From a virus (taxonomy: Duplodnaviria > Caudoviricetes): a stretch of DNA of 64,000 bases. Below the pieces are notes generated by a model. It did not search any database. It was given only the letters and a program-made list of their open reading frames with translations, and was not told where the DNA came from. Location of the stretch: the IMG/VR virus record IMGVR_UViG_2236876025_000005, positions 1,662 to 65,661 of that record, one strand, 5' to 3'. Below are positions 1 to 64,000 of the stretch, piece after piece. Position 1 is the first letter of the stretch, and each line of letters starts with the position of its first letter. The position numbers and the translations under genes are program-made.

Positions 1-2
1 TT

Positions 3-302
3 TTAGATTAAGAATACGTTACTTGTCCTACTCAAACAAGCATAGAATTTACCGTCAGCCGAACGTTTGATAAATCCGTTCAAACCGTATGTACCTGTTG
101 ATACGGCGATAGTGTAACTGTTACGCAATAGTTCCTGCGCATTTTCGTAAGTAGTAATATCATAAGCACGCAAGGCTGTCGCCAAAGTAAAAAGTTGTTT
201 TGAGTTCAACTTTACGGAATCCCAACCCTCGCCGTCATTTACCAATTCCAACTCTTCGCTGTCCTTGATTTTCTTACTGTCCATTAGTTTCTTTAAGTTC
301 AT
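3..302 (-). CDS. hypothetical protein with N-terminal LMDSKKIKDS leader motif
   Basis: Complete 99-aa ORF; its N-terminus matches the x-D-S-[RK][RK]-[VI]-K-D motif of the polyproteins. Confidence 0.75.
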   Translation of the reverse strand: MNLKKLMDSKKIKDSEELELVNDGEGWDSVKLNSKQLFTLATALRAYDITTYENAQELLRNSYTIAVSTGTYGLNGFIKRSADGKFYACLSRTSNVFLI

Positions 303-327
303 AGTCTGTATTTTTTTTGTTTACCAA

Positions 328-696
328 TCAATCGTCGTAATTAGGTCTGTCCCAAACCTTGACCTCAAAACCTGTTTTCTCTTTAAACTCTTTGGCTTTC
401 TGTTTAAAACCTTTGATATTCTTAGCGTCCTTTTTGTCCACAAGAACCTCCGAATACGAACCGTTCCAATCAATATCAATCAAATCCTCGTCGTCACCAA
501 AGACATCGCTCACAGCGTAACCTATCGCATATTGCCAAACAGATTCTGCTGTTACCTGTTCCCCTATATTTCTTAACTCATCAACCGCGTCGGAAAAATA
601 CTCTTCGTCGTCAGCCAACTTTTCAAAAATCCAAATATCGTTTTCGCCGCAATCAAGCAAATACGATAACATAAATTTCATAACCTCTGTGTTCAT
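328..696 (-). CDS. hypothetical acidic protein
   Basis: 122-aa ORF with promoter box at 721-728. Confidence 0.75.
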   Translation of the reverse strand: MNTEVMKFMLSYLLDCGENDIWIFEKLADDEEYFSDAVDELRNIGEQVTAESVWQYAIGYAVSDVFGDDEDLIDIDWNGSYSEVLVDKKDAKNIKGFKQKAKEFKEKTGFEVKVWDRPNYDD

Positions 697-720
697 AGTC
701 TGTATAGTTTAAAATTTTCA

Positions 721-728
721 CAAATATA
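721..728 (-). promoter_or_regulatory. Bacteroidota -7 promoter box (TAnnTTTG)
   Basis: CAAATATA on + = TATATTTG on -, about 25 nt upstream of the ATG at 696. Confidence 0.65.
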
Positions 729-731
729 CAA

Positions 732-1625
732 TTATTTTTTAATTTCCTGTTCCCAATATTTACCGAATTTCGCCGCGAGTTCCTTCGCGTAGAACGGGAA
801 CGTCTGTAACACAAGGTACAGGTGCTTGCACACGTAGCCCTTTTCGTGAGGGTTTCTGATAACAGGACGCCTGAGTTCCTTTTCGAGACCGTAACCCATT
901 TTCCACGCCTTGTACTTGTAGCCCCAATAATGGAATGCAGGACAGTTTGACACAATCACACCGTTGGCGATATAATTGTGCGGCTCGTCGAACAGGCACA
1001 CGTCATACCCGATTTGGGGTTCAGCGTCCTCAATCCTGTCAACCACGTATGAACATATAACGCCTTGCACACTCATTCCCTGCCTGTATTCCTTGACAGT
1101 GCGCATAACACCGTCCGCCCACATAATCTTATGGTCGGTCGTGACCGTCAGTGTTCGGTCGTAACCCTTGAACGTGATTTTGACCCAATTGTCTTTCATT
1201 TTGGATTGCCTTACGGCGGCGACAACGTGCCAATTGTCATCTGACGAAAGAACAAAATCGTCGGTCGTCACGTCCTCGATATTCTTGTAACCCTGTTTCG
1301 TGAGAACCTGCGTCCCTTTTGCGAGACAGTTACAGTGTACTTTCAAACCCCCGTCCAACATTAATTTCTCGATTTCCTTGTAGTTCCTCGCGTTCACAAT
1401 ATTCTCGAACGTCGCTTTCTCGATATAGATTCTCTGAGTGTATATGTACCCGTTATCCTCATACTCGGCTGACTGTGTCTTGTACATAATCGTCTGTTCC
1501 TTGACGTACATGGACACGAGGTTCGTTCCCTTGTCGAGTTGGCGCGAACGCCGCTGAACCTGAAGGAATTGCTTTTCCGAAAGCAATTTTCTGTAACCGA
1601 ACCCACCGTCACGCATTTGGTACAT
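732..1625 (-). CDS. SWIM-type Zn-finger protein interrupted by a mini-intein
   Basis: Spliced extein reads HCN|CPAFHYWGY...VCKHL, a CxC...CxH SWIM motif. Confidence 0.8.
   Translation of the reverse strand: MYQMRDGGFGYRKLLSEKQFLQVQRRSRQLDKGTNLVSMYVKEQTIMYKTQSAEYEDNGYIYTQRIYIEKATFENIVNARNYKEIEKLMLDGGLKVHCNCLAKGTQVLTKQGYKNIEDVTTDDFVLSSDDNWHVVAAVRQSKMKDNWVKITFKGYDRTLTVTTDHKIMWADGVMRTVKEYRQGMSVQGVICSYVVDRIEDAEPQIGYDVCLFDEPHNYIANGVIVSNCPAFHYWGYKYKAWKMGYGLEKELRRPVIRNPHEKGYVCKHLYLVLQTFPFYAKELAAKFGKYWEQEIKK
945..1328 (-). mobile_element. mini-intein (128 aa, no homing endonuclease)
   Basis: Block A CLAKGTQVLTKQGYKNIEDV, block B TTDHKI, block F YDV, block G HNYIANGVIVSN followed by +1 Cys. Confidence 0.9.
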
Positions 1626-1631
1626 GGTCTA

Positions 1632-2120
1632 TCAAATTAAAGGTAACTCGAATTTTTGTGCGACAATGTTTATATTATTTGGTTGGGTTGTGTCGTACGC
1701 GACGAATTGCCAACCCATCTCGAATGTCCAAATACCGATAATTTTCTTGAAATCAAACGCGTTGCACTTGTAATACCGTTTGCCGTTGCGGACAAAACTA
1801 CTAAACTCCAACGTATCGTAATCAATATCCTCGGAATCAATCATTTTGCCGTCCTTTAACACGACATAAAACCAATTGTCGGAGTCGTCAACACCGCCCT
1901 GTCCGTTTTTCAACATATCGGCTAAATAACCGATTTCGTCGTCAAACGAACGGGACAGTTGGGGCAACTCGGTTTCGTCAACATACACACAAAGATTTCC
2001 GTCGGAATCCACATCGGTTTCAATATAATTGTCATCACCGAAACCACCGTAACCGAAATCCGTTTTGTCGTCAACAAAATACACAATGTTGTTCCAATCG
2101 TCAAATCTTTCCTGTAACAT
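1632..2120 (-). CDS. hypothetical acidic protein
   Basis: 162-aa ORF; promoter-like CGAATATA and palindrome at 2145-2169. Confidence 0.7.
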   Translation of the reverse strand: MLQERFDDWNNIVYFVDDKTDFGYGGFGDDNYIETDVDSDGNLCVYVDETELPQLSRSFDDEIGYLADMLKNGQGGVDDSDNWFYVVLKDGKMIDSEDIDYDTLEFSSFVRNGKRYYKCNAFDFKKIIGIWTFEMGWQFVAYDTTQPNNINIVAQKFELPLI

Positions 2121-2179
2121 ATCCGTACCGTTTAAAATCGTCCGCGAATATAATAACTTTTTTATTACACAAACACTTT

Positions 2180-2452
2180 CTACAAAAAATATTCGATATA
2201 AGCCCCCGACACCATAAGCGTTTCAAGAATGTGCAGGGCGTACATGGCGTTCCGTTTCGCCCAACATTTGAACCCGTCGTCCGTCGGTTTGTCGTTCATA
2301 GCCTTGTACGAATCCGACATACGTTCGTTTACGACCGATTCGGGGAACACGTACCCTTTGTATATCAGTTCACCGTCACCGTCCTTTCGGGGGTAATGGT
2401 TCACCGACGGTATATCAAGGTATTTGTGTTCGTGCTTGCGTTTCATAATCAA
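2180..2452 (-). CDS. hypothetical protein
   Basis: 90-aa ORF, ATGA-coupled to the upstream ORF. Confidence 0.7.
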   Translation of the reverse strand: MIMKRKHEHKYLDIPSVNHYPRKDGDGELIYKGYVFPESVVNERMSDSYKAMNDKPTDDGFKCWAKRNAMYALHILETLMVSGAYIEYFL

Positions 2453-2619
2453 TCCTCGAAATATTCAAAATGTTCGCCCCGAACGCCCTCGACGATTTCC
2501 ACCGAATCAAAATCAATAATGATTCGGGCGTGGGGGTGATAATTTTTCCGCAAATACTCAACCAACGGTTCGGCAAGGGCGCGGAAATCGGGTTTTTCGA
2601 TGTCGTTGTTGTTTTCCAT
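2449..2619 (-). CDS. hypothetical protein
   Basis: Start MENN at 2619 overlaps the upstream stop (TAATG). Confidence 0.65.
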   Translation of the reverse strand: MENNNDIEKPDFRALAEPLVEYLRKNYHPHARIIIDFDSVEIVEGVRGEHFEYFED

Positions 2620-4388
2620 TATTCCGCAACCCAATTATACGTCACACTTCCGTCAGACACTGTCGCTTTGAGAACGTAAGTGCCGTCAGAGGCAGGAACG
2701 CTTGTCAATATGTTGTCGGCTTTGTCAACCTTGTTCTTGTACGCGTTGGTGAAATTGTTGTCACTGACAATGTTCCTGTCCATAATCAACTGAGACACGC
2801 GGTCGAGTATTTCGTCGTCACCGTGACCGAACGGGTTTGCGCTCGCACGGTCGTCGGTATAGAACACGTCGTTCACAGCCTCGTACAGACCGACAACGTT
2901 GTCCGACTTGCGCATTGCAGGCACGAAATCGTAAGCCAAGGTCGTCAAGTTGTATATTTTCAAACGGTACAGGCGACCACTGAAACATCTGTCGTATCCT
3001 GTCGTTGTCTTCAGACCGAACAGAACCAACGGCGCGTCGTTTCCGCCCGTGTCCTTCGCCGTCCAATCGTCGCTTGATTCAACGGTTGCGGTTGAATCGT
3101 CCGAATATGTGATTGTTTTGTTCGTGCCGTCGTTGACGTATTTGAGAATCTGACGGGCGTTGGCGTCTATCTTGGCAGTTACCGAGGTTGTCTTTATCAT
3201 CACCTCGCCTGTAAGTCCGCTCGCCTTGTACAGACTGATAGCGAAACGGTTTTGTGTTCCGCGTCCGCCTGCGTTGATAATCTGAGGCGCGTTCGACGCG
3301 GTGGCGGCGGTATTCGACATATACTCGATTTCAAAGCCTGTGTTTTGGTTCGGAATAATCGGGGTTGTGATACACTGCGTGCCGTCCGTTTCTATATAAA
3401 ACAGTTGCTTGTAGCCTTCCATTTCGACAGCCTCCATATTCTGTATATAACGCTTGTCGTTTTCCAACTGTGACATTTTCGACGGAATTGTCGGCTTGTT
3501 GTCGAGGTCGTCGTAATCGTTCGACAACGCGACGGGCGCGTTGGGAATTTCGGGCTTGTTCAACAAATCGTTGTACGAACCCGACATTGCGACAGGTGCT
3601 AATTGGTTTATCCAATACAACGGGTCGTAAATTGTGAGATTGCCGTTCACAATATCCATTTCGCTCAACATCGTCGTTTGCCCGAACAATATCGGGACAC
3701 ACATATAAACAATGGGGTTAGACGTGCTTTGGTTGAGTATCGACGTGACATTGCTGAACATACCGTATTGCGGTAGTGTCACGTCGGCAATTTTTGAACC
3801 GTTCATATATAAATGCACGGTTTCGTTGACCGTGATTCGGGCGTTCGGGTATGTCGGAATCGTGTCGTCAGGGAACGAATACGAAACATTCGTTATTTGC
3901 CAACCCGACATTTCCAACGTGTATTCCAAGTCCATTTCGACGTTCGGCAACAGTCTCGCGTCATTTGTCTGAACATAGTTCGTCAGGTCTATTCCCGACA
4001 GTTTGTTCTTTTCCTCTGTCGTATAGTCGTTTGTTGACAGACCCTTTCCTGACACGGCGTCAACCTTTGTGTCGAGGACGCCCTTTATGACCTTGTTCTG
4101 AACAGGGTTCTCGCTCGTCCCTGACAGTGCGTCGTCAACAGTGACCGAACCGCCCTGAACGTCAAACGAGACATTGCCGTTGGTGGGTGAATATGTTGTC
4201 CCGTTCACGGTGACTGTCTTGACCATATCGCTGTGTGTGTGGTTGGCGGCGGCGAAATCAGCCGCGTCGTGTTCGGCGGCGTCACCCAACGTGACCTGTT
4301 TGGTACGTCCGCTCTTGACGCCTAACACCTTGGTTGAACTCTTGGTGAAATCAACCACGTCATATTCTGTTATCTTTTTGTCTGCCAT
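2619..4388 (-). CDS. tail fibre-like virion protein with C-terminal lectin/LamG-like domain
   Basis: Fibre motifs KGLSTNDYTTEEKNKL, SGSYNDLLNKPEIP and DYDDLDNKPTIP; beta-rich C-domain YIETDG...FSGRLY...DFVPA...GLYEAV. Confidence 0.65.
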   Translation of the reverse strand: MADKKITEYDVVDFTKSSTKVLGVKSGRTKQVTLGDAAEHDAADFAAANHTHSDMVKTVTVNGTTYSPTNGNVSFDVQGGSVTVDDALSGTSENPVQNKVIKGVLDTKVDAVSGKGLSTNDYTTEEKNKLSGIDLTNYVQTNDARLLPNVEMDLEYTLEMSGWQITNVSYSFPDDTIPTYPNARITVNETVHLYMNGSKIADVTLPQYGMFSNVTSILNQSTSNPIVYMCVPILFGQTTMLSEMDIVNGNLTIYDPLYWINQLAPVAMSGSYNDLLNKPEIPNAPVALSNDYDDLDNKPTIPSKMSQLENDKRYIQNMEAVEMEGYKQLFYIETDGTQCITTPIIPNQNTGFEIEYMSNTAATASNAPQIINAGGRGTQNRFAISLYKASGLTGEVMIKTTSVTAKIDANARQILKYVNDGTNKTITYSDDSTATVESSDDWTAKDTGGNDAPLVLFGLKTTTGYDRCFSGRLYRLKIYNLTTLAYDFVPAMRKSDNVVGLYEAVNDVFYTDDRASANPFGHGDDEILDRVSQLIMDRNIVSDNNFTNAYKNKVDKADNILTSVPASDGTYVLKATVSDGSVTYNWVAE

Positions 4389-4392
4389 AGTT

Positions 4393-4596
4393 TTACGTCG
4401 TTATATAGTTACTCTCATCGTCAGTTATCCTATTGCCCTCGTCGTCCGCCAAGTAGAACGTCTCCCTGATTACCGTTCCGCCGTCGTCGTAGCCTGTCGC
4501 GACAGCATTGTAATCTGTCAGGACAGCACAGCCCAAGTTAGCCGTCCCGAGGACAGCCGCGCACAAAACAGCCGTCAGGTCGTCAAAGTTATTCAT
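4393..4596 (-). CDS. small hypothetical (virion-associated?) protein
   Basis: Likely start MNNFDD at 4596 overlaps the upstream stop. Confidence 0.55.
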   Translation of the reverse strand: MNNFDDLTAVLCAAVLGTANLGCAVLTDYNAVATGYDDGGTVIRETFYLADDEGNRITDDESNYITT

Positions 4597-4870
4597 ATTT
4601 CCCCGTTGTTGGATTTGACGAGCATACAATCTTGTAATAAGCCTTTTCGGACACGCCCTTCAGCGTCTTGCACCAAGTGTCGCCTGTCCGCAACGCGTCC
4701 TTGTAGCACATTTGCCAATTCGTCTGTGACAGCGATTGGTATATTTCAATTTCAACGCCTGTGAAATCAGGCACGGAATCAAATGTCAGTTCAACAACCG
4801 CGTCACTGTCGAACTGAACAATGTCGCTCTCGTATCTGTCACCAACCTTTGTGAATGTAAAATCTGCCAT
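4589..4870 (-). CDS. hypothetical beta-rich protein
   Basis: 93-aa ORF in the virion operon. Confidence 0.7.
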   Translation of the reverse strand: MADFTFTKVGDRYESDIVQFDSDAVVELTFDSVPDFTGVEIEIYQSLSQTNWQMCYKDALRTGDTWCKTLKGVSEKAYYKIVCSSNPTTGKYE

Positions 4871-4891
4871 AATATTCTGTATTAAATAAGT

Positions 4892-5074
4892 TTATGTCAA
4901 TCCGTAAAACCCGTCGTGTCCGTCGTCCTCACCGCCCCTTATGTAAGCCACGGCGTATATCGCGGCTATGACAGCCAATACGAGGCTCACCAAAACGCGC
5001 TCCTGTGTCAGCGTGTACACGGACGCGAACAATACGGCGAGTACGACAATATATTTGACAACATTCAGGTTCAT
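4892..5074 (-). CDS. small two-TM membrane protein (holin-like)
   Basis: 60 aa, two hydrophobic helices, acidic tail. Confidence 0.55.
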   Translation of the reverse strand: MNLNVVKYIVVLAVLFASVYTLTQERVLVSLVLAVIAAIYAVAYIRGGEDDGHDGFYGLT

Positions 5075-5424
5075 TTCTTTAACTCTTTCAATTCTTTGAC
5101 TTTCGCTTTGAGTTTCGCTATTTCTATATCCTTTTTGGTTATGACCTTCTCCTTTTCGAGCAATTGGCTCGTCAGGTCGGCTTTCTCGGAAATAACCCGT
5201 TTGTGTTTCTCGACGAGTTCGAGGTGACGGACTTCGAGTTCGTTGTAACGTTCCTTTATCTCCCTGACAGCAAACGACTCCTCGTCTTTCTTGTTTTCGA
5301 GTTTGGCTTTCTCATTCTCAATTTCAAGCGCGCGTTTCTTTTGCTTGCGGTCAAGGAAAACGGCTATTCCGCCGCCGCCCAACAACACACCCGTTATTTC
5401 CAATATAGCTGTTACATCCAACAT
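5071..5424 (-). CDS. N-terminal TM plus coiled-coil protein (holin/lysis-associated-like)
   Basis: Start MLDVT at 5424 (the promoter at 5447 excludes the longer ORF); TM segment ILEITGVLLGGGGIAVFL then heptads. Confidence 0.55.
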   Translation of the reverse strand: MLDVTAILEITGVLLGGGGIAVFLDRKQKKRALEIENEKAKLENKKDEESFAVREIKERYNELEVRHLELVEKHKRVISEKADLTSQLLEKEKVITKKDIEIAKLKAKVKELKELKK

Positions 5425-5446
5425 TGTGTTTACTTTTTTGTCCACA

Positions 5447-5454
5447 CAAAGATA
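5447..5454 (-). promoter_or_regulatory. Bacteroidota -7 promoter box
   Basis: CAAAGATA = TATCTTTG on -. Confidence 0.65.
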
Positions 5455-5455
5455 C

Positions 5456-5490
5456 AAAAAAAGTGGAATTGAAAAACAACCCCACTTTTT
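5456..5490. terminator. intrinsic terminator (bidirectional-like)
   Basis: AAAAAGTGG...CCACTTTTT stem flanked by A and T tracts. Confidence 0.65.
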
Positions 5491-5512
5491 AATAAACGTT
5501 TCCGCTAACGAT

Positions 5513-6292
5513 TTAACCTCTGCGGCGAACAATGTTGCGGCTTACGCGGCTGTCAGCGGCGCGTCTTGCAGACGGGCGAACAGCGGCGCGGCGTGCGCGT
5601 GCGTCACGTACACGGCGAGCGGCGGCTAATGCGCGGCTACGACGTACTGCGCTGTCTTTCACGGCGGCGCGGCGTGCGAGTGCGCGACGTTTTGCAAAAC
5701 CGTCTTCCACACGTTTGCGGATGATAGCCAACTTACGGCTGTCAGCGACACCCTTGCGGCGTACGATAGCGCGGCGTCTAACCGAATCAGCAACCTCTTC
5801 GTCGTCAGCCTCAGGCTCGAAATCAGGCTCTGCCTCGCCTGCGTCCTCGCCTGCGTCCTCACCGCCGTCAGGCAGTAAGTCACCAATCACCTCGACAACA
5901 GCCGAAATAATGTCCTCGGCGGCGTTCAGAACCTCAGCAGGTGCGTTGTCAACCTCTTCGTTCAATACGCTCACAGCCGCATCGATAGCCTCTTCGCTTG
6001 TCTCAGTCTCGGCGAGTTCGTCCTTGATACGTTGACGGATGCGCATATACATTTTGCTTGCGCTGTCTTGTTTGCGTGTCAGTCCCTGTATGGCTGATGT
6101 ACGTTTCACCATACCTCGCGTTGCAGGACGTGCTGAATCGCTAACGCGGTTAATACTCGACGCAGTGCCGTTGCGTTTCACAGCCATACGGCGTTTTGCG
6201 TCCAAAATTCTCTTGTTTCGGGCAACTGCGCTGTCCGACACACGGTTGGCGTTATTCTTAACCTCTACCAACCCATTCAAAAAATCTGACAT
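5513..6292 (-). CDS. Arg/Ala-rich protein with about 10 [VI]xD(S) motifs; putative core/scaffold or DNA-condensing protein
   Basis: Repeats RVSDS (x2), ILDA, IKDE, VADS (x2), VEDG, VKDS, VRDA, AADS; basic ends with an acidic middle. Confidence 0.7.
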   Translation of the reverse strand: MSDFLNGLVEVKNNANRVSDSAVARNKRILDAKRRMAVKRNGTASSINRVSDSARPATRGMVKRTSAIQGLTRKQDSASKMYMRIRQRIKDELAETETSEEAIDAAVSVLNEEVDNAPAEVLNAAEDIISAVVEVIGDLLPDGGEDAGEDAGEAEPDFEPEADDEEVADSVRRRAIVRRKGVADSRKLAIIRKRVEDGFAKRRALARRAAVKDSAVRRSRALAAARRVRDARARRAAVRPSARRAADSRVSRNIVRRRG

Positions 6293-6334
6293 AATGCAAA
6301 AAAATTGTTTAATTAAACATTAAAATTCTTTTCA

Positions 6335-6342
6335 CAAATATA
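6335..6342 (-). promoter_or_regulatory. Bacteroidota -7 promoter box
   Basis: CAAATATA upstream of the ATG at 6292. Confidence 0.65.
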
Positions 6343-6350
6343 CGCGTTTT

Positions 6351-6923
6351 TTACAACTTAACAAAAAAATACGACAGACCTCGTTTTGTCTTGTACTTGT
6401 ACCCGTTTTTTTTCATTTTGTAGGCGAGTTCCAAATCGCGGTCGGGACGGTCAACGGTGATTTTTATCTTGTCACCCTTGAAACGCTCGATTTCCGCGTC
6501 CTCGATACAGTCACGTATCGGTTTCAGGTCATCGTCCTGACCCAAGTCAAGTTCGAGTTGCTGAGGACGCTCGCTTTTTCTCGGCTGTTCCGTTTCGTCC
6601 TGCGCCTGTTCCGCGTCCTCTGTCCGTTCGGGCTGTTCCTGCACCGTCGGCTCGTCAGGCTCAGGCTCGGGTGTCGGCTCAGGGTTCGCCTCGGGTTTCA
6701 TTTTTCCGTCAACGTAGGCAATAAGCGCACCGTTGTCTGTTATTTCAGGCGCGTTCTTAGTGCCTATGTACAGGCGCATAACCGTACTGTCATCCGCGTT
6801 GTACTTGCGCTGTGCGTAGTCTTTTATAAGCGTGTAAAGTTTGACCGATTTATTCGGCTCTTTCTTGATTCGGGTTGTCTCGCCTGACATTATCTGCGCC
6901 AAACCCATTGTAAAGTCACCCAT
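6351..6923 (-). CDS. hypothetical protein with P/E-rich linker
   Basis: 190-aa ORF downstream of portal. Confidence 0.7.
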   Translation of the reverse strand: MGDFTMGLAQIMSGETTRIKKEPNKSVKLYTLIKDYAQRKYNADDSTVMRLYIGTKNAPEITDNGALIAYVDGKMKPEANPEPTPEPEPDEPTVQEQPERTEDAEQAQDETEQPRKSERPQQLELDLGQDDDLKPIRDCIEDAEIERFKGDKIKITVDRPDRDLELAYKMKKNGYKYKTKRGLSYFFVKL

Positions 6924-6951
6924 TTCGTTGTTGTTTTTTTGTTGTTATTGT

Positions 6952-7164
6952 TTATAAATCGTTGTTGTCCATGTACTCGATTAAATCCTCAATAGAACCC
7001 TGTACCGACTGTATCTTTATACACAACGTGCGTTCAATTTCGTTGTCGATGTTCTCGTAGTCGCTGACGCCGTTATCCTTTTCAAGTGAATGGACTATGC
7101 GTGCGCCGCGTTCCTGTAATTTGACGGCGGAAATATAATACTTGTCAAGTGTGTTTCCATCCAT
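6952..7164 (-). CDS. hypothetical coiled-coil protein
   Basis: 70-aa ORF. Confidence 0.6.
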   Translation of the reverse strand: MDGNTLDKYYISAVKLQERGARIVHSLEKDNGVSDYENIDNEIERTLCIKIQSVQGSIEDLIEYMDNNDL

Positions 7165-7179
7165 ACTATTCGTTTTTTT

Positions 7180-7244
7180 AAAAACCGAACCGTTGGCGCA
7201 GGGGACACCCCTACAACCAACAGCCCGTAAACCCTCTCGGGTTT
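7180..7244 (-). terminator. long hairpin terminator after portal, preceded by a GAGA tetraloop hairpin
   Basis: Minus strand: AAACCC-GAGA-GGGTTT, then CGGGCTGTTGG..TAGGGG-TGT-CCCCTG..CCAACGGTTCG followed by T5. Confidence 0.6.
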
Positions 7245-7282
7245 GTGTATCACAATAACAACAACAAAAGTGATTTCATATT

Positions 7283-8848
7283 TTACTCTGTTTGCGGTTC
7301 AAATGTTTCTATTTCAGGTGCGCCGCCACCGCCACCAAGTTCCTCGCCGCCGCCCAAGTCCTCACTTGTGAAATCAGGCTCGCCCAAATCGGGCAAACCG
7401 CCGCCACCGAGGTCTTCGCCGCCGCCCAAGCCGCCGCCTGAGCCGCCGCCCTCGACACCTGCCTCGCCGTTCAGTTCCTCACCGTTGTTCTGCGCCTGAC
7501 GCAGTTCCTCTAAGTAGTCGAGGAAATCGTTGTACCAATCCTGAATGACAGGCGACTTGATAGACGCGTTCACCAAGCCCAACAGTGACTTCAGCCTGTG
7601 TATCTTTTGCTCGATAGGCTCTTCGGGGTCGTCACCCATAACAAGACCCTCGATGTCAGACACAACCTCGGTATAGTTCGACATAGCCTGCAAAACGTCG
7701 TCGTCCTCTGAGGTCGGCAACTGAATCAGGCTGAACACGACGTTATACTTTTCGAGCGACTGTGTCCTCGATATGAACTCGTTGATAGTCTTTTCTATCA
7801 GGGTTCTGATTGAGTTGCACAGTTTGGCGTACCGCAAGTCCGAACGAATCATACTTGCCGCCGTGCTACCCATAGCCTGTGAGAAATCCATGTAGGTCGC
7901 AGGGAAACGGGTAATCAGGTTCAGTTTGTCAAGATAGTATTTCAGGTCGGGCAGTTCCTTTATGTCACCCTGAGGAACGTCGAGGTGCATTTGTGGCTCG
8001 CCTTTACTGTTGCGTGTCGGAATGATAGGAATATTGTCGTTGTATTCCTCGTTGTTCACCGACGTCAGGTTCATGGAATCAGCGTTTATCGCGGCTGAAA
8101 TAGTCTCGACAACGTCCTTTTGGGTGTCACCGTTAGACAGACCGACGTCAACAGTCGCATAACGTACGATTCTCGACAGTTGGGCGCGATAGCGTTTCAG
8201 GGCGTTCTCAATCAGGTTGAGCGCGTCCAAAGTCGATTTCGCGTTCTTGAACTGCATCGGGGTCGGCGTTATTTCAAACACGATGTCGTCCGTCAGGTCT
8301 TTGTTGTCCTCGGGGACTTCGAGCAACGAGTTCTTTTCATAATTTATGAAAATGATAACGTCCTCTAAGTTGCGTTTCTCCTTGTGAACCTCTGACATAT
8401 CGTAGGCGACGACCTGTTTGGTCTTTGTCAGGTAGAACTTCAGTTCTTTCAAGTTCGGCAACAGACAAATCTTTCCGTTGTCCTCGTCGAATGTCGCGTT
8501 GAACACTGACACGCCGACGAGTTGCAGGTCTTTCGACACCCAACGCACGACCGAGTTCAGTTCGTCCTTGAACGAATCGAGAACGGCTTGGTGCGCCTCA
8601 GGCAACTCTGTCTCGCCCTCGGGTAACTCGTAGTTGTATGACACGGGCGTCTCGCCACGGCAAACGTCGTCCGCCGTGATGTCACAGATAGCCTCGGCGT
8701 ACGGGTTCTGTGACAGGTCTTGCTCGGACGCGCCGCCGTTCGTTGTCGTAGAGGACGACGCGCCGTTGTAACCCTTGCGCCACGACGTACCCGTCGGGAT
8801 GCCCATTGCGGCTTTTATCGTTGAGAAAAAACCGTCAACGCTTACCAT
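7283..8848 (-). CDS. portal protein (T4 gp20-like)
   Basis: RIVRYATVDVG, IPIIPTR, DIKELPDLKYYLDKL..FP..YM and IRSDLRYAK align with T4-type portal motifs; Gly/Glu-rich tail; next to terminase. Confidence 0.8.
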   Translation of the reverse strand: MVSVDGFFSTIKAAMGIPTGTSWRKGYNGASSSTTTNGGASEQDLSQNPYAEAICDITADDVCRGETPVSYNYELPEGETELPEAHQAVLDSFKDELNSVVRWVSKDLQLVGVSVFNATFDEDNGKICLLPNLKELKFYLTKTKQVVAYDMSEVHKEKRNLEDVIIFINYEKNSLLEVPEDNKDLTDDIVFEITPTPMQFKNAKSTLDALNLIENALKRYRAQLSRIVRYATVDVGLSNGDTQKDVVETISAAINADSMNLTSVNNEEYNDNIPIIPTRNSKGEPQMHLDVPQGDIKELPDLKYYLDKLNLITRFPATYMDFSQAMGSTAASMIRSDLRYAKLCNSIRTLIEKTINEFISRTQSLEKYNVVFSLIQLPTSEDDDVLQAMSNYTEVVSDIEGLVMGDDPEEPIEQKIHRLKSLLGLVNASIKSPVIQDWYNDFLDYLEELRQAQNNGEELNGEAGVEGGGSGGGLGGGEDLGGGGLPDLGEPDFTSEDLGGGEELGGGGGAPEIETFEPQTE

Positions 8849-9345
8849 TACTTACCGTATTTGAGTTGTCGGCTCTTCAGTTCCTGAGCGAAAGTGACGC
8901 CTGACACGCGCTCGCCCTTGCGCTTTGACAGTTCTGCGGCGAACGCCGACTTACCCAAGCCGTGACCCTTGCGCTTTACGAGTTCGCCGCGCAGTGCGGC
9001 TAACGCGTTAACGTTTCTTTGGGGTTGCTCTTTCTTTTCAGGTTTCTCTGCCTCAGGCTCTTTAACCTCTTCAGGTGTCTCGACATTTTCAGGCTCTTTA
9101 ACCTCTTCAGATGTCTCGACAGGCTCTACTGCCTCAACAGGCTCTACTGCCTCGTTGTCTTTCTCGACAACAGGCTCGTTTTTTTTCTTTCCCATAGTCT
9201 CATCGTTTTCGTTTTTGTTCAATAATAACGCCTTCATAGCGAAAAAAGGCATTTTGGGGTCGTACTCGATACCCTCTTTTGTCAGCAACTCGGCGAGTTC
9301 CGCCTTTGTGACGTTGCGTAAGTCTTTTGCTGTGTACTGTGCCAT
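8848..9345 (-). CDS. hypothetical protein with E/P/K-rich repeats
   Basis: 165 aa, TAATG-coupled to portal; repeats EAVEPV and PEEVKEPE. Confidence 0.7.
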   Translation of the reverse strand: MAQYTAKDLRNVTKAELAELLTKEGIEYDPKMPFFAMKALLLNKNENDETMGKKKNEPVVEKDNEAVEPVEAVEPVETSEEVKEPENVETPEEVKEPEAEKPEKKEQPQRNVNALAALRGELVKRKGHGLGKSAFAAELSKRKGERVSGVTFAQELKSRQLKYGK

Positions 9346-9373
9346 GTTGTTTATGTTTTAATAAATAATATCG

Positions 9374-9381
9374 CAAATATA
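9374..9381 (-). promoter_or_regulatory. Bacteroidota -7 promoter box
   Basis: CAAATATA upstream of 9345. Confidence 0.65.
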
Positions 9382-9384
9382 TAC

Positions 9385-9419
9385 AAAAAAAACGAGACGT
9401 TGTATATGCGTCCCGTTTT
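9385..9419 (-). terminator. intrinsic terminator
   Basis: Minus strand: AAAACGGGACG-loop-CGTCTCGTTTTTTTT. Confidence 0.7.
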
Positions 9420-9440
9420 GTTTTGGAGTTTTAAACAAAC

Positions 9441-9956
9441 CTACTCGTTGTATATAAATTTGTTCATTAAATCAATAAGGTTGTCCCGTGTGATAGTGTA
9501 CGGAATAACTTTTAACCTCTCAAAAAATCTTATCATCCGTTCACGGTTGTTTTCAATAATAGTCTCAATATCAAAATCCCTCACGTCATAACCCTCGTCC
9601 TCAATCGCTTTTTCAAACCATACGTGTTTCTTTTTATAACTATATTCCTCGTAACGTTTACCCATACGAACCTCAATAAAATCAGTGTTGAACGCCTTGC
9701 GCTTTTTGGTTTGTGATTTGTTGTCATCTTTCAACTCTACGTCAAGTAATATGTCGTATATTTTTGTTACACATTCCGAACCCCAATGCTTTTGTAACTC
9801 AATATTGTCAAACAAACATATTTTTGCAAGATTCTCGAATATCTCACCCCAATTATTGAAACACAACGTAAGATACTTGTTGCGGTGAATCGCCATATCA
9901 TTTATCCGTTTCGTATCAATTACGGCTTGTAACTTTTTAAAATTCAAATTTTTCAT
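9441..9956 (-). CDS. AT-rich hypothetical protein (moron-like)
   Basis: 171 aa, own promoter at 9983 and terminator at 9385, visibly lower GC than its neighbours. Confidence 0.65.
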   Translation of the reverse strand: MKNLNFKKLQAVIDTKRINDMAIHRNKYLTLCFNNWGEIFENLAKICLFDNIELQKHWGSECVTKIYDILLDVELKDDNKSQTKKRKAFNTDFIEVRMGKRYEEYSYKKKHVWFEKAIEDEGYDVRDFDIETIIENNRERMIRFFERLKVIPYTITRDNLIDLMNKFIYNE

Positions 9957-9982
9957 ATACGTATCGTTTTAAATTGTTGGTG

Positions 9983-10007
9983 CAAATGTAATAATATTTT
10001 TATTACA
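9983..10007 (-). promoter_or_regulatory. -7 promoter box with overlapping 21-bp palindromic operator
   Basis: CAAATGTA plus TGTAATAA-TATTT-TTATTACA (perfect 8-bp arms). Confidence 0.7.
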
Positions 10008-10021
10008 TACACCTAAAAAAT

Positions 10022-11773
10022 CTACTGATACGCCAATTCCCTCAAAACCCGTTCGATTGTTTTTCCGCCTATCAGGTTCACCTTGTTAGACCCCTCGTAC
10101 AAGTCGGCTATCGAGCCGCCCGTCTTTCCGTACGTGTCGGACAGGAAAAACGCGCCGACGTTCGACTGTAACACGTCATCGGACGAGTTCTTAGCCTTGA
10201 CGACCCTGTGACGCTTGTAGTCGTGTACCGCCTCCTGAACCTCTTGTTCCAACAACGGGTCGGCGGTCTGCCTGATTCTACCCTCGACGAGACCGCGTTG
10301 CCAATGCAGATACGGTCGGTCGGTGCTGTCGAGCGATATTCGTATGTTTTCAAGACCCAATATGTCGAGTATTTCCTGACGCAACGATTCCGACTGATAT
10401 TGGTCGGACGCGAACGACACAAGGTTCACCAACTGCGATATGTCAACTATGAACTGTTGAACCTTGCTGATTTTCGTAGCGGCAGGATAGTGCGGCGGAA
10501 TGATTTTGAGACAGAACACCCGTGTATGCACGTCGAGGTTCTTTTCGTTGCGCCCGTCGTACCTGAAACAGGTGACACAGCCTCGGTCGCCTGCGGTTGA
10601 CAGGTCGAGGTAAATGCTGTGCGGTCGCTCGGGGAACTTCAGGTTTCTCTGTATGATATACTCGATAATCTGAGTGTCGTCCTCTGTTGACGCCTCGATA
10701 CTGTCCGTCGTGAACAGGGGGTCTTCGTTGGTCTCCGTGTAACTCTCGTACAGATACCTCAGGTTCGACATAAAAGACCCCTGAACCATCGTCGGGACGC
10801 CGCAATGGTTCTGAAGGGCTAACGCTATGTTAGCCTTGAAATTCTTTAACAGGTTGACGGGTACGAACCGTATGAACTTGTCCTCTTCGCCTGTTCCGAG
10901 AACACCGATAGCCTCAAACAGACGGGTGCGCTGTTCGTCCGATTCTATGATACAGGGTTCGGCTGAGCCTGAGCCTATGAACACCTCGAACTTCTCTGTC
11001 GCGTAACGCTCAGGCTTGACCTCGTAGCTGACGGACGTTATGCAGGTAGTCCAACGGTCGTCTTTGACAGCCTGTTTCCGTTTCTCGACAAAACTCGACT
11101 GATAGGACGCCGACGAAATAAGAATCGCGAGGGCGTTGACAGAACCGTCGGGGTTGCTGAAACGTGACACCAACCTGTCCATCAACTGATTGTAAAGCAA
11201 CGTGACTTCCTGATATTCCTCAGCCATACCCGTACCGACGCCGCCCGAGCGGAAATTCGCCTCGTCGAGAATGAACCCCCAAATGGACAGACCGATTTGG
11301 TGCGATTCCGTTGACGCGAAATCTATGTGAAACTTGTTCGGGAAACTGATACTTGACTTCAGACCCTTGTCAATCGGGAAATTCTCGTTGAACCACGCGC
11401 ACTCGTCGAATATGTTTCTCAGTTGCAAGAAACCTGACTTTTTCGCCATTTCAAGGCTGACGGAGAAATACAGACAGTATATTTCCGTATTCAGGGCGAG
11501 GTGCAATTGAGCCTGAGGCGAACCCTGAGCGAACAGGCGGTAAACGCGGTACGCAAAATAGTAGTTACTGAATGTGGTCTTACCGCCGCCGATTGAACCG
11601 TCGAGGATTATTTCGGACGTCAGGGGGTCTATCGTCATACCCTTGTTTATCCAATAGTCGTACAGGTCGCTGTTGTTGCAAAAGTTCGGGGACTTGACAA
11701 ATTCCTCGAAAGACACGAGGTTCACGTTGTTCAGAACCTCGTCGAGTATGTCAATTATGTTTTCCTTTTCCAT
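10022..11773 (-). CDS. terL: terminase large subunit
   Basis: Walker A LDGSIGGGKTT, Walker B FILDEANF, coupling motif LISSA, RNase H-like domain IYLDLS...SSDDVLQS; start MEKEN at 11773. Confidence 0.88.
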   Translation of the reverse strand: MEKENIIDILDEVLNNVNLVSFEEFVKSPNFCNNSDLYDYWINKGMTIDPLTSEIILDGSIGGGKTTFSNYYFAYRVYRLFAQGSPQAQLHLALNTEIYCLYFSVSLEMAKKSGFLQLRNIFDECAWFNENFPIDKGLKSSISFPNKFHIDFASTESHQIGLSIWGFILDEANFRSGGVGTGMAEEYQEVTLLYNQLMDRLVSRFSNPDGSVNALAILISSASYQSSFVEKRKQAVKDDRWTTCITSVSYEVKPERYATEKFEVFIGSGSAEPCIIESDEQRTRLFEAIGVLGTGEEDKFIRFVPVNLLKNFKANIALALQNHCGVPTMVQGSFMSNLRYLYESYTETNEDPLFTTDSIEASTEDDTQIIEYIIQRNLKFPERPHSIYLDLSTAGDRGCVTCFRYDGRNEKNLDVHTRVFCLKIIPPHYPAATKISKVQQFIVDISQLVNLVSFASDQYQSESLRQEILDILGLENIRISLDSTDRPYLHWQRGLVEGRIRQTADPLLEQEVQEAVHDYKRHRVVKAKNSSDDVLQSNVGAFFLSDTYGKTGGSIADLYEGSNKVNLIGGKTIERVLRELAYQ

Positions 11774-11794
11774 TCGTTGTTGTCTTTGTTTCCG

Positions 11795-11802
11795 CAAAGA
11801 TA
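11795..11802 (-). promoter_or_regulatory. Bacteroidota -7 promoter box (terminase)
   Basis: CAAAGATA. Confidence 0.65.
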
Positions 11803-11806
11803 ATAA

Positions 11807-11982
11807 AACGCAGGGAACGGTACAAGTCTGTGTTGTCCGTCCCCCGAATCGCCTTTCAACTGTGAATGCGAACACAAACGGGGCTTTGACAACCCCGTCG
11901 GCTCGGTTTCCCGATTGTACCTTTTAACGTGCAGTACAGAGGGCGTACCCCCTGAGTGCGCGGCGCACCTTAACGACGCGTT
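11807..11982 (-). ncRNA. candidate structured ncRNA, family unknown
   Basis: Own promoter at 11984; nested stems; UACG and GAAA tetraloops. Confidence 0.45.
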
Positions 11983-11983
11983 G

Positions 11984-11991
11984 CAAAGATA
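11984..11991 (-). promoter_or_regulatory. Bacteroidota -7 promoter box
   Basis: CAAAGATA with no ORF downstream for about 200 nt. Confidence 0.6.
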
Positions 11992-11993
11992 AT

Positions 11994-12022
11994 AAAAAAA
12001 CGACACCCGTATTCCGATGTCG
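11994..12022 (-). terminator. intrinsic terminator
   Basis: Minus strand: CGACATC-GGAATACG-GGTGTCG-T7. Confidence 0.75.
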
Positions 12023-12210
12023 TCCTTCCGCCCTACGTTGCGGCACGCGCTACGCCGTGTTGCCAATAACTACTTGCAATTAACGGGTTCTGCACCTTGC
12101 GGTGGTCGTGTGTTACGATTCGCACGTCTGCGACCTGTATCGTTAAAACGGGACGCCTGTTGTGACGCCCCGTCTCTCTCTTGCGATGGATTTATGAAAA
12201 ATTGAAATTG

Positions 12211-13965
12211 TTATTCAACATAATCATAAAGTTCGACATCAACGTCAAACCCTAAACTTTCAACCCATTCCTCAACAGAACTTTTAATGGTATTCCAAGA
12301 ACTACCATAAACAATTCCCCAAACAGCAACCGATTCACCCTCACCTACTCTGTCCATCCATTCAAAATCTTGCGATTCACACCATTCGCCACCTTGTGAA
12401 AACTGTTTGTACTCAATAGCGTTTTTAATTTCGTTGGCGTATTTGCGCCCCTCGGCGTTAGACATAGATTCACCACCAATAACAGAAACAACAACCTCGG
12501 CGACTTCCTCGTTATCCTCACTGTCTTTCACGCGACGAGCGGAATCTTTCATACGCTCGAAATACAGACCGTTGCGCCCACTCAGTTCTCTCTCTGATAC
12601 CGATACGCCTCGTCCTGAAAAGTGTTTTTTAAATCTGTCTCTGTTGTTTCTAAAAAACTCGCCGTTTTCGGGATTCGATTGGTCGTAAGGGTAAAACACG
12701 TCCGCGTAAGCGTCAATACCCTTTTGAATTTCACCTGTCACGTCGTCAAATCTGTCGTCTTTCACGCGGCGAGCGGAATCACCTATTTGGTCATCAGGAT
12801 ACTCTTCAATAGTCAAATCGTCGATAGCACTACTTACCTTTGCCAAACAACCCTCAACAGTGTGGTCTTTTACATAACCCCAAGGCGCACCCTGTGTTGC
12901 TGATAAATAATCAAACATATTTTGGTTATACTCGTCAAAGAATTTTACATTCACCTCAATAGGAGCGTTCTCGTTAAGAACCCTGTTGATATTGTAAACA
13001 TAGAAAAATATTTCAAAGGCAGAACCGTCGGCTGTCTCAAACGGTATGCTTACACTGAAATCGTCACCGTTCTCGCCGCCGTCAACAAAGGTTGTTATGT
13101 CGTCACCGTCATAACCGTAATAGAAATCAGTATAACTCAACATTTCCAACGTTCTGTCCTTACATTCCTGAATCATAGAAACACATTCGTTTCTAATGTC
13201 GTCAGACACGTTACTGTCCTTCACGCGACGGCTGTCAGCAACCTCGTCTTCGTCGCTTTCCTCGTAGAACTCGGCAGGCTTGTCAGTCGGTTCGCCGTCA
13301 AAGTTCTCGCCGCGCAGGACGTGAACGCCGCCACCTTGCGCAGTCGCGTCAACATAATAGTCACCGCACCAATCAATATAGTCGTAAACGTCGTCAAACT
13401 CCTTGTAATCAACACTTTTCATTTCTTCTTCGATATTAGGATTATCAAAGAAATAATCCTCAACAAAATAAGTATTATCACCATTCTTGTCCAAAGCGGC
13501 AACTAAACTTTCAAGCGTCACCTCTGACCATTCTCTCGGCGCGTAACACAGAACTCTGTCAAGTCCATAACCGCTACCGCTCCAAAGAACAAATTTCCAC
13601 AGTGTATCGTTTTCTGCATCAGGTTCGTTTAATGGCTTACAGCCCATAAACCACTCGTCAGGCAAACCCTGATTGTCTCTTATTCGTCTCATAGTATTAT
13701 GTTTTTTATTAGAATCCGATACCAATTGAAAGTTTCTCATTTCACCTTTCGTCAGGGCGATTTTGTTATAACTCTTGTAACCGCCGCCCGTCTCATAGTC
13801 GTCGTCAGCCTCAAAGAAACGTGTTGGTTTGTCAGTTTGTATTAAAACAGTAGAACCGTATTCGTCCTCACTAACTCTTGTGACAGTGCCACGCACCTTG
13901 ACACCATCGACAGTACCCTCGACTTTCTTTCCAATCAAAGATTCGCCTATTTGTGATAAATCCAT
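12211..13965 (-). CDS. modular polyprotein A (5 modules, 4 linkers)
   Basis: Linkers VSDS..MRRIRD, VADSRRVKD, IGDSARRVKD, MKDSARRVKD. Confidence 0.8.
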   Translation of the reverse strand: MDLSQIGESLIGKKVEGTVDGVKVRGTVTRVSEDEYGSTVLIQTDKPTRFFEADDDYETGGGYKSYNKIALTKGEMRNFQLVSDSNKKHNTMRRIRDNQGLPDEWFMGCKPLNEPDAENDTLWKFVLWSGSGYGLDRVLCYAPREWSEVTLESLVAALDKNGDNTYFVEDYFFDNPNIEEEMKSVDYKEFDDVYDYIDWCGDYYVDATAQGGGVHVLRGENFDGEPTDKPAEFYEESDEDEVADSRRVKDSNVSDDIRNECVSMIQECKDRTLEMLSYTDFYYGYDGDDITTFVDGGENGDDFSVSIPFETADGSAFEIFFYVYNINRVLNENAPIEVNVKFFDEYNQNMFDYLSATQGAPWGYVKDHTVEGCLAKVSSAIDDLTIEEYPDDQIGDSARRVKDDRFDDVTGEIQKGIDAYADVFYPYDQSNPENGEFFRNNRDRFKKHFSGRGVSVSERELSGRNGLYFERMKDSARRVKDSEDNEEVAEVVVSVIGGESMSNAEGRKYANEIKNAIEYKQFSQGGEWCESQDFEWMDRVGEGESVAVWGIVYGSSWNTIKSSVEEWVESLGFDVDVELYDYVE

Positions 13966-13984
13966 AGTTTTATATTTTTAAAAT

Positions 13985-14347
13985 TCAATCACAAATATAG
14001 ACAATATCTTTCAGGTTTGAAATTAAATTCTCAATAAATTCATTCTCACCTATGTCGTCACCTAACAATAGGTCAACCTGTTTCAGATACGTTTGGGTTA
14101 TCACGACACTACGTAACGCGTCCTTCAACTTGTCGATTGTTTCCTCGGAATAATCGTTGTAATTGAACGGGGCAATGTTGTAATCGGTTTCGTTCACGAA
14201 CACATCGTCCTTACCTGTATGGTCGCGATTCCAACAACGTTTATCCCACGCGCCCAATTTGTCAAACGGAATCGGTTTCCTGTTGTTGTCGATGACCGAT
14301 TGTATTCGTTCGATTTGTTCGGTCAAATCCCTTATCAGTTCGTTCAT
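13985..14347 (-). CDS. hypothetical protein
   Basis: 120 aa, ATGA-coupled to RNase H. Confidence 0.7.
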   Translation of the reverse strand: MNELIRDLTEQIERIQSVIDNNRKPIPFDKLGAWDKRCWNRDHTGKDDVFVNETDYNIAPFNYNDYSEETIDKLKDALRSVVITQTYLKQVDLLLGDDIGENEFIENLISNLKDIVYICD

Positions 14348-14775
14348 TTTTTATATTTTTTAAATTCTTCGTTCAAATCCGTTCCTGCGGCGGTGTTGCA
14401 CATTTCGTCGCATATTTCATTGTATCGGTCGCCGTTGTGTCCCTTGACCCACCTGTACTCGATTCTCGGCTGTTTCTGTGACAGCACCCTGTCCCAAACC
14501 TCGAACAGGTCTTGGTTCTTGTTCCGCGCCCATTCACCGCTCAACGTGTTCAGGGCATACTTGGAATCGGATATGACCGTCACGTCAGCATTCTGTTCGG
14601 GCAGATGGTAAACGGCTGTTATTATCGCTTTCAGTTCGGCACGGTTGTTCGTCTCGTTCTCGATTTTCCACGCGCCTTTCCTGACCGTGTTACCGTTCCC
14701 GTCCAACATCACGTACGCGAACGCCCCGACGTTCCGTTTGTTGGAATAACCGCCGTCTGTGTATATCGTGTACAT
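14344..14775 (-). CDS. rnhA: ribonuclease HI
   Basis: IYTDG, TNNRAEL, ISDSKY, WVKGH, NEICD; all four acidic catalytic residues present. Confidence 0.93.
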   Translation of the reverse strand: MYTIYTDGGYSNKRNVGAFAYVMLDGNGNTVRKGAWKIENETNNRAELKAIITAVYHLPEQNADVTVISDSKYALNTLSGEWARNKNQDLFEVWDRVLSQKQPRIEYRWVKGHNGDRYNEICDEMCNTAAGTDLNEEFKKYKK

Positions 14776-14779
14776 ACGT

Positions 14780-15064
14780 TCAGTTTTTAGGCGTGAACTT
14801 TATTGTTGCGCCACGTTTCGCCTCGTCGGTCAGGACGGTGCAGAACGTCTCTGTCAGGGACACGATGTCCGCGTCGGCGTTTCCTGCCTGACGTGACATT
14901 TCCGTCGCCATAGCGAGGACGTTCAGGGTTGAATGCAATACGACGGGAAACCAATTCACACCGCTGTTTTCAAGTTTGGCGAATATTGTTTCCGTCAGGT
15001 CGTTGATTTGACTGTTGACGAGTTTCAGTTCCTCGTCCGACATCTTTTTAAAAACTGTCTTCAT
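14780..15064 (-). CDS. hypothetical protein
   Basis: 94-aa ORF after the promoter at 15094. Confidence 0.7.
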   Translation of the reverse strand: MKTVFKKMSDEELKLVNSQINDLTETIFAKLENSGVNWFPVVLHSTLNVLAMATEMSRQAGNADADIVSLTETFCTVLTDEAKRGATIKFTPKN

Positions 15065-15093
15065 CGTTGTTACTGTTTTATTCGTTCAGGGGA

Positions 15094-15118
15094 CAAATAT
15101 AATAATCTTTTTATTACA
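15094..15118 (-). promoter_or_regulatory. -7 promoter box with palindromic operator
   Basis: CAAATATA plus TATAATAA-TCTTT-TTATTACA. Confidence 0.65.
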
Positions 15119-15125
15119 GACAAAC

Positions 15126-15162
15126 AAAAAAATACAGGGAACATTTTACCGTCCCCTGTATT
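15126..15162 (-). terminator. intrinsic terminator
   Basis: TACAGGG/CCCTGTA stem with T7 on -. Confidence 0.7.
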
Positions 15163-15218
15163 CACTAACTGACATTAAATCAAAATGTATGCAATGTTTA
15201 CAAAAACGTGTTACCGTA

Positions 15219-17543
15219 TCAATTTTCCCAAATTGGACGACCGTTTATATAAATTTTCCATACCAACCCTTTTACCGTAATAAAACCGTCGGTATAGTTG
15301 TCAACATCAAACTCATCAACAACAAAATCGCCCTTGTCAAACTTGTTTACAATTTCAACGTGATACCTGTCCTCGCCGTATTTGTTTTTACCAATCGTTG
15401 TAAAATAAGCAACCGTTCCGTATTCGTCCTTTATCCGACGTGAATCCGCAACGTCCTGTTTCTCGTTCTCAGGCTCGTTTTCGGTTTCCTCGTTTTTGTT
15501 GCGGCGTTTCGCACGGACACGCTCGGCGTACGCTTTCCAACGTATCGGTTTCGTCATATCGTTGACACGGCTGTCGGAAACCGAGTGCGCTTTTTCGTAT
15601 TCGTCATAAGCCTGATATGCCTGTTTGAGCATTTTTTCCAAATTGACTTCCTGTCTCATTTTTTCAAAACTCTCATCAACCTCTTTATCACGCTGTCTTT
15701 TCCCCTTACGCAAATAAGACTGACGCTGTGCGCACCATTTTTTAAACTCATCCAAAGTGCTTATGCCTTTTTTAGCAAGCCAACCCCTTGCAATATCCGC
15801 CGATATATTCAAATAATGCTCGGCTTGCAAAGCCGCCATTTCCCTGTCGCTGTAACCTTTTAGGATTTCGTCCATACCTTGTAATAACGTTTTTTCGTCC
15901 GTTGCAGGCTGTATTCCGAAATACTCATAAAAACTTTCGTTGTCCTCCCATTCGTCCTTGATTTTCCGAGAATCACTGACCGCCTCTTTCATTTCGTCGC
16001 TCGCCTCAAATTCGAGGTCGGCTACGTTCTTAGCGATACCCCACTCTTTGAGCAACGCCTTGACGAAAGCGTTGGCGTCGGCTGTCGCGGCGCACAGGTC
16101 AATCATGGCGACACCGTCCTGACTGTCTGTCTCGTAGGTCTCATACTGAACACCGTCGATTTTACCCGATTCGTTCTTATGTTTGTTAACCTCGGCAATC
16201 ATTTCGTCTTCTGTACCATCCTCGAAAGCGACAAACAGAACACCGTCGAGAACATCGGGGGTGTTTTCGTCTTTGATTTTACGTGAATCGGAAATGTCGT
16301 ACATATAAACCTCTGTAATTGATTGAAACTCCATTTCGTCATCACCAACAACGCTTTTACAAACAACAGTGCCATCAAGGACATTGTGTTTCATAACCAC
16401 CCAATCTCTATCTTGTAAATTAAAATATCGCCCTATTGGTATTGTACCTAAATAAGCCTTTCGCATTTTTGCGTCCTTGATTTTACGGGAATCGGAAACG
16501 GTATTCAAAGATTTTAGTTCGTTTACAGCGAGCCTGTGCGCTCTTTCAAGGGCTTTGATATACAGTTGAACAATATAATTGTTATCGTTGAAATAACGGT
16601 CAACCCTTGAAAGTGCGTTACCAACCCTGAATTTAATATCCTCACAACATTCCTCGACAGCGGCGTTGTCGTGTGTGTCGAATTTGGCAACAACAAGGTC
16701 GCTCAGGTCTTCTAATATAAAACCATTCCATTTCACCAACTCGTCAATAATATCGAACGCCGCGTTAGAATTAAACGAGGGGTCGTTTTCTCTAAACCCC
16801 TTGAAATGATACGGGGTCAACGGACAACGTTCAGCACTCGCCCACGAACTAAAATCCTCAATCAAACCTTTTTGAGACGAATCGTCGTCCTTAACACGAC
16901 GTGAATCGGAAACCTGCCTGTCTGTGACACTTACAATATCCTCAATAATACCATTATTGCACGATAATTCTATTTTTATTTCAGGTGACATAATCAATAA
17001 ATTACCATTTTCTCTTGTAAACCCAAACTTGCTGTTGATAAAAACATCGTTCAGGTTTTCTCGTAAGTCCTCAATATTTTTCCCTATATAATTTTCTACA
17101 AATCTATAAACGGATTTAGAATTGGGTTTATCGTAAATAATACGGGAATTTTTTTGATAGTCAGGCGATTCAATTACGTCAATATCATATCCGTCACGAA
17201 CCCGTCTCTTTGAATCGAGAATCTGTTTGTTGTGAACCCTGATGTTCTTACCCCAAGCGGCTTTCGTTTGGTTCGCCAATTTGATAACGTCGCGTTCCAA
17301 CGATTCCAAAGACACTTTCGGATTCTTTTCAAGGAACGTTTCAGCGTCCATTGTCGATTTAGAACCTGTATTCCAACTCTGTGTCCCCCACAGCGAATTA
17401 CGCTGAATCGAGAACGTGTTATGGTTCGGGGTGCTGAATACGGCGCACTCGTTACCGTTCCTGTCCAACTTTGTACCGTGAAAGCGCAGGTTCGAGTTCT
17501 CACACTGTACGTACTCACTGTTACTGTCTTTTACTCGTTTCAT
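15219..17543 (-). CDS. modular polyprotein B (8 modules, 7 internal linkers plus N-terminal MKRVKD)
   Basis: ILDSKRRVRD, VSDSRRVKD, VSDSRKIKD, ISDSRKIKD, VSDSRKIKD, VSDSRVND, VADSRRIKD. Confidence 0.85.
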   Translation of the reverse strand: MKRVKDSNSEYVQCENSNLRFHGTKLDRNGNECAVFSTPNHNTFSIQRNSLWGTQSWNTGSKSTMDAETFLEKNPKVSLESLERDVIKLANQTKAAWGKNIRVHNKQILDSKRRVRDGYDIDVIESPDYQKNSRIIYDKPNSKSVYRFVENYIGKNIEDLRENLNDVFINSKFGFTRENGNLLIMSPEIKIELSCNNGIIEDIVSVTDRQVSDSRRVKDDDSSQKGLIEDFSSWASAERCPLTPYHFKGFRENDPSFNSNAAFDIIDELVKWNGFILEDLSDLVVAKFDTHDNAAVEECCEDIKFRVGNALSRVDRYFNDNNYIVQLYIKALERAHRLAVNELKSLNTVSDSRKIKDAKMRKAYLGTIPIGRYFNLQDRDWVVMKHNVLDGTVVCKSVVGDDEMEFQSITEVYMYDISDSRKIKDENTPDVLDGVLFVAFEDGTEDEMIAEVNKHKNESGKIDGVQYETYETDSQDGVAMIDLCAATADANAFVKALLKEWGIAKNVADLEFEASDEMKEAVSDSRKIKDEWEDNESFYEYFGIQPATDEKTLLQGMDEILKGYSDREMAALQAEHYLNISADIARGWLAKKGISTLDEFKKWCAQRQSYLRKGKRQRDKEVDESFEKMRQEVNLEKMLKQAYQAYDEYEKAHSVSDSRVNDMTKPIRWKAYAERVRAKRRNKNEETENEPENEKQDVADSRRIKDEYGTVAYFTTIGKNKYGEDRYHVEIVNKFDKGDFVVDEFDVDNYTDGFITVKGLVWKIYINGRPIWEN

Positions 17544-17558
17544 ATTCTTGTTGTTTTA

Positions 17559-17867
17559 TTAATACAAATCGTGTAACCAACCCTGCTCTTGAAAATACAG
17601 GCACATATTTTCAAACTCGTCGTCGTTTTGAAACAACCATTGTCCCATTAAATAAATGTCAATATTGTCCCACATATCAAGTGTCTGACCGAATTGTTTT
17701 TCGTACAAATCGGTATAAACAGTCTCGACGTATGTTTGAAAATCGTCAAAACCCCCGTCAAAACTGTTTATCAAATCTTGCAACCGTTTTTCGGCTTTGC
17801 GTGACACGAAACCGTGCGACAGTTTAACAAGGGTGTCAAAATTGTTCACACTAACCGCGTAATTCAT
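17559..17867 (-). CDS. hypothetical acidic/aromatic protein
   Basis: 102-aa ORF between polyproteins. Confidence 0.7.
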   Translation of the reverse strand: MNYAVSVNNFDTLVKLSHGFVSRKAEKRLQDLINSFDGGFDDFQTYVETVYTDLYEKQFGQTLDMWDNIDIYLMGQWLFQNDDEFENMCLYFQEQGWLHDLY

Positions 17868-17868
17868 A

Positions 17869-19929
17869 TCATTCAGCCTTTTTTGTTTGACGTTTGGTTA
17901 TTTTCACCTTTTTCACGGCGTCTGCGGTCTTCTTGGCTTTCTTTTTGCCTTTCTTTCCGCAACCGTCTGTGACCTCGGCGTCGTCGAGGTCTGAATCAGC
18001 CTGCTCGATATTCACGTCGTCCTCGGAATCCGACACTTTCAGGCTCGCGACCTGATTGTACGGCACTTCGAACTCTTCTGAGCCGTCCTCGTTCTGCCAA
18101 CGGATAATCACAGGTTGCTGACCGTGGAACAGGGCGTACTGCACCGTTCCGCGCTTGCCCTTGTACTCGATTTCCTCACCTCGCGCGAGCATACGGGCGT
18201 CGTCGATAGCCTGCAAGCCGCGACGGAATCGTATGTACGAATCGCGTATTTCCTTTCCGTTCTGTTTCAGTTCAGCCTCAGACGGTAACGAATCCACGAT
18301 TGTAAGATTGTAACCGACGTAATTCGCCAATTCGTCCTTCAATTCGTTGTATTGTTTGCTATCGGCGGTTTTAAGGGTGTTGGCGTAATCGTATGTGCAA
18401 ACCCCGTGTTGCCCGTTGTGCGAATAACATACCATTGTGTCTTGGTCGCGGTTCGCCGTTCCGTATGTGTTCGGGAACACAGCAAGTACGTCGGAATCCT
18501 CAATCAGGAATACGACGTCCTCTTTGATTTTACCCTCTGAATCGGTGACACGGCGGTAAGCCTGCAAGTTTTTCAGGTCTTTGCTGAAATATTTTGCTTT
18601 CGCGTCGGCGATTCGTGAGCCGATTGAACCCTTACGGGTGCGGCTGTCGGATATTCCCATTGCCTCTCCTAATATTTCTGAATTTTCTCTTGTGTCACCG
18701 TTTGCCCTTGCTGTCTGTATAACAAGTTCGGATAATTTGCTACCATGCAACCCTGTGTTTCTTTTTGCGTTTTGAATTTCGTCTTCCGAAATACCTTGTT
18801 CCCTTAACCATTTCATTTGGTTTTGGTTGAATCGCTCTGCGTTGGCAAAGATTCTTTCCATATTCCTGTTATACCTCTCACTTCTCGTAAGTCCGTCCTT
18901 TACACGACGGCGCGAATCGGAAACGTAATCCTTGTTTGAAATTTCGTACACAACTTCGGTTTCGCCGTAAATATCACCATCTTCGGTTTCGTATTCACCT
19001 GCCAACACCCAACCCACAATTTCGTTCGGGTCATTATTATACGATTCCATTTCACGTTCCAAATCGTCAATCGCCTCGTCCAAATCGTAATATTCGTGTG
19101 ACAAACTCATCGGGGTAATGTCAAATTCCTCGGTGTCGTTGTAAATTTCAACAACGTAAATTTCGCTGTCATTATCATTTATTCGTTTCATATTATTGTG
19201 TTTTAGATTGTTACTATCATCAATATAAATCTTGTAACCCTCGAAATAGTAGTTTTTATAAAAACCCTTGTTGTTCAACGCGAAAACGTCCTTCTTGTAT
19301 TTGCGACCCGTTACTTCGTCGTAACTGTAAAAATCGGCATACGCCCAAACCTCGTAATCACAATCCGCGTATTTTTTTATTACCTCGTGCGCTTTGTCAA
19401 GCGGCAATTGACGACCCTCTTTGGTGTAGGGAATTTCGTATGTTTCCAATACAGTATTGTCACCCCCCCGTTTCCCGTATTTGGTTTCAACTGTCAATAT
19501 AAAATATTTTTCCATACCAATATTTTTTAATTGTTTACTATCTGATACTGTCTCAAACTCTTCAAGTTCCTTAGACGAATATTTAACCTTGCGCATTTCG
19601 TTTTGCAGGTCGTCCAAAAAATAACACCAATTATCGTACTCTGTCTTGTACTCGTCACCCAAATCATACTCAGGATAATCGCCTGAGTAGAATTTTCCAA
19701 AATCATCGGGGTATATGTGCGACAAGTCCCAAAACAGGTCTTCAGTCAAACCCTTTACGAACTGAAATTTCAAATCGTACAATTTACCTGAATCGGTCTT
19801 TTTTGTGAGTTTAAACTTCCAATTGTGACTACTTATGTAATTACGCAAGTCGCTCACTGACACTCTGTAATTGTAATCAACGGCAACAGCCTTGAAAACC
19901 TCTAATATTACGTCACTTGAAACATTCAT
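17869..19929 (-). CDS. modular polyprotein C (about 7 modules) with basic C-terminal tail
   Basis: Linkers VSDSKQLK, IDDS..MKRIND, VSDSRRRVKD, ISDSRTRK..IAD, VTDSEGKIKE, IRDS, VSDS. Confidence 0.8.
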   Translation of the reverse strand: MNVSSDVILEVFKAVAVDYNYRVSVSDLRNYISSHNWKFKLTKKTDSGKLYDLKFQFVKGLTEDLFWDLSHIYPDDFGKFYSGDYPEYDLGDEYKTEYDNWCYFLDDLQNEMRKVKYSSKELEEFETVSDSKQLKNIGMEKYFILTVETKYGKRGGDNTVLETYEIPYTKEGRQLPLDKAHEVIKKYADCDYEVWAYADFYSYDEVTGRKYKKDVFALNNKGFYKNYYFEGYKIYIDDSNNLKHNNMKRINDNDSEIYVVEIYNDTEEFDITPMSLSHEYYDLDEAIDDLEREMESYNNDPNEIVGWVLAGEYETEDGDIYGETEVVYEISNKDYVSDSRRRVKDGLTRSERYNRNMERIFANAERFNQNQMKWLREQGISEDEIQNAKRNTGLHGSKLSELVIQTARANGDTRENSEILGEAMGISDSRTRKGSIGSRIADAKAKYFSKDLKNLQAYRRVTDSEGKIKEDVVFLIEDSDVLAVFPNTYGTANRDQDTMVCYSHNGQHGVCTYDYANTLKTADSKQYNELKDELANYVGYNLTIVDSLPSEAELKQNGKEIRDSYIRFRRGLQAIDDARMLARGEEIEYKGKRGTVQYALFHGQQPVIIRWQNEDGSEEFEVPYNQVASLKVSDSEDDVNIEQADSDLDDAEVTDGCGKKGKKKAKKTADAVKKVKITKRQTKKAE

Positions 19930-19939
19930 ATCTGATTAT

Positions 19940-21124
19940 TTATCTTTCATTTGGTTGTTTGTATCTTTCACCCAACACCCTATAAATAGTCTGTTCGTCA
20001 GGTGTGTTCACAAGGTTGCCTGCCGAATCGAACAGTCCGTTCTCAACGAGCCTGTAACCCTTTTTCTTTGCACAGTCCCTCAGGCGCATATTTTCCTCTT
20101 TCGACCCTGTCGTACTCAACAGGTGTGTCGCCATCTGCCCGTCGGCGGCTCGTATAAGCACCACAGGGACGTTATCGTAATAGCCCCTGATAATCGAACT
20201 GTCTGCGACCATTTTCGCGAACCTCGCGCCGTCTATGCTGTTTTCGATAGTCTTGAACTCGGAATCCGAACACTCGACCACAATCGGCAACGACGTCACA
20301 GTCTCACAGCCTCTGCGGTATTCGCCCGACACAGCCCATTTGTGACCGTCAAGGACACGTTTCAGGCTGTCGGCTACCAACTCGCACTCGCGGCGTGTAT
20401 GATTCTCGACACGCGCCGCCAACTCGCTGTCGGCGACCTTGCCTTTCAGCATATCGAGGTGCTTGCACGCGCCACGGAAATAGTAGCCCTGACAGGTGCA
20501 ACCCCAATGGTCTTTCACTTTGATAAGACGGTAAGTCGCGTCACCGTCTTTTGAAACAGTGTACTGACTGTCACTGATTCTTGTAAGTTTGTAGTTGTCG
20601 CTCATTCTGTTGTTGTTTTTGTTACTGTCACCTATGACCTTTTCCTCGTCCTCTTTTTTCGCGTCGTCGTCCTTCTCGGCGATATAGACAGAACCCTCGT
20701 CGTCCTTTCCGACTATTTCGGTGTCGGTGTTCTCGTCAAGGTACTGTTTCGCGTTGGCGAGGTTTTCCTTTTTGTACTTTTTCGTCAGGACAGGCTCGCC
20801 GTTCTCTGATTCCATCAGGACGAACTCTTCGTCGTCCGCGTCAGATATGTGACGGTTGGAATATTCCTGATACAGGTCAAGAACCCTGTTGTACGTCGCA
20901 CTGTCCTTTGTCTTACGGTACTGCGCTATCGCCGACTTCAGGTTGGTGTACAGGGCGGAATCGGAAAACGCGTTTTCGAGCGTTTCCTTTGACTTATGCT
21001 TGCGACCCACGTAAAACCCTTTCCGATAGTTGTTGTTATCGGATTTCAGGTCGTGCTTTGGGTCACGCGTCGCGCCCAACTGCTTGCCTAACTTGTAGTC
21101 GTCCAACTCTGCGATTTTAGACAT
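19940..21124 (-). CDS. modular protein D: N-terminal modules, SWIM finger and degenerate DNA polymerase X (palm/thumb)
   Basis: WGCTCQG...ACKH; GEYRRGCETVTSLP (PolX GSxRRGxETVGDID); TTGSKEENMRLR..AKKKGYRLVENGLF..DEQTIYRVLG..Y..PNER. Confidence 0.8.
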   Translation of the reverse strand: MSKIAELDDYKLGKQLGATRDPKHDLKSDNNNYRKGFYVGRKHKSKETLENAFSDSALYTNLKSAIAQYRKTKDSATYNRVLDLYQEYSNRHISDADDEEFVLMESENGEPVLTKKYKKENLANAKQYLDENTDTEIVGKDDEGSVYIAEKDDDAKKEDEEKVIGDSNKNNNRMSDNYKLTRISDSQYTVSKDGDATYRLIKVKDHWGCTCQGYYFRGACKHLDMLKGKVADSELAARVENHTRRECELVADSLKRVLDGHKWAVSGEYRRGCETVTSLPIVVECSDSEFKTIENSIDGARFAKMVADSSIIRGYYDNVPVVLIRAADGQMATHLLSTTGSKEENMRLRDCAKKKGYRLVENGLFDSAGNLVNTPDEQTIYRVLGERYKQPNER

Positions 21125-21136
21125 AGTCTTTTATGT

Positions 21137-21334
21137 TTAGTCCTCGTCAAACATTTCCTCGATACCCTCAGCCTCAGCCATCTGATTCCAATCACGATAG
21201 CCTGTACGGGCGTAGATAACGTCATTCAGCGTCTCAACACTGTAACCGTTTATGTCGGTAACAAGGCACAATTCGTCGTAAGTCGCGATATTGTAACCCT
21301 CGATTAAATCCCAAAGCCTTGATTCTCTACTCAT
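21137..21334 (-). CDS. hypothetical small phage protein
   Basis: 65-aa ORF. Confidence 0.7.
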   Translation of the reverse strand: MSRESRLWDLIEGYNIATYDELCLVTDINGYSVETLNDVIYARTGYRDWNQMAEAEGIEEMFDED

Positions 21335-21346
21335 AGTCGTATTTTT

Positions 21347-21709
21347 TTATTCCTCGATTTCACCCTCGGCGTAACCCATTTCCTGACACCATTCAATAAA
21401 ACTGTAACGGTCTATATAATAACTATAAAAGTCCTGTAACTGATTCCCGTTGATAGAACACAGGTGTCCGTAACCGTCGTAGAAATAGTAGTCGTCAGAC
21501 CAAGACCATTCTATCTTGGTCGAGTTCGGGTCGCCCGTCGCGTAACCGTACGCGTGCTTAGCCATTTCCCAAATTTCCATAGGCTCTAAATCACGCCCCT
21601 CAAATTCCAAATACTCGAACTCGCCCATATCGTTCAGGGCGTACTCGCCGCGATTGTGTTCGCGCAAATATTCTTGTCCGTACTCTTCAAGTAATTCCTC
21701 GTAACTCAT
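21347..21709 (-). CDS. hypothetical acidic, Tyr-rich protein
   Basis: 120 aa with DDYYFYDGYGHL motif; promoter at 21743. Confidence 0.7.
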   Translation of the reverse strand: MSYEELLEEYGQEYLREHNRGEYALNDMGEFEYLEFEGRDLEPMEIWEMAKHAYGYATGDPNSTKIEWSWSDDYYFYDGYGHLCSINGNQLQDFYSYYIDRYSFIEWCQEMGYAEGEIEE

Positions 21710-21742
21710 AGTCGTAAATGTTTTAATTAAAATTTAACCTCA

Positions 21743-21750
21743 CAAATGTA
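21743..21750 (-). promoter_or_regulatory. Bacteroidota -7 promoter box
   Basis: CAAATGTA. Confidence 0.6.
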
Positions 21751-21821
21751 TTCAAAATTGTTCACAATATCAAAAAATTATTTTATTCGTCGGTTCGGGG
21801 GACTTTGTAATAAAACCCGTG

Positions 21822-22133
21822 TCAATCCTCTTTACAGTAATAGTTCCACGCCTTGCCGAGCGTCAGGTAGCACTCACCCCATTTGTCAGGGCGACCCTTC
21901 AGACGCCAATTCCCCGACTTGCGCAAAGTCCAAATCTCAGGCTCGTGAGAATCGTCAATCTTGCTGTAACTCGGCTCGATTTCCTCGTTGTCGCCGTAAC
22001 TCGGGTACTTGAAATAGTGTACCTCAATCTTGGTCGGTGACAGGATACCCGTAATCATTCCTGCGTGTGAATCGCTGAACAGGTGCTTTGTGACGCCCAT
22101 TCTGTTTCTCGGTTCAATCTGTTTCTCTTTCAT
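21822..22133 (-). CDS. hypothetical protein
   Basis: 103-aa ORF. Confidence 0.7.
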   Translation of the reverse strand: MKEKQIEPRNRMGVTKHLFSDSHAGMITGILSPTKIEVHYFKYPSYGDNEEIEPSYSKIDDSHEPEIWTLRKSGNWRLKGRPDKWGECYLTLGKAWNYYCKED

Positions 22134-22164
22134 AATTCCTATATTTTAAAGGTTGGTGAATGAA

Positions 22165-22191
22165 AGGTCGGGGCTGTCACGCCCCTGACCT
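22165..22191 (-). terminator. GC-rich hairpin (terminator/attenuator)
   Basis: AGGTC(A)GGGGC-GTGACA-GCCCCGACCT followed by TTTC. Confidence 0.5.
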
Positions 22192-22193
22192 GT

Positions 22194-22490
22194 TTACTTT
22201 TTCTCAATTTCAACTACGTGCAGGTTGCAATCCCAATAAACACTCGCCATACTGCGCATTACGCTTTCGCGCTTGTTGCCGAAAGACACGACGAACAGGC
22301 GTCCGCCCTCTTGATAACCGTTGACTTTGACCGTCTCGGCTACGCAGGCGTACGCGTACTCGTTCTTGCTTGTGCGCAACGTCTCGCCGTCGGCGTTCGT
22401 GTAAATGAACTTCTTGAACTTTTCCGTGCAATAAACCTTGTAATCAACCTTTGAAAAAAGATTCAGTGTTCTGCTAACTTGTGTTTTCAT
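22194..22490 (-). CDS. hypothetical protein
   Basis: Likely start MKTQ at 22490, after the promoter at 22518. Confidence 0.7.
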   Translation of the reverse strand: MKTQVSRTLNLFSKVDYKVYCTEKFKKFIYTNADGETLRTSKNEYAYACVAETVKVNGYQEGGRLFVVSFGNKRESVMRSMASVYWDCNLHVVEIEKK

Positions 22491-22517
22491 ATCCGTACGT
22501 TTTAAAGTTTCATTGTG

Positions 22518-22545
22518 CAAATATATAAATAATTTTAATATTGAT
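22518..22545 (-). promoter_or_regulatory. class-2 phage promoter
   Basis: CAAATATA..ATTTTAATAT, shared with 26259, 30212 and 36072. Confidence 0.65.
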
Positions 22546-22557
22546 ACACTCAGGCAC

Positions 22558-22587
22558 AAAAAAAATCCGTTTTTACGCGGATTTTTT
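22558..22587. terminator. bidirectional intrinsic terminator
   Basis: AAAAAATCCG...CGGATTTTTT. Confidence 0.7.
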
Positions 22588-22641
22588 CAAATAAAAACAC
22601 AGAATGCTGTGTATCAATCACTTTTGTTGTTAGCCATAATA

Positions 22642-22914
22642 TCATTCCGTTAAATCGCATTCGCGCAACATATTAATCATTTTCGTTACCGAACATTTCG
22701 GAATCGTCATCGAACCACAAAACTGTTCGGATTCATAACCAATGCTCTGCGCCACGACGATATAATTGTCCGTCTCGTGTACCAACCAACCGATTGTTTC
22801 GACCTCGATGGGTTTGAAATCGGTGTCGTAATTGATTTCATCGATTATGTTCCAATCGTTGTTCCGCGCCGAATCAACCCATTCGACGTAAACCTTTTTC
22901 AAATTCGTTCTCAT
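22642..22914 (-). CDS. hypothetical phage protein (VxWxDS...ETIGWL)
   Basis: 90-aa ORF, small beta-barrel-like pattern. Confidence 0.7.
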   Translation of the reverse strand: MRTNLKKVYVEWVDSARNNDWNIIDEINYDTDFKPIEVETIGWLVHETDNYIVVAQSIGYESEQFCGSMTIPKCSVTKMINMLRECDLTE

Positions 22915-23108
22915 TCCGCCTGTTGTAATCTTGAATTAATTTCAAACTCGTCACATATCATACGGAATTTCATTTCCGCGTCAAACGTTTGCTCGCCTAT
23001 ATTGTACGCCGCCTCGTATGTCTTGTACATAGGGCAGTTGTTCTTGTCCCAAACATAATCGCACAACGCGCAACAACCTTTTATTTTGTATGTCTTTTCC
23101 ATTATCAA
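22911..23108 (-). CDS. hypothetical Cys-containing protein
   Basis: Coupled small ORF. Confidence 0.6.
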   Translation of the reverse strand: MIMEKTYKIKGCCALCDYVWDKNNCPMYKTYEAAYNIGEQTFDAEMKFRMICDEFEINSRLQQAE

Positions 23109-23530
23109 ATATTTTTGTTTATTCTAATGAATTGTTCCAACTCAGGAAACTTGTTCTCTAACCATTTCCTACAATCCCAATAAGTTGTGTTATACACCAT
23201 GTAATTGCAATTCGCAGACGGCAAAGCGTCCACTATTGCACGATACATATCAATATCGCGTTTCGCCTGTTCGGATGTCGTCGGATATGTCACAACTTTA
23301 CCCAAACGTTCGTATATGTCGTCCGCCGTGAACAATTCGTTTTCGGTGAACGATTCCCGAAATCTATCGTCTGTCAATTTTTCACACAAATATTCGATAC
23401 CGCCGCTGTATTCATACGAACGTCTTTCAACGATAACGTCCTTGATTATGTATTTTACGAACCCGTATTTCGGTTTGTACCCAATCACAATGTCCCCGAC
23501 ATCGTATTTCGTTTCAATTTCGATTTTCAT
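23105..23530 (-). CDS. hypothetical protein with N-terminal KY/FxVGD SH3-like module
   Basis: MKIEIETKYDVGD. Confidence 0.65.
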   Translation of the reverse strand: MKIEIETKYDVGDIVIGYKPKYGFVKYIIKDVIVERRSYEYSGGIEYLCEKLTDDRFRESFTENELFTADDIYERLGKVVTYPTTSEQAKRDIDMYRAIVDALPSANCNYMVYNTTYWDCRKWLENKFPELEQFIRINKNI

Positions 23531-23928
23531 AGTTTTATTCTTTTGTCTTGAATCAATTTTGACAGTAATTGTATGACCGCCCCGACAGCCGACGGGTCGT
23601 GAAAGACGAGGTACGTGTCGTCACTCTCCCATTCGGCGTACCAATCGTCGTTCGTCTGTTCCGTCGCAATGTCCGTTCCGCAACGCGTCAGGGTGAACAC
23701 GGGCGCGTTGTCTCCCGTCGGGAACAATTCAACCAACGCGTTCAGAGACCAACACGGCGTGTAACCGTCCATTTGTTTTGCCTCGTCCGCGTCATAGTGC
23801 AACACCGTGTTATAACCGTCACGGAACGGTCTGTGGTGCATATCCGCCGTGTTCGGGTCAACACCCAATCTTACGAGTGATTCCGATTGTCCCAACGACG
23901 TGTAACCGTTTTTGTTATCGTGTCCCAT
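23527..23928 (-). CDS. hypothetical protein
   Basis: Likely start MGHD at 23928. Confidence 0.65.
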   Translation of the reverse strand: MGHDNKNGYTSLGQSESLVRLGVDPNTADMHHRPFRDGYNTVLHYDADEAKQMDGYTPCWSLNALVELFPTGDNAPVFTLTRCGTDIATEQTNDDWYAEWESDDTYLVFHDPSAVGAVIQLLSKLIQDKRIKL

Positions 23929-23930
23929 AA

Positions 23931-24233
23931 CTATAATTTTTTTATCTTGTCCTTTATTATGTCGCTCCTGTATTCCATGACTGTTTGCAGTATCGCGCAA
24001 CGCCGCGCCTCAGCCAAGCCTGACTTCAGGTCGTCGATGTCCTTGAACACCGTTTCTCGCGAATGGTAGAAATCGTTGTTTTCGTGTCCGTCACCGAGTT
24101 TGAAATTCAGAATAACGTACCCCTCGCCTGACACCCATTTTTTCCATTGTATCGTCAGTTCGTAGCCGTCCCATTTCCCGTACACACGGTTTCTCGCGCG
24201 TCGGCGCAACCGCCTCAACAATCGTGTTTTCAC
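23931..24233 (-). CDS. hypothetical protein (MKTRLLRRLRRR N-terminus)
   Basis: Coupled 100-aa ORF. Confidence 0.65.
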   Translation of the reverse strand: MKTRLLRRLRRRARNRVYGKWDGYELTIQWKKWVSGEGYVILNFKLGDGHENNDFYHSRETVFKDIDDLKSGLAEARRCAILQTVMEYRSDIIKDKIKKL

Positions 24234-25216
24234 AACTCACTAAGTATATGTTTCAGATATTCAGCTATTTTCACAAGTTCAGGCGCAAACCCCTGAACGT
24301 CACCCCTGCACAGTCTCTGCACGACACTGAACGTATTGTGCTTGTAGTTGTCAGGATTCTCAAAGAACCTGCACAGTTCAGTCAGGGTTTCAAGGTATGA
24401 ATCGACAACCTCGTCAGGCTTGTTGTTAAAAGCCTCGCGGCGTTTGCGCGAAACCTCGTCCGTCGTTGAGTTCTCAATCAGCGTCCAAAGCAAGTGTTCG
24501 GCGACCTTGCGGCTCAGTTTGTCGATACGTTTTTCCTGTAACGCGTCGTATTCCTCTTTGGTGATTCGTTTCCACCCACCTTTGCCGTCGTCCGTTTTGT
24601 ACACATTCAGGTCGATTCTGTCGCCGTCAGGCGTAATGACGTACAACAGCGCACGCGTGTCAAAATCACCGTTCTTACGGTCGGTCAGGAACGTCTGTGT
24701 GTATATCTCATATCTACCCTTTTTCGGCATATACGGCATTGTAATCGGGAACATTTCGTCGATTATTCTGTCATCACCTGAACTGAACGTGTCCGACGGC
24801 TGTTCCACGTCAACCATAATACAACGGTCAATATCGTGATATGTGACTTTTCCGTCGAGTGTTTCCTCGCGGAACAGTGACGACATACGCGGACACTGCA
24901 AACTCGATTTCAAACCACGTTTCGCCAAATATTCGGACGGTTCTAATTCGCAAATACCGTTGCTGTTTTCAAAGAAAAAGTCCTTGTCCTCAATCGGTGT
25001 CAGGGGGTGTCCCTCCATCAGCCGAATCAGAATGTTTTTCGTGAACCCGAACGACGAACCGCTGTGTCCGTCATCCATCAGGCTCTTGTACGCTTTCAAC
25101 GCGCTTTTGTAACACGAACACCCATAATCAAAATCGTCACTGTCAAAATCGAAATTAGGATTCTCTTTGCCGCAGGCGATACGGCACTCTCTTTCCGCCC
25201 AATCTTTCATACTCAT
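24230..25216 (-). CDS. conserved-type phage hypothetical protein
   Basis: 328 aa; CYKSALKAY..L..DGHSG.S.G.T..IL.RL....PLTPIED motif. Confidence 0.75.
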   Translation of the reverse strand: MSMKDWAERECRIACGKENPNFDFDSDDFDYGCSCYKSALKAYKSLMDDGHSGSSFGFTKNILIRLMEGHPLTPIEDKDFFFENSNGICELEPSEYLAKRGLKSSLQCPRMSSLFREETLDGKVTYHDIDRCIMVDVEQPSDTFSSGDDRIIDEMFPITMPYMPKKGRYEIYTQTFLTDRKNGDFDTRALLYVITPDGDRIDLNVYKTDDGKGGWKRITKEEYDALQEKRIDKLSRKVAEHLLWTLIENSTTDEVSRKRREAFNNKPDEVVDSYLETLTELCRFFENPDNYKHNTFSVVQRLCRGDVQGFAPELVKIAEYLKHILSEL

Positions 25217-25238
25217 TGTCGTTATTGTTTTTTAGTTG

Positions 25239-25676
25239 TTAATTGTCCATAAACGAATGTTCATAATGGTTTGACGACGGGGACGTTGTGTCGGGTTCGC
25301 CGTACATTCCGTCGGGGGCTTTTATTGCCAAACCTTTGTTTATAAGTCCGCGATAATCGACGTGTATCGAATTGTAGAACTCGTATGTACCCAACGTGTC
25401 CGTGTCAATATAGTTGTCGTATGCGTCCTTTTTGTGATACTGTGTCTTATACAGTTCGCCTTTTTCCTGACGTGTCAGGGATGCCCTTGTGCGCAGGTAT
25501 GGCTTGATTTTCTCAACGGGGACGGAAATTTGATGCGACATAAACGGTTTCACGATAACCGCCTGCCTGCCGACCGTAAGCATTGTCAGGTCGTAAACCT
25601 CACCCTCGTACTCAACTTTCACACCGTATGGCAACCTCGTCGCCAAATCACGGTAAATCATTTCCGATTCGTTCAT
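25239..25676 (-). CDS. RLPYG-family hypothetical protein (paralog 1)
   Basis: RDLATRLPYGV...HVDYRGLI.KGLAIKAPDGMY. Confidence 0.75.
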   Translation of the reverse strand: MNESEMIYRDLATRLPYGVKVEYEGEVYDLTMLTVGRQAVIVKPFMSHQISVPVEKIKPYLRTRASLTRQEKGELYKTQYHKKDAYDNYIDTDTLGTYEFYNSIHVDYRGLINKGLAIKAPDGMYGEPDTTSPSSNHYEHSFMDN

Positions 25677-26233
25677 AATTTATTGATTTCAAATGCGTTT
25701 TGCGCGATAAAATTGTAGTGCAAAAAATAATGCCCGTTACCGTCGTAATATTCACCCTCGCAATACCAACATTCCCTTTGGGTTATATACGAACCATCGT
25801 GTTTTTGAACGATTTTCATCACGTTGTAACCCGTGCGTGTGTTCAATTTCGATTGGGTTGACGCGAACCGCATTGCCGCGTCCAAATCGTCAGTCAACCA
25901 TATCTTACCTAACGAATCGTCGCACACGCAATATTTGTAATTCGGGTTCACCGATTCCCGTGCGTGACGCACCCGTGCGTCCACGTAATTCTTGAACGTT
26001 TGGTCGGTATCGTACAACTTGTCGTAATCGGAATATGACACCGTTTTCGGTTTCCGTGCGCGTTTCCGTTTCGGTTTCGCCGTCAACAACCGTTCCAACA
26101 CGGGGATATTTTTCGCCAACATCTGTGCGTCCGTGGGTTCACCATCGTAGGCGGTATCGCTGATGTGATATTCGACGTATGCGTTCAGGAACTGCATAAC
26201 CTCGTCAACCGCCTGTCCGTCTGCCTTTTTCAT
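25673..26233 (-). CDS. hypothetical protein
   Basis: 186 aa, promoter at 26259. Confidence 0.7.
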   Translation of the reverse strand: MKKADGQAVDEVMQFLNAYVEYHISDTAYDGEPTDAQMLAKNIPVLERLLTAKPKRKRARKPKTVSYSDYDKLYDTDQTFKNYVDARVRHARESVNPNYKYCVCDDSLGKIWLTDDLDAAMRFASTQSKLNTRTGYNVMKIVQKHDGSYITQRECWYCEGEYYDGNGHYFLHYNFIAQNAFEINKL

Positions 26234-26258
26234 AGCCTGTACGTTTTAAAGTCCACGG

Positions 26259-26288
26259 CAAATATACAGTTTATTTTAATATAACAAA
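26259..26288 (-). promoter_or_regulatory. class-2 phage promoter
   Basis: CAAATATACAGTTTATTTTAATATAACAAA. Confidence 0.65.
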
Positions 26289-26445
26289 TTTTTGTTATAT
26301 ATTTTTTATCTGTATTTTGACATAAAAAGTGCCATCGCGACGGCTATTAAAAGGGCGGCGATGTTTTCAATCCATTCGTACAGTTCGCTTTTATTCCCGT
26401 TGTCGTCGGTGTCTTCAAGCAATTGTCTTTTGTCAAAATCCTTTT

Positions 26446-26658
26446 TCATATCGGTTCGTTATTACTTTCGTCAACTGATAAAATCGCCATCACGTTACCG
26501 CCGCGTGTTTTCACTATTTCAACCGAATCAATATCAACGCAACTGTAATCATGGTCGCATTTGTACGATTTACGGTACAACGCAACCGCGTTTTCGATTG
26601 TGTCGGCGACAACCAACGTGCCGTCAATTTCCCAAACCCGTGTGTATTTTGTTTTCAT
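26446..26658 (-). CDS. hypothetical protein
   Basis: Coupled small ORF. Confidence 0.65.
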   Translation of the reverse strand: MKTKYTRVWEIDGTLVVADTIENAVALYRKSYKCDHDYSCVDIDSVEIVKTRGGNVMAILSVDESNNEPI

Positions 26659-26936
26659 AAATACTCATCTACATTTTCAACGTTGTTTTCCTTGCACCAA
26701 TCCTTAATAATACTTTCCGCATAATTTTTTATGCGTTGCACGTCTCGGATTCCGACGTACTGATACACGAATCTTATAAATTCGGTGTCAATTCCGCGTT
26801 TCCATACCTCGTTAAGCAATGTTTCGTTCGACGCGTGCGGAACAAGATATTCCAACATCGCGTGAATCTCTTTCTGTGAGTGCGCCGCGTCAAACAGGCA
26901 CGCCAAATCAATTTCCGTGTTGATTTTTACTTTCAT
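26655..26936 (-). CDS. hypothetical protein
   Basis: 93-aa ORF. Confidence 0.65.
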   Translation of the reverse strand: MKVKINTEIDLACLFDAAHSQKEIHAMLEYLVPHASNETLLNEVWKRGIDTEFIRFVYQYVGIRDVQRIKNYAESIIKDWCKENNVENVDEYL

Positions 26937-26948
26937 TTTTTTTGTATT

Positions 26949-27299
26949 TTAAATATTAGAACCATTATAACAAATGTCGGCTGTGTCAAACTTTGCCTTA
27001 CATTCCCTGTAATTACTCGTTATGTAATCCTCCCAATTTTTATACAGTATTTGTTCATACGCCACCATTAAATCCCACGAACCGTCGTCGTTGTACCGCA
27101 CCGCCTCTATACCGCAATTCCAATTTTCCAACAACTTCCATTCGGGGTTCAATTTGCAATATTCACGAATAAACGTGCTTGCGGTACGTAGGTTTTCAAA
27201 TCGGTCAAACCAACGTGTGTCAACCAACTCACGGTCGCCAATTTTTCTTCTGTACGTTTCAATTTTTATCTGCCAAAACGTTCCCATAACCGTAAACAT
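26949..27299 (-). CDS. hypothetical protein
   Basis: 116-aa ORF. Confidence 0.6.
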   Translation of the reverse strand: MFTVMGTFWQIKIETYRRKIGDRELVDTRWFDRFENLRTASTFIREYCKLNPEWKLLENWNCGIEAVRYNDDGSWDLMVAYEQILYKNWEDYITSNYRECKAKFDTADICYNGSNI

Positions 27300-27485
27300 T
27301 TATTGTTTTAAATCCACCGACATAAAATCTCGGCATTTCGTTTCACAATCCCGTTGGAAAACACTTATCAACCCGTCCGTCGGGTGTTCCAATATTTCCT
27401 GATACGCCAACCAACGGTAGCATTTCTCCCTGTCCTTGCACTTGTCGTTCTTGCAGTGCGTGATGTCGTGAATGTACATAGTCAA
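27300..27485 (-). CDS. small Cys-rich protein (DITHC..C...C.R)
   Basis: 61-aa ORF. Confidence 0.65.
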   Translation of the reverse strand: MTMYIHDITHCKNDKCKDREKCYRWLAYQEILEHPTDGLISVFQRDCETKCRDFMSVDLKQ

Positions 27486-27742
27486 TAGTTTTTAATAAAA
27501 TTTCCGTCCTTGTCATAGCGTTTGTCAAGATACACCTTGAAACAGTCGCTCTTGCGGTAATCCATTGTTTGTACGCATACGCGTTGATTCGTTTCCCTGT
27601 CGTGTATCAACGTCAGGTAACAAAACATTGTGTCATCCTTGCTTATGCGTCCGTGTTTGACAACATCGCGGACGTAACCGACCGCGCGTTCAAGCGGTAT
27701 GTCGTCGTAAACCGTAATATGTATTTTCTTTTCCATAATCAT
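27482..27742 (-). CDS. hypothetical protein
   Basis: ATGA-coupled start at 27742 (MIMEKK); the longer ORF call is a shadow extension. Confidence 0.6.
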   Translation of the reverse strand: MIMEKKIHITVYDDIPLERAVGYVRDVVKHGRISKDDTMFCYLTLIHDRETNQRVCVQTMDYRKSDCFKVYLDKRYDKDGNFIKNY

Positions 27743-28014
27743 AACCAAATGTTCACAGGTATATCCTTGAACCCGATTCCCGTCTGTTCCGCCTGAACAG
27801 CGTTGTACCCCCGTTTCGGCTCTTTCGTGTACCGAACGAGGTCGATAGTGCCGCAGACGCTGACTGACACGTCCAACGCGTCGCACTCGCCCCTGTAAGC
27901 CTGCAACACGCTCTCCAAGTCGCGTTTCAGGCGGTTTCCTATGTCGATGACCTTTTCGTCCGTCCCGTCGATAGGAATCGGGGTACTGCTCAGGCAAATG
28001 TTCGGTTCGGTCAT
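27739..28014 (-). CDS. hypothetical protein
   Basis: Coupled 91-aa ORF. Confidence 0.6.
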   Translation of the reverse strand: MTEPNICLSSTPIPIDGTDEKVIDIGNRLKRDLESVLQAYRGECDALDVSVSVCGTIDLVRYTKEPKRGYNAVQAEQTGIGFKDIPVNIWL

Positions 28015-28349
28015 AATCTATCCAAAACGCGTTGAATAACGTTCACGTCGCACCCGTACAACCAATAAGACCATTCAAGTTTTTTCTGTTTGGTGTTTTG
28101 GGCGTTCGTCGGGAAATCCAAAATTTGAATTTTCAATTTGCATTTCAACGCGCCCAACGCGCCCGATTTTTTAGACATTAAATCGGTGTATGTCGATTCG
28201 ACAAACGAACGTATTTCGTCGGGTGTGTCAAAATCGAATAACGACACACAACGTCGGTCGTCCGTCAATCCGTGTTGCTCGAACGTCAGGCGTGCCGTCC
28301 GTTCAAAATCTTTTTTAATCCTCATTTCCGTATTTGTTAATGATTTCAC
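28011..28349 (-). CDS. hypothetical protein
   Basis: 112-aa ORF. Confidence 0.55.
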   Translation of the reverse strand: MKSLTNTEMRIKKDFERTARLTFEQHGLTDDRRCVSLFDFDTPDEIRSFVESTYTDLMSKKSGALGALKCKLKIQILDFPTNAQNTKQKKLEWSYWLYGCDVNVIQRVLDRL

Positions 28350-28656
28350 ATTCAGTTTCCGTGTACCATTCGTCGTATGTTAGGGGGCGTAACGAAAACA
28401 CCATTTCGTCGTACCCGTACCTGTCAACCATACCGTCGGCGGTGTTCTTACGGGTTTCCCATTCGTTCCAACGCGCCAGAAGCTCATCGTCGTCCCTTAA
28501 CGAATCGAGAAACGCCATTTTGTATTTGTAACCTGCGTGGCTGACGCGTATTTGTATTTCGGCGACGCGCGTGTTTCGGTACATACAAAAATATATACTG
28601 AAATACATCAACGCCCCCGTCGCGATACCCAATATTATTGACAACACCGTGTTCAT
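28315..28656 (-). CDS. N-terminally membrane-anchored hypothetical protein
   Basis: Hydrophobic N-terminus VLSIILGIATGALMYFSIYFC. Confidence 0.65.
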   Translation of the reverse strand: MNTVLSIILGIATGALMYFSIYFCMYRNTRVAEIQIRVSHAGYKYKMAFLDSLRDDDELLARWNEWETRKNTADGMVDRYGYDEMVFSLRPLTYDEWYTETECEIINKYGNED

Positions 28657-29003
28657 TCCTGTCCCCCCCCGTTTAATTCCGTTAGATAATCCGACACCGA
28701 CGGAATGTTGTATTTGATTCTTTCCTCAGGCGTCAGGGCGCGTTCCTCGCCGCAATGCACGCAATACATTCTCGCGCAACATTTCGGGTTGGTGTCCGTC
28801 AGTTTCCAAACGTGGTTTTCACCCTGACACTCGCATTTTTCCAACTCAAAATCGATGTTTACGTGCGGACGGACATTCAGAACCATTCCGCATTCGGGGC
28901 ATTCCTTTTGGAACAACTCCTCGTCGTAAATGTAATCCCAATCGTCCGTGAAATCGGGGTCGATTTCCTTTCCGCAATACGGACATTCAAGTTTCCAATA
29001 CAT
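28653..29003 (-). CDS. Zn-ribbon protein
   Basis: CPYC, CPEC, CEC..H and C..C motifs. Confidence 0.7.
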   Translation of the reverse strand: MYWKLECPYCGKEIDPDFTDDWDYIYDEELFQKECPECGMVLNVRPHVNIDFELEKCECQGENHVWKLTDTNPKCCARMYCVHCGEERALTPEERIKYNIPSVSDYLTELNGGGQE

Positions 29004-29006
29004 AAT

Positions 29007-29381
29007 TCAATCCTCGTTTAAGTATAAATTATATTTGTCACAAAATTCATTCAACACCTCTTTGACGTGCGGCAGGAACGTTTTGTAATGTCGTTCGTCA
29101 GCCTTGTCCGATTCCGTGCTGAGGTTTTGGTTGCACTCAGTCTGTTGCCAAAGCCACCATGTCAAACCCGTGACTTTTGCGCAATCGTCTTTTAATTCCT
29201 GTTGGTTAAAACAACCGCTTTCTTGCATTCGCACAATAAGGTCGATTAAACCATTAGGAACAGTTGTAACCCGTATTTCACTGTGCCAAAGGTCGATGTC
29301 GTAGTCCATTTTCGCCTGAAAAAACTCAATATCGAATACTATTGAGCCGTGATTGTCACCGTTTTTAATCGTGAATGTCAT
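29007..29381 (-). CDS. hypothetical protein
   Basis: 124-aa ORF. Confidence 0.65.
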   Translation of the reverse strand: MTFTIKNGDNHGSIVFDIEFFQAKMDYDIDLWHSEIRVTTVPNGLIDLIVRMQESGCFNQQELKDDCAKVTGLTWWLWQQTECNQNLSTESDKADERHYKTFLPHVKEVLNEFCDKYNLYLNED

Positions 29382-30184
29382 ACCCCTAACCGTTTTTTAA
29401 GTTCTTTCGCGAATATTCGCATACCGTTCACCGCGCTCTCTTCATACGCGTCACAGTCCATATACCGCAACGTTTCGTCAATCAACCATACGAACGCGTC
29501 CGTGTTACGTTGTGTGACACCGCCCACCAAATCAGTGAGGGTGTTCCGCCAAATGCTGTCAACGTCGTTCCCGACGGACAGGTCAACACCGAGTTTGAAT
29601 ATCGGTTCAATTTGTTGTACATAGGATTCAGCCTTTTCCACCAATTCCCAATTATCGTCGTTCAAACCGATTTTGGTTATATCGAATTGACTTTTTAATC
29701 CGCGTTTCAACTTGAACGTGTCAATCGCGACGTAATCGTCACCGTCGTAACCCGTGATTCTATATTGGAAACAACAGCCGTCCTTTCGTTGTACGATGTC
29801 ACCGATATTAAACCTGCGTTCGCGTTTGGGTTCGTTCACCAATTCAAATTCATCTTGTGCTGAAATCGGAATCCAACTTTCGTGGTCGTTGTGGTCTAAA
29901 CAATACTTGTCATTCTCGATTTCAAATACGGTATAAATGTACTTCGTCACAGGATTGTTCGGGTCAACGACCTTGCGTTTCACCTTGTCCCCGACCTTGA
30001 ATTTCGGTTCAACAGGTTTGTCCGCCAACTCCCAACATATTTCGTCATTAAACGGCAGATAACGGTCGTCCAACCAATAACCGCCGTCCATTACGCTTAC
30101 CACTGTGTAAACATTATCGTTCCAAATGTTTTTCACCATATCCCCAACCTCGAATTTAGGTCGGTGTTTTTTCGTATGTTTCAT
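29378..30184 (-). CDS. protein with three tandem [KR]FxxGD SH3-like modules
   Basis: PKFEVGD, PKFKVGD and RFNIGD modules, each ending WELV/FELV-like. Confidence 0.7.
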   Translation of the reverse strand: MKHTKKHRPKFEVGDMVKNIWNDNVYTVVSVMDGGYWLDDRYLPFNDEICWELADKPVEPKFKVGDKVKRKVVDPNNPVTKYIYTVFEIENDKYCLDHNDHESWIPISAQDEFELVNEPKRERRFNIGDIVQRKDGCCFQYRITGYDGDDYVAIDTFKLKRGLKSQFDITKIGLNDDNWELVEKAESYVQQIEPIFKLGVDLSVGNDVDSIWRNTLTDLVGGVTQRNTDAFVWLIDETLRYMDCDAYEESAVNGMRIFAKELKKRLGV

Positions 30185-30211
30185 CGTTGTATCGTTTTAA
30201 TGTTCCGACGG

Positions 30212-30241
30212 CAAATATACAAATTATTTTAATATAACAAA
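30212..30241 (-). promoter_or_regulatory. class-2 phage promoter
   Basis: CAAATATACAAATTATTTTAATATAACAAA. Confidence 0.65.
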
Positions 30242-30247
30242 TAATTG

Positions 30248-30862
30248 TTACATATTTTTTTCGATTTCGGCAATACGGTCAATCAACCCCTTGATTATAG
30301 ACCTGTCGCATACAAACCAACCACATTTATTCAAACGTGTGTTCACTTCGTCCGACAACCGTGAATCGGTTATATGCTCGTTGATAACGTCGAGGTCGTG
30401 TATGGTTGCCGAACGTTCGTCCCAATAATCGTTACGGTGGTTCAAAGCGTTCACGACAACGTTGACAACATCGCATATCGGCATTTCCTTTCCGCCGACA
30501 CAGTCGTATATGACGTTATCCTGAACCGTGTAACGTATGTCGCACACAGCCGATTTGTCCGACGGTCGCCAATATTTTTCCAACGCGAGTTTATAAATCT
30601 GTAGTTCGGACACGGGGTCGGGGTCGGGGCAAACCAACCGCAAATCGAAAGCCTTCCAACCCGTGTCGTCTTCGTGTGCGCTACCGTGTTCGTCATACGA
30701 TTGACAAAACTCGTACCCGTCACTGTTTTTAACCAAACCGACGATTTTGAACACACCGTCCTGTTTGTCCCAACAAACGATACGTACAGGCATACCGTTT
30801 TCCGTTACGATTTCATATTCGCCCGATTTCGCTTTTTCCAAATCAAAATCAATTGTTTTCAT
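30248..30862 (-). CDS. hypothetical protein (FDLEKAKSG...VRIVCWD)
   Basis: 204-aa ORF. Confidence 0.7.
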   Translation of the reverse strand: MKTIDFDLEKAKSGEYEIVTENGMPVRIVCWDKQDGVFKIVGLVKNSDGYEFCQSYDEHGSAHEDDTGWKAFDLRLVCPDPDPVSELQIYKLALEKYWRPSDKSAVCDIRYTVQDNVIYDCVGGKEMPICDVVNVVVNALNHRNDYWDERSATIHDLDVINEHITDSRLSDEVNTRLNKCGWFVCDRSIIKGLIDRIAEIEKNM

Positions 30863-31355
30863 TTTTATTTTCGTTTAGGTTAACCAATTCCTTTGTTTCA
30901 GGATTCCATCTGTAACCCCGCTTGTTGATTTCACCGACAAGCAATTCCTTTTCCGATTCCGTCGCGAACGTCAAATCCCGACCGCTGTACGCTTTCAATT
31001 CCTTGTTGAACGCGAATATTTCCTTGTTCTGTCTGTTGTACGCCGCGTAAACAACCACATACGGGAATTGGGTTTTCGTACCCTCGACGCATTCTTTTAA
31101 CAACATAATCGAATCTTCGTCGGCTACGAAATCACCGTCCCTTAAATCGTGTTCGTGCGTGCGTCCCAACGCCAACCCCTGTTCGCACCGTTCCTTGTTT
31201 TCAAGGGCGACATCGATTTCCTCATTCAACAAAAGTCGTCGCACGGCGTTAGCCACAGGCGTTTCAAGGTGTTTAATCGCGTCCAACAATTCATTCGCGT
31301 TTTCCACGCATTCCGAATAATAATCGTGTAATTCCTTTAAAGTTTTCATTGTCAA
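30849..31355 (-). CDS. hypothetical protein
   Basis: 168-aa ORF. Confidence 0.7.
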   Translation of the reverse strand: MTMKTLKELHDYYSECVENANELLDAIKHLETPVANAVRRLLLNEEIDVALENKERCEQGLALGRTHEHDLRDGDFVADEDSIMLLKECVEGTKTQFPYVVVYAAYNRQNKEIFAFNKELKAYSGRDLTFATESEKELLVGEINKRGYRWNPETKELVNLNENKNENN

Positions 31356-31379
31356 TTAGTTTCAATATTCATAACTTTT

Positions 31380-31844
31380 TTATTTATCGTTCTGTTCACC
31401 GTTTAATAATTCGTTTATCATATCGTCCAACATTTCTTTCCCGTATTCGACCTTTCCCAACATCGTGCCTAACTTCATCGCCCGTGCCGCCTCAGGATAG
31501 TTGCTGTTAATCAGGTCGCCAATACTTTCACCGTCTTTGAATATCCCCTGATATTCCCTTTTGGTGTCGTCGTACAGTTCGTCCAACTCTTTCCTTTTAA
31601 CCCTGATGTTCTCAATCGCCTGTGACATAATGTCGTCCAAACGACCGACGTATTCGTCCGATACGGCGATACGGTCGAGAATGTGATTCTTGTCATCGTC
31701 GGACAACACGACCGCGCTCCTGACGCTGTTCTCGGCGTTCTCGTGCGCCGTTTTTAACGCGTTCACGCTCTTGAATATATTGAACATTTCATCGGCGCGA
31801 TAATGTATCGCGACCAATTTTTCCACTACATCACTACTTGTCAT
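31380..31844 (-). CDS. hypothetical helical protein
   Basis: 154-aa ORF. Confidence 0.65.
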   Translation of the reverse strand: MTSSDVVEKLVAIHYRADEMFNIFKSVNALKTAHENAENSVRSAVVLSDDDKNHILDRIAVSDEYVGRLDDIMSQAIENIRVKRKELDELYDDTKREYQGIFKDGESIGDLINSNYPEAARAMKLGTMLGKVEYGKEMLDDMINELLNGEQNDK

Positions 31845-31849
31845 TGTTA

Positions 31850-32065
31850 TTACTTTTTAAATTCAAAATCCTCACAAACGTCACCGACGGCGAAACAGCT
31901 GTGACTGTCATACGACCACCAACGGTTCTTGCAGATATAGGTGGCTAAGCCCTCAAAAACGTTCGGTGCGGAAATCGAAATATTACCCTCTCGGTCGCAC
32001 TTAACCTTTCCACGGCTCTTCCTGAACCATTTGCATTTCGTACACCGTTTTGCTTTCATTGTCAA
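31850..32065 (-). CDS. small Cys-rich protein
   Basis: CTKCKW...C..FE pattern. Confidence 0.6.
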   Translation of the reverse strand: MTMKAKRCTKCKWFRKSRGKVKCDREGNISISAPNVFEGLATYICKNRWWSYDSHSCFAVGDVCEDFEFKK

Positions 32066-32271
32066 TATGTTTTTACGACTGTTTTCTTGCTGATATACAT
32101 ATCACGCTCAATGGTGTCTTCCGCCTCTTTTTGGGTGTCATAAACCCCCGTTCCCCAAAAGCCGTCGTCTTGAAAATTGTACCACCACAAACAACCTAAC
32201 AGACGTTTTTGCACCTCGTACACTTTGCGTCCCCCGTAACACTCGATTTCAATAATTCTGTATTTTTTCAT
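32062..32271 (-). CDS. hypothetical protein (MKKYRIIE)
   Basis: Coupled 69-aa ORF. Confidence 0.65.
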   Translation of the reverse strand: MKKYRIIEIECYGGRKVYEVQKRLLGCLWWYNFQDDGFWGTGVYDTQKEAEDTIERDMYISKKTVVKTY

Positions 32272-32663
32272 CGGTTTTTCGATTTTCTGTAACCCAAAAA
32301 TTCAATCGTACCCAACACGACAGCCATAATAATTATCAACGCCGCCGAACCCCACGCAGGGGCTGTCACCCACCACCAAGACCAATCTATGACCTTAGTC
32401 AGTTTCAACACGATAAACACAATTGTCAACAAACCGAAAAAGCCGATTCCCGTTGACCCTGAATTTCCTTCACTCATAATCTTACTTTTTATTTTGTTGT
32501 TGTTATAAAATCCGCATTCCCCGTGAACGTTCAGCGCGTCTGCCGATTCACCGACGATTCGGCAGACGTTCCGCTCGCGTATGTACGCGCCGCATTTAAG
32601 ACATTTCCTGTTCATTCGCGAACCGTTTGAGGTTGTAATAATAATCGCAACACTGTTGCGCAC
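32268..32663 (-). CDS. small membrane protein (GIGFFGLLTIVFIVLKL..VIDWSWWWV..PAW)
   Basis: Two TM helices; probable start MSEG at 32477, with the upstream Cys-rich part possibly separate. Confidence 0.65.
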   Translation of the reverse strand: MRNSVAIIITTSNGSRMNRKCLKCGAYIRERNVCRIVGESADALNVHGECGFYNNNKIKSKIMSEGNSGSTGIGFFGLLTIVFIVLKLTKVIDWSWWWVTAPAWGSAALIIIMAVVLGTIEFLGYRKSKNR

Positions 32664-32838
32664 AGAACACGTTTCCGCCCTTCACGACACAACCGTCTTT
32701 CCTGAGCGTTTTGTCCGTCGGTTTTTTGTCGATATAATGGTTTATTGCGTTTCCGCACCAATCACACGTCACCTCGTACCACTTCGTTATCATAGTTGTA
32801 CTCTTTCTTTTCCCACTCGAATCCTTTAATCGACACAA
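32596..32838 (-). CDS. Zn-ribbon-like small protein
   Basis: VTCDWCG...FC..CC. Confidence 0.55.
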   Translation of the reverse strand: MCRLKDSSGKRKSTTMITKWYEVTCDWCGNAINHYIDKKPTDKTLRKDGCVVKGGNVFCAQQCCDYYYNLKRFANEQEMS

Positions 32839-32971
32839 AGTACCAAAACAGCCAAGACGCGCCCCAATAATAGTGTCGTTTGCCGTTCCAATAATACCAA
32901 CTCAAATGTATGCACGGTAAAAAGTTGATACTTTCAACCAAACGTCCGAATCGTTTGAATTTACTTGTCAT
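32762..32971 (-). CDS. Trp-rich small protein
   Basis: 69-aa ORF. Confidence 0.55.
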   Translation of the reverse strand: MTSKFKRFGRLVESINFLPCIHLSWYYWNGKRHYYWGASWLFWYFVSIKGFEWEKKEYNYDNEVVRGDV

Positions 32972-33129
32972 AACTCGTCGTTATTCGTAATCGATGTAAT
33001 AAACCGTAATCACACCGTCAGTCTCTGTTATTCCCAAAACCGACATAGGTAGGTTTATTCTTTTACTAAACTCGTTCATCCACTCGCACACACTCGCTTT
33101 GTCCGTAAACTCTTTAAATTTAACCTTTT

Positions 33130-33408
33130 TCATAATTCCAATATTGATTTTAAGTCCTCAATTACTGTTTGATTTGTCTCGTCAACTGTCAGCATATTGA
33201 CAAGTCCGAGTAAGTCCCGTTTTTCGGCGGCATATTGTTCGCTCGCCCATTCAGCACCCTCGGCAAAGTGATTCACATACCAAAACTTCCACTGAGTGAT
33301 TTGTGCCTCTTTCCGTTCAACATCACCCTCAAAATTTTTTCTAAGTAAAGGCTCGTATTTTTCCTTGAAAATCGCCCTTGCAGTTCTTACAATATCCTTG
33401 TAGTTCAT
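33130..33408 (-). CDS. hypothetical protein (FxxGAEWA family)
   Basis: FAEGAEWA motif shared with 63749-63988. Confidence 0.65.
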   Translation of the reverse strand: MNYKDIVRTARAIFKEKYEPLLRKNFEGDVERKEAQITQWKFWYVNHFAEGAEWASEQYAAEKRDLLGLVNMLTVDETNQTVIEDLKSILEL

Positions 33409-33602
33409 AATTCTACTATTTTATTGTTTGTTTCACAATACCATTGTATTTCACCATTTTGGGTTTCGACAAATTCGCCGCCCGTTGTTTCACACCATTC
33501 GTCGAACGACACGACGTTTCGGTTTCCACGCCGTTCCGCGATACGTTTTTCGTGTTCGTATCGGCGTTTAGCCTCGACGAACATTTGTTCCCGTTGTCCC
33601 AT
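33405..33602 (-). CDS. hypothetical protein
   Basis: 65-aa ORF. Confidence 0.55.
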   Translation of the reverse strand: MGQREQMFVEAKRRYEHEKRIAERRGNRNVVSFDEWCETTGGEFVETQNGEIQWYCETNNKIVEL

Positions 33603-33899
33603 ATCGTTTATCGTTTTACTTTCTTGAACACCTCGTTACAGTGCAGGCACGGCGAGCCGATGACCGTTCCGCACACACCCTTCAGGTCGCAAGCGTCACA
33701 AATGACCGCAACGTGTTTCCGTTTGATTACGGACTTGAACCTGACACCGTTTATTTCAACAAAAACTCTCATATCATTATCGTTTTAAAGTTCATATTCC
33801 TCATAATATCCTTTCCTGTGCCTATCCATTTCCTTTTCAAATTCGTTTGTAAATGTAATAATATTTTTGTTACACGCAACACCCCGTGTCACATTTTTT

Positions 33900-34202
33900 T
33901 CAATCGAATTTAAGACATTCGGTTATGAAATATTCATCGTCGTCCGCGCCGCTGTCGTTTATATGCCCTGCGTCAAGGTACGGAATCGGATATGCGTTGT
34001 CGTATTCCTTTCCGTAATTCACCAAATGACTGTACTGTATTTCGTTGTTTTTATACACGCACAAACGGTCTTGTTTGGCGACGACGGAACAACCCGACGC
34101 GCGTAGTTTTTTAATGCGTTCCGCGATTTCCTTCGATAATTTTTCTTGGTTCTCGGTGAACCGTCCCGTTTCCTCGTAATCAATCTTTTTCATAACCATT
34201 AT
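33900..34202 (-). CDS. hypothetical protein
   Basis: Probable start near 34199 (MVMKKID), coupled to the upstream stop. Confidence 0.6.
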   Translation of the reverse strand: MMVMKKIDYEETGRFTENQEKLSKEIAERIKKLRASGCSVVAKQDRLCVYKNNEIQYSHLVNYGKEYDNAYPIPYLDAGHINDSGADDDEYFITECLKFD

Positions 34203-34477
34203 ATTTTTTGAAAAACGACCTCTTTCCCGTCCTGACGCTCGTCCGCGCGGCACGCCAACATATCGCACGCGCCCCTGTCCCTGTTCATCCTGAAACAACA
34301 CGAGAAACAATCGTATGCGCGTATTCCGTCCTCGTTGTATTTCTTATAATACTTTCCGTCCGCCTCAATCACCTGATACGCGCCCCGACCGACGTTGAAC
34401 ACCGCGCCCACGGGGTAATACCGTTTGTTCCGTTTCCGTATCAACGTTATCATTTTTCCAATTTGAATCTGTAACAA
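34199..34477 (-). CDS. Cys-containing hypothetical protein (C..R.D motif)
   Basis: CFSCCF...C...ERQDGKEVVF. Confidence 0.6.
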   Translation of the reverse strand: MLQIQIGKMITLIRKRNKRYYPVGAVFNVGRGAYQVIEADGKYYKKYNEDGIRAYDCFSCCFRMNRDRGACDMLACRADERQDGKEVVFQKI

Positions 34478-34743
34478 TTGTCATCGTAATTGTGCCGCAC
34501 GCAGTAATCCATTTTGTCACCGTATCGGTGGACGCAACGTTCGCAACATTTACCCTCAACCTTCACAGGTTTCGGTTTGCTTTTAAGTTCCGTCGGTAAA
34601 CAATGGTATATTATCGTTTCGTCGCCTAATATGTCCTCAGCGATTTGATAAATATCGCCGAAATAATCAACGTCGTTATAAAACCCGTTTTCGATTCGTT
34701 CCGTGATTCTGCGTTTCATTTCCGTTCCCATAATCAAAGCCAT
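34450..34743 (-). CDS. hypothetical protein with C-terminal Cys cluster
   Basis: 97-aa ORF. Confidence 0.6.
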   Translation of the reverse strand: MALIMGTEMKRRITERIENGFYNDVDYFGDIYQIAEDILGDETIIYHCLPTELKSKPKPVKVEGKCCERCVHRYGDKMDYCVRHNYDDNCYRFKLEK

Positions 34744-34752
34744 AACTCAGTG

Positions 34753-34965
34753 TCATTTTTTAGGGTTTGACAGCCAATCCGCGTCTTGCAAATATCTCGC
34801 GAGACGGCTGACCCGTATTGTCATATATTCCTTTTGTTCGCCGCCGCACCATAACTCGCGCACCGACAGACTGAAATCACCGCACCCGACACCGCCGCCT
34901 GTGAACACGCTCACGGGCAGGTCGGGGGTTTTCATTAATTGTTCCGCTAATTCCTTGCACGTCAT
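34753..34965 (-). CDS. hypothetical protein (MTxKELxExL)
   Basis: 70-aa ORF. Confidence 0.6.
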   Translation of the reverse strand: MTCKELAEQLMKTPDLPVSVFTGGGVGCGDFSLSVRELWCGGEQKEYMTIRVSRLARYLQDADWLSNPKK

Positions 34966-34968
34966 AAC

Positions 34969-35325
34969 TCAAATGTCTTTCGGTTCAACATTCAAATAGT
35001 CCTGCCACGCGTACCGTTTCCCGAACCGTGTCATCAGCCGTTGCCACCAAAGGCGGACGACGTACAGGTGAAACACGTAGTAATACAGGAAATCAAACAC
35101 CGAACATTCATACCAACGGTGCAACCACACCGCCTTTCCCGTGAACTCGTAATACACCCCAAAGGGGTCTTCCCCACGGTACAATTTTTCGGAACGTCGG
35201 ACATATCCGTTTTCTATCAACCAACACATCGCGTCAAACCCGTAATCCTGAACCCATACGTGTACCCTTGCTCGGTTGTAACCGATTCCCTGTTGTTTGG
35301 TTTTGAAAACATCTTTCCTTTTCAT
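34969..35325 (-). CDS. hypothetical aromatic-rich protein
   Basis: 118-aa ORF. Confidence 0.6.
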   Translation of the reverse strand: MKRKDVFKTKQQGIGYNRARVHVWVQDYGFDAMCWLIENGYVRRSEKLYRGEDPFGVYYEFTGKAVWLHRWYECSVFDFLYYYVFHLYVVRLWWQRLMTRFGKRYAWQDYLNVEPKDI

Positions 35326-35750
35326 ATCATTATCTTTTTATCGATTCCAAACAATCGCAACGCGTGTTGCAGTTCGTGTGTGTAGCGCACCATCGCTGAG
35401 TTGGTCGGTTGCGCCCCGTCGTAACGGACGTGCGTAATGTTCCAACCGTCCTCGAACCGCGTCACCGTCACGTAACAATCGTTGTCCTTGTATATGTACT
35501 TGTCGGGACACACACCCAACAGGTTGCCCTTGAAAGTCACATCGTGTCCCGTCACACACTTGAAACCGTTGCTGTCGAACACGTGCGGCGCGATAACCAA
35601 CGGTGTCACAACGTTTATGAACACCCATTTCATAGGTTTCGTCCTGTCACCCCCGACGTGATACGACACCTTGTTTTTGTGTACCGCGCAGACCTGCTCG
35701 GGTCGCCCGTCTATCACAAACCAATCACCTATTTCAATCGTCATTCTCAT
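35322..35750 (-). CDS. hypothetical protein (IGDW...YTHELQHALRLFGI)
   Basis: 142-aa ORF. Confidence 0.7.
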   Translation of the reverse strand: MRMTIEIGDWFVIDGRPEQVCAVHKNKVSYHVGGDRTKPMKWVFINVVTPLVIAPHVFDSNGFKCVTGHDVTFKGNLLGVCPDKYIYKDNDCYVTVTRFEDGWNITHVRYDGAQPTNSAMVRYTHELQHALRLFGIDKKIMI

Positions 35751-36024
35751 ATCGTTTCATCGCCTCGTAAAAATACAAACCGTACACATATTGTTCCACC
35801 TTGACGAGTAACATTGTTCCCAAAAAGTCGTCAAAAACTTCGTCCCTCGTCCATTCGTCCGAATAAGTCATCGTTATGGTTTTCCCGTTGATAACTATTC
35901 TCCAACCCCCGTCACCCTTCGGGATAACGTCAAAACCCAATTCGCTTACCGCGAAATCCCGTATGTCGTCGAACGGAATCGCCCGACCGTTATACAACGC
36001 CAAATACTTTGATTGTCTTGCCAT
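35734..36024 (-). CDS. hypothetical protein
   Basis: 96 aa, promoter at 36072. Confidence 0.7.
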   Translation of the reverse strand: MARQSKYLALYNGRAIPFDDIRDFAVSELGFDVIPKGDGGWRIVINGKTITMTYSDEWTRDEVFDDFLGTMLLVKVEQYVYGLYFYEAMKRYENDD

Positions 36025-36071
36025 ATCGTTTATGTTTTTTAGTTATCCGCCGCACTATCGCAACGGTTCGG

Positions 36072-36101
36072 CAAATATATAAATTATTTTAATATAACAA
36101 T
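36072..36101 (-). promoter_or_regulatory. class-2 phage promoter
   Basis: CAAATATATAAATTATTTTAATATAACAAT. Confidence 0.65.
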
Positions 36102-36226
36102 ACGCTTATTACATTTTATTTGCAAAATAAATCACACTTGTTTATATTTTGTTGTGAATCAATATGTTTTTATTTGCACGGAAAATCCCGACCACACATT
36201 ATATACAAGTTTACACAAGGCGGCAC

Positions 36227-36268
36227 AAAAAAAGACCGCCTGACTGTCCTCACGACGTTAAGCGGTCT
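36227..36268 (-). terminator. intrinsic terminator
   Basis: AGACCGC...GCGGTCT stem with T7 on -. Confidence 0.65.
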
Positions 36269-36371
36269 CCAAACTAAACTGTTTTAAAAGAAAGAAGGTA
36301 TTATGTGTAACGCGAATTTAACAATAAAACGTTATTTTCCCTTGTTTTCCGTTATTCTTTTTAACAATAAA

Positions 36372-36626
36372 CTACCAATCCAACCAATTGTCACTGTTCG
36401 TGACACTCGTCCCTGACGCCCCGACAGCCGCCTCGGGTCTCACCCCGTCGTCATACCGCTCGCACACGTCCGTCGTGCATATAACCATGCGCCATTTCCG
36501 TTCAGGACACGACAACAGTGTCGGTTTCCCGTCCAACGACAGGTTCTCGAACCTCATATCGGGCGTCGAGTGTACACAGTTCCGACAGAACCGTATCACT
36601 TTCTCGTTTTTCTTTCTGACTGACAT
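36372..36626 (-). CDS. Cys-containing hypothetical protein
   Basis: FCRNC...SCP...C. Confidence 0.65.
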   Translation of the reverse strand: MSVRKKNEKVIRFCRNCVHSTPDMRFENLSLDGKPTLLSCPERKWRMVICTTDVCERYDDGVRPEAAVGASGTSVTNSDNWLDW

Positions 36627-36627
36627 A

Positions 36628-37506
36628 TCACTGTTCCCCCAAACACAAGTTTATGTAATCAACCACCTCTTGTTCCGTCACCTGAGCCAAAGCCTCGTCA
36701 AGCGTCATTTCGCCCGTCCGAGCCGTCTTCAGCCTTTCTATTATGTCCGTGTACGAATCACGCACCTCTGTCGCTTTCATTTCAAACTGTCTCGCGGTGA
36801 ATATCTCGCTCGCCGCCCGACACCTTATGTCCTCGTACGTCACCTGCCATTCACCGTCCCTCAACTCGACGACAGCCATTCTCGGAATCCTGTTCTGCTC
36901 GTCTATCCTGATTCCCCTCAACAGCGAGCCTGACCTGACAACCCTCACGTTGTCCTTCGGCTTTTCGTCCGCGTACACGGTATGGTCGTGTCCCAACAGA
37001 ACGACTGTCTCGTCGTCAGTCCCGACAACGTCGCCCGTCTTACAGCACCACTTGCCGTCGTCTATGTTCCAAAAGCCGTGATACACGCACACCGTCGGTC
37101 TATTCCTCGTCCTCAGCGGCAACTCGTTCGTCAGGACGCAGTCACCTAAGTCTATGCTCTTTCCCGTGAAATCCTCGAACAGACCCATTTCACAGAATAG
37201 GTTGTACGACGTCCTCACGTTGAACTCGTCGTTGTTGTACAAAGTGTCGTGGTTTCCGCTTATGGTGTATATCGGCTCTTTCGCTTTCCTGAACACCCTC
37301 GCGACAGCCGCCTTCACGAAATCAGGAACTGTCGGCTTGTCGAACACGTCACCCCCTATCACTATCGGAAAACCCCGTCTGTTCGCGTAATCGACGACGT
37401 AATCGAGTTTCTTACAAATATCGTCCAACACGTCACCCGTCCTGACGTTGCAGGTCGCCGTGATATGCAAATCGGTAATGAATACGAACCTGTCCATAAT
37501 CACCAT
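36628..37506 (-). CDS. sbcD: SbcD/Mre11-like metallophosphoesterase nuclease (T4 gp47-like)
   Basis: FITDLH, GGDVFD, SGNHD, YHG and LGHDH motifs. Confidence 0.85.
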   Translation of the reverse strand: MVIMDRFVFITDLHITATCNVRTGDVLDDICKKLDYVVDYANRRGFPIVIGGDVFDKPTVPDFVKAAVARVFRKAKEPIYTISGNHDTLYNNDEFNVRTSYNLFCEMGLFEDFTGKSIDLGDCVLTNELPLRTRNRPTVCVYHGFWNIDDGKWCCKTGDVVGTDDETVVLLGHDHTVYADEKPKDNVRVVRSGSLLRGIRIDEQNRIPRMAVVELRDGEWQVTYEDIRCRAASEIFTARQFEMKATEVRDSYTDIIERLKTARTGEMTLDEALAQVTEQEVVDYINLCLGEQ

Positions 37507-37793
37507 CTGTAAAATTTCGCGTATTCCTGTTCCTGCTCGGCTCTCGCCTCGGCTACCTTGTCCGACGCCCTCAGGCTCGGGTACATTTCCTGAACCTTGC
37601 GCCTCGCCCTCGTCAGCGATTCAAACGACGGTAATTTGCGCTTGCGCCATTCGATTATCGTGTTCGTGAACGTACACCTCGTCAATTCAAATTCGCGAGC
37701 CACATACCAAATCAACTCAAAGTCGTCGTCCCGTGTGTTCGGGTCGCTCTCCAATATCGACTTAACCAAGTCGAATGTCTTTACCTTTTCCAT
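37500..37793 (-). CDS. hypothetical phage protein (TRDDD...SFESLTRARRKVQE.YP.LR)
   Basis: 97-aa ORF. Confidence 0.75.
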   Translation of the reverse strand: MEKVKTFDLVKSILESDPNTRDDDFELIWYVAREFELTRCTFTNTIIEWRKRKLPSFESLTRARRKVQEMYPSLRASDKVAEARAEQEQEYAKFYRW

Positions 37794-37825
37794 CTTTTGT
37801 TGTTGTTTTTGTGTTTAAATGTCCG

Positions 37826-37850
37826 CAAATGTAATAATATTTTTGTTATG
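37826..37850 (-). promoter_or_regulatory. -7 promoter box with palindromic operator
   Basis: CAAATGTA; TGTAATAA-TATTT-TTGTTATG; about 40-bp similarity to 41821-41862. Confidence 0.65.
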
Positions 37851-37866
37851 TTGTACCCGTTGAGGC

Positions 37867-37899
37867 AAAAAAAACACGGTCTCTTTTCCGAAACCGTGT
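37867..37899 (-). terminator. intrinsic terminator
   Basis: ACACGGT/ACCGTGT stem with T8 on -. Confidence 0.7.
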
Positions 37900-37937
37900 C
37901 TCTTTACCCCTTTTTTGTCTGTAAAGACTTAGTATGT

Positions 37938-38258
37938 TCAACCTACCTCGTAGCCGCTCGCGTCCGCGTACGGGAACAGGGTGTTTGTGTTCATCATCAC
38001 CCATTTATCGTCACCGTCCTCGGGTTTGGCACACTTGTCACTGTAAATGTCTATCTTGACCTCGAAAGGCTCGTTACCCCGTCCGCCGTGATATTTTTTA
38101 TTCACCTCGTAAAAGAAAAAGTCAGCCATGTCGAAAGCCGCATCAACGCACTCCTTGTAAGAATCGTACACGTAACCCAAGTCGTCGTCCGACCATAACT
38201 CGTCGTCGATTCCGAACGAACCCTGTGTCGCGTATATGTTATAAATGTACTTTGCCAT
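37938..38258 (-). CDS. hypothetical acidic protein
   Basis: 106-aa ORF. Confidence 0.7.
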   Translation of the reverse strand: MAKYIYNIYATQGSFGIDDELWSDDDLGYVYDSYKECVDAAFDMADFFFYEVNKKYHGGRGNEPFEVKIDIYSDKCAKPEDGDDKWVMMNTNTLFPYADASGYEVG

Positions 38259-38262
38259 AAGC

Positions 38263-38598
38263 CTAAAATATCTTTTCGTAAATATACTGTGACAGCCTGT
38301 TCGGGTTCACAAAAACCCTGAACGTGACACGCACGCTCACAGAACCGTCCGATTCCTCGGTGAACCTCGCCTCGTAGTCGGTGTTCCTGCGTCCGACAGG
38401 CACGACGTCAAAGTCGCCCAAGCCGTTGCAGGTGTTAAACACGTCCTGTATGTCAGCCGCGAAATCCTCCAACAGGTAGTCGCCGCCGACCGTCAGTATT
38501 CCGTCTATGTCATACTCTGACTGTATGTCCAAGACCTCAACAAGTATCATTCCGTTGTCCCTGTTCATAACTGTAATTCCTTTCCGCAAATATAACAA
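38263..38598 (-). CDS. hypothetical protein
   Basis: Probable start MNRD near 38568, after the promoter box at 38587. Confidence 0.65.
   Translation of the reverse strand: MLYLRKGITVMNRDNGMILVEVLDIQSEYDIDGILTVGGDYLLEDFAADIQDVFNTCNGLGDFDVVPVGRRNTDYEARFTEESDGSVSVRVTFRVFVNPNRLSQYIYEKIF
38587..38594 (-). promoter_or_regulatory. Bacteroidota -7 promoter box
   Basis: CAAATATA. Confidence 0.55.
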
Positions 38599-38608
38599 CT
38601 TTTACAAT

Positions 38609-39304
38609 TCAAAACAAACTGAGTTCCTGAACAACACTTCCGTCAGGTCTCCTTGTGATTCCGAGACATTCCTCGTCGAACCTCGCGCACCCCTTCCCGT
38701 AATACTCTCCGTCCAACTCGCACCCGACATAGTCGAACCCCGACTTGTACGCCGCTATCCTCGACGACTGAGAACCCATCATCGGGTCGAACACGACGTC
38801 ACCTTTCTTGGCGTAGTTCCTCAGTATCCAAGCGTACAGCGCGACAGGCTTTTGGGTGGGGTGAATCCTCAACTCTTTGTTTTTCATATCACCCTGCAAC
38901 ATTCCCTGCCACCTGAACCTGAACAGCCTGACAGCCGTCGGAAAGTTCGTCCAAGCCAACTCGCAGTCCGCGAAATCCGTCGCGCCGTTCTCCTTGTCCC
39001 AAACAATCCAACACGACGAATCGTACGGCAACCTCGAAATAAAATGGTTCGCGCCCCAAACGACGGCACGCTTGGACACCCTCAACAGTTCGTCGAAAAA
39101 CTCTCTGTCAGGTGCTTTCCTGTCCCACTCTTTCGGCGTGTATTCCTGCGACTTCGCCAAACAGCCCCGACTGTGGTTCTTTAAACCGTCCTCACCGATT
39201 CCGTATGGTCAAGGGGGGTCTGCCACGGCAAGGTCGAACACCTTGTCAGGCAAACCCCTCATATACTCAATACAGTCAACATTGTAAACATCTGATTTCG
39301 GCAT
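38609..39304 (-). pseudogene. beta-class N4/N6 DNA methyltransferase with in-frame TGA inside the catalytic motif (pseudogene or recoded)
   Basis: MPKSDVYNVDCIEYMRGLPDKVFDLAVADPP*PYGIG... is in frame with ORF 38609-39160 (HPTQKPVAL, FDPMMGSQSS); TGA at 39209-39211. Confidence 0.85.
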
Positions 39305-39322
39305 ATTCTTACATTTTATAAC

Positions 39323-39330
39323 CAAATATA
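39323..39330 (-). promoter_or_regulatory. Bacteroidota -7 promoter box (MTase)
   Basis: CAAATATA 19 nt upstream of the ATG at 39304. Confidence 0.6.
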
Positions 39331-39376
39331 TATATTTCCCTTTCGATTCAAAAGTTGCACCTCTTGTGTTTTTCAT

Positions 39377-39411
39377 AAAAAATGTAAGCGGAACACACCA
39401 TTCCGCTTACA
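39377..39411 (-). terminator. intrinsic terminator
   Basis: TGTAAGCGGAA/TTCCGCTTACA 11-bp stem with T tract on -. Confidence 0.75.
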
Positions 39412-39416
39412 CTCTG

Positions 39417-39620
39417 TCACCGTCTCGCGTGCCTGCGCTTTCTCGGCAGGTCGCATTTGAACGCCGTGCAGGTCTTGCATTTGACAGCCTTTTTCTGTCT
39501 GACGGTGTTCGTGGTTCTCTTTGTGTGCGGACGGGTGCTTGCCTCAGCCGTTCCGCAACACGCGCCCGAGGCGACCGTCACAGCCGCCATCAGGACAAAA
39601 GTAAGTAGTAAGCGTTTCAT
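39417..39620 (-). CDS. small secreted basic Cys-containing protein
   Basis: Signal-peptide-like MKRLLLTFVLMAAVTVASGA; CKTC..FKC. Confidence 0.55.
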   Translation of the reverse strand: MKRLLLTFVLMAAVTVASGACCGTAEASTRPHTKRTTNTVRQKKAVKCKTCTAFKCDLPRKRRHARR

Positions 39621-39669
39621 AATTGTTTGATTTTAAGTTGTTTATAATTTACGTCATAAGACGTTGTAT

Positions 39670-39782
39670 CTTACAGTCTGTAACCTGAATCGGTGTTTTC
39701 GCTTACAGTCAAAAGAAAAAATACAACAGGGGTAACTTTCAAACTGTAACCTCAACGGTCGTTTTTCCTTTCATACTGTAAG
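39670..39782. repeat. five ACTGTAA(G/C)-type 8-mers in both orientations
   Basis: 39670-39677 (rc), 39677-39684, 39702-39709 (rc), 39743-39750, 39775-39782. Confidence 0.6.
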
Positions 39783-39788
39783 AAAGCG

Positions 39789-40385
39789 TCATTTCAGGCG
39801 TTTGGATTTCCCGTCCGCAATCTGATAGACGTGCCGAACGTCGTCAGCCGTGATTCGTTGGTCGTGCGACACCAACAGCAGGTCGAACCCGAGGTCGTCG
39901 CACAGGGAGTTGACGAACCCTATGAACGCGCCGAAATAGGCGTCCGATACCTGAGTGAAAGCCTCGTCGAGGAATATGACCCTGCGCCTGTTCAGTTTGA
40001 CAATCAGGTACACGAGGAACACGAACGATATGACGGTTATTATTCCGCCGCCCTCAGCCTCGGACAGGTCTGTCGAGTATTCGCCCTTGTTGAGGACGAA
40101 TCGGTTGCCTTCGAGGTCGTACTCGACCTTGTAGTCGAAACCGAATATCGACTTTATCGCGCTGTTCGCCAAGTCCTCGCACTCGCGTATCGACGAGCCT
40201 GACAACAGCGGTCTCACCTGTTTGAGCGCGAGCAGTGACCGCTCAATCAGTTCCCGTTCCGAGTTTATTTCGGCGAGGGAACGCTCGGCGTTGTCGAGGA
40301 CGGACTGCACGCGGCGTATGTCGCCCGTGACGCGCTCGTACCTCAACAGTTGCTCGTTGCACCGTCTTTCGAGTTCCGCGTTCAT
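39789..40385 (-). CDS. sbcC: SbcC/Rad50-like ATPase, C-terminal half
   Basis: Coiled coil, then LSEAEGGG signature, Walker B IFLDEAF, H-loop LVSHD. Confidence 0.8.
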   Translation of the reverse strand: MNAELERRCNEQLLRYERVTGDIRRVQSVLDNAERSLAEINSERELIERSLLALKQVRPLLSGSSIRECEDLANSAIKSIFGFDYKVEYDLEGNRFVLNKGEYSTDLSEAEGGGIITVISFVFLVYLIVKLNRRRVIFLDEAFTQVSDAYFGAFIGFVNSLCDDLGFDLLLVSHDQRITADDVRHVYQIADGKSKRLK

Positions 40386-40651
40386 ACCTCTGTCCTTTCG
40401 AGTTCCGACACGACCGTTTCGAGTTCTTTTTCGAGACGGGTCTTCTCCTTTTCGAGTTCGGCTTTCTTTTCAGCCACGTTCTTTGACAGGTTGGTGTCAA
40501 CGGCGAACCCGAACTCCGAGGCGAGCGTCTTTATCTTTTCGAGGCGCACAGCCTGTTCCGTGTTGAGGCGGTCGAGTTCCGCCTTTGTCTCTCTGTAAAT
40601 TTTCTCTACGTCCATTGTTGTATTGTCTTTTAGTTTATCCTGTTTCCGCAA
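40382..40651 (-). CDS. small coiled-coil protein between the SbcC halves
   Basis: Heptad-rich; probable start MDVEK at 40615; ATGA-coupled to the C-terminal half. Confidence 0.7.
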   Translation of the reverse strand: MRKQDKLKDNTTMDVEKIYRETKAELDRLNTEQAVRLEKIKTLASEFGFAVDTNLSKNVAEKKAELEKEKTRLEKELETVVSELERTEV

Positions 40652-41799
40652 ATCGGGCAGATGTGATTGTCTATCATATCCTGTTTCTCTCTCATAGTCT
40701 TGTGAGCCGCCCTGTACGCGTCCATCAGTTCCGTCAGGCGCGTCAGGCTGTTCAGGCTCGCGTCCGCCGCGCTGAGGCTCTTCCTGACCTCAACCGCTCT
40801 CTCGGCGAGCGTCAGGACGGACGTCAGGCTCTTTATCCTCGCGTGCGCGTCCCGTGAATCGGAAATATGTTTCTCCAATTCCCTCAATAAGTCGTCCCTG
40901 AGCGCGTTTCTCCGCTCGGACAGGGAGATGTGCCGCTCGCACAGGGAAAGTCTCTCACGAGCCGTTTCCGAGGCTCTGACGGCTTTCTCCTGAGCGTCGA
41001 TACATTCCTGCAACCCTCCAAGTGCCTCAACCCTGTTGTTGAGGTCGGCTGTGCGCTCGCACGCGGACAAAGCCCTTTTCAGCCCCTCTGAGCGCGTCTC
41101 GCCGTTGAGGTGGTCTGTCAGCACGCCCGTCAGGTCTTCGGCTGTCCTGAGCGAGTTCTCGCACGTCCTGAGCGATTCCAAGCGTTCCGTCAGGATTCCT
41201 ATTCCGTCGCGTAGCCGCTGTTCCTGAGCGTTGTACTCGGACAGTTGCTGTTTGTTGTCGGTAATCATAGACGACAGTTGCTTGAACGCGCCGTTGTTCT
41301 GTTCTTTCTTTTTGTTCAGTTTCGAGTTAGCCTCGTTCATATCGTCGAACGCCTTTGACGACGACAGTATTTCGAGTATCCGTTTCTGAGAAAATTCAAG
41401 CAAAAGCGGCTTGCTGAACTGACTGAAGAAGTTTAACGGGTACTTTTGCTCGTACGCGTCGATAGAACCGAAGTTGTTGAACTCGTCTATTTCGGGCGGC
41501 ACGGTGCGGTTCAGTTTCTGAAACACCAAGTCGCCGAGTTCGTACGTCGGCGATTCCTTCCTCGTCTTGCGCACTATCAGGAGGTTCGGGTTGTCACCGT
41601 ACGACAGACCGATTGTTATCGTGTCCGCGCCGTGCCTCAGGAAACCCTGCCTGAACTTGTTTTCGCACGCCGCCCTGACAGCCCTCAGGCACGCGGACTT
41701 GCCCTGACTTGATTCTCCCACGAGTATCGTGAAACCGTCAACCTCGATGTCCGCCTCTCTGATGGACTGAAAGTCCCTTACGTTTATATTCACTGACAT
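40630..41799 (-). CDS. sbcC: SbcC/Rad50-like ATPase, N-terminal half ending in the Zn hook
   Basis: VRDFQSI, Walker A GESSQGKS, Q-loop FSQFS, coiled coil, terminal CPICG. Confidence 0.85.
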   Translation of the reverse strand: MSVNINVRDFQSIREADIEVDGFTILVGESSQGKSACLRAVRAACENKFRQGFLRHGADTITIGLSYGDNPNLLIVRKTRKESPTYELGDLVFQKLNRTVPPEIDEFNNFGSIDAYEQKYPLNFFSQFSKPLLLEFSQKRILEILSSSKAFDDMNEANSKLNKKKEQNNGAFKQLSSMITDNKQQLSEYNAQEQRLRDGIGILTERLESLRTCENSLRTAEDLTGVLTDHLNGETRSEGLKRALSACERTADLNNRVEALGGLQECIDAQEKAVRASETARERLSLCERHISLSERRNALRDDLLRELEKHISDSRDAHARIKSLTSVLTLAERAVEVRKSLSAADASLNSLTRLTELMDAYRAAHKTMREKQDMIDNHICPICGNRIN

Positions 41800-41821
41800 A
41801 AGCCTGTTGTTATTGTGTCCG

Positions 41822-41846
41822 CAAATGTAATAACAATTTTGTTACG
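41822..41846 (-). promoter_or_regulatory. -7 promoter box with palindromic operator
   Basis: CAAATGTA; TGTAATAA-CAATT-TTGTTACG. Confidence 0.65.
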
Positions 41847-41889
41847 TTGTACGCGTTGAGGTTATTTTTTTTATTCAACGGAACGTAAC

Positions 41890-42801
41890 TTATTGATTGT
41901 TACTGAATAACACCAACTGTTTGCCCTGTGTCTGTTGTTCCTTGTCGTAGAAATACCGTTTCAGGGTCTTGACGATAAACTGTTTCCCGAGTTGTGTGAC
42001 AAGCGTCTGCCAACCCATGTACGCGCGCCTGTTCTTTATATACGGATAGTTCACGAGTTCAAAGTATTTCAGGTCTATGTACTTTTGGTACGGACGTATC
42101 TGACGACCCGTGCCGAATATGATTTTCATTTCCCTGAGTATCTTAGTCAGGGTGTTCCGCCCGAACCTCGGGACGCCCAACACCTCGCTCTTTATAGACT
42201 TGGCTACGACCTCGAACGATTCCGAACCCTCTGATTCCGTCACGGCGTCGTAGAACTCAACCTTGGGTTTCTGTTCGTTGAGTTTCCTGTCCTGAACCTC
42301 AACGGTGTGTTCGGCGACAGACAATTGTTGTTTCGCCGCCGCCAATTCCTGTTCGCGCTTGCGGATTGTCTCGTCCGCTATTTTCAACGCACGCGCCATA
42401 ATCACCTCGGGGGTGTCGTCAGGCGTTGAGGCGATATAGCCGCCGTGTTTGCGGATTGACGGTAACACCTCGCCGCACACCCAATCTTGGAACGGTTCGG
42501 CTTGCGGTTTATCCGACCGCATTATTACGCGGTAAAGGTTTTGTTCATTTACAAACATTGCCTTAACTGTTTGATATACAGGTGTTCCATCTGTTTTAAC
42601 CCCCGTTTTGACCCCTACCTCGATTAAAACGACCCCATCCTGTTTTAACCTACGTTTCGCGTCAGACGGGTTATTTATCTCTAACACCTTGCATACGTCC
42701 GCCAAACAGAATAACGGTTCGTCACTTGTACCCGATGTTCGGATTTTACCGAATTGTGGGTTCTCGAAAATTTTGATTTGTTCGTTCATACCTGTAAACA
42801 T
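41890..42801 (-). CDS. BRO-N / KilAC (ANT) antirepressor-like protein
   Basis: FENPQFGKIR...PLFCLADVCKVL...EQNLYRVIMRSDKPQAEPFQDWV..EVLPSIRKHGGY; QKPKVEFYDAV...GRN.L...LR...PYQKYI..YF..T.VT..GK.FI. Confidence 0.9.
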   Translation of the reverse strand: MFTGMNEQIKIFENPQFGKIRTSGTSDEPLFCLADVCKVLEINNPSDAKRRLKQDGVVLIEVGVKTGVKTDGTPVYQTVKAMFVNEQNLYRVIMRSDKPQAEPFQDWVCGEVLPSIRKHGGYIASTPDDTPEVIMARALKIADETIRKREQELAAAKQQLSVAEHTVEVQDRKLNEQKPKVEFYDAVTESEGSESFEVVAKSIKSEVLGVPRFGRNTLTKILREMKIIFGTGRQIRPYQKYIDLKYFELVNYPYIKNRRAYMGWQTLVTQLGKQFIVKTLKRYFYDKEQQTQGKQLVLFSNNQ

Positions 42802-42840
42802 TTATAAATTAAACAATAAAAAAATTGCACGTTACGTGTT

Positions 42841-42988
42841 GTCAAAACAAATTTAACGGGAGTCAACTTTGATTTCGGGGACGTTTCCGTTACCCCACAC
42901 GTTCGCGCAATTCTTTTAATCGTAATCGCGGTGTTTTCAATATGTTTCAAACGGAGTTTTGTCAACCCCCGTTCTTTTTTGTTTTGAC
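42841..42988 (-). ncRNA. structured 5' leader RNA of the antirepressor gene
   Basis: 11-bp perfect stem plus 13-bp G-U-rich stem enclosing a GAAA hairpin; starts just after the promoter at 42993. Confidence 0.55.
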
Positions 42989-42992
42989 GTTA

Positions 42993-43024
42993 CAAACATA
43001 TAAACCGTTTTTCATATATGCAAA
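42993..43024 (-). promoter_or_regulatory. Bacteroidota promoter (-33 TTTG, -7 TATGTTTG)
   Basis: CAAACATA at 42993-43000 and CAAA at 43021-43024, 20-nt spacer. Confidence 0.7.
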
Positions 43025-43058
43025 TTTATTTAGGGTGTCACGTTTCGTTACCCCCTTT

Positions 43059-44321
43059 TTAGTAATGAAATCCTACATTCCGTTGCGCCTTCAGGAACTC
43101 TGACGTGTACACGCATTCCGAGCGTTCCTTGTCGTCCCTGAGTTTGACGAACTTTGGTCTGACGAGCGTCCCTGACGCGTTTATTCCCGTCCCTGACAGT
43201 TCCATGACCATACCGACGTATATCTGAGACCTGTCAATCTGTTTCGGCGGTTTTATCTTGGCTATCAGCCTCGGGAACGTCATACCGTCCCTCTCCTCGT
43301 ATATCGACAGTCTGAGTTTGCCGTCCTGAGTGCCTGAGACGAACGCGTCTATCGTGTCTGACATACGCTCGGTGTTGACGCGCTTTATCTTTATGTACGA
43401 CGTCTTCGGGCGTCTGTCGGTGGTGTCGTACGCTCCGTTCCTGTTCTGTGCCACGACGCCGTCGCCGCCGCTGTCGAGTATCGATTCGAGGAACACGCGT
43501 TTCTCAGCCTCGGTGGTGGCGTTCGAGCGTCTGACGGGTACGACGTTGAGACCGATTGCCTGACCTGTGCGCACGGCGTCCCCGTACACGTCGGGGTTCA
43601 TTCCGTCGCCGAGGGGTCGTTTCAGGTAGTTGACGCCGCTGACGTACAGGGGGTGTATCAGGTGGAACGTCACGAGGTCAGTCCCGTATCTCTGCTTGGC
43701 TGTGTCCTGCACGCTCAGGCAGGCGTCCCTTTCGAGCCTGACGAGACCGAGTGCCTGTTCGGGTCGGGTGTGCGCCTCGATTCCGTGGGCGTTGAGGTCG
43801 TCGGTTATGTCGAGGGGTTCGGTTATGGTCATTATGACGTCTATCGCGTACGTGCCGTCGTACAGTGCCTTCTGAGCGATTCTCGGGGCGTAGTCTATGA
43901 GTTTGCAGTCGTCTGTGTAGTTGCGCGAGTATATGTGCGTGTTTCCGCCGTTTGTTATGAGTACGGCTCGTATTCCGCGATGTTTCTCGGTGAACACCCA
44001 ATCGGGGTCTGTGTATATGCTGACCTGTTCGTCGGGTGTCAGGTCGTCTATTGGTCTCGCGAGGCAGGGCGTGTAGAATGACAGCCTGAACCTCTCCGAG
44101 GGTGTGAGCGCGTTCCAAATGTCCTGAGGGGTGAGGTCGGGTGTGAGTTCGAGACCGTGCGCCTTGTACGCATTGAGTTTGGTTAGCGCGGACACGTAGT
44201 CGCATTTTTTGAGTTCCCCGTCGCGTCCCGTCGGTCTGAGGAATCGGCTCGCGGTGTCGGTGTTGAGGAGTGACGCCGTGAGTTCCCACAGGTACTTTAC
44301 GTCCGATTTGTTGGAAGACAT
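43059..44321 (-). CDS. ATP-dependent DNA ligase-like protein with degenerate motifs
   Basis: EKHRGIR (motif I), IDVI (III), FHLIHPLY (IIIa), DGVVAQ (IV), YIKIK (V), OB domain LVRPKFVKLRDDK (VI). Confidence 0.8.
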   Translation of the reverse strand: MSSNKSDVKYLWELTASLLNTDTASRFLRPTGRDGELKKCDYVSALTKLNAYKAHGLELTPDLTPQDIWNALTPSERFRLSFYTPCLARPIDDLTPDEQVSIYTDPDWVFTEKHRGIRAVLITNGGNTHIYSRNYTDDCKLIDYAPRIAQKALYDGTYAIDVIMTITEPLDITDDLNAHGIEAHTRPEQALGLVRLERDACLSVQDTAKQRYGTDLVTFHLIHPLYVSGVNYLKRPLGDGMNPDVYGDAVRTGQAIGLNVVPVRRSNATTEAEKRVFLESILDSGGDGVVAQNRNGAYDTTDRRPKTSYIKIKRVNTERMSDTIDAFVSGTQDGKLRLSIYEERDGMTFPRLIAKIKPPKQIDRSQIYVGMVMELSGTGINASGTLVRPKFVKLRDDKERSECVYTSEFLKAQRNVGFHY

Positions 44322-44367
44322 AATAGTTGTTGTTATTGTTTGACGGGGCGAATGTAATAACAATATA

Positions 44368-44571
44368 TTACATTTCAAAATTTATTTTGACGCCCTCGGG
44401 GACGGACTTGTCCTTTATTCTGTCGCTGAGCCACATTTCGAGTATGCTCCTGTCCTTGACCCAACGGGGTGCGGTGAACACGGTCTTGTTGCGTCCTGCG
44501 ACGAGTTCCAACACGTAGAGTTTGGTTCGTGTGTTGAGGTGAGCGTTGATAATCTTTTCCTGTTCCATCAC
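44368..44571 (-). CDS. hypothetical protein
   Basis: 67-aa coupled ORF. Confidence 0.65.
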   Translation of the reverse strand: MMEQEKIINAHLNTRTKLYVLELVAGRNKTVFTAPRWVKDRSILEMWLSDRIKDKSVPEGVKINFEM

Positions 44572-45104
44572 TCGGTTGTTTTGAACACGTCAACGGGTTC
44601 TGTCGTGTTGAACGTGCGTTTGTATTCCTCGGGGTGGTTCTGTCTGAACCATTCGACCTTTTGTTTAATCAGGGACTTGACTTTCTGTATTTCGGGTTTG
44701 ACGTCGGCTATTCCGAACCGTTCGATGTGTTTGGCGAGTGTGACGACGTCGTTTCCGCACACTCTGTATTCCGCGCCCGTTACGGTTGTGACGCCGTTGC
44801 TGTCCTGTTCGCGTATCGGTCTGTCGTAGGACACGTAGAGGTAGTCGTCCTTGAACAGGTGGTTGAGGTGCGAGGGCAGGTAGGCGACGTGTCGGATGTT
44901 GGCTGTGCGTATGAACCCTGTCATATACCAAATGTCCCTGTTGTGTATTCGGCAGAAGTCGGGTGTGAGGTCTGATTCTTTGAGGTCGGTCTTGATTCGC
45001 CCCCTGTCGTAGAGAGTGCCTGAATCGGTGTCGATGGTCTCGCGCAGTGCCTTTCCGAACTTGCCGTAAGTGTACAGGTTTGATTTGAGTGTTTTTGTCT
45101 TCAT
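44568..45104 (-). CDS. hypothetical protein
   Basis: ATGA-coupled start MKTKTLK at 45104. Confidence 0.7.
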   Translation of the reverse strand: MKTKTLKSNLYTYGKFGKALRETIDTDSGTLYDRGRIKTDLKESDLTPDFCRIHNRDIWYMTGFIRTANIRHVAYLPSHLNHLFKDDYLYVSYDRPIREQDSNGVTTVTGAEYRVCGNDVVTLAKHIERFGIADVKPEIQKVKSLIKQKVEWFRQNHPEEYKRTFNTTEPVDVFKTTE

Positions 45105-45478
45105 AGAATCAGTCTGAACTTTTGTTTGGGTTTCGGTACGGGTGTGTACGTCGGTTCGGGGTTGAGGCTGTGTTCGAGGGCGTCTGTGACGGCGTCGTAG
45201 AACAGTGCCACGTCCTTGGGTGTGTGTCTGTCGTAGTCTATCAGTGCCTTGGGGTGTGACAGGTCGCTTGACTTGTGAAACCCTCTGAGGTATATTGGTT
45301 CTCGACCGTGTTCCTGATAGTACACGAGTTTGTCTCCGCACCTGATGTAGAGTACGGTGTCGGGCGCGTCGTTCTGACGGCAGTAGGCGAGCGCGGCGCG
45401 TCGAGACCTGTCGAGGTCGTCGGCTCTGAGACCGTTCCGATACACGGAGTAGTGCAGTAGGGTTACAGGCTTTCTCAT
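45101..45478 (-). CDS. hypothetical protein
   Basis: 125-aa coupled ORF. Confidence 0.7.
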   Translation of the reverse strand: MRKPVTLLHYSVYRNGLRADDLDRSRRAALAYCRQNDAPDTVLYIRCGDKLVYYQEHGREPIYLRGFHKSSDLSHPKALIDYDRHTPKDVALFYDAVTDALEHSLNPEPTYTPVPKPKQKFRLIL

Positions 45479-46197
45479 TGTTCGTACTCGCTTATTTCGT
45501 TCGGTGTGACGCGTATGACCGCCCTGACGTTGTTTTTGTATTCTGACGCGCTTGTGTCGGGTCTGACGGGCATATACTCATACGAGCCGTCGGTGTACTC
45601 GACGCGGTAGAACGCGTTTTTTGTTTGGCAACCTGTGAGGGTTGCGAGTGAGAGCAAAAGGCATATACGGAGAGGTACGCGCGTGATGTTATGAATACAC
45701 GTGTGTATGTATTCATAAAGAGAGTATATACGTGTGTACGTACTTATAAGGCTTTTGTCTTCTGAGTTATAACGACAGTTGTTACTGTTATTGCTGTTAC
45801 AATAACTGTAATCACTGTTACGGTTATTACTACTGTTACTATTATTATTGTTATTATTCGTCGTTTTTTTCCTTGCACGTCCAATTTCTACAACCCTATA
45901 CACCGTGTCAGTCTGTAAGTTCTTGATACACTGACGCATACGGAACAAGATGCGGTCTGATGTGTGGTTTTTTGGATTTTCCGTTAATATTATGTTAAAT
46001 AGACTTGTCTTAAATTCAGAAAAAATATCACTTATTGTTAAATAGAAATTATTATTGTTAAATTGATTTGCCTTAAATGATTGAAATACAGGTGTGTTTA
46101 AGTAGGTAGTAAATTTATTGTTAAATAAAACGTTCTTAAAATCAGAAAAATCGTCATTTATTGTTAAATAGGATAATATGTGAGTGTCTTTAATCAT
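45475..46197 (-). CDS. AT-rich, Asn-rich ORF with C-terminal lipoprotein-like segment
   Basis: Poly-N tract; LLLSLATLTG-C lipobox-like segment; promoter box at 46215. Confidence 0.45.
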   Translation of the reverse strand: MIKDTHILSYLTINDDFSDFKNVLFNNKFTTYLNTPVFQSFKANQFNNNNFYLTISDIFSEFKTSLFNIILTENPKNHTSDRILFRMRQCIKNLQTDTVYRVVEIGRARKKTTNNNNNNSNSSNNRNSDYSYCNSNNSNNCRYNSEDKSLISTYTRIYSLYEYIHTCIHNITRVPLRICLLLSLATLTGCQTKNAFYRVEYTDGSYEYMPVRPDTSASEYKNNVRAVIRVTPNEISEYEQ

Positions 46198-46224
46198 AGA
46201 ATGTTTGTTTTCCGCAAATATAGC

Positions 46225-46437
46225 TTAAAGTCCGATATAGTCCGTGAGTTTCTTGATTTTTTCCGTTGACATAGCGATATTGCCCTTCAGGAACGCGTTT
46301 AGGTTCTGAGGGTAGAATCCGAGGTCGAGCGCGATTTTGCGCTGAACGAGACCCTTGCCCTTGATTGTGTCGTTGATTCGGGCTATGAACTCAGCCCTGT
46401 TGTACGTCTTCTCGTACAGAATGTCCTTTATCTCCAT
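46225..46437 (-). CDS. XRE/Cro-family HTH transcription regulator
   Basis: QRKIALDLGFYPQNLNAFLKG..MSTEKIKKL..YIGL. Confidence 0.8.
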   Translation of the reverse strand: MEIKDILYEKTYNRAEFIARINDTIKGKGLVQRKIALDLGFYPQNLNAFLKGNIAMSTEKIKKLTDYIGL

Positions 46438-46474
46438 AGTCGTAGTGTTTTATTGTCGTTTTACAATACGGGGG

Positions 46475-46499
46475 CAAAGATAACAAAATAATTGTTACA
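46475..46499 (-). promoter_or_regulatory. -7 promoter box with palindromic operator (HTH gene)
   Basis: CAAAGATA; GATAACAA-AATAA-TTGTTACA. Confidence 0.65.
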
Positions 46500-46501
46500 C
46501 G

Positions 46502-47719
46502 CTACGCTTGTTGAAAACTCGCCCGAGGCTTGTTGAAAACGAGGGTGTTCCTCAGGACTGTCTCCGTGACGGACAGTTCGGTGTCGTCCGTAAGGGTGAG
46601 ACCGTCGAGGTGCTTGCGCCTGATTACGGCGCGAGAGGGGTTCACGAGGTGTCGGTGTCCGAACGACGGTATGTACGCGAGGCGCGAGCGTCGTTGCATA
46701 GAACCGTTTGTCGGGGACTTGTAGTATTCGGTGTACATACTCTCGATTAGGTCGCGTCCGTGTTCGGTGTCGTCGATGAAGAAGACGAGGTCGTCGGGGT
46801 CTGTGTCGGGCGTCCATCTGTCTCGGGACGGGTTGTCGGACTTTATCAGTGTGACGCTGTGTCTCTCGGTGAGTTCGGTCATTCTCTTGGTGGGCTTGTA
46901 CGATTCGGGTACGTACAGGAACACCTTGTCGGGTCTGAGGCTCTGACCGAACAGCGACTCCATCCTGTCGGCGGACGGCTTGTTGGCGTGTACGCTGACG
47001 GCGATTGTGTCGGCGTCGGGGTGTCCGAAATGCGCGAGGGACTGTTGCAGGTGTGTTCTGAACGCGCCTCTGTTGAGCGTCCTGAGTTTCGGGTTGCCGC
47101 TGAAATCGCTGACCGCCTGTGTTCCGTATATGCAACGGCACTTCACGCCTGACGTGTTGCAATAGACGGACATAAAGGCGTCGTCGTCTGTGGGTGCGGT
47201 GTCGAACCCGTCTCTCAGCACCTGTTCGTCGAACCTGAACGTTTCGGGCGGCACGAGGACGCCGTTGTTAGTCCACAGCCAATACTTGCCGAACGCGGTG
47301 TCGGTGTCCCTGACGGGTATCCTGTACTCGGACAGGAAACCGCGCTTGGGTACGCTTATTGTCTTGGCGTATATGACATTGCCGTCGTCGTGCCTGCCGA
47401 GGACGGCGGACAGCGTCAGCCAAGTGTCGGGGCTGTAAAGTATGTCGTCGTCCGCTATGAACACGGCGTGTTTGTCGAACTCGCGCTCGGTCAGGGCGAG
47501 GTATTTCTTATAAGACCTGATGTCGTCGGTTATCCTGACGGACAGTTTCGGGTGCTTGAACATAAGGTTCTTGTCCAACAGCCCGTAGTCCTGTTCCGTC
47601 AGGTACAAAAGCACGGCGTCGGGTTTGAAACCCGTCATTCCGTATATTGATTCGAGTGTCTTCGGTAGCGTTTTGCTCAGACGCTCACCGTATGACGTTA
47701 TTGATACTACTGTGTTCAT
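46502..47719 (-). CDS. GT-A fold glycosyltransferase with a second, degenerate GT-like domain
   Basis: VVSITSYGERL..TLESI..PDAVLLYL..SYKKY..FIADDDILY; repeat ESLFGQSLRPDKVFLYV..FFIDD. Confidence 0.75.
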   Translation of the reverse strand: MNTVVSITSYGERLSKTLPKTLESIYGMTGFKPDAVLLYLTEQDYGLLDKNLMFKHPKLSVRITDDIRSYKKYLALTEREFDKHAVFIADDDILYSPDTWLTLSAVLGRHDDGNVIYAKTISVPKRGFLSEYRIPVRDTDTAFGKYWLWTNNGVLVPPETFRFDEQVLRDGFDTAPTDDDAFMSVYCNTSGVKCRCIYGTQAVSDFSGNPKLRTLNRGAFRTHLQQSLAHFGHPDADTIAVSVHANKPSADRMESLFGQSLRPDKVFLYVPESYKPTKRMTELTERHSVTLIKSDNPSRDRWTPDTDPDDLVFFIDDTEHGRDLIESMYTEYYKSPTNGSMQRRSRLAYIPSFGHRHLVNPSRAVIRRKHLDGLTLTDDTELSVTETVLRNTLVFNKPRASFQQA

Positions 47720-47732
47720 TTCGTTATGTCTG

Positions 47733-50700
47733 TTATATTGGTAACACTCGCACGTTTGGGTTCGGCGCACCCCAAGGGGCGTTGGTCGTGTCGCCGTTGT
47801 AATGTATGGTCAAAAGGTTCTCGCATTCGGTGAACACGTACGCGGCTATCGTTGCCGAGGCGTTCTCGATGGTGATTGTTTCGAGACTGTCGCACGAATA
47901 GAACGCGGACGTGCCTATGCTCGTGACACCCGACGGGACGCTGATTGAGACAAGGCTGTCACAGTCTTGGAATGCGCTGTTGCCGATGGTTGTCAGACCG
48001 CTACCGAGGAACGTCACGTCGTTTAGTTTGGCGCAGTTGCTGAACGCGTAACCGTCTATCGACGTAATGTTGTTTCTTATGGTAATCTTTTCTATGTCCG
48101 AATAGTTGAACGCGTAACTGTCTATCGATGTCATATTATTGCCCGTCGTGACTTTTTTCGCAGGCGAGTACATAAACGCGTTGCTCGCTATGTTCGTGAA
48201 CGAACTCGGAATCGTTATTTCCGTGTTCGAGCCTATGTAACAGTACAGCGTCGTCGCACTGTCCGAGTAAACGAAACCGTTGGCATCCGCCGTGCCGTTA
48301 TGGTGTGACGCCCCCCAAAAGAACTCGTCGTAAGCCGCGCCGTGATATGAAATGTAATACACATTGTAAAACGCGTTTGACCCTATCGTTGCGACCGTGC
48401 TTGGTACGTCGAGTATAAGCCTGTCGCAACCCATAAAGGAAACGCTCTTTATTTCCGTAACGGTGCTTGGTATGTTTACAGACCTGAGCGTGTAACAGCT
48501 TTCAAACGCGCCCATAGGTATCAACGTTATGTTGTTCGCGGTTGACAATACGACGGTTTTGAGCGTGTTTGGTATGTATGACGTCAGCCACATCACGTCA
48601 TAGTATTGGTCTGCCCTGTACGAGTTGTCATACGACGTCGTTCCGAATATATAGCCGAACGGTTTTCCGTTGTTGTCACCTATAAACGGTATCCTGATGT
48701 ACTCCAAAGACGAACAGCCACTCAGTGCGCCTGCGGCTATTGTGGTGACACCGTCGTTTATAGTCAGGCGTTCGAGGTTCGACTTCTCGACGAGCGCGGT
48801 AAATCCTGCGTTGCTGTTGCACTCATAGTCCGTGACGTTCGTACAGCCCTTGAAAGCGTTTGACCCTATCGAGGTGACATTGCTCGGAACTGTTATCGAT
48901 GTCAGACCCGTGCAGTTCTCGAAAGCCGACGAACTTATGGCTGTCACAGTGCTTGGTATCGTGAGCGTTGTCAGACCCGTACAGCCCTTGAACGTGTTTG
49001 AACTGATACTTGACACCGAACTCGGTATCGGAAGGGTCGTGAGACCCGTGCAGTTTTGGAACGCGTTTGACCCTATCGAGGTGACACTGTTCGGAATCGA
49101 GACGGACGTCAGACCTGAACAGTCCTTGAACGCTGATTCGGCTATCGCTGTCACGTCGAATGTGTTTCCCGACGTAACGCTCGACGGTATCGTGACAGAC
49201 CCTGTGTATGTGTCCGCCGCAACCCAAACCTCATCTTTCGACCTGACCCAATAATTGACACCGTCCTTTTTCATATACAGGTTGCTGATAGAAAAACCCT
49301 TCGCGTTGTTAGTTGTAACCGTCAAAACACTCGTGCAGTCCTTGAACGTGTACTGTTGGAACGACGTGACACCGCTTGATATGTAAACGGACGTGGCTGA
49401 GGTGCAACCCTCGAACGCGGATATTCCGAGTGCCGTCACCGTGTCGGGTATGTTTATAGCCGTCAGCCCCGTGCAACCCTTGAACGCGCTGTTGCCGATG
49501 GTTGTCACGCTCGACGGTATAGATACGGACGTTATGTTCGTGCAGTTCTCGAAAGCCGACGAACTTATGGCTGTCACAGTGTACGAGCCGCCTGCCGTGA
49601 ACGAGCCTATACTAACACTTCCCGACGTGTTCGGATGGCTGTGTATTACAGCCGTGTTCTTTGTTATTATCTGATACTTGACACCGTCTTTCGTTAAATA
49701 CAGATTCTTGGTGCTGTAATCCAAGTCGTTGTCTATCGTCACGGACGTCAGACTGTTGCAGTTCTTAAACGTGTCAGTGTCCAACGTCGTGACAGAACTT
49801 GGTATCGTTATCGTAGTCAGACCCGTGCAACCTCTGAACGCGTACTTGCCGACAGTTGTCACGGTGTTCGGAATAGCGAACAGGGTCAGGCTTGGATTCG
49901 TGTTGTATATAAGATTCAGTTTGCCTGACGTCTCGTAATACATTAAATTCTCGACATACGGGTTCATATACAACGCGCCCCAAAACTTACCGTATGTGCC
50001 TGTGTCAACAGGTGGCTCGCCGTTATAGTTTATTATCAGTATGTTGTCGAACGCGTGCTTTCCTATGTCACTGACACCGTCGGGAATGTTTATTATAAAC
50101 ACGTTCGAGCAGTTCTTGAACGCCTCTTCACCGATTCTCAGAGTGCCGCTGTGCATTGCGACGGACGTCAGGGTCGTGTTGCCTGAGAACATACTGTCAT
50201 CGAATCCTATTACGCTAAACGTTGTTCCTGCCGTCACTGACGCCGACAGCACGAAATCACCGCTGTATGTCTTGTTGCTCGGTGTCAGGACAACCGTGTT
50301 TGTTCCGACAACCTTGTACATATCGTTATTGCCGTCAGTGAAACACAGGTAGGCTTTGTCTAAGTCGGCTGTGCTGTTCACCGTGACTGAGGTAATGTTG
50401 CTACTGTTCTTGAACGTCTGATTACCGACAGCCTCAACTGTCGCAGGAATTGTCACACTCGTAATCGAATCACAGTTGTAAAACGTATAGTCCTTCAGTT
50501 CGGTGACAGTGCTTGGTATCGTGAGCGACGTTACAAGCGTGTCGTTTATGTACAGACTGCCCGACGGTCTCATCGGGTTCGCGAAAGAATCACCAAAGTT
50601 TATGTCGCACAAAGCCTCGATACTTGCGAAATTAGCCTTGTTTATAGCGTTGCTACCATAGAACGCGTTTACGCCTATTCCCTTAACGGACTGAGGTATG

Positions 50701-53210
50701 TTTACTGTCGTCAGCCTCGAACAGTTCGCGAGCGAACCGTAATACAGGATACGACAACCCGTGCTTATGTCAACAGTTGTGATTGACGTGTTCTTTGCTT
50801 TCATAAGCACAAGATACTGATTCGTCCCGTTACCTATGTAATAGGCGTTGTCGTACGTGTTATAGCTTATTCTCGAACAGTTGGCGAACGCCGCGCCCAC
50901 TATTTCCTCGATACCGTTTCCGACTGTTATTGTCGTCAGGTACGAACAGCCCCTGAAGGCGTTGGTGTCTATTTTCTTAACCCCGTCACCCAAAGTTACG
51001 GTCGTCAAAGCCGTACAGCCGTTGAACGCGCTCTCGCTCACCGTAGCCGCGTAAACAGTAGCCGTGATTAGTTGGGTATAGCTTTTGAATGTCTCTTTGG
51101 ACATAGTCACACTGTCTCCGACAGTCACGTTTTTCAGTTTAGTCTTTATGCTCGTTATAAGTGAACCCATCAGGTCGTTGTTATAACTCAACGTCTCGAT
51201 ATTGGTTGTATAATTGAAAGCGTTTGAACTGATGGTTTCCGTCTTTCCTATCGTAAGCGACTTCAGACCCGAACAACTGTAAAACGCCAAACTGTCTATT
51301 GTCTTTACACTGTCAGGAATCACAACCGACGTCAGACCTGAGCAAGCATAGAACGCTGACGCCTCAACTTTAACAACAGAGAACGTGTTTCCTTTTGACA
51401 CCGAACTCGGTATCACTATGTCGCCTGTGTAACTATTCGACATAACGGAAATACTATTCTTGTTTAACACTTTGTATTTCAGACTGTTATTTATAAAATA
51501 CAGATATGAGTTGGTGAAATCCGCGTCTGTCAGAATATTTATAGAAGACGATACGGTGCAGTTGCTGAACGCATAACTTACAGACAGAACCGAACTTGGT
51601 ATTGTTATAGACGTAAGCGAACAACCCGTGAACGCGTTGTTATCTATCGCTGTCACGTCGAAATCAGTTCCCGAGTGAACAATGCTTGGTATAATCACGT
51701 CGCCTGAATACGCTGTCTGTTTTGAGACAACATAAACGACGTCCTTGTCCATAACTTTGTACCTTATGTTTCCCGAGGTAAAATACAAGTCTAACGAATC
51801 ATACTCAATATCATACTCACTGTTGATAGTGACAGACGTAATGTTGTTGCAACCATTGTAAGCATTAGAATCTATTGTTGTCACGTTACTCGGAATTACA
51901 ACAGAGGACAGGTTACAATTTCTGAACGCGCCGTTGCCTATTTCCTCGATAGTATTCGCTAACATAGCGGATGTCAGGTTGTAACACCAAGCGAAAGCAC
52001 CCCTGCTTATTTCCGTGATATATTTGTTTGTACTGCTGTTCTGTACGTCAACCGAGGTTATGTTGCCACAGTTGGCGAAAGCTATATCGTCTATTGACTT
52101 GACAAGGAATGTTTTGTTAGATTCACTCACCGTGTCAGGTATGACTATCGCGCTCGCTGTCGGGTTGTATTTGGCGACGCTCACCTCTGTCCCTGAGGTT
52201 ATCCTGTACCTCAGACCGTTCTTTACGAACTTCAGTTGCATATCAGCCGCCGACGATTCAAACGTTCCGTTTCCGACGAGCGACAGCATTTTGGTAATCA
52301 GTGATTCACTCAGGACACAGCCGACAATCTTATCCGAGTATATTTCGCTTTCCCACTCGGCGGAACTGTCGAACATTCCGTAAGCGTACATAAGGCTCGC
52401 GAATGTCGTATTGCTATTCAGGACGATTGAGTTCTCACCTATTGAGTTGCATTCATAGAACATATAACCCGTATCGGTGACGCTGTTCAGTGTTGACCTT
52501 GAAAAATCAACCTTTGTGAGTTTTGTACAGCCGCTGAACGCCGACGAGGTGGTCACAGTGTGTGACAGGTCGTCAGCCTGTTTGAAATCAGCACTTTTAA
52601 TCTGTATTCCGCCGCCGCAACCGCAACCCCCTCCGCTCTCTTCTGTGTGAAAACCGTACAGGCTTTTTATTCTCCAAGTGTTAGGATAGTTGAACGTCCA
52701 CCGTCCGTTCCTGTAAACGTTAGATTCTATTTCAGCCGACAGTTCGTACCCTATCACATTCTCGTTCTCGTCAGTGACCTCCTGCCATTCTGTCTTGTCG
52801 TAGTTCCAATCAATATCGTCGTAGTCTATTTCGGATTGGTCTGTCGTAGCCGAGAATGTCACGTAGAACGTCATAGTGTCAATAACGGGCGTCTCTGACG
52901 TCTTTACGGCAGGATGCTCGTATATGTATTCCTGTATGTCGCCCTCGATATAGTGAACGTCAGTCTTGTCTAAGAAATAGTGCCAAGCGTTGTCAGAACA
53001 GTAAACTTTATCGCCTGTCGTGTCGGAATAGTAATAGTAACAGCCTGCGACATACACTCTTTCGTCGTTCTCGTCCAAGTAGTAATACTTGCCCTCGTTA
53101 TAATCATAGGACAGGTTTTCGTCATATATGTTCTTGTAACCGTAAAACGTCGTTGACGCTATTCCCTCGAACTTTTTAAGGTCTATATCAGTTGCCGCTA
53201 TTGTTGTCAT
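47733..53210 (-). CDS. 1825-aa BspA/TpLRR leucine-rich-repeat protein (putative adhesin or receptor-binding protein)
   Basis: Dozens of IPxSVTxIGxxAFxxCxxL repeats, interspersed with a recurring LYFxxxxxKYxV...YxGxxxIPxxV module. Confidence 0.9.
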   Translation of the reverse strand: MTTIAATDIDLKKFEGIASTTFYGYKNIYDENLSYDYNEGKYYYLDENDERVYVAGCYYYYSDTTGDKVYCSDNAWHYFLDKTDVHYIEGDIQEYIYEHPAVKTSETPVIDTMTFYVTFSATTDQSEIDYDDIDWNYDKTEWQEVTDENENVIGYELSAEIESNVYRNGRWTFNYPNTWRIKSLYGFHTEESGGGCGCGGGIQIKSADFKQADDLSHTVTTSSAFSGCTKLTKVDFSRSTLNSVTDTGYMFYECNSIGENSIVLNSNTTFASLMYAYGMFDSSAEWESEIYSDKIVGCVLSESLITKMLSLVGNGTFESSAADMQLKFVKNGLRYRITSGTEVSVAKYNPTASAIVIPDTVSESNKTFLVKSIDDIAFANCGNITSVDVQNSSTNKYITEISRGAFAWCYNLTSAMLANTIEEIGNGAFRNCNLSSVVIPSNVTTIDSNAYNGCNNITSVTINSEYDIEYDSLDLYFTSGNIRYKVMDKDVVYVVSKQTAYSGDVIIPSIVHSGTDFDVTAIDNNAFTGCSLTSITIPSSVLSVSYAFSNCTVSSSINILTDADFTNSYLYFINNSLKYKVLNKNSISVMSNSYTGDIVIPSSVSKGNTFSVVKVEASAFYACSGLTSVVIPDSVKTIDSLAFYSCSGLKSLTIGKTETISSNAFNYTTNIETLSYNNDLMGSLITSIKTKLKNVTVGDSVTMSKETFKSYTQLITATVYAATVSESAFNGCTALTTVTLGDGVKKIDTNAFRGCSYLTTITVGNGIEEIVGAAFANCSRISYNTYDNAYYIGNGTNQYLVLMKAKNTSITTVDISTGCRILYYGSLANCSRLTTVNIPQSVKGIGVNAFYGSNAINKANFASIEALCDINFGDSFANPMRPSGSLYINDTLVTSLTIPSTVTELKDYTFYNCDSITSVTIPATVEAVGNQTFKNSSNITSVTVNSTADLDKAYLCFTDGNNDMYKVVGTNTVVLTPSNKTYSGDFVLSASVTAGTTFSVIGFDDSMFSGNTTLTSVAMHSGTLRIGEEAFKNCSNVFIINIPDGVSDIGKHAFDNILIINYNGEPPVDTGTYGKFWGALYMNPYVENLMYYETSGKLNLIYNTNPSLTLFAIPNTVTTVGKYAFRGCTGLTTITIPSSVTTLDTDTFKNCNSLTSVTIDNDLDYSTKNLYLTKDGVKYQIITKNTAVIHSHPNTSGSVSIGSFTAGGSYTVTAISSSAFENCTNITSVSIPSSVTTIGNSAFKGCTGLTAINIPDTVTALGISAFEGCTSATSVYISSGVTSFQQYTFKDCTSVLTVTTNNAKGFSISNLYMKKDGVNYWVRSKDEVWVAADTYTGSVTIPSSVTSGNTFDVTAIAESAFKDCSGLTSVSIPNSVTSIGSNAFQNCTGLTTLPIPSSVSSISSNTFKGCTGLTTLTIPSTVTAISSSAFENCTGLTSITVPSNVTSIGSNAFKGCTNVTDYECNSNAGFTALVEKSNLERLTINDGVTTIAAGALSGCSSLEYIRIPFIGDNNGKPFGYIFGTTSYDNSYRADQYYDVMWLTSYIPNTLKTVVLSTANNITLIPMGAFESCYTLRSVNIPSTVTEIKSVSFMGCDRLILDVPSTVATIGSNAFYNVYYISYHGAAYDEFFWGASHHNGTADANGFVYSDSATTLYCYIGSNTEITIPSSFTNIASNAFMYSPAKKVTTGNNMTSIDSYAFNYSDIEKITIRNNITSIDGYAFSNCAKLNDVTFLGSGLTTIGNSAFQDCDSLVSISVPSGVTSIGTSAFYSCDSLETITIENASATIAAYVFTECENLLTIHYNGDTTNAPWGAPNPNVRVLPI

Positions 53211-53364
53211 TCTGCTCGGTGTTTATGTTTACATTTCCGTTATCATCGTTCACCCCGTACAGGTCAGGGTCGAACCATTCCGTCGCCGCGCCGTTCACAT
53301 TGTAGTAAAACAGTTCAGGCTCTGTTTTCTTTTGGCTTACCAACCAATGCCAATACCGTATCAT
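53188..53364 (-). CDS. 58-aa ORF (MIRYWHWLVSQKK...) overlapping the LRR gene start
   Basis: Translated by hand; fills the gap between the fibre and LRR genes. Confidence 0.5.
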   Translation of the reverse strand: MIRYWHWLVSQKKTEPELFYYNVNGAATEWFDPDLYGVNDDNGNVNINTEQNDNNSGN

Positions 53365-53376
53365 ATCCTTGTTGTT

Positions 53377-55101
53377 TTATTGTCTTACAGTGAGTTCGCC
53401 GAATATGATAGTTCCCTTGTAATAGGACATAAGATACTCGCCGTTCGTCTCGTATGTCGGCTCGTCGCCTATGACTTTCACGCTGACAGCGTTGCCCTGA
53501 GCGTCCTCGAATGTCAGGGATGCCGACGTGAATGACGCGCCTGTCTTGAAAAATATGTTCGATTCACACGCGCCGTTGCTGTCCGAGCCTATTACAACCG
53601 TCAGGGACGACAAAGCCGTCAGGGACGACACGTCAGCCGTCGAGCCTATGAAATAGTTGTGTCCCGATTCGACCTCCAACTCGCACGCGCCGCTCGTCAC
53701 AACCAAGTCGCCGCTCGTTACATAATGGTTGGTAGCCGACACGTTTATAGTGACCGACGCGTAACCGTCGTTCTGTCCGTTGCCGCCTGTCGTCAGGGAA
53801 ATGTTCTTTCCCCCTATAATATCCAACGCCTTGTTGCTGTCGTTCGCGAGCAACTGTGTGTTGTCAACCTGTATGACACGGAACGTGTTAAGGTCTGACG
53901 GCGTCTCCCAAGACAGGGTCGAACCGTTAGTCATCAGGAACTTGTTGTTGTGACTTGTTTGGTCGGGTATCAGGTTGGTGTCAGTCCAAGGCACGTTCAC
54001 GAACGCCTTGCTGTTTCCGTCCAACTGAACAGGATAGTTGCGAGTGTTAGTCGTGCTGTCAGAGTAACCCAAGTATATGCCGCCGAGCGTGTTGCTTGAC
54101 GCTGTCGGTAACGAGTATGACGACGGGGTCGGCAGTGTCACCGTGTGTTCCGATATTCCCGTGACGCGCCCGTACTTGTCAACAGTGATATACGGCACTT
54201 TGAACGTACTGCCGAACGACGGGGACTGAGCCGACGAATCACCGTAACTGCCTGCGGTCGCGCCGCTCTTTGTCAGGTGCAGAGTGCCTGTGCCTGTTAT
54301 AGTGCCGCCGTCTGTTGACGTGTCATTACTTGTCGTGTTCAAGCCTGCCCCTGCCGTGATTGAGGTCACAGTGCCGACAGCCTGCCAAGACGCCTCTAAC
54401 GTTCCGCCGTTATCAACAATTTTTAAACAAAGCCCTGCGGTTGTCATAGTCGGCAGACCCGTGTCAGTCCAAGGGACGTTCACGAACGCCTTGTTGGTCT
54501 GTGATTCCAACTGAACGGCGTAGTTGCGCGAGCCGACGGTACTGTCAGTGTAGCCTATCTTGATTCCGCCGAGGTCGTTAGCTGTCGCAGGCTGTATCGA
54601 GCCTGATACGTTCAGGGCGAGTGCGTCGAACTTGTACACGGGGTTAGCCTCTGTACCCACGTTCACGACTACAATGTTCGTGCCTCTCGGTATCGTTACA
54701 GCCGTCCCTGTGTATTCCTTGAAATCGGCTGTCATGGTCGCGTCGTCCGTCAGGTCGTAAACGTCACCGACTTTCGTGTCGGCGTCTTCAAGCGTGCTGT
54801 GTATGTCCGTTGACGCCAAGCCGCCCTGAACGTGATATATGCCTGACAACAACGCGTCAACCTCGTCCTTTGTGTATGCGTTGGTTATGTTGTACTCGGC
54901 AAGCGTCTCGCCCTTGTCAGCCTTTCTGTTTTCAAGTTTGGCGAGGGCGTTGTTCAGGTCGTCCGTCTGTTCTATGTCGCCTGTCTCGCCGTTGTTCTCG
55001 TAGTCTGTCAGTTGGACGCACTCACCCGTGTTGAGTGGAATCCATAAATCGTTCTTGTCGTCTTTCTTGTGCAGTTGCACTATCTTTCTTGTCTCCGCCA
55101 T
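53377..55101 (-). CDS. tail fibre-like virion protein
   Basis: Two copies of LGGIxxGYxDST..RNYxVQL..KAFVNVPWTDT; GVTAGSYG-like and ITVDKYGRVT fibre motifs; start MAETRK at 55101. Confidence 0.75.
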   Translation of the reverse strand: MAETRKIVQLHKKDDKNDLWIPLNTGECVQLTDYENNGETGDIEQTDDLNNALAKLENRKADKGETLAEYNITNAYTKDEVDALLSGIYHVQGGLASTDIHSTLEDADTKVGDVYDLTDDATMTADFKEYTGTAVTIPRGTNIVVVNVGTEANPVYKFDALALNVSGSIQPATANDLGGIKIGYTDSTVGSRNYAVQLESQTNKAFVNVPWTDTGLPTMTTAGLCLKIVDNGGTLEASWQAVGTVTSITAGAGLNTTSNDTSTDGGTITGTGTLHLTKSGATAGSYGDSSAQSPSFGSTFKVPYITVDKYGRVTGISEHTVTLPTPSSYSLPTASSNTLGGIYLGYSDSTTNTRNYPVQLDGNSKAFVNVPWTDTNLIPDQTSHNNKFLMTNGSTLSWETPSDLNTFRVIQVDNTQLLANDSNKALDIIGGKNISLTTGGNGQNDGYASVTINVSATNHYVTSGDLVVTSGACELEVESGHNYFIGSTADVSSLTALSSLTVVIGSDSNGACESNIFFKTGASFTSASLTFEDAQGNAVSVKVIGDEPTYETNGEYLMSYYKGTIIFGELTVRQ

Positions 55102-55128
55102 CGTGTTTACGGTTTTAATTGTTTTGCA

Positions 55129-55170
55129 CAAAGATAAAAAAAATCCGTACACAATGTTTATGTACGGATT
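55129..55170 (-). terminator. polA terminator overlapping the -7 promoter box of the fibre gene
   Basis: ATCCGTACA/TGTACGGAT stem with T8 on -; CAAAGATA at 55129-55136. Confidence 0.7.
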
Positions 55171-55232
55171 GGGTCAGCGCAAGTCCGACCTTATTATAAA
55201 AAAATGGCTCAACGAATATAGTGTTTTTTTAA

Positions 55233-57785
55233 TCAAACAACATTTTTGTTCCGAGTTTTTATTTTATCAATATCAACCTCAACCAAGTGTCCCCAATCCT
55301 GACCGACGGACACGCTCGCCTTTAACGGCAACGCCATAAGCGGATGCTCGAAATACATAGTGTCGTATATTTTTTCAACAGCATTGTATAAATATTCCTC
55401 TCTCACATAGAAATTGCACTCGTCGTGTACGGTGTTGGCGAACCTGACGTTCTCAGCCCATGTGCTGTCCGTGTCGAACAGACGCTTGAACTTGCACAGG
55501 TCGATTCTGATTATGTCCGCGCCCGTGTTCTTGTTCACGAAACCCTGATTGTCGTACATCTGCATATCGGTTATCTTGGTACACGAGCCGACGGGAACGG
55601 TCATTCCTTTCTCCAAACACCACCATATCTTTTTCAGGCGTGTCTTTCCGCGTCTGAAAAACGACACTCTGAACTTGTCACGTCTCTCACTGTAAACGAC
55701 ATTGTAACCGAACAGGGACGCGACAGACCTCAGCGACACAGCCGCCTTGTAGTCAGCCTTGAACCAATGTCTTGTCAACGCCAATTTCAACAGTGCGCTG
55801 TTCAGTGTGACGTTGTCGTCCTTTATTTCACCGTCACGCTTGCACAACAGGACGAACAGGGACGCGCAGTCGCTCACCGACTTGAACACGAAATGATTTA
55901 TTTTCCAACGTCTCTTTCTCAGTTTGGCTAACCATACGCGTCCGCGCAAACCGTCTCTGACCTTTGTGGCTCTCGGTGACTTTCTTTTCCCGTAAACGAG
56001 CGAGTGATTGTCGTCGCATATCATCCACTCGCCGCCGCCGAACAGACAGAACAGAGGCTCTGATTCCCCCCTGTGCGTCGGTATAATCATTCCGCCGTGT
56101 ATGTCCCTGACCTTGCGTCCGATTATGTTTTCCATACGGACAGCCGAGTGTTCGGTCTCCAAGTGTCCCGACAGCGGCGTGCAACCCTGAATCGGTGAGT
56201 TGCAGGCGCAACGGTCAGCCGACCTGTAATCGCCTTTCTGATACGATTCAAACAGCATTCTCGGTCGCCCGAACAGAGTTGACACGTAACCGTTCTTACG
56301 CGCTTTCTCAACCATGCGCTGACGCCAAGACGCCAAGCCGCTCAGGTGCGAGAAATATTTTGTCAGCATAGCCTTGCACTCGTCAACGGTTATTTTCAGG
56401 CGTCTCGATATTGAGTATTCCGTCGCGCCGTATATGACACTGAAATTCAACTGTTTGATTTTAGAACGGCTCTCGTCGTCCGCCTGACCGAACATTGTCT
56501 CGGCTATGTGTCTGTGTATGTCCTTTCCCTCGCGTATTGGCTCAATCAGGTTCTCGTCCTTGCTGAAACAGGCGGCAAGCACCATTTCCTCGCCGCTGTA
56601 ATCGGCTGACACCCAAACGTACCCGTCGGGACATACGAACGCGTCACGCAGTCCGCCCTTGCATTTGACTTCCCTGACAGCGTCTTCAGGGTTGTCGTCA
56701 ACGGTGAAACCCAAAGCGTTGTCAGCCTTGTGTACGTAGCGTACGACGTCCTTTTTCTCGACAGCCTGAATATTGAAATCGTTGAAAAAGGTGTTGCCTC
56801 TCGCGCCGCCTGACGACAGTCGTCCTGTCGCCGCCGTCACAGTCGAATACCGAACTCGAATGGTGTCACCGTAGTTCAGCATTTTTTCAAGCGTTGTCCT
56901 GTAAACAGCGAGTTCCCCGTACTGTTTGACTAACATAACGACGGGGTTCGTCGAATCCTTGACGATAAAATCGGACAGGCTGTCAACCATTCCGACACAC
57001 TCGCGCACCAATTCAAGCCTTTTGTTAGGGTTGTCTATTTCGGCGTCGTAGCCCAACAGACCGCGTAGCTTGTATTTCACCTCGTCTATGTCCGTGTTCA
57101 CGCTGTTCAGTTCGTTTCTCACCCGTTCCTTTGAGACAGGCAACTCGGTGTTCCTGCATATCCAACGGACAACCTCGTTCGATTCGTTGTCCAACCTGTA
57201 TATGTTGTGAATCATAGGGTACGCGTCCCAAACCTTGCGAGCCAACATTATCGTCAGCACCGTCTTCTGAGCCGCGAACAGGTACGATATTTCAGGGTCG
57301 TGCTGTGCGAAATTCACACGTTCGAGGTCAAGTTCGTATATAGGCACGTCAGGGAAATACAGGTGCGCGTACTCGTTCCTCGTCGGACACGGCTTGTTAG
57401 TACACAGGTACAGCATAATCTGAGCGTCGTGCGTATGGTTCAGACCACACCTGATTCCGTCCTTTTCAAGGAACGTGAACACGAACTCACGGTTGTACAG
57501 CAACACCTTGTTACCGTCTATTACCTTTTGAACCAAATCGAACACAGGCTCTGTGTCAACGTTGTGTCCTTTCGAGTGACGCAACGGAATATAGTACGAT
57601 ACTATCCTGTCCCCGTCCAACACAGCTATTGACACGCCGACAACGCTGTCAGTGTTATAGTCGAAACCCGTTGTCTCAACGTTCAGCGCGACAGTCTTTC
57701 CGTCTGTCTCAATCTGTCTCAGGTCGTCAACGCTCTCGACAAGACAAAGCGTGTGCGCCGTATTGCTGTAATCACTGTATTTCAT
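55233..57785 (-). CDS. polA: family A DNA polymerase with intein; 3'-5' exonuclease motifs degenerate
   Basis: TGRLSS, motif A SADYS, motif B R..K.LNFSVIYG, TLFGRPR, NSPIQG|TGADII, motif C VHDE. Confidence 0.92.
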   Translation of the reverse strand: MKYSDYSNTAHTLCLVESVDDLRQIETDGKTVALNVETTGFDYNTDSVVGVSIAVLDGDRIVSYYIPLRHSKGHNVDTEPVFDLVQKVIDGNKVLLYNREFVFTFLEKDGIRCGLNHTHDAQIMLYLCTNKPCPTRNEYAHLYFPDVPIYELDLERVNFAQHDPEISYLFAAQKTVLTIMLARKVWDAYPMIHNIYRLDNESNEVVRWICRNTELPVSKERVRNELNSVNTDIDEVKYKLRGLLGYDAEIDNPNKRLELVRECVGMVDSLSDFIVKDSTNPVVMLVKQYGELAVYRTTLEKMLNYGDTIRVRYSTVTAATGRLSSGGARGNTFFNDFNIQAVEKKDVVRYVHKADNALGFTVDDNPEDAVREVKCKGGLRDAFVCPDGYVWVSADYSGEEMVLAACFSKDENLIEPIREGKDIHRHIAETMFGQADDESRSKIKQLNFSVIYGATEYSISRRLKITVDECKAMLTKYFSHLSGLASWRQRMVEKARKNGYVSTLFGRPRMLFESYQKGDYRSADRCACNSPIQGCTPLSGHLETEHSAVRMENIIGRKVRDIHGGMIIPTHRGESEPLFCLFGGGEWMICDDNHSLVYGKRKSPRATKVRDGLRGRVWLAKLRKRRWKINHFVFKSVSDCASLFVLLCKRDGEIKDDNVTLNSALLKLALTRHWFKADYKAAVSLRSVASLFGYNVVYSERRDKFRVSFFRRGKTRLKKIWWCLEKGMTVPVGSCTKITDMQMYDNQGFVNKNTGADIIRIDLCKFKRLFDTDSTWAENVRFANTVHDECNFYVREEYLYNAVEKIYDTMYFEHPLMALPLKASVSVGQDWGHLVEVDIDKIKTRNKNVV
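55527..56183 (-). mobile_element. divergent intein (219 aa) in PolA
   Basis: Insert begins with Cys and ends with Asn, +1 Thr; removal restores PIQG-TGADII; block B-like CDDNH. Confidence 0.85.
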
Positions 57786-58146
57786 TTTTTGTAATTATTT
57801 TGTTCAGCACGTCCGACATACGTTCGTTCGGGGCGCACTCAACGATTCTGATTCGTTTCTGAGGCTGTCTGTCCTGTCTCTCGACAGGCTCGATTACAGC
57901 CGAACCTTTCAGGTCGTCGAGACGCTTTCTATCATACGCGTACAACAAATCGTACACAGTGTAGAATCGGTTGCAACTGAAACACTTGATTCCGTTGAAA
58001 TAACGCTTAGCCGCAGGGGTGTTGGTGTTGACGTGGAACGGACAAAAGAACTTGCCTGACGGAATGTTCTTTCCGAATATCCGCCTGTATTCCGTGTCTA
58101 TGCTCAACGTGCCGTTGACGTAATCTATGAACGAGCGTAAGTCCAT
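57772..58146 (-). CDS. stand-alone CHC2 (primase-type) Zn-finger protein
   Basis: FFCPFH..TNTP......KCFSC. Confidence 0.8.
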   Translation of the reverse strand: MDLRSFIDYVNGTLSIDTEYRRIFGKNIPSGKFFCPFHVNTNTPAAKRYFNGIKCFSCNRFYTVYDLLYAYDRKRLDDLKGSAVIEPVERQDRQPQKRIRIVECAPNERMSDVLNKIITKNEIQ

Positions 58147-58168
58147 TGTTGCTGTTGTTATCGGGGGA

Positions 58169-58193
58169 CAAATGTAATAATTTATTTATTACA
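58169..58193 (-). promoter_or_regulatory. -7 promoter box with palindromic operator
   Basis: CAAATGTA; TGTAATAA-TTTAT-TTATTACA (perfect arms). Confidence 0.7.
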
Positions 58194-58724
58194 AAATACG
58201 GGTACTTCAAAAGAATTATACATTCCCTCAGGTGCTGTCAACGCCAAGCCCCTACCTATCAGGTTGGTATAGTCGAAATGGTGTTGGTTGAACCATTCGG
58301 AAATACGCGCTATGTCGGAAAACCTGAACACATTTTCGATTAAAGCATACCCTGTCGCGATTTGTGTGAACGGCGGCTGTATGTCGTTACGGAATTTAGT
58401 CAGTTCGGCGAAATCGTCGTCGGTGTAATTGAGACAGCATTCATAGAAACTGATTTTTTCCTGTTCGGTCATTTCGGTCAGGGGTCTCAGGTACGGTCTC
58501 ACGTTTTCCCAATGACACACACTTTCGCTTTTTACGGGCGGAAACCAATTTTCAGGGTATTTATCAACCATGTATATACTGCAAAAGCCGTTGTGATGCC
58601 AAAGGTACACGCGCCCGATTTTCGGGTACGGGTACGAATCGCCGAGGTCATATTTCACCATAAGTCCGTACGGCAACCGCGCCGCAACCTCGCGTTTGAT
58701 AATGTCGATTTCGTTTGGTGTCAT
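58182..58724 (-). CDS. RLPYG-family protein (paralog 2)
   Basis: REVAARLPYGL...VRPYLRPLTEMT...HHFDYTNLI.RGLALTAPEGMY. Confidence 0.75.
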   Translation of the reverse strand: MTPNEIDIIKREVAARLPYGLMVKYDLGDSYPYPKIGRVYLWHHNGFCSIYMVDKYPENWFPPVKSESVCHWENVRPYLRPLTEMTEQEKISFYECCLNYTDDDFAELTKFRNDIQPPFTQIATGYALIENVFRFSDIARISEWFNQHHFDYTNLIGRGLALTAPEGMYNSFEVPVFCNK

Positions 58725-58767
58725 AGTTCATTCTCCTTTCAATAGTTTTATTCGTTATTTCCATTGT

Positions 58768-59190
58768 TTATTTGCTTTTTGGTTCATATCTATCCAAGAA
58801 ATCGTCACACAGACCTTTAATGTCTATTTGATTATCTTCGATGGTAATCATGTCACAATACTTACATGAGCCATCAACCTTCATTACACACAAACCATCA
58901 CCTGTGCTTGTTATTGTGTCACCTTCACTGATAAGCAGATATTCCAACTCTCCATTGCTCTTGTATAACAAGAACCTTGTTTGTTGTTTATTCTCATTTG
59001 TTTTCTCGCTCATAAATTTCCATTGGTTTTGTGAAGATATGCAAAAATGTGCGTTATAATCATCGTTGTCTTCCGTGTGGCATGACACATGGTATCTTCC
59101 ACCTTCAATGTCGGTAACAACGCACACCTTGTTATTCGGATTATCGACTTCCGTTATAATATCACCTATCTTGAATTTTGGTTTTGTCAT
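58768..59190 (-). CDS. hypothetical protein with KFKIGD SH3-like module
   Basis: 140-aa ORF. Confidence 0.65.
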   Translation of the reverse strand: MTKPKFKIGDIITEVDNPNNKVCVVTDIEGGRYHVSCHTEDNDDYNAHFCISSQNQWKFMSEKTNENKQQTRFLLYKSNGELEYLLISEGDTITSTGDGLCVMKVDGSCKYCDMITIEDNQIDIKGLCDDFLDRYEPKSK

Positions 59191-59194
59191 AGTT

Positions 59195-59434
59195 CTATTC
59201 TCCTTTCATTGCTTTAATAAAGTCTTCTTTGGTGCGCTCGCCTTTTTGCTCCGTAAGCCAATTCCAAGCCTTGTCAATCCATTGTTGCTTTTCCTTTTCA
59301 CGTTGCTCATCTTTCCATTGCATTGCCTCAAATGCTGATTGATACGATTCAAATTCACAATCGCCGTGTCCGTGACACGGTGTTTGGTATCTTTCCGCAA
59401 TTTCTCTCGCTTTTTGTTCGTTTGATATATCCAT
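59195..59434 (-). CDS. hypothetical protein (EAMQWKDEQ family)
   Basis: Paralogous to 59960-60193. Confidence 0.7.
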   Translation of the reverse strand: MDISNEQKAREIAERYQTPCHGHGDCEFESYQSAFEAMQWKDEQREKEKQQWIDKAWNWLTEQKGERTKEDFIKAMKGE

Positions 59435-59446
59435 AGTTCTATTTGT

Positions 59447-59728
59447 TTATCGGTAAAACTTTTTATACCCTCGTTCATCTATCACCATCAGTCTTCCCCA
59501 ACAGCGGTCTGTTTCAGTGCAACAATTGTGATATTCACTGCGCTCTTTATGATAGCGTTCATCGTAGCGAACAAATCTTTTTCTTGCCAATTCAAAAGAA
59601 TCCGCCATTATTATTTCCCCGTCTTTGTCATATACTCCAAACAACTGTCCAAATGCTGTTTCGCATACTAAATATGGTTTGAATTTTGAAATGCGGTTTC
59701 TAAGTTTCTTTATACGCCTTGCTCTCAT
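59447..59728 (-). CDS. hypothetical protein
   Basis: 93-aa ORF. Confidence 0.65.
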   Translation of the reverse strand: MRARRIKKLRNRISKFKPYLVCETAFGQLFGVYDKDGEIIMADSFELARKRFVRYDERYHKERSEYHNCCTETDRCWGRLMVIDERGYKKFYR

Positions 59729-59748
59729 AACTCAAAGTTTTAATAGTT

Positions 59749-59955
59749 TTATTTTTTAGTGATTCCTAATATTTGTGGGTTAGTTAGAATGTTATATTCA
59801 TCAAACCATGACCCTGCTTGTTTCGTCACCCAATCAACAATTTCTGATAAAGGTGTGTTTTCGTCAAATGTTTTTGCGAATGATTTTACCTCGCAATTAC
59901 AAGCACAATCGTATTGTTCTCTTCGCCTAAATTCGATAATGTATGTTTTTCCCAT
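59749..59955 (-). CDS. hypothetical protein
   Basis: 68-aa ORF. Confidence 0.65.
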   Translation of the reverse strand: MGKTYIIEFRRREQYDCACNCEVKSFAKTFDENTPLSEIVDWVTKQAGSWFDEYNILTNPQILGITKK

Positions 59956-59959
59956 AACC

Positions 59960-60193
59960 TTATTCCCTTTTCAATAATTTTATTCGGTTATTGATAATTA
60001 CATTTAATGCTTGTTGCGTTGACGCTTGGAACATAAGGCTTTGTAGAAACTCAATTTCCTGTTCGTCTTTCCACGCCATTGCATCAAGTGCCGCGTCTTT
60101 TGCGGCATAGTGCGCGGCGTTATCTCCCCCAATGTCGTAGGGTGATATGTTCTCCGCAAGTTCTATTGCTTTCTCTTCGTTTGATTGTTTCAT
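59960..60193 (-). CDS. hypothetical protein (DAMAWKDEQ family)
   Basis: SNEEKAIELAE...AALDAMAWKDEQ. Confidence 0.7.
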   Translation of the reverse strand: MKQSNEEKAIELAENISPYDIGGDNAAHYAAKDAALDAMAWKDEQEIEFLQSLMFQASTQQALNVIINNRIKLLKRE

Positions 60194-60196
60194 AGT

Positions 60197-60577
60197 TTAT
60201 TCTCCTTTAATTAATTCTTTGTTATCGTGAATATTACCAACAATCGTCAAGTAAGGCATATTAAACTCGTAAAAAGTGTTGGCTATTTGCGTAGGGTGAA
60301 GATACTCGTATTCAAAACTTGCTTTCTCTTTGTTCCATACAACTTTGGCGTACATTCCCCCTACTTCAAGTATATCCCCCTCGTAAATTTCCTCGCCGTT
60401 CTTATCAAGCAAGCCTGTGAACTGACCGATGGTATCTGTGCCAACTTTGTTGTTTGCGTAAAGACCGTCACAATCATTAGGATAGATATAGCAACAATCT
60501 CTGTCATCTTGCACCAAGTCACCATACAACCATTCACCGTTTTCAAGTTTCTTACCTCTAAACTTTATCGTTCTCAT
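60197..60577 (-). CDS. YopX-family protein
   Basis: IKFRGK....EWLYGDL...TIGQFTGLLDKNGEEIYEGDIL...IVGNIHDN. Confidence 0.88.
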   Translation of the reverse strand: MRTIKFRGKKLENGEWLYGDLVQDDRDCCYIYPNDCDGLYANNKVGTDTIGQFTGLLDKNGEEIYEGDILEVGGMYAKVVWNKEKASFEYEYLHPTQIANTFYEFNMPYLTIVGNIHDNKELIKGE

Positions 60578-60581
60578 AGTT

Positions 60582-61283
60582 TTATTCTCCTTTCATTGTA
60601 TCTACAAATTCTTTTATCGTATCAATGTCAATGTAAGGGAATTTATGTTCCCAAAACTCACAAGCCTTTATTATGAATCGTTGCTTTGTCCATTCGTGCA
60701 TTTGCAACATTTGTTCCAAACGTTCGCACCAATCGCCACACCGTTCAAAATTCGGACAATCAACGCCGCAGTGACATATTTCCCTTGCCTTTGCCCATAC
60801 AACAGCGTACTGTTCGGGTTTCTGTACAGGTGTTTCCGCGTCCTTGTTTATCGACACGCCCGACGTGTCATACGTGATACCCTTTATGTTTTTGAAAACT
60901 TCAGTTCCGTCCATGAACACCCTGCCGCCGATACGGACGACGGTTTCCTTTTCGTTTTCCTCGACGACCGTAATGTCGTAATCCATACGCGACCAACCGC
61001 CGTCACCCGTGACGCGCTCGATTCGTTTGTTTAGTAACGTGTCGGGTATTTTATCCAACAGCGACCCCCGTTTGTATTCGTACCTGTCCCATTCAGGCGG
61101 AACGTTCCAATTGCCGACCTTTTGGGGTTTCACCCTTATAAATTCAAAATAACCCCATTCGTTCTTGCCGTTGCCCGACAATACCTCATCGACAAATTCG
61201 CCGACGGTCGTCGCCTTGTAATCCGTAATGTCGTAACGCTGTGTTTCGTCACCGCGTATTTTTGATATTGCTTTGAAATTCAT
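60582..61283 (-). CDS. hypothetical multi-module protein
   Basis: 233-aa ORF. Confidence 0.7.
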   Translation of the reverse strand: MNFKAISKIRGDETQRYDITDYKATTVGEFVDEVLSGNGKNEWGYFEFIRVKPQKVGNWNVPPEWDRYEYKRGSLLDKIPDTLLNKRIERVTGDGGWSRMDYDITVVEENEKETVVRIGGRVFMDGTEVFKNIKGITYDTSGVSINKDAETPVQKPEQYAVVWAKAREICHCGVDCPNFERCGDWCERLEQMLQMHEWTKQRFIIKACEFWEHKFPYIDIDTIKEFVDTMKGE

Positions 61284-61285
61284 AG

Positions 61286-61654
61286 TTATTTGTTTTTAAA
61301 TCGTTTGACTGTTTCGCAACAACCTGCCGTGAACCCCAAAAGGTAACAGAACGGTTCTTGGTTGTTGAAATCGACTTTGCAATCGAAATGTTTGAACACC
61401 TCTAACGCGACGTGTCCCGATTCGTGCGCTATAATATCGTCCGTCATATCGGCTTTGCGCCTGAACCGTATGTACGCCCCGTGACGGTAACGTCCGTTAG
61501 GTAACTTTTTCGACACTGTGAACGCCTCGCCGTCCGAGTGTTCCTGCCAATCGGGTATTTCCGTCCCGAAATACTCTTTCTGTTCAGGTATGTCGGCGTC
61601 ACACGACACCCACAACCGCCACGGGTAAATACCAAAATCAAATTCGTGAATCAT
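61286..61654 (-). CDS. HExxH-motif (zincin-like) small protein
   Basis: IIAHESGHVA...EPFCYLLG. Confidence 0.65.
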   Translation of the reverse strand: MIHEFDFGIYPWRLWVSCDADIPEQKEYFGTEIPDWQEHSDGEAFTVSKKLPNGRYRHGAYIRFRRKADMTDDIIAHESGHVALEVFKHFDCKVDFNNQEPFCYLLGFTAGCCETVKRFKNK

Positions 61655-61802
61655 AACTCGTGCAGTATTGATTGAACAATGTCGGCGAGTTCACCGATAA
61701 TTTCAATAAGATTGTAATTGTCGGAATAATCACAGGTGTTGATTTTATCAACTATTTCCGACATTTGTTTTTTGTAATACTTTTTCAAATTCTCGTCCAT
61801 AA

Positions 61803-62120
61803 TCATTTGTATTTTATTTGTTTGACAATATTTACATTCCGTAACAACGGTTCGCCGTCCGAACCGCGCCCGACACAATCGCCCTCAACAAGATAACACG
61901 GGCGGTCGTCATACTGTACAAGTGATTGAAACGTGTTCAACGACTGTTCCGTTATCGGAATCGGTAACACGACACCGATAACCTCGTCACCGACCATCAG
62001 GCAGTTGTACACGGAAACGCCGCGTTCCGTCCCGATTTCCGTTTCAACCCTCCACACCGTCGAGCGTTCGCCCTCAGGTATGTTCCCGAACCGTATGTAT
62101 TTCAACCGTTCCATAATCAA
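61803..62120 (-). CDS. hypothetical protein (YIRFGNIP..ERS...E.GVSVY...GSDGEPLL)
   Basis: 105-aa ORF. Confidence 0.7.
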   Translation of the reverse strand: MIMERLKYIRFGNIPEGERSTVWRVETEIGTERGVSVYNCLMVGDEVIGVVLPIPITEQSLNTFQSLVQYDDRPCYLVEGDCVGRGSDGEPLLRNVNIVKQIKYK

Positions 62121-62581
62121 AATTTGTACATTCCCTCAGGCGCAGGTAACGCCAACTCTTCGTAAATCAAACCCCGATAATCGAACATTCGTTCATTCAA
62201 CCAATCAAACGTCTTGATATTCGATATGTCGCCCCAACAGTACCATTTGTACACGTTGTCAACATACGCCGTCAAACACAATGTCGTCTTTTCGATTTTG
62301 AACCCTGTAATGTCCGCGTATTCGTTGTGTGTTTGCAAACGGAAATATTCGACCACCTCATCCTCAGTCATAGACGTCATAGGACGCAAGTAAGGTTTGA
62401 TATTATCAATATCGATTCCGAAATAACATCCGTGTATATGTACTTGGTTATTAAAACAATCGACATATTCCAAACGCTCATCCTGTGAATCGTGGAAAAC
62501 TCCGTTAATCTGCACCATCACCCCGTACGGCAACCGTGCCGAAAGGTCATTCACGAATCGTTGTTGTTCTTCCTGTGTCAT
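62117..62581 (-). CDS. RLPYG-family protein (paralog 3)
   Basis: NDLSARLPYGV...IKPYLRPMTSMT...MFDYRGLI..ELALPAPEGMY. Confidence 0.75.
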   Translation of the reverse strand: MTQEEQQRFVNDLSARLPYGVMVQINGVFHDSQDERLEYVDCFNNQVHIHGCYFGIDIDNIKPYLRPMTSMTEDEVVEYFRLQTHNEYADITGFKIEKTTLCLTAYVDNVYKWYCWGDISNIKTFDWLNERMFDYRGLIYEELALPAPEGMYKF

Positions 62582-62669
62582 CGTTATTGTGTTTTAATCG
62601 TTACACTTTTCAAGGTTGTTCAGCGGTTTCCTGTTTTTCCGAAATAATGACAGTATGCACATAACCGTT

Positions 62670-63326
62670 TTATTTTTTGATTCCCAAATAATCGTAAAAA
62701 TCGTCGTCGGTCGCGAAAATTATATGTTTCGACAATATGCCGCCGTCAACGTCACGTTGGAACAAAATTAAACACGATTTAAACTCCGCCGTCGGATAAT
62801 GGCGTTTGAACCGCGCCAACGCGATATTGTAATCCTGTTTCAAAGCAGGAATGTAAAATTGTGAAATGTCATCGTTGTATTTCGATAAATTCTCAAAATA
62901 CACGTTGTTTTCCATTTTCTCGAACACCCGTTCGCCAATCCAATTGACGGTTTCGGTATCAACATTTGTCGTTGTTTCGTACAACACCCCGATTTCCAAT
63001 GTGGGAATGCCGTTTTTTAGTTTTGTTGTTGTCATAATTGTATGTTCGTTACACTTTAAAATATTATTTAATTCTTCTACTCTATTGTCGGAAACAACCT
63101 TGTCTCCTTGATAGCCATTGTGGTAATACTTGCAATTCATATCATTATTTCCTAAAATATTATTTAATTCCTCTACTCTATTGTCAGCAACAACCTTGTC
63201 CAAAAACGCTAAATATTTTTCACGATTACATACAAAGTTGTCAAATTCATTGCCATACATCTGTTCTATAATTTTTTTTTGCTTGTTGCAATGCAAAAAC
63301 TTATACTTTACTATGTGTGTTTCCAT
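62670..63326 (-). CDS. hypothetical protein with internal 16-aa duplication
   Basis: DKVV[AS]DNRVEELNNIL twice. Confidence 0.65.
   Translation of the reverse strand: METHIVKYKFLHCNKQKKIIEQMYGNEFDNFVCNREKYLAFLDKVVADNRVEELNNILGNNDMNCKYYHNGYQGDKVVSDNRVEELNNILKCNEHTIMTTTKLKNGIPTLEIGVLYETTTNVDTETVNWIGERVFEKMENNVYFENLSKYNDDISQFYIPALKQDYNIALARFKRHYPTAEFKSCLILFQRDVDGGILSKHIIFATDDDFYDYLGIKK
63057..63200. repeat. 48-bp direct repeat (45/48 identical, 96-bp period)
   Basis: 63057-63104 and 63153-63200. Confidence 0.85.
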
Positions 63327-63329
63327 AAC

Positions 63330-63536
63330 TTATTTTCTTTTAAAACAAGTATTACCAATTTCTTGTGACATATTATATCTTATCTCCCAAAATAACCAAC
63401 CTATATATAACTCGCTCAATTTTCTATTGATGATATTGATTGTTATTTTCGGTAGCAGGTCAAATGAATGTTTTTGCCATAAATCAAGCCACATTTCATT
63501 TTTATCAATAATTCTTTTTAATAAATGTGTTTTCAT
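63330..63536 (-). CDS. hypothetical protein
   Basis: 68-aa ORF. Confidence 0.55.
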   Translation of the reverse strand: MKTHLLKRIIDKNEMWLDLWQKHSFDLLPKITINIINRKLSELYIGWLFWEIRYNMSQEIGNTCFKRK

Positions 63537-63745
63537 AATTCAATCATTTTATATTCGCCAATTTCAAATGCGGACTCGGTTAAATCAAGGTCATCCCATT
63601 CTTCAATGTGGACATAGCCCTCAATACTGTGGCACTCAACTTTAACCGTGTTCTTTTCACGGCAGATGAAAAGAACTTTGAACCACATCGGTCTTTGACA
63701 GCCACGCCACGCCTGCTGAAATATATCTCCAACTTGTAATTGCAT
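63533..63745 (-). CDS. hypothetical protein (LQVGD module)
   Basis: 70-aa coupled ORF. Confidence 0.6.
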   Translation of the reverse strand: MQLQVGDIFQQAWRGCQRPMWFKVLFICREKNTVKVECHSIEGYVHIEEWDDLDLTESAFEIGEYKMIEL

Positions 63746-63748
63746 AAC

Positions 63749-63988
63749 TCAAAGATTTTTAAGTTGTTCATAGAGTGCGGCTAACTCTTCCTTTAGTTGC
63801 CGACTATATCTCCAACCATTAGAAACACGACGCAATGCGTTCAACTGCTCGTCTGTTGGTTTCCACGAAGGATGTTCATCAGCCCATTCCGCACCTACTA
63901 TAAATGCTAAATTAGCACTTGGTTGCGGTTCACTTGTCGGGTCACAATACTTATGAGCCGCTTTTACTATTTCTACTCGTCTTGCCAT
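63749..63988 (-). CDS. hypothetical protein (FxxGAEWA + WKPTDEQL modules)
   Basis: 79-aa ORF. Confidence 0.65.
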   Translation of the reverse strand: MARRVEIVKAAHKYCDPTSEPQPSANLAFIVGAEWADEHPSWKPTDEQLNALRRVSNGWRYSRQLKEELAALYEQLKNL

Positions 63989-64000
63989 AGTTATAATTGT

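Follow-up and report, generated by a model that had tools for sequence, protein, structure and literature searches.

An Asp-Ser linker joins unrelated modules in polyproteins of a cattle-gut phage and is a probable site for a capsid-maturation protease

The internal proteins of bacteriophage T4 (IPI, IPII, IPIII, and Alt) each bear an N-terminal capsid-targeting sequence, some 10 residues long, that is removed by the prohead protease gp21 (MEROPS/Pfam S77). That protease has a site of its own at LIE-9 and is also processed at its C-terminus; like the proteases of phiKZ, 201phi2-1, and SPN3US it cuts after Glu, and Asp at P1 of a T4 leader blocks processing (PMC9026906). Head and inner-body proteins of phiKZ, 201phi2-1, and SPN3US are processed by gp175/gp245, diverged gp21 homologues, with many head proteins cut at a short motif that is present redundantly in each propeptide (PMC10052503, PMC9026906); SPN3US favors Ser at P1' (PMC10052503). 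A third group, the polyvalent proteins of Iyer, Burroughs, Anand, de Souza, and Aravind (2017), consists of multi-module, mosaic, fast-shuffling products of genes near portal and terminase genes, predicted to accompany the DNA; peptidases have been proposed to release their domains (PMC5512222).

The locus described here belongs to an uncultured cattle-gut phage with a genome of about 141 kb, of which the available contig (IMG/VR record IMGVR_UViG_2236876025_000005) is a 65.7-kb part. The window analyzed is 64,000 nucleotides long, positions 1,662 to 65,661 of that record, and coordinates below are window positions unless marked as genome positions. About 76 kb, over half of the genome, lies outside the contig. 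Because the contig stops short of the phage's own protease and capsid genes, the link to those proteins depends on relatives. No close cultured relative was found by megablast of the region or by tblastn of polyprotein P0001 against 50,697 phage records, and the cultured relatives of the terminase are only about 25% identical. A viral-contig search with the terminase as query gave zero matches, and a metagenome search with alignment A4 returned only two loci. The central features are as follows.

7283 to 8848, minus strand: T4-type portal protein (gp20)
10022 to 11875, minus strand: large terminase subunit; homologues have about 582 aa, so the real start is probably downstream of the called GVG-frame start
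11994 to 12029, minus strand: terminator-like hairpin, 3' of the P0002 stop and upstream of the terminase gene
12211 to 13965, minus strand: polyprotein P0002, 584 aa, about five acidic modules, three canonical linkers and one long
15130 to 15163, minus strand: terminator-like hairpin, 14 pairs and a T run, just 3' of the P0001 stop
15219 to 17543, minus strand: polyprotein P0001, 774 aa, eight modules, seven linkers, N-terminus MKRVKD
17869 to 19929, minus strand: polyprotein P0003, 686 aa, one canonical linker, long linkers, Lys-rich C-terminal tail
19940 to 21124, minus strand: P0004, 394 aa, SWIM finger and PolX-like thumb/palm, the weakest member of the four

A preliminary description had reported four large ORFs of 584, 774, 686, and 394 aa, made of mutually unrelated modules and lying directly upstream of the terminase gene. 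All four are found on the minus strand at these lengths, and BLAST detects no similarity among the modules of this phage. Their position is likewise as reported, but the polyprotein genes form two operons with their own terminators, apart from the terminase gene, and they adjoin an accessory or anti-defense-like region with a Tad3-like gene. P0001 had no Pfam or PHROGs match and P0002 and P0003 had next to none, the N-terminus of P0002 giving a near-threshold match to DUF7258. For P0004, Pfam matched a PolX thumb and, weakly, a palm, while PHROGs matched a zinc-finger family across a SWIM-like CxC...CxH motif. Stand-alone homologues of the modules were absent from the window proteins and from the other loci examined. 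The 190-aa ORF at 6351-6923, downstream of the portal gene, was considered as a protease and rejected, having no family match, no S77 features, and one homologue among 1.84 billion representatives.

These proteins resemble polyvalent proteins, in which 2 to 15 unrelated domains are encoded near packaging genes: a chain has up to eight modules, the genes lie immediately upstream of the terminase gene, and the 26 homologues carry shuffled sets of modules. They differ in that PMC5512222 gives no conserved inter-domain linker or cut-site motif, and in that polyvalent proteins have embedded peptidases and a recognizable repertoire of domains, among them zincin MPTases, ARTs, anti-restriction domains, nucleases, and Pol-beta NTases, whereas almost no known domain is seen here, and the cutter would be a separately encoded capsid protease.

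The modules had been said to be separated in all four ORFs by a linker of the form [VI]xDS[RK][RK][VI]KD, and every copy then placed was recovered at its coordinates when these were computed from the translations. The copies are listed below by protein.

17193 to 17222, minus strand: linker ILDSKRRVRD, P0001 residues 108-117
16887 to 16913, minus strand: linker VSDSRRVKD, P0001
16473 to 16499, minus strand: linker VSDSRKIKD, P0001
16269 to 16295, minus strand: linker ISDSRKIKD, P0001; variant breakpoint 16264 in runs X6 and X8
15954 to 15980, minus strand: linker VSDSRKIKD, P0001; variant breakpoint 15951 in run X8
15558 to 15581, minus strand: short linker VSDSRVND, then M, P0001
15426 to 15452, minus strand: linker VADSRRIKD, P0001; variant breakpoint 15435 in run X8
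13675 to 13722, minus strand: long linker VSDS-NKKHNT-MRRIRD, P0002; variant breakpoint 13689
13216 to 13242, minus strand: linker VADSRRVKD, P0002
12757 to 12786, minus strand: linker IGDSARRVKD, P0002; breakpoint 12771 in three runs
12523 to 12552, minus strand: linker MKDSARRVKD, P0002
18895 to 18924, minus strand: linker VSDSRRRVKD, P0003
19174 to 19224, minus strand: long linker IDDS-NNLKHNN-MKRIND, P0003
20597 to 20635, minus strand: long variant linker IGDSNKNNNRMSD, P0004

P0004 has no canonical copy; it carries the one long variant and several bare VADS/xSDS tetrapeptides, some within the PolX-like region, so the tetrapeptide by itself cannot suffice for cutting. Several copies formerly described as looser belong to a separate long form, in which xDS is followed by a spacer rich in N-K/N, then M, then [KR]RI[KRN]D (13675-13722, 19174-19224). 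The DNA of the first of these resembles the A-rich gene-start regions of the same genome. The N-terminal MKRVKD of P0001 is Met followed by the second half of a linker.

The core [VI]xDS occurs 27 times in the four polyproteins, where shuffling of the residues gives 2.0 +/- 1.4 (highest of 500 shuffles, 9). Five further proteins, with leaders or from the head module, hold ten copies where 0.6 would be expected; the remaining residues, about 16,000, hold 14 against 9.1 and are not enriched. In a six-frame scan of the window the full motif was confined to minus-strand gene frames, a looser pattern adding one plus-strand match at 23584. Conservation at the peptide rather than the DNA level had been proposed, and the codons bear it out: the invariant Ser is written TCA three times, AGC twice, and AGT, TCC, and TCT once each, a mix of TCN and AGY that indicates selection on the peptide. 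Mean pairwise identity among the eight strict 9-residue copies (six from polyproteins, two from leaders of small proteins) is 62% for DNA and 69% for protein. A DNA-level element, such as a repeat or recoding signal, was rejected as an explanation of the linker because of this codon diversity. We found no publication describing such linkers.

Most modules are acidic and the linker is basic. The AlphaFold2 model of P0001 has a local pLDDT minimum at every linker, and in a model of module A and its flanks pLDDT is 84-93 in the core and 37-43 in the linkers. The linkers are therefore low-confidence coil between confident domains rather than elements within folds. In fold searches nothing matched the P0001 model as a whole at E <= 0.001, and the matches to module A were all of a generic ferredoxin-like kind (Z 7-8), from which no function can be read.

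The linker is kept in all 26 homologous polyproteins, while the number and order of modules vary; module lengths are conserved despite the shuffling. Asp is present in every one of the 85 linker copies used for a logo, and the start M[KR][RQ][VI][KR]D is found in 16 of 29 polyproteins. In one relative (L072) the modules of P0003 are replaced, with the switch falling exactly after xSDS. In four other bovine-gut metagenome runs, ten of eleven joint ends at variant breakpoints lie no more than 10 nt from a linker or gene end, where 1.2 would be expected, and none of 20,000 random trials reaches the observed count. Run X5 has lost the module between the linkers at 13216 and 12757, and the hybrid linker that remains reads VADS. 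The linkers serve as cassette junctions too, since it is exactly there that gain, loss, and exchange of modules take place. A search for stand-alone genes ending in [VI]xDS, expected if long linkers were fusion scars, yielded none that was convincing.

The same site was predicted to occur in head proteins, and on this contig it is present in other proteins of the head module and in small proteins with leaders, listed here together with a neighboring three-module protein:

3 to 302, minus strand: 99-aa stand-alone protein, N-terminal leader MNLKKLMDSKKIKD
5513 to 6292, minus strand: 259-aa Arg-rich head-module protein with an acidic center, six [VA]xDS and further [VI]xD sites
9441 to 9956, minus strand: 171-aa protein between terminase and portal, leader MKNLNFKKLQAVIDTKRIND
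genome 117 to 1352, locus L001, just beyond the window: 411-aa three-module protein
genome 1333 to 1650, locus L001, just beyond the window: 105-aa paralog of the 99-aa protein, with a similar leader

Leaders of the MNLKKL type occur on four proteins in this contig and two in locus L002. P0001-P0004 have no recognizable T4-like targeting sequence beyond MKRVKD.

An S77 protease with catalytic Ser and His motifs, absent from the present contig, is found in relatives of the lineage. Their proteins match the Pfam families Peptidase_S77 (gp21-like) and Gp23, and the protease profile matches T4 gp21 (PDB 5JBL), in an alignment that sets GVSSRG against GVASRG and EHP against the His position. A 17-kb contig from a relative with an 82%-identical terminase (P0027; L071) encodes a polyprotein tail with linkers, terminase, portal, an 85-aa MRGINDS protein, the S77 protease, and, adjoining the protease, a gp23-like capsid protein. 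Further S77 proteins were tied, through matching lengths, to contigs with close terminase or polyprotein homologues. Among the 120 S77 homologues listed, a [KR][VI]xD-S site is seen repeatedly around residues 12-18, as are [KR]V[TS]D-S and L[RK]D-S close to the C-terminus; an alignment of six relatives shows no variation in these D-S pairs. All seven distinct gp23-like capsid proteins have [RK][VIF]xD-S at about residues 10-30 and xxxD-[SA] 11-20 residues ahead of the conserved GP[YFW][IV] core, so that the relatives' capsid protein carries the site twice in its N-terminal propeptide region. The [VI]xD-S core is therefore common to protease termini, capsid propeptide region, linkers, and leaders. 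The large, site-rich proteins of a distant relative (G002) gave no Pfam match.

Several features align this phage with T4: a head module of T4 type (a gp20 portal on this contig and, in relatives, an S77 protease and a gp23-like capsid protein), a motif with hydrophobic P3 and acidic P1 common to capsid protein, protease, and cargo, and short N-terminal leaders on small, diverse proteins. Unlike T4, the conserved P1 in the 85 linkers and in the protease and capsid sites is Asp rather than the Glu of (L/I)-x-E, and the first site always has Ser at P1'. Where T4 has one leader per gene, the putative cargo here takes the form of chains of 584-774 aa, with up to eight modules and a bipartite 9-residue linker; most modules are acidic rather than basic, and both cutting and packaging are predicted. 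The enzymes of the phiKZ group, by comparison, mainly trim N-terminal propeptides from single proteins rather than parting the unrelated modules of one chain. Herpesvirus assemblin, of a related protease fold class, cuts between Ala and Ser in (V/L/I)-x-A-S, a layout of hydrophobic P3, small or acidic P1, and Ser at P1' as here, although it belongs to another virus realm, has Ala rather than Asp at P1, and is not known to act on cargo polyproteins. Cargo sets that differ among related phages are a further likeness to the T4 internal proteins (PMC3012670, PMC9026906).

Since the linker core also marks the capsid protein and protease of relatives, the linker-joined strings are probably cut into separate proteins by the capsid-maturation protease, perhaps within the capsid. 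The preliminary description had called the linker an Asp-specific analogue of a prohead-protease site; a lineage S77 protease and [VI]xD-S at the positions processed in T4 agree with this, and from them we infer the cut itself. In the reading we prefer, with a probability of roughly 0.6, the ORFs encode polyprotein cargo in a phage whose head is of T4 type. In each chain small modules, most of them acidic, would fold independently and be joined by disordered basic linkers. The S77 prohead protease would cut after Asp, between D and S of [VI]-x-D-S, with a second cut probably after [VI]-K-D; such double, rather than single, cutting would free the modules and a basic hexapeptide. By analogy to T4 internal proteins, cutting would take place in the prohead, and the modules would be carried in the capsid, delivered with the DNA, and act as putative effectors. 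An Asp-type rule would be a real departure from the Glu-cutting enzymes of T4, phiKZ, 201phi2-1, and SPN3US; since the S77 enzymes known so far are specific for Glu, and T4 processing is blocked by Asp, a change of specificity must be assumed.

Cleavage need not imply packaging, because prohead proteases can also cut non-capsid proteins in the cytoplasm of infected cells (PMC12991175). The phage protease might cut the linkers there, making the polyprotein an expression device that yields many small proteins per ORF, with neither packaging nor injection. We consider this unlikely, though it would suit genes that sit in their own operons beside accessory genes, and P0001-P0004, which show no clear capsid-targeting sequence. 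Given those terminators and that neighborhood, polyprotein expression could be early, ahead of a late protease, which counts against the packaging model. Products made late in the cytoplasm, however, would come too late for the same infection, the S77 enzyme of T4 forms part of the prohead core and has head proteins as the phage substrates known for it (PMC9026906), and the same site appears on head-module proteins and on leader-bearing small proteins encoded between portal and protease.

Equally improbable, in our estimation, is a linker that stays uncut, serving as a flexible basic tether or as a peptide that binds DNA, portal, or scaffold, with the whole beads-on-a-string protein as the active form. 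A tether could be just as disordered, a basic linker among acidic modules suits one too, and some polyvalent proteins, such as the N4 virion RNA polymerase, are packaged unprocessed (PMC5512222). A tether would nonetheless have no need of the invariant Asp-Ser or of Val/Ile two residues earlier, repeated twice; the tetrapeptide is kept at the protease termini and ahead of the capsid core, where T4 homologues are cut; and N-terminal half-linkers such as MKRVKD have nothing to tether. That a different protease, from the host or from the other ~76 kb of the phage, reads the site, its presence in head proteins being secondary, is very improbable even with over half of the genome outside the contig, since sites at both ends of the S77 protease parallel gp21 self-processing and no peptidase domain was found in the polyproteins (no family at E <= 0.1 in P0001-P0004) or in the large window ORFs scanned.

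The packaging model can be extended, tentatively and at less than even odds, to a lineage of gut and rumen phages of about 135-190 kb that may have re-tuned the S77 protease from Glu to Asp-Ser and, on that basis, acquired a plug-and-play cargo system. Any ORF set between two bipartite linkers would be translated as part of the chain, taken into the prohead, cut out at both ends with loss of a basic hexapeptide, and injected; the linker would double as recombination junction, and long linkers would be scars of recent gene capture or still-active internal starts.

If the packaging model is true, capsid-delivered phage proteins may be organized as expandable polyproteins read by the capsid maturation protease, and the model predicts a change of specificity within the S77 family, from Glu to Asp-Ser. 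CBASS host sensors of prohead-protease activity (PMC12991175) make protease specificity a likely target of selection. The linker would offer a sequence handle by which capsid cargo of uncultured phages could be found, and a design rule, taken from nature, by which foreign proteins could be loaded into phage heads. For the phages themselves, it would be a compact way to diversify the injected set, for example of likely counter-defense or takeover factors.

The preliminary description had placed a putative polyprotein system in four open reading frames; these lie on the minus strand and translate as described there, with linker positions computed from the translations identical to those it listed. 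The linker, [VI]xDS[RK][RK][VI]KD, joins unrelated modules; in its long form, exemplified by VSDS-NKKHNT-MRRIRD, xDS is followed by an N/K-rich spacer, a Met and the second part of the motif, the half-linker.

12211-13965, minus strand: polyprotein P0002
15219-17543, minus strand: polyprotein P0001
17869-19929, minus strand: polyprotein P0003
19940-21124, minus strand: P0004, 394 aa
13675-13722: long linker
19174-19224: long linker
19513-19548: long linker
20597-20635: long linker

A six-frame scan of the window finds the full motif in the frames of minus-strand genes only, with one extra match to a looser pattern on the plus strand, at 23584. The core tetrapeptide [VI]xDS is far more frequent than chance would provide (see table). 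Across 85 nine-residue copies the linker reads [V60/I22]-[S/N/A]-D85-S85-[R64/K8]-[K58/R26]-[I47/V38]-[K61/S/R/N]-D85; it is kept in 26 of 26 homologues of P0001, and 16 of 29 polyproteins begin with M[KR][RQ][VI][KR]D. Because the codons for the invariant Ser are mixed (TCA, TCC, TCT, AGC and AGT), the linker is conserved as peptide and not as DNA, which bears out the earlier reading of this TCN and AGY mixture. P0004 is the weak member among the four: the reading frame exists, but it lacks a canonical linker, and some of its VADS tetrapeptides lie within a PolX-like region.

Table. Occurrences of [VI]xDS, observed and expected from residue shuffles.
Four polyproteins: 27 observed; 2.0 +/- 1.4 expected
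Five other head-module or leader proteins: 10 observed; 0.6 expected
Remaining ~16,000 residues: 14 observed; 9.1 expected

Splitting the polyproteins at their linkers yields cassettes of fixed length (96-98, 35, 59-60, 76 and 124 aa), whose presence and order vary among phages; with cassettes designated by letter, the order in P0001 is, for instance, D. J E A K B L, versus D J A M F B. and G H A K. in two homologues. The homologue of P0003 at locus L072, from a relative, is near-identical as far as ...SDS, continues with other modules, and rejoins later. The DNA derives from a bovine-gut metagenome, and four further bovine-gut runs, each from a different study, contain parts of it, on contigs in which segments are skipped or replaced. 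Ten of eleven variant joint ends fall no more than 10 nt from a linker or gene boundary, where 1.2 would be expected, and none of 20,000 random trials equalled that count. One variant deletion removes exactly one module, leaving a hybrid linker that reads VADS. A search of limited scope for stand-alone homologues of the modules found none.

The long linkers resemble, at the DNA level (AAT AAA AAA CAT AAT ACT ATG), the stop/A-rich/ATG gene junctions usual in this genome. Gene fusion through stop loss could have left them as scars, or they may be internal starts still in use; a stand-alone gene ending in [VI]xDS, which would support the fusion origin, was sought and not found.

When P0001 is modelled with AlphaFold2 from the family alignment, confident domains cover residues 172-210, 262-345, 364-408, 422-519 and 536-616, and pLDDT falls to a local minimum at every linker. 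For module A modelled together with the linkers on either side, pLDDT is 84-93 in the core and 37-43 in the linkers; the module's predicted fold is ferredoxin-like, with no functional signal. Acidic modules make up three quarters of the total (median pI 4.7), and the linker is basic. The C-terminus of P0003 (17869-17960, minus strand) is a Lys-rich tail, GKKGKKKAKK...KRQTKKAE, kept in the L072 homologue; DNA binding by this end would be consistent with an internal head protein.

The site extends to proteins outside the four reading frames, head-module proteins among them, where the preliminary description had proposed looking for it. Two small proteins have the N-termini MNLKKLMDSKKIKD and MNLKRLMDSKRIKD, and the 171-aa product of a gene lying between terminase and portal starts with MKNLNFKKLQAVIDTKRIND. 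At the contig start, a protein of 411 aa carries a leader, ...RVKDSRRISD, plus two internal linkers, and is therefore a fifth chain, of three modules. An Arg-rich head-module protein of 259 aa (5513-6292, minus strand) contains six [VA]xDS sites along with additional [VI]xD sites. Its ends are basic and Arg-rich and its centre acidic; cutting at these sites would yield short Arg-rich peptides. Its candidate roles are those of a core, scaffold or DNA-condensing protein.

The genome record is a single contig of 65,661 bp. It represents less than half of the phage, since P0001 is also present on a contig of 141,489 bp and relatives measure 135-190 kb. The genes for the Peptidase_S77 (T4 gp21-type) prohead protease and gp23-like capsid protein, expected just past the contig start, are missing from this fragment. 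All genes of the contig lie on the same strand, running, in minus-strand reading order, from accessory genes through the polyprotein operons, terminase, gp20-type portal and small head-module genes to the contig end, with strong terminator-like hairpins after P0001 and after P0002. Among the accessory genes, the N-terminal 138 residues encoded at 24230-25216 (minus strand) match the Pfam family Tad3, a Thoeris inhibitor (E 5e-21), which places an anti-defence gene ahead of the polyprotein operons, upstream by a few kb. The gene at 47733-53210 (minus strand) encodes 1825 aa with 13 stretches of BspA-type leucine-rich repeats (E 7e-207), a repeat type typical of proteins of gut Bacteroidota and their phages; the product may bind a receptor or be a surface protein. 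At 732-1625 (minus strand) lies a 297-aa homologue of a ~160-185-aa protein (motif KLLSEKQFLQVQ) that relatives keep next to their portal or protease; weak Hint-domain matches at its residues 100-144 would fit an intein insertion. Binning of a close relative's contig in a Paludibacteraceae MAG gives a weak hint as to the host.

IMG/VR relatives retrieved with a terminase alignment (40-45% identity) encode Peptidase_S77 and Gp23 proteins in their head modules. A profile of proteases from close relatives matches T4 gp21 (5JBL), with the Ser and His motifs in register. Six aligned S77 proteases all keep the Asp-Ser pairs near their two ends; among 120 listed homologues, [KR][VI]xD-S recurs at about residues 12-18, and the region near the C-terminus repeatedly shows [KR]V[TS]D-S and L[RK]D-S. 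In T4 gp21 itself, LIE-9 is a site that conforms to the motif, and the C-terminus is processed too (PMC9026906). All seven distinct capsid proteins have one site at about residues 10-30 and a second 11-20 residues ahead of a conserved GP[YFW][IV] core. In both proteins, [KR][VI]xD-S sits where T4 homologues undergo processing.

A complete set stands together at L071, from a relative that shares 82% terminase identity with this phage: a single 17-kb contig encodes a linker-bearing polyprotein tail, terminase, portal, an 85-aa MRGINDS protein, S77 protease and capsid protein. Equal contig sizes tie further S77 proteins to contigs bearing close terminase or polyprotein homologues. More distant relatives with complete genomes of 134.5 and 142 kb show a simpler site, RVxDS, which clusters in capsid protein and protease and in a small number of large proteins rich in it. 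Two such proteins in the 142-kb genome, of 1224 aa (L062, 12342-16016) and 878 aa (L066, 4597-7233), have 10 and 8 [VILM]xDS sites, mostly RVxDS or KVSDS and including a doubled IGVSDSARVSDSE; neither matches Pfam, and both may be polyproteins whose linker is simpler. An IMG/VR relative with 42% terminase identity (L005, 13875-15293) has, directly after its portal gene, three tandem paralogs of 153-154 aa, all starting M..VCKRGVKV[VI]DS..K....[RK]VKD[SA], the same two-site leader. The S77 protease at L051, from a 181-kb relative (G004; terminase 31% identical), has a Glu-rich stretch, KFEEVESS, in place of the F[KR]VxDS of the Asp-type clade, a hint that protease clades differ in their P1 residue.

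The best reading, we infer, is that the S77 prohead protease of this lineage would cut after Asp in [VI]xD-S. A further cut would probably follow the Asp of the second [VI]KD, so that double cutting would free the modules plus a hexapeptide; the N-terminal MKRVKD would be this same hexapeptide with Met replacing Ser. Homology with T4 would place the substrates inside the prohead, with the products accompanying the DNA. Alternatively, the linkers may be cut in the cytoplasm and the products not packaged, a rival favored by the ability of prohead proteases to cut cytoplasmic proteins (PMC12991175). Other rivals are that the linkers act as uncut tethers or binding peptides, or that a different protease reads the site.

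Polyvalent proteins (PMC5512222) share with this system a multi-module, packaging-linked logic; no conserved linker is described there. Our literature search found no description of cut-site linkers between phage polyprotein modules, and no paper containing both "polyprotein" and "prohead protease". The proteases of T4, phiKZ, 201phi2-1 and SPN3US all cleave after Glu, and Asp at P1 blocks leader processing in T4 (PMC9026906). The putative Asp-Ser rule proposed here, in contrast to these Glu specificities, would therefore be a new specificity within the S77 family.

Follow-up and report, generated by a model that had tools for sequence, protein, structure and literature searches.

In-frame stop-hopping has been known since 1987, from engineered constructs in E. 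coli only, and according to the field's main review, no natural stop-hop is known (PMC5009743). In the synthetic stop-hops (Weiss, Dunn, Atkins, and Gesteland 1987, as summarized in PMC5009743), matched codons flank a stop codon, 9 nt are decoded as a single amino acid, and the product is two residues shorter than the product of readthrough. By the same summary, a stop codon that is decoded slowly is needed in the A site.

Here, we describe a candidate for a natural stop-hop, in a phage gene for a DNA methyltransferase (the methylase). The gene lies in a 64-kb stretch of DNA, which we will call the window, from an IMG/VR record of 65,661 bp (CheckV completeness of 46%). Within the catalytic motif of the methylase, two proline codons, CCU and CCA, flank an in-frame UGA. 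With the hop that we propose, the site would resemble the synthetic stop-hops in its matched codons, its product, and its A-site stop. Those were engineered and have low yield, whereas the methylase site is natural, is found in many phage genomes, and lies inside a catalytic motif. Unlike the synthetic sites, it is also preceded by a very strong hairpin.

The bypassing site in gene 60 of phage T4 is another close parallel. In both cases, the take-off codon matches the landing codon (CCU and CCA, both Pro, at the methylase) and a stop codon occupies the A site. The allele-specific hairpin on the 5' side of the methylase site also agrees with bypassing of this type. The gap in gene 60 is 50 nt (PMC7026636), while the gap in the methylase, at just 6 nt, is too short to accommodate a take-off stem-loop or an internal SD-like element. 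Neither a stem-loop of the gene 60 type within the gap nor a 3' stimulatory structure is present at the methylase (z = 0.22 for the 3' side). A nascent-peptide signal is part of the comparison to gene 60, and we put forward none for the methylase. The codons in gene 60 encode Gly rather than Pro, and the gene that hosts the methylase site is dispensable. Finally, the insert in gene 60 is part of a mobile cassette with the homing endonuclease MobA, and it protects the gene from this nuclease (bioRxiv 10.1101/2022.08.31.505936). In contrast, the methylase record (46% complete) lacks a homing-endonuclease gene.

The byps of Magnusiomyces mitochondria (Lang et al. 2014, as summarized in PMC7026636) are also short inserts in coding sequence that do no harm thanks to matched take-off and landing codons, and they resemble mobile elements. 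As that summary describes them, they are 27-55 nt long, have a stem-loop inside the gap, and belong to mitochondrial translation, whereas the methylase insert is 6 nt and is from a phage of bacteria.

Two other kinds of recoding involve UGA. At shifty stops, such as the CCC_UGA sites of +1 frameshifting and the Pro-UGA pause of tnaC, which in E. coli ends with CCU_UGA, peptidyl-tRNA(Pro) is in the P site and a slow UGA is in the A site (PMC3082878). The methylase site would have the same arrangement, but its +1 and -1 frames are unproductive (both reach stops within 7-11 codons) and only an in-frame event gives the enzyme. In the programmed UGA readthrough of bacteria and phages, as in the methylase, an in-frame UGA has a weak context and the frame continues open. 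Unlike those sites, the methylase has no 3' stimulatory structure, and readthrough leaves both the extra Pro codon and the 5' hairpin unexplained. Also, the readthrough product would carry an insert that is absent from 157 aligned homologues.

An in-frame UGA in the catalytic motif of a methyltransferase

The minus strand of the window reads GAC CCC CCT TGA CCA TAC at 39220-39203, or D-P-P-stop-P-Y, in the frame of a methyltransferase that opens with the ATG at 39304 and closes with the TGA at 38611-38609 (Table 1). The translation reads ...FDLAVADPP*PYGIGEDG..., or, at greater length, ...KVFDLAVADPP*PYGIGEDGLKNHSRG.... The pattern CCN CCN TRR CCN TAY occurs once in the window, versus 0.01 occurrences expected by chance. 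No single ORF encodes a contiguous catalytic motif, (D/N/S)PP(Y/F/W); this would take either a +6 hop (giving DPPY) or readthrough with Trp (giving DPPW).

Relative to uninterrupted genes, the stop allele has an in-frame excess of exactly two codons (6 nt). An earlier note on this DNA had pointed out the in-frame sequence, the 6-nt excess with a UGA between matched Pro codons, and the exact DPPY that a hop from CCU to CCA would yield. All of this is correct: the DNA and its translation agree, the 157 aligned homologues all lack the two codons, and removing the 6 nt restores the motif of the family.

The note had also given the gene its own promoter and an upstream terminator, and promoter-like and terminator-like sequences are present (Table 1). 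The consensus for promoter boxes in Bacteroides is TTTG / TAnnTTTG, and the sigma-70 scan does not cover promoters of the Bacteroidota type. The terminator-like hairpin upstream had only sub-threshold noise matches in Rfam. TAnnTTTG boxes are also found before the next downstream gene (38583-38600, minus strand). The boxes at both genes suggest a Bacteroidota host and gene-by-gene promoters.

Table 1. Features of the methylase locus, with positions in the window
Feature	Position	Strand	Details and evidence
Whole frame of the beta-class N6/N4 DNA methyltransferase	38609..39304	-	232 codons, including the internal TGA and the extra CCA; translation, PF01555, PDB matches
ORF1, 31 codons (M...ADPP) and the internal TGA	39209..39304	-	Translation
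Predicted RNA hairpin, 18 bp (GGGGUUUGCC...GGCAGACCCC), codons 16-30	39215..39258	-	Predicted fold, dG of -29.4 kcal/mol
Proposed take-off codon CCU, second Pro of DPP	39212..39214	-	Sequence
In-frame UGA followed by C (UGA-C)	39209..39211	-	Sequence
Proposed landing codon CCA	39206..39208	-	Rarest Pro codon of the phage (35 uses versus 221 for CCG)
TAC, catalytic Tyr of DPPY, where coding resumes	39203..39205	-	Sequence, translation, homologues
ORF2 (PYGIGEDG..., HPTQKP block, SAM-binding FDPMMGSQSS motif), open to the natural stop	38609..39208	-	Translation
Bacteroidota-type promoter-like boxes: TTTG at 39352-39349, TAtaTTTG at 39330-39323	39323..39352	-	Sequence inspection
Terminator-like hairpin upstream of the methylase, 10-bp stem at 39410-39384, T-run at 39382-39377	39377..39410	-	Sequence inspection
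SbcC-like ORFs	41799-40630; 40651-40382; 40385-39789	-	389 aa; 89 aa, coiled coil; 198 aa, ATPase C-terminal part

Apart from the stop codon, the window copy of the methylase shows no lesion

The protein matches the Pfam profile PF01555 at 55.2 bits (the cut-off is 26.7), and a six-frame search of the genome gave 50.6 bits and found one PF01555 gene in the record, which is incomplete. Sequence matches in PDB include CcrM, MboIIA, and DpnA, and they span both the N-terminal part with DPPY and the C-terminal SAM-binding part. In one of the PDB alignments, a gap of two residues falls precisely where the stop and the Pro are. The motifs are in the order of the beta class: ADPP..PYG (motif IV), HPTQKP, and FDPMMGSQSS (motif I, which binds SAM).

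The earlier note held that the N-terminal 31 amino acids and the C-terminal part were otherwise intact, and it named decay downstream of the stop as something to check. In the family, 101 columns are conserved at 90% or above, and the window copy keeps 96 of these. The five others are conservative changes (V for I or E for Q), and four of them are common to the close intact alleles. This check found no lesion in the window copy beyond the internal stop, downstream or otherwise. The family consensus, YGIGEDGLKNHSRG, is still present in the stretch of 16 codons that separates the UGA from the first possible restart codon.

We also compared two stop-bearing phages of about 141 kb, the window type and a phage of 141,881 bp. 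Six neighboring proteins are 89.4-98.7% identical (1044/1101 positions pooled, or 94.8%). The two methylases show 95.5% identity in their C-terminal parts, where neither another stop nor a frameshift occurs. If the stop codon predates the split of these lineages, then the downstream part would seem to have evolved like a constrained protein; the mosaic alleles described below show recombination instead.

The distribution of the insert

The two extra codons are absent from the wider family. D-P-P-Y-G is uninterrupted in 80/80 homologous loci from IMG/VR and in 157 of the 160 alignable loci from viruses and metagenomes; the other three end at a contig edge before the motif. The two codons are also absent from all 118 database proteins. 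The 157 alignable homologues are all at 73% identity or less to the window methylase. No relatives closer than this were found in IMG/VR or the metagenome collection, and there was no close relative among GenBank phages. In IMG/VR and 185,579 species genomes, degenerate DNA patterns for D-P-P-(TGA/TAA/TAG/TGG)-P-Y-G-I-G had no match elsewhere, so neither collection holds a version of the insert with the sense codon for Trp. The exact DNA pattern of the site had no other match in the viral contigs of IMG/VR or in the species genomes. Judging by these searches, the insert is specific to one clade.

To examine recurrence within this clade, we looked up the exact ORF products in a collection of 15 billion proteins. 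The gene call for the C-terminal part (38609-39160, 183 aa) has identical copies on 16 contigs elsewhere (from Logan and ENA; the longest is 141,489 bp), and the exact N-terminal products (31 aa and 55 aa) are on more than 20. N-terminal gene calls that end with ...ADPP fall into six variants by sequence and are spread over up to 27 contigs. There are at least 4 variants of the C-terminal split form, including P0126 (on the contig of 141,881 bp), P0127, and P0128. (Two cluster mates of the N-terminal peptide, P0135 and P0138, turned out to be unrelated proteins.) Intact alleles of 229 aa are found as well: P0001 and P0123-P0125, which are at 91-93% identity and come from 7 contigs. With a partial intact allele from one further contig (P0129), close intact alleles total 8 contigs. 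Thus, in a group of phages of about 141 kb, the stop allele makes up the majority, and intact alleles co-circulate with it, which implies that the insert is not required.

The stop allele is present in at least 4 diverged backgrounds, so relatives do keep the site, which the earlier note had also listed as a check. The alleles are mosaics of shared polymorphisms. In particular, one stop-bearing allele (P0136+P0127) has a C-terminal part that is identical to that of the intact allele P0001, which indicates that recombination next to the site was recent. Also, the 5' 115 nt of the gene share 15/27 words with the methylase of another genome, and that methylase does not come up with the 3' 581 nt as the query.

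Two related contigs have additional changes. P0128, from a contig of 24,855 bp, has an in-frame deletion of 10 amino acids that includes the conserved ...ELAWT... block. P0204 reads ...ADPPLDHTESVRTV*, a +2 frame after DPP that would take two additional bases in the C-run (8 C rather than 6). Both changes look like either decay in some lineages or (homopolymer) sequencing error.

A strong hairpin abuts the proposed take-off codon

Just upstream of the stop codon, the mRNA is predicted to form a very stable hairpin (Table 1). Its last pair includes the third base of CCC, which is the codon just 5' of the take-off CCU, so the hairpin ends one codon before take-off. The hairpin is stronger than expected by several measures. 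First, none of 200 dinucleotide shuffles fold as well (z = -5.65). Second, the equivalent 48 nt of the 157 uninterrupted homologues have a mean of -8.1 kcal/mol (standard deviation 4.0), and the best is -21.0 kcal/mol. Third, we recoded the same peptide synonymously 3000 times with the codon usage of the phage: the mean was -14.5 kcal/mol (standard deviation 3.6) and just one recoding reached the native value. Fourth, among 15,988 windows of 48 nt on the minus strand, the hairpin is the second strongest, and it is the strongest fold within any coding region of the window. (The strongest, at 7181-7232, reaches -30.7 kcal/mol in 48 nt. It lies in an intergenic gap of 359 nt, at 6924-7282, and is probably a terminator or a processing site.)

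The hairpin depends on the amino acid sequence of the stop allele. For the peptides of three close intact alleles, the best of 3000 codings each reached -24.9, -22.5, and -19.4 kcal/mol, so these peptides cannot encode the hairpin. It follows that the amino acid differences between the stop and intact alleles make the stem possible. Five sites in residues 1-12 differ among the six stop-bearing variants of the N-terminal part, while residues 13-31 are invariant. The intact close alleles show the reverse pattern, with no variable sites in residues 1-12 and 7 in residues 13-31. The block without variation across all of the stop-bearing alleles is exactly the one that the hairpin covers, and this block behaves as a unit. 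Because it is specific to the stop allele and abuts the take-off codon, the predicted hairpin counts independently in favor of a programmed signal.

No Rfam family matched at the hairpin. On the other side of the UGA, the downstream 46 nt fold no better than shuffled sequences (z = 0.22), so we rejected selenocysteine insertion as an explanation for the UGA.

A proposed stop-hop

To yield the enzyme, the ribosome must pass the UGA in frame. Both the +1 and the -1 frames stop, so we rejected frameshifting. We also rejected termination followed by re-initiation: the first in-frame start, the TTG at 39160, is past the catalytic Tyr and its product lacks motif IV. Phase variation at the C6 run was rejected too, as no run length removes the in-frame TGA. 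This leaves an in-frame event. Readthrough-stimulating structures lie 3' of the stop (PMC7026636), whereas the only strong structure here is 5' and abuts the take-off codon, so we rank a hop above readthrough.

Specifically, we propose that the methylase gene is still used and that the internal UGA is passed by a programmed +6 stop-hop from CCU to CCA. We consider this the best explanation, although its chance is somewhat short of even. We infer the hop, its yield, the role of the hairpin, and any benefit from the sequence. In this scenario, ORF1 would be translated through the very stable hairpin, and the ribosome would pause when peptidyl-tRNA(Pro) is paired with CCU and the A site contains UGA-C. 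Termination would be slow here, as the stop is a UGA that follows Pro-Pro and precedes a C. Decoding is especially slow with Pro before UGA; UGA is the least efficient stop codon, and its 3' neighbor matters (PMC3082878). None of the 77 true ORFs in the window end in Pro. During the pause, the 3' arm of the hairpin would occupy the E site along with the exit channel for mRNA, and the 5' arm would have already emerged. Re-zipping of the hairpin would then help the mRNA to move forward and counteract slippage by -1 onto the C-run. (Refolding of the mRNA on the 5' side has been described for bypassing; PMC7026636.) Once released from CCU, the tRNA would pair anew with the CCA six bases downstream, and reading would resume at TAC. 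This would yield an enzyme with the canonical D-P-P-Y-G, probably in low amounts, with most ribosomes ending at the 31-aa peptide. Synthetic hops are inefficient, with yields on the order of a per cent.

What would the phage gain? The synthesis of the methylase could be throttled or could depend on conditions. In addition or instead, the insert could protect the conserved stretch of DNA that encodes DPPY from the homing nucleases of competing phages. A more specific proposal is that the hairpin-coded front end of the methylase and the CCU-UGA-CCA form a transferable cassette, which would spread by gene conversion and alter the DNA that encodes DPPY, for example to make it immune to homing nucleases, while a hairpin-assisted hop restores the enzyme. 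We view this as possible but doubtful. If it is true, the methylase would provide the first stop-hop from nature and a minimal counterpart, at 6 nt, to the bypassing in T4 gene 60.

The earlier note had suggested programmed low-level or conditional expression of the methyltransferase by a stop-hop. The anatomy of the site, its recurrence, the intact halves of the gene, and the hairpin all favor this suggestion; on the other side are the rival explanations that still stand (discussed below), the extra lesions in relatives, and the intact alleles.

As a candidate for a natural stop-hop, the methylase site is small (about 100 nt) and directly testable, as the two possible products are two residues apart. 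If the hop is real, then neither a long gap nor a take-off stem-loop is essential for bypassing, a hairpin on the 5' side can drive it, and annotation pipelines are discarding working genes as split genes or pseudogenes.

Alternative explanations

The methylase might no longer be made. The 5' block (the front end, the hairpin, and the 6-nt insert) might be a selfish or defensive DNA cassette that is spread by gene conversion; for example, the insert might destroy the site of a homing endonuclease. The good state of the gene would then be due to recent and repeated conversion and not to selection on the protein. The invariant haplotype of the block, in lineages whose flanks differ by 5-10%, is consistent with this, as are the recent recombination beside the site in P0136+P0127, whose C-terminal part is that of the intact P0001, and the similarity to the methylase of another genome, which is confined to the 5' block. 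The insert that blocks cleavage by MobA in T4 gene 60 would be a precedent (bioRxiv 10.1101/2022.08.31.505936), and two related contigs (P0128 and P0204) have further lesions. However, we did not find an HNH (PF01844), HNH_3 (PF13392), or GIY-YIG (PF01541) domain anywhere in the 65.6-kb record (46% complete). The neighbors of the methylase are SbcC-like and SbcD-like genes and ORFans. We rejected linkage between the stop allele and the adjacent downstream ORFan (38263-38568), as a 96% identical copy lies on a contig with an intact allele (P0205). Furthermore, an insert that acts at the level of DNA needs neither matched Pro codons nor a hairpin that is optimized at synonymous sites, and the window copy has kept the conserved residues of a methylase (96/101 columns, with conservative changes at the other 5). 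Overall, we consider a selfish cassette without a working enzyme rather unlikely. If it is correct, it would be a new way for competing phages to contest the DNA of a conserved catalytic motif.

A functional gene might instead rely on a near-cognate tRNA, most likely that for Trp, to read through the UGA. This would give D-P-P-W-P-Y-G, at low yield as termination competes. The fourth residue of motif IV can be W, as in (D/N/S)PP(Y/F/W), so the tetrapeptide DPPW is legal. The earlier note had called the readthrough product a broken DPPxPY, which is too strong for the tetrapeptide, but the two-residue insert is indeed a difficulty. In all 157 homologues, the Gly comes directly after the aromatic position, and the readthrough product would have two residues in between. 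Neither IMG/VR nor the 185,579 species genomes contain a sense version, DPP-W-PYGIG. The evidence that the gene is intact applies equally to readthrough, and UGA-C after Pro is a weak and slow terminator (PMC3082878); UGA-C is rare among the true stops of the window, as only 5 of the 41 true TGA stops are followed by C. But known stimulators of readthrough are 3' of the stop, and here the 3' side is unstructured (z = 0.22) and the strong structure is 5'. Readthrough also does not explain why the extra codon encodes Pro. We therefore think that readthrough is unlikely.

The stop allele could also be an ordinary and recent inactivating insertion in an accessory gene, that is, a pseudogene that has yet to decay, with a hairpin that is coincidental or has another role. 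Orphan methylases of phages are dispensable, so a dead copy could persist, and there are intact alleles at about 93% identity and extra damage in two relatives. But this does not explain why the stop allele is the majority form and is found in at least 4 diverged backgrounds, or why four independent controls all show the hairpin to be extreme and its extent exactly matches the invariant block. Also, we estimate that an in-frame 6-mer that contains a stop would recreate a Pro codon here with a chance of about 6%. A recent pseudogene seems improbable. Taken jointly, a non-functional cassette or a pseudogene has roughly one chance in three.

Lastly, an artefact of assembly or sequencing, which the earlier note had listed as an alternative, or a TGA that is read as a sense codon, is very improbable: the site does adjoin a run of six C's, where one related contig appears to differ by 2 bases, but the split products recur in assemblies from JGI, ENA, and Logan, on over 20 contigs, and exact N- and C-terminal products on many independent contigs rule out an artefact of a single assembly; the in-frame TGA remains at every length of the C-run; and there is no sign of an alternative genetic code or a suppressor, as TGA is the commonest true stop (41/77 ORFs), ORFs under table 11 cover 86% of the window with all large genes open, which implies that TGA is not reassigned in this phage, and no tRNA genes, including suppressors, were found in the window.

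The surrounding region

All genes in the window are on the minus strand. The methylase lies between SbcC-like and SbcD-like genes, among small ORFans, and its neighbors are otherwise without nuclease domains. The SbcC/Rad50-like ATPase (39789-41799, minus strand) is spread across three consecutive overlapping ORFs (Table 1). These could form a naturally split enzyme, or they could contain further recoding or frameshift sites. The SbcD-like partner (37506-36628) is 2.3 kb further on, with the methylase and three ORFans in between. Between the SbcC-like gene and the terminator is a 67-aa ORF (39417-39620, minus strand), which had no match in Pfam or PHROG; it has an N-terminus like a signal peptide and a C-terminus that is Cys-rich and very basic.

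The GC skew of the plus strand changes from about -0.25 to about 0 at 39.3 kb, near the 5' end of the methylase, and becomes positive after 43.3 kb, where the cumulative skew has its minimum; the coding strand does not change. Because this minimum is near 43.3 kb and not 39.2 kb, the hairpin is unlikely to be a replication origin. The change in GC skew across 39100-43600 could be the sign of an origin or terminus of replication, or of a mosaic joint.
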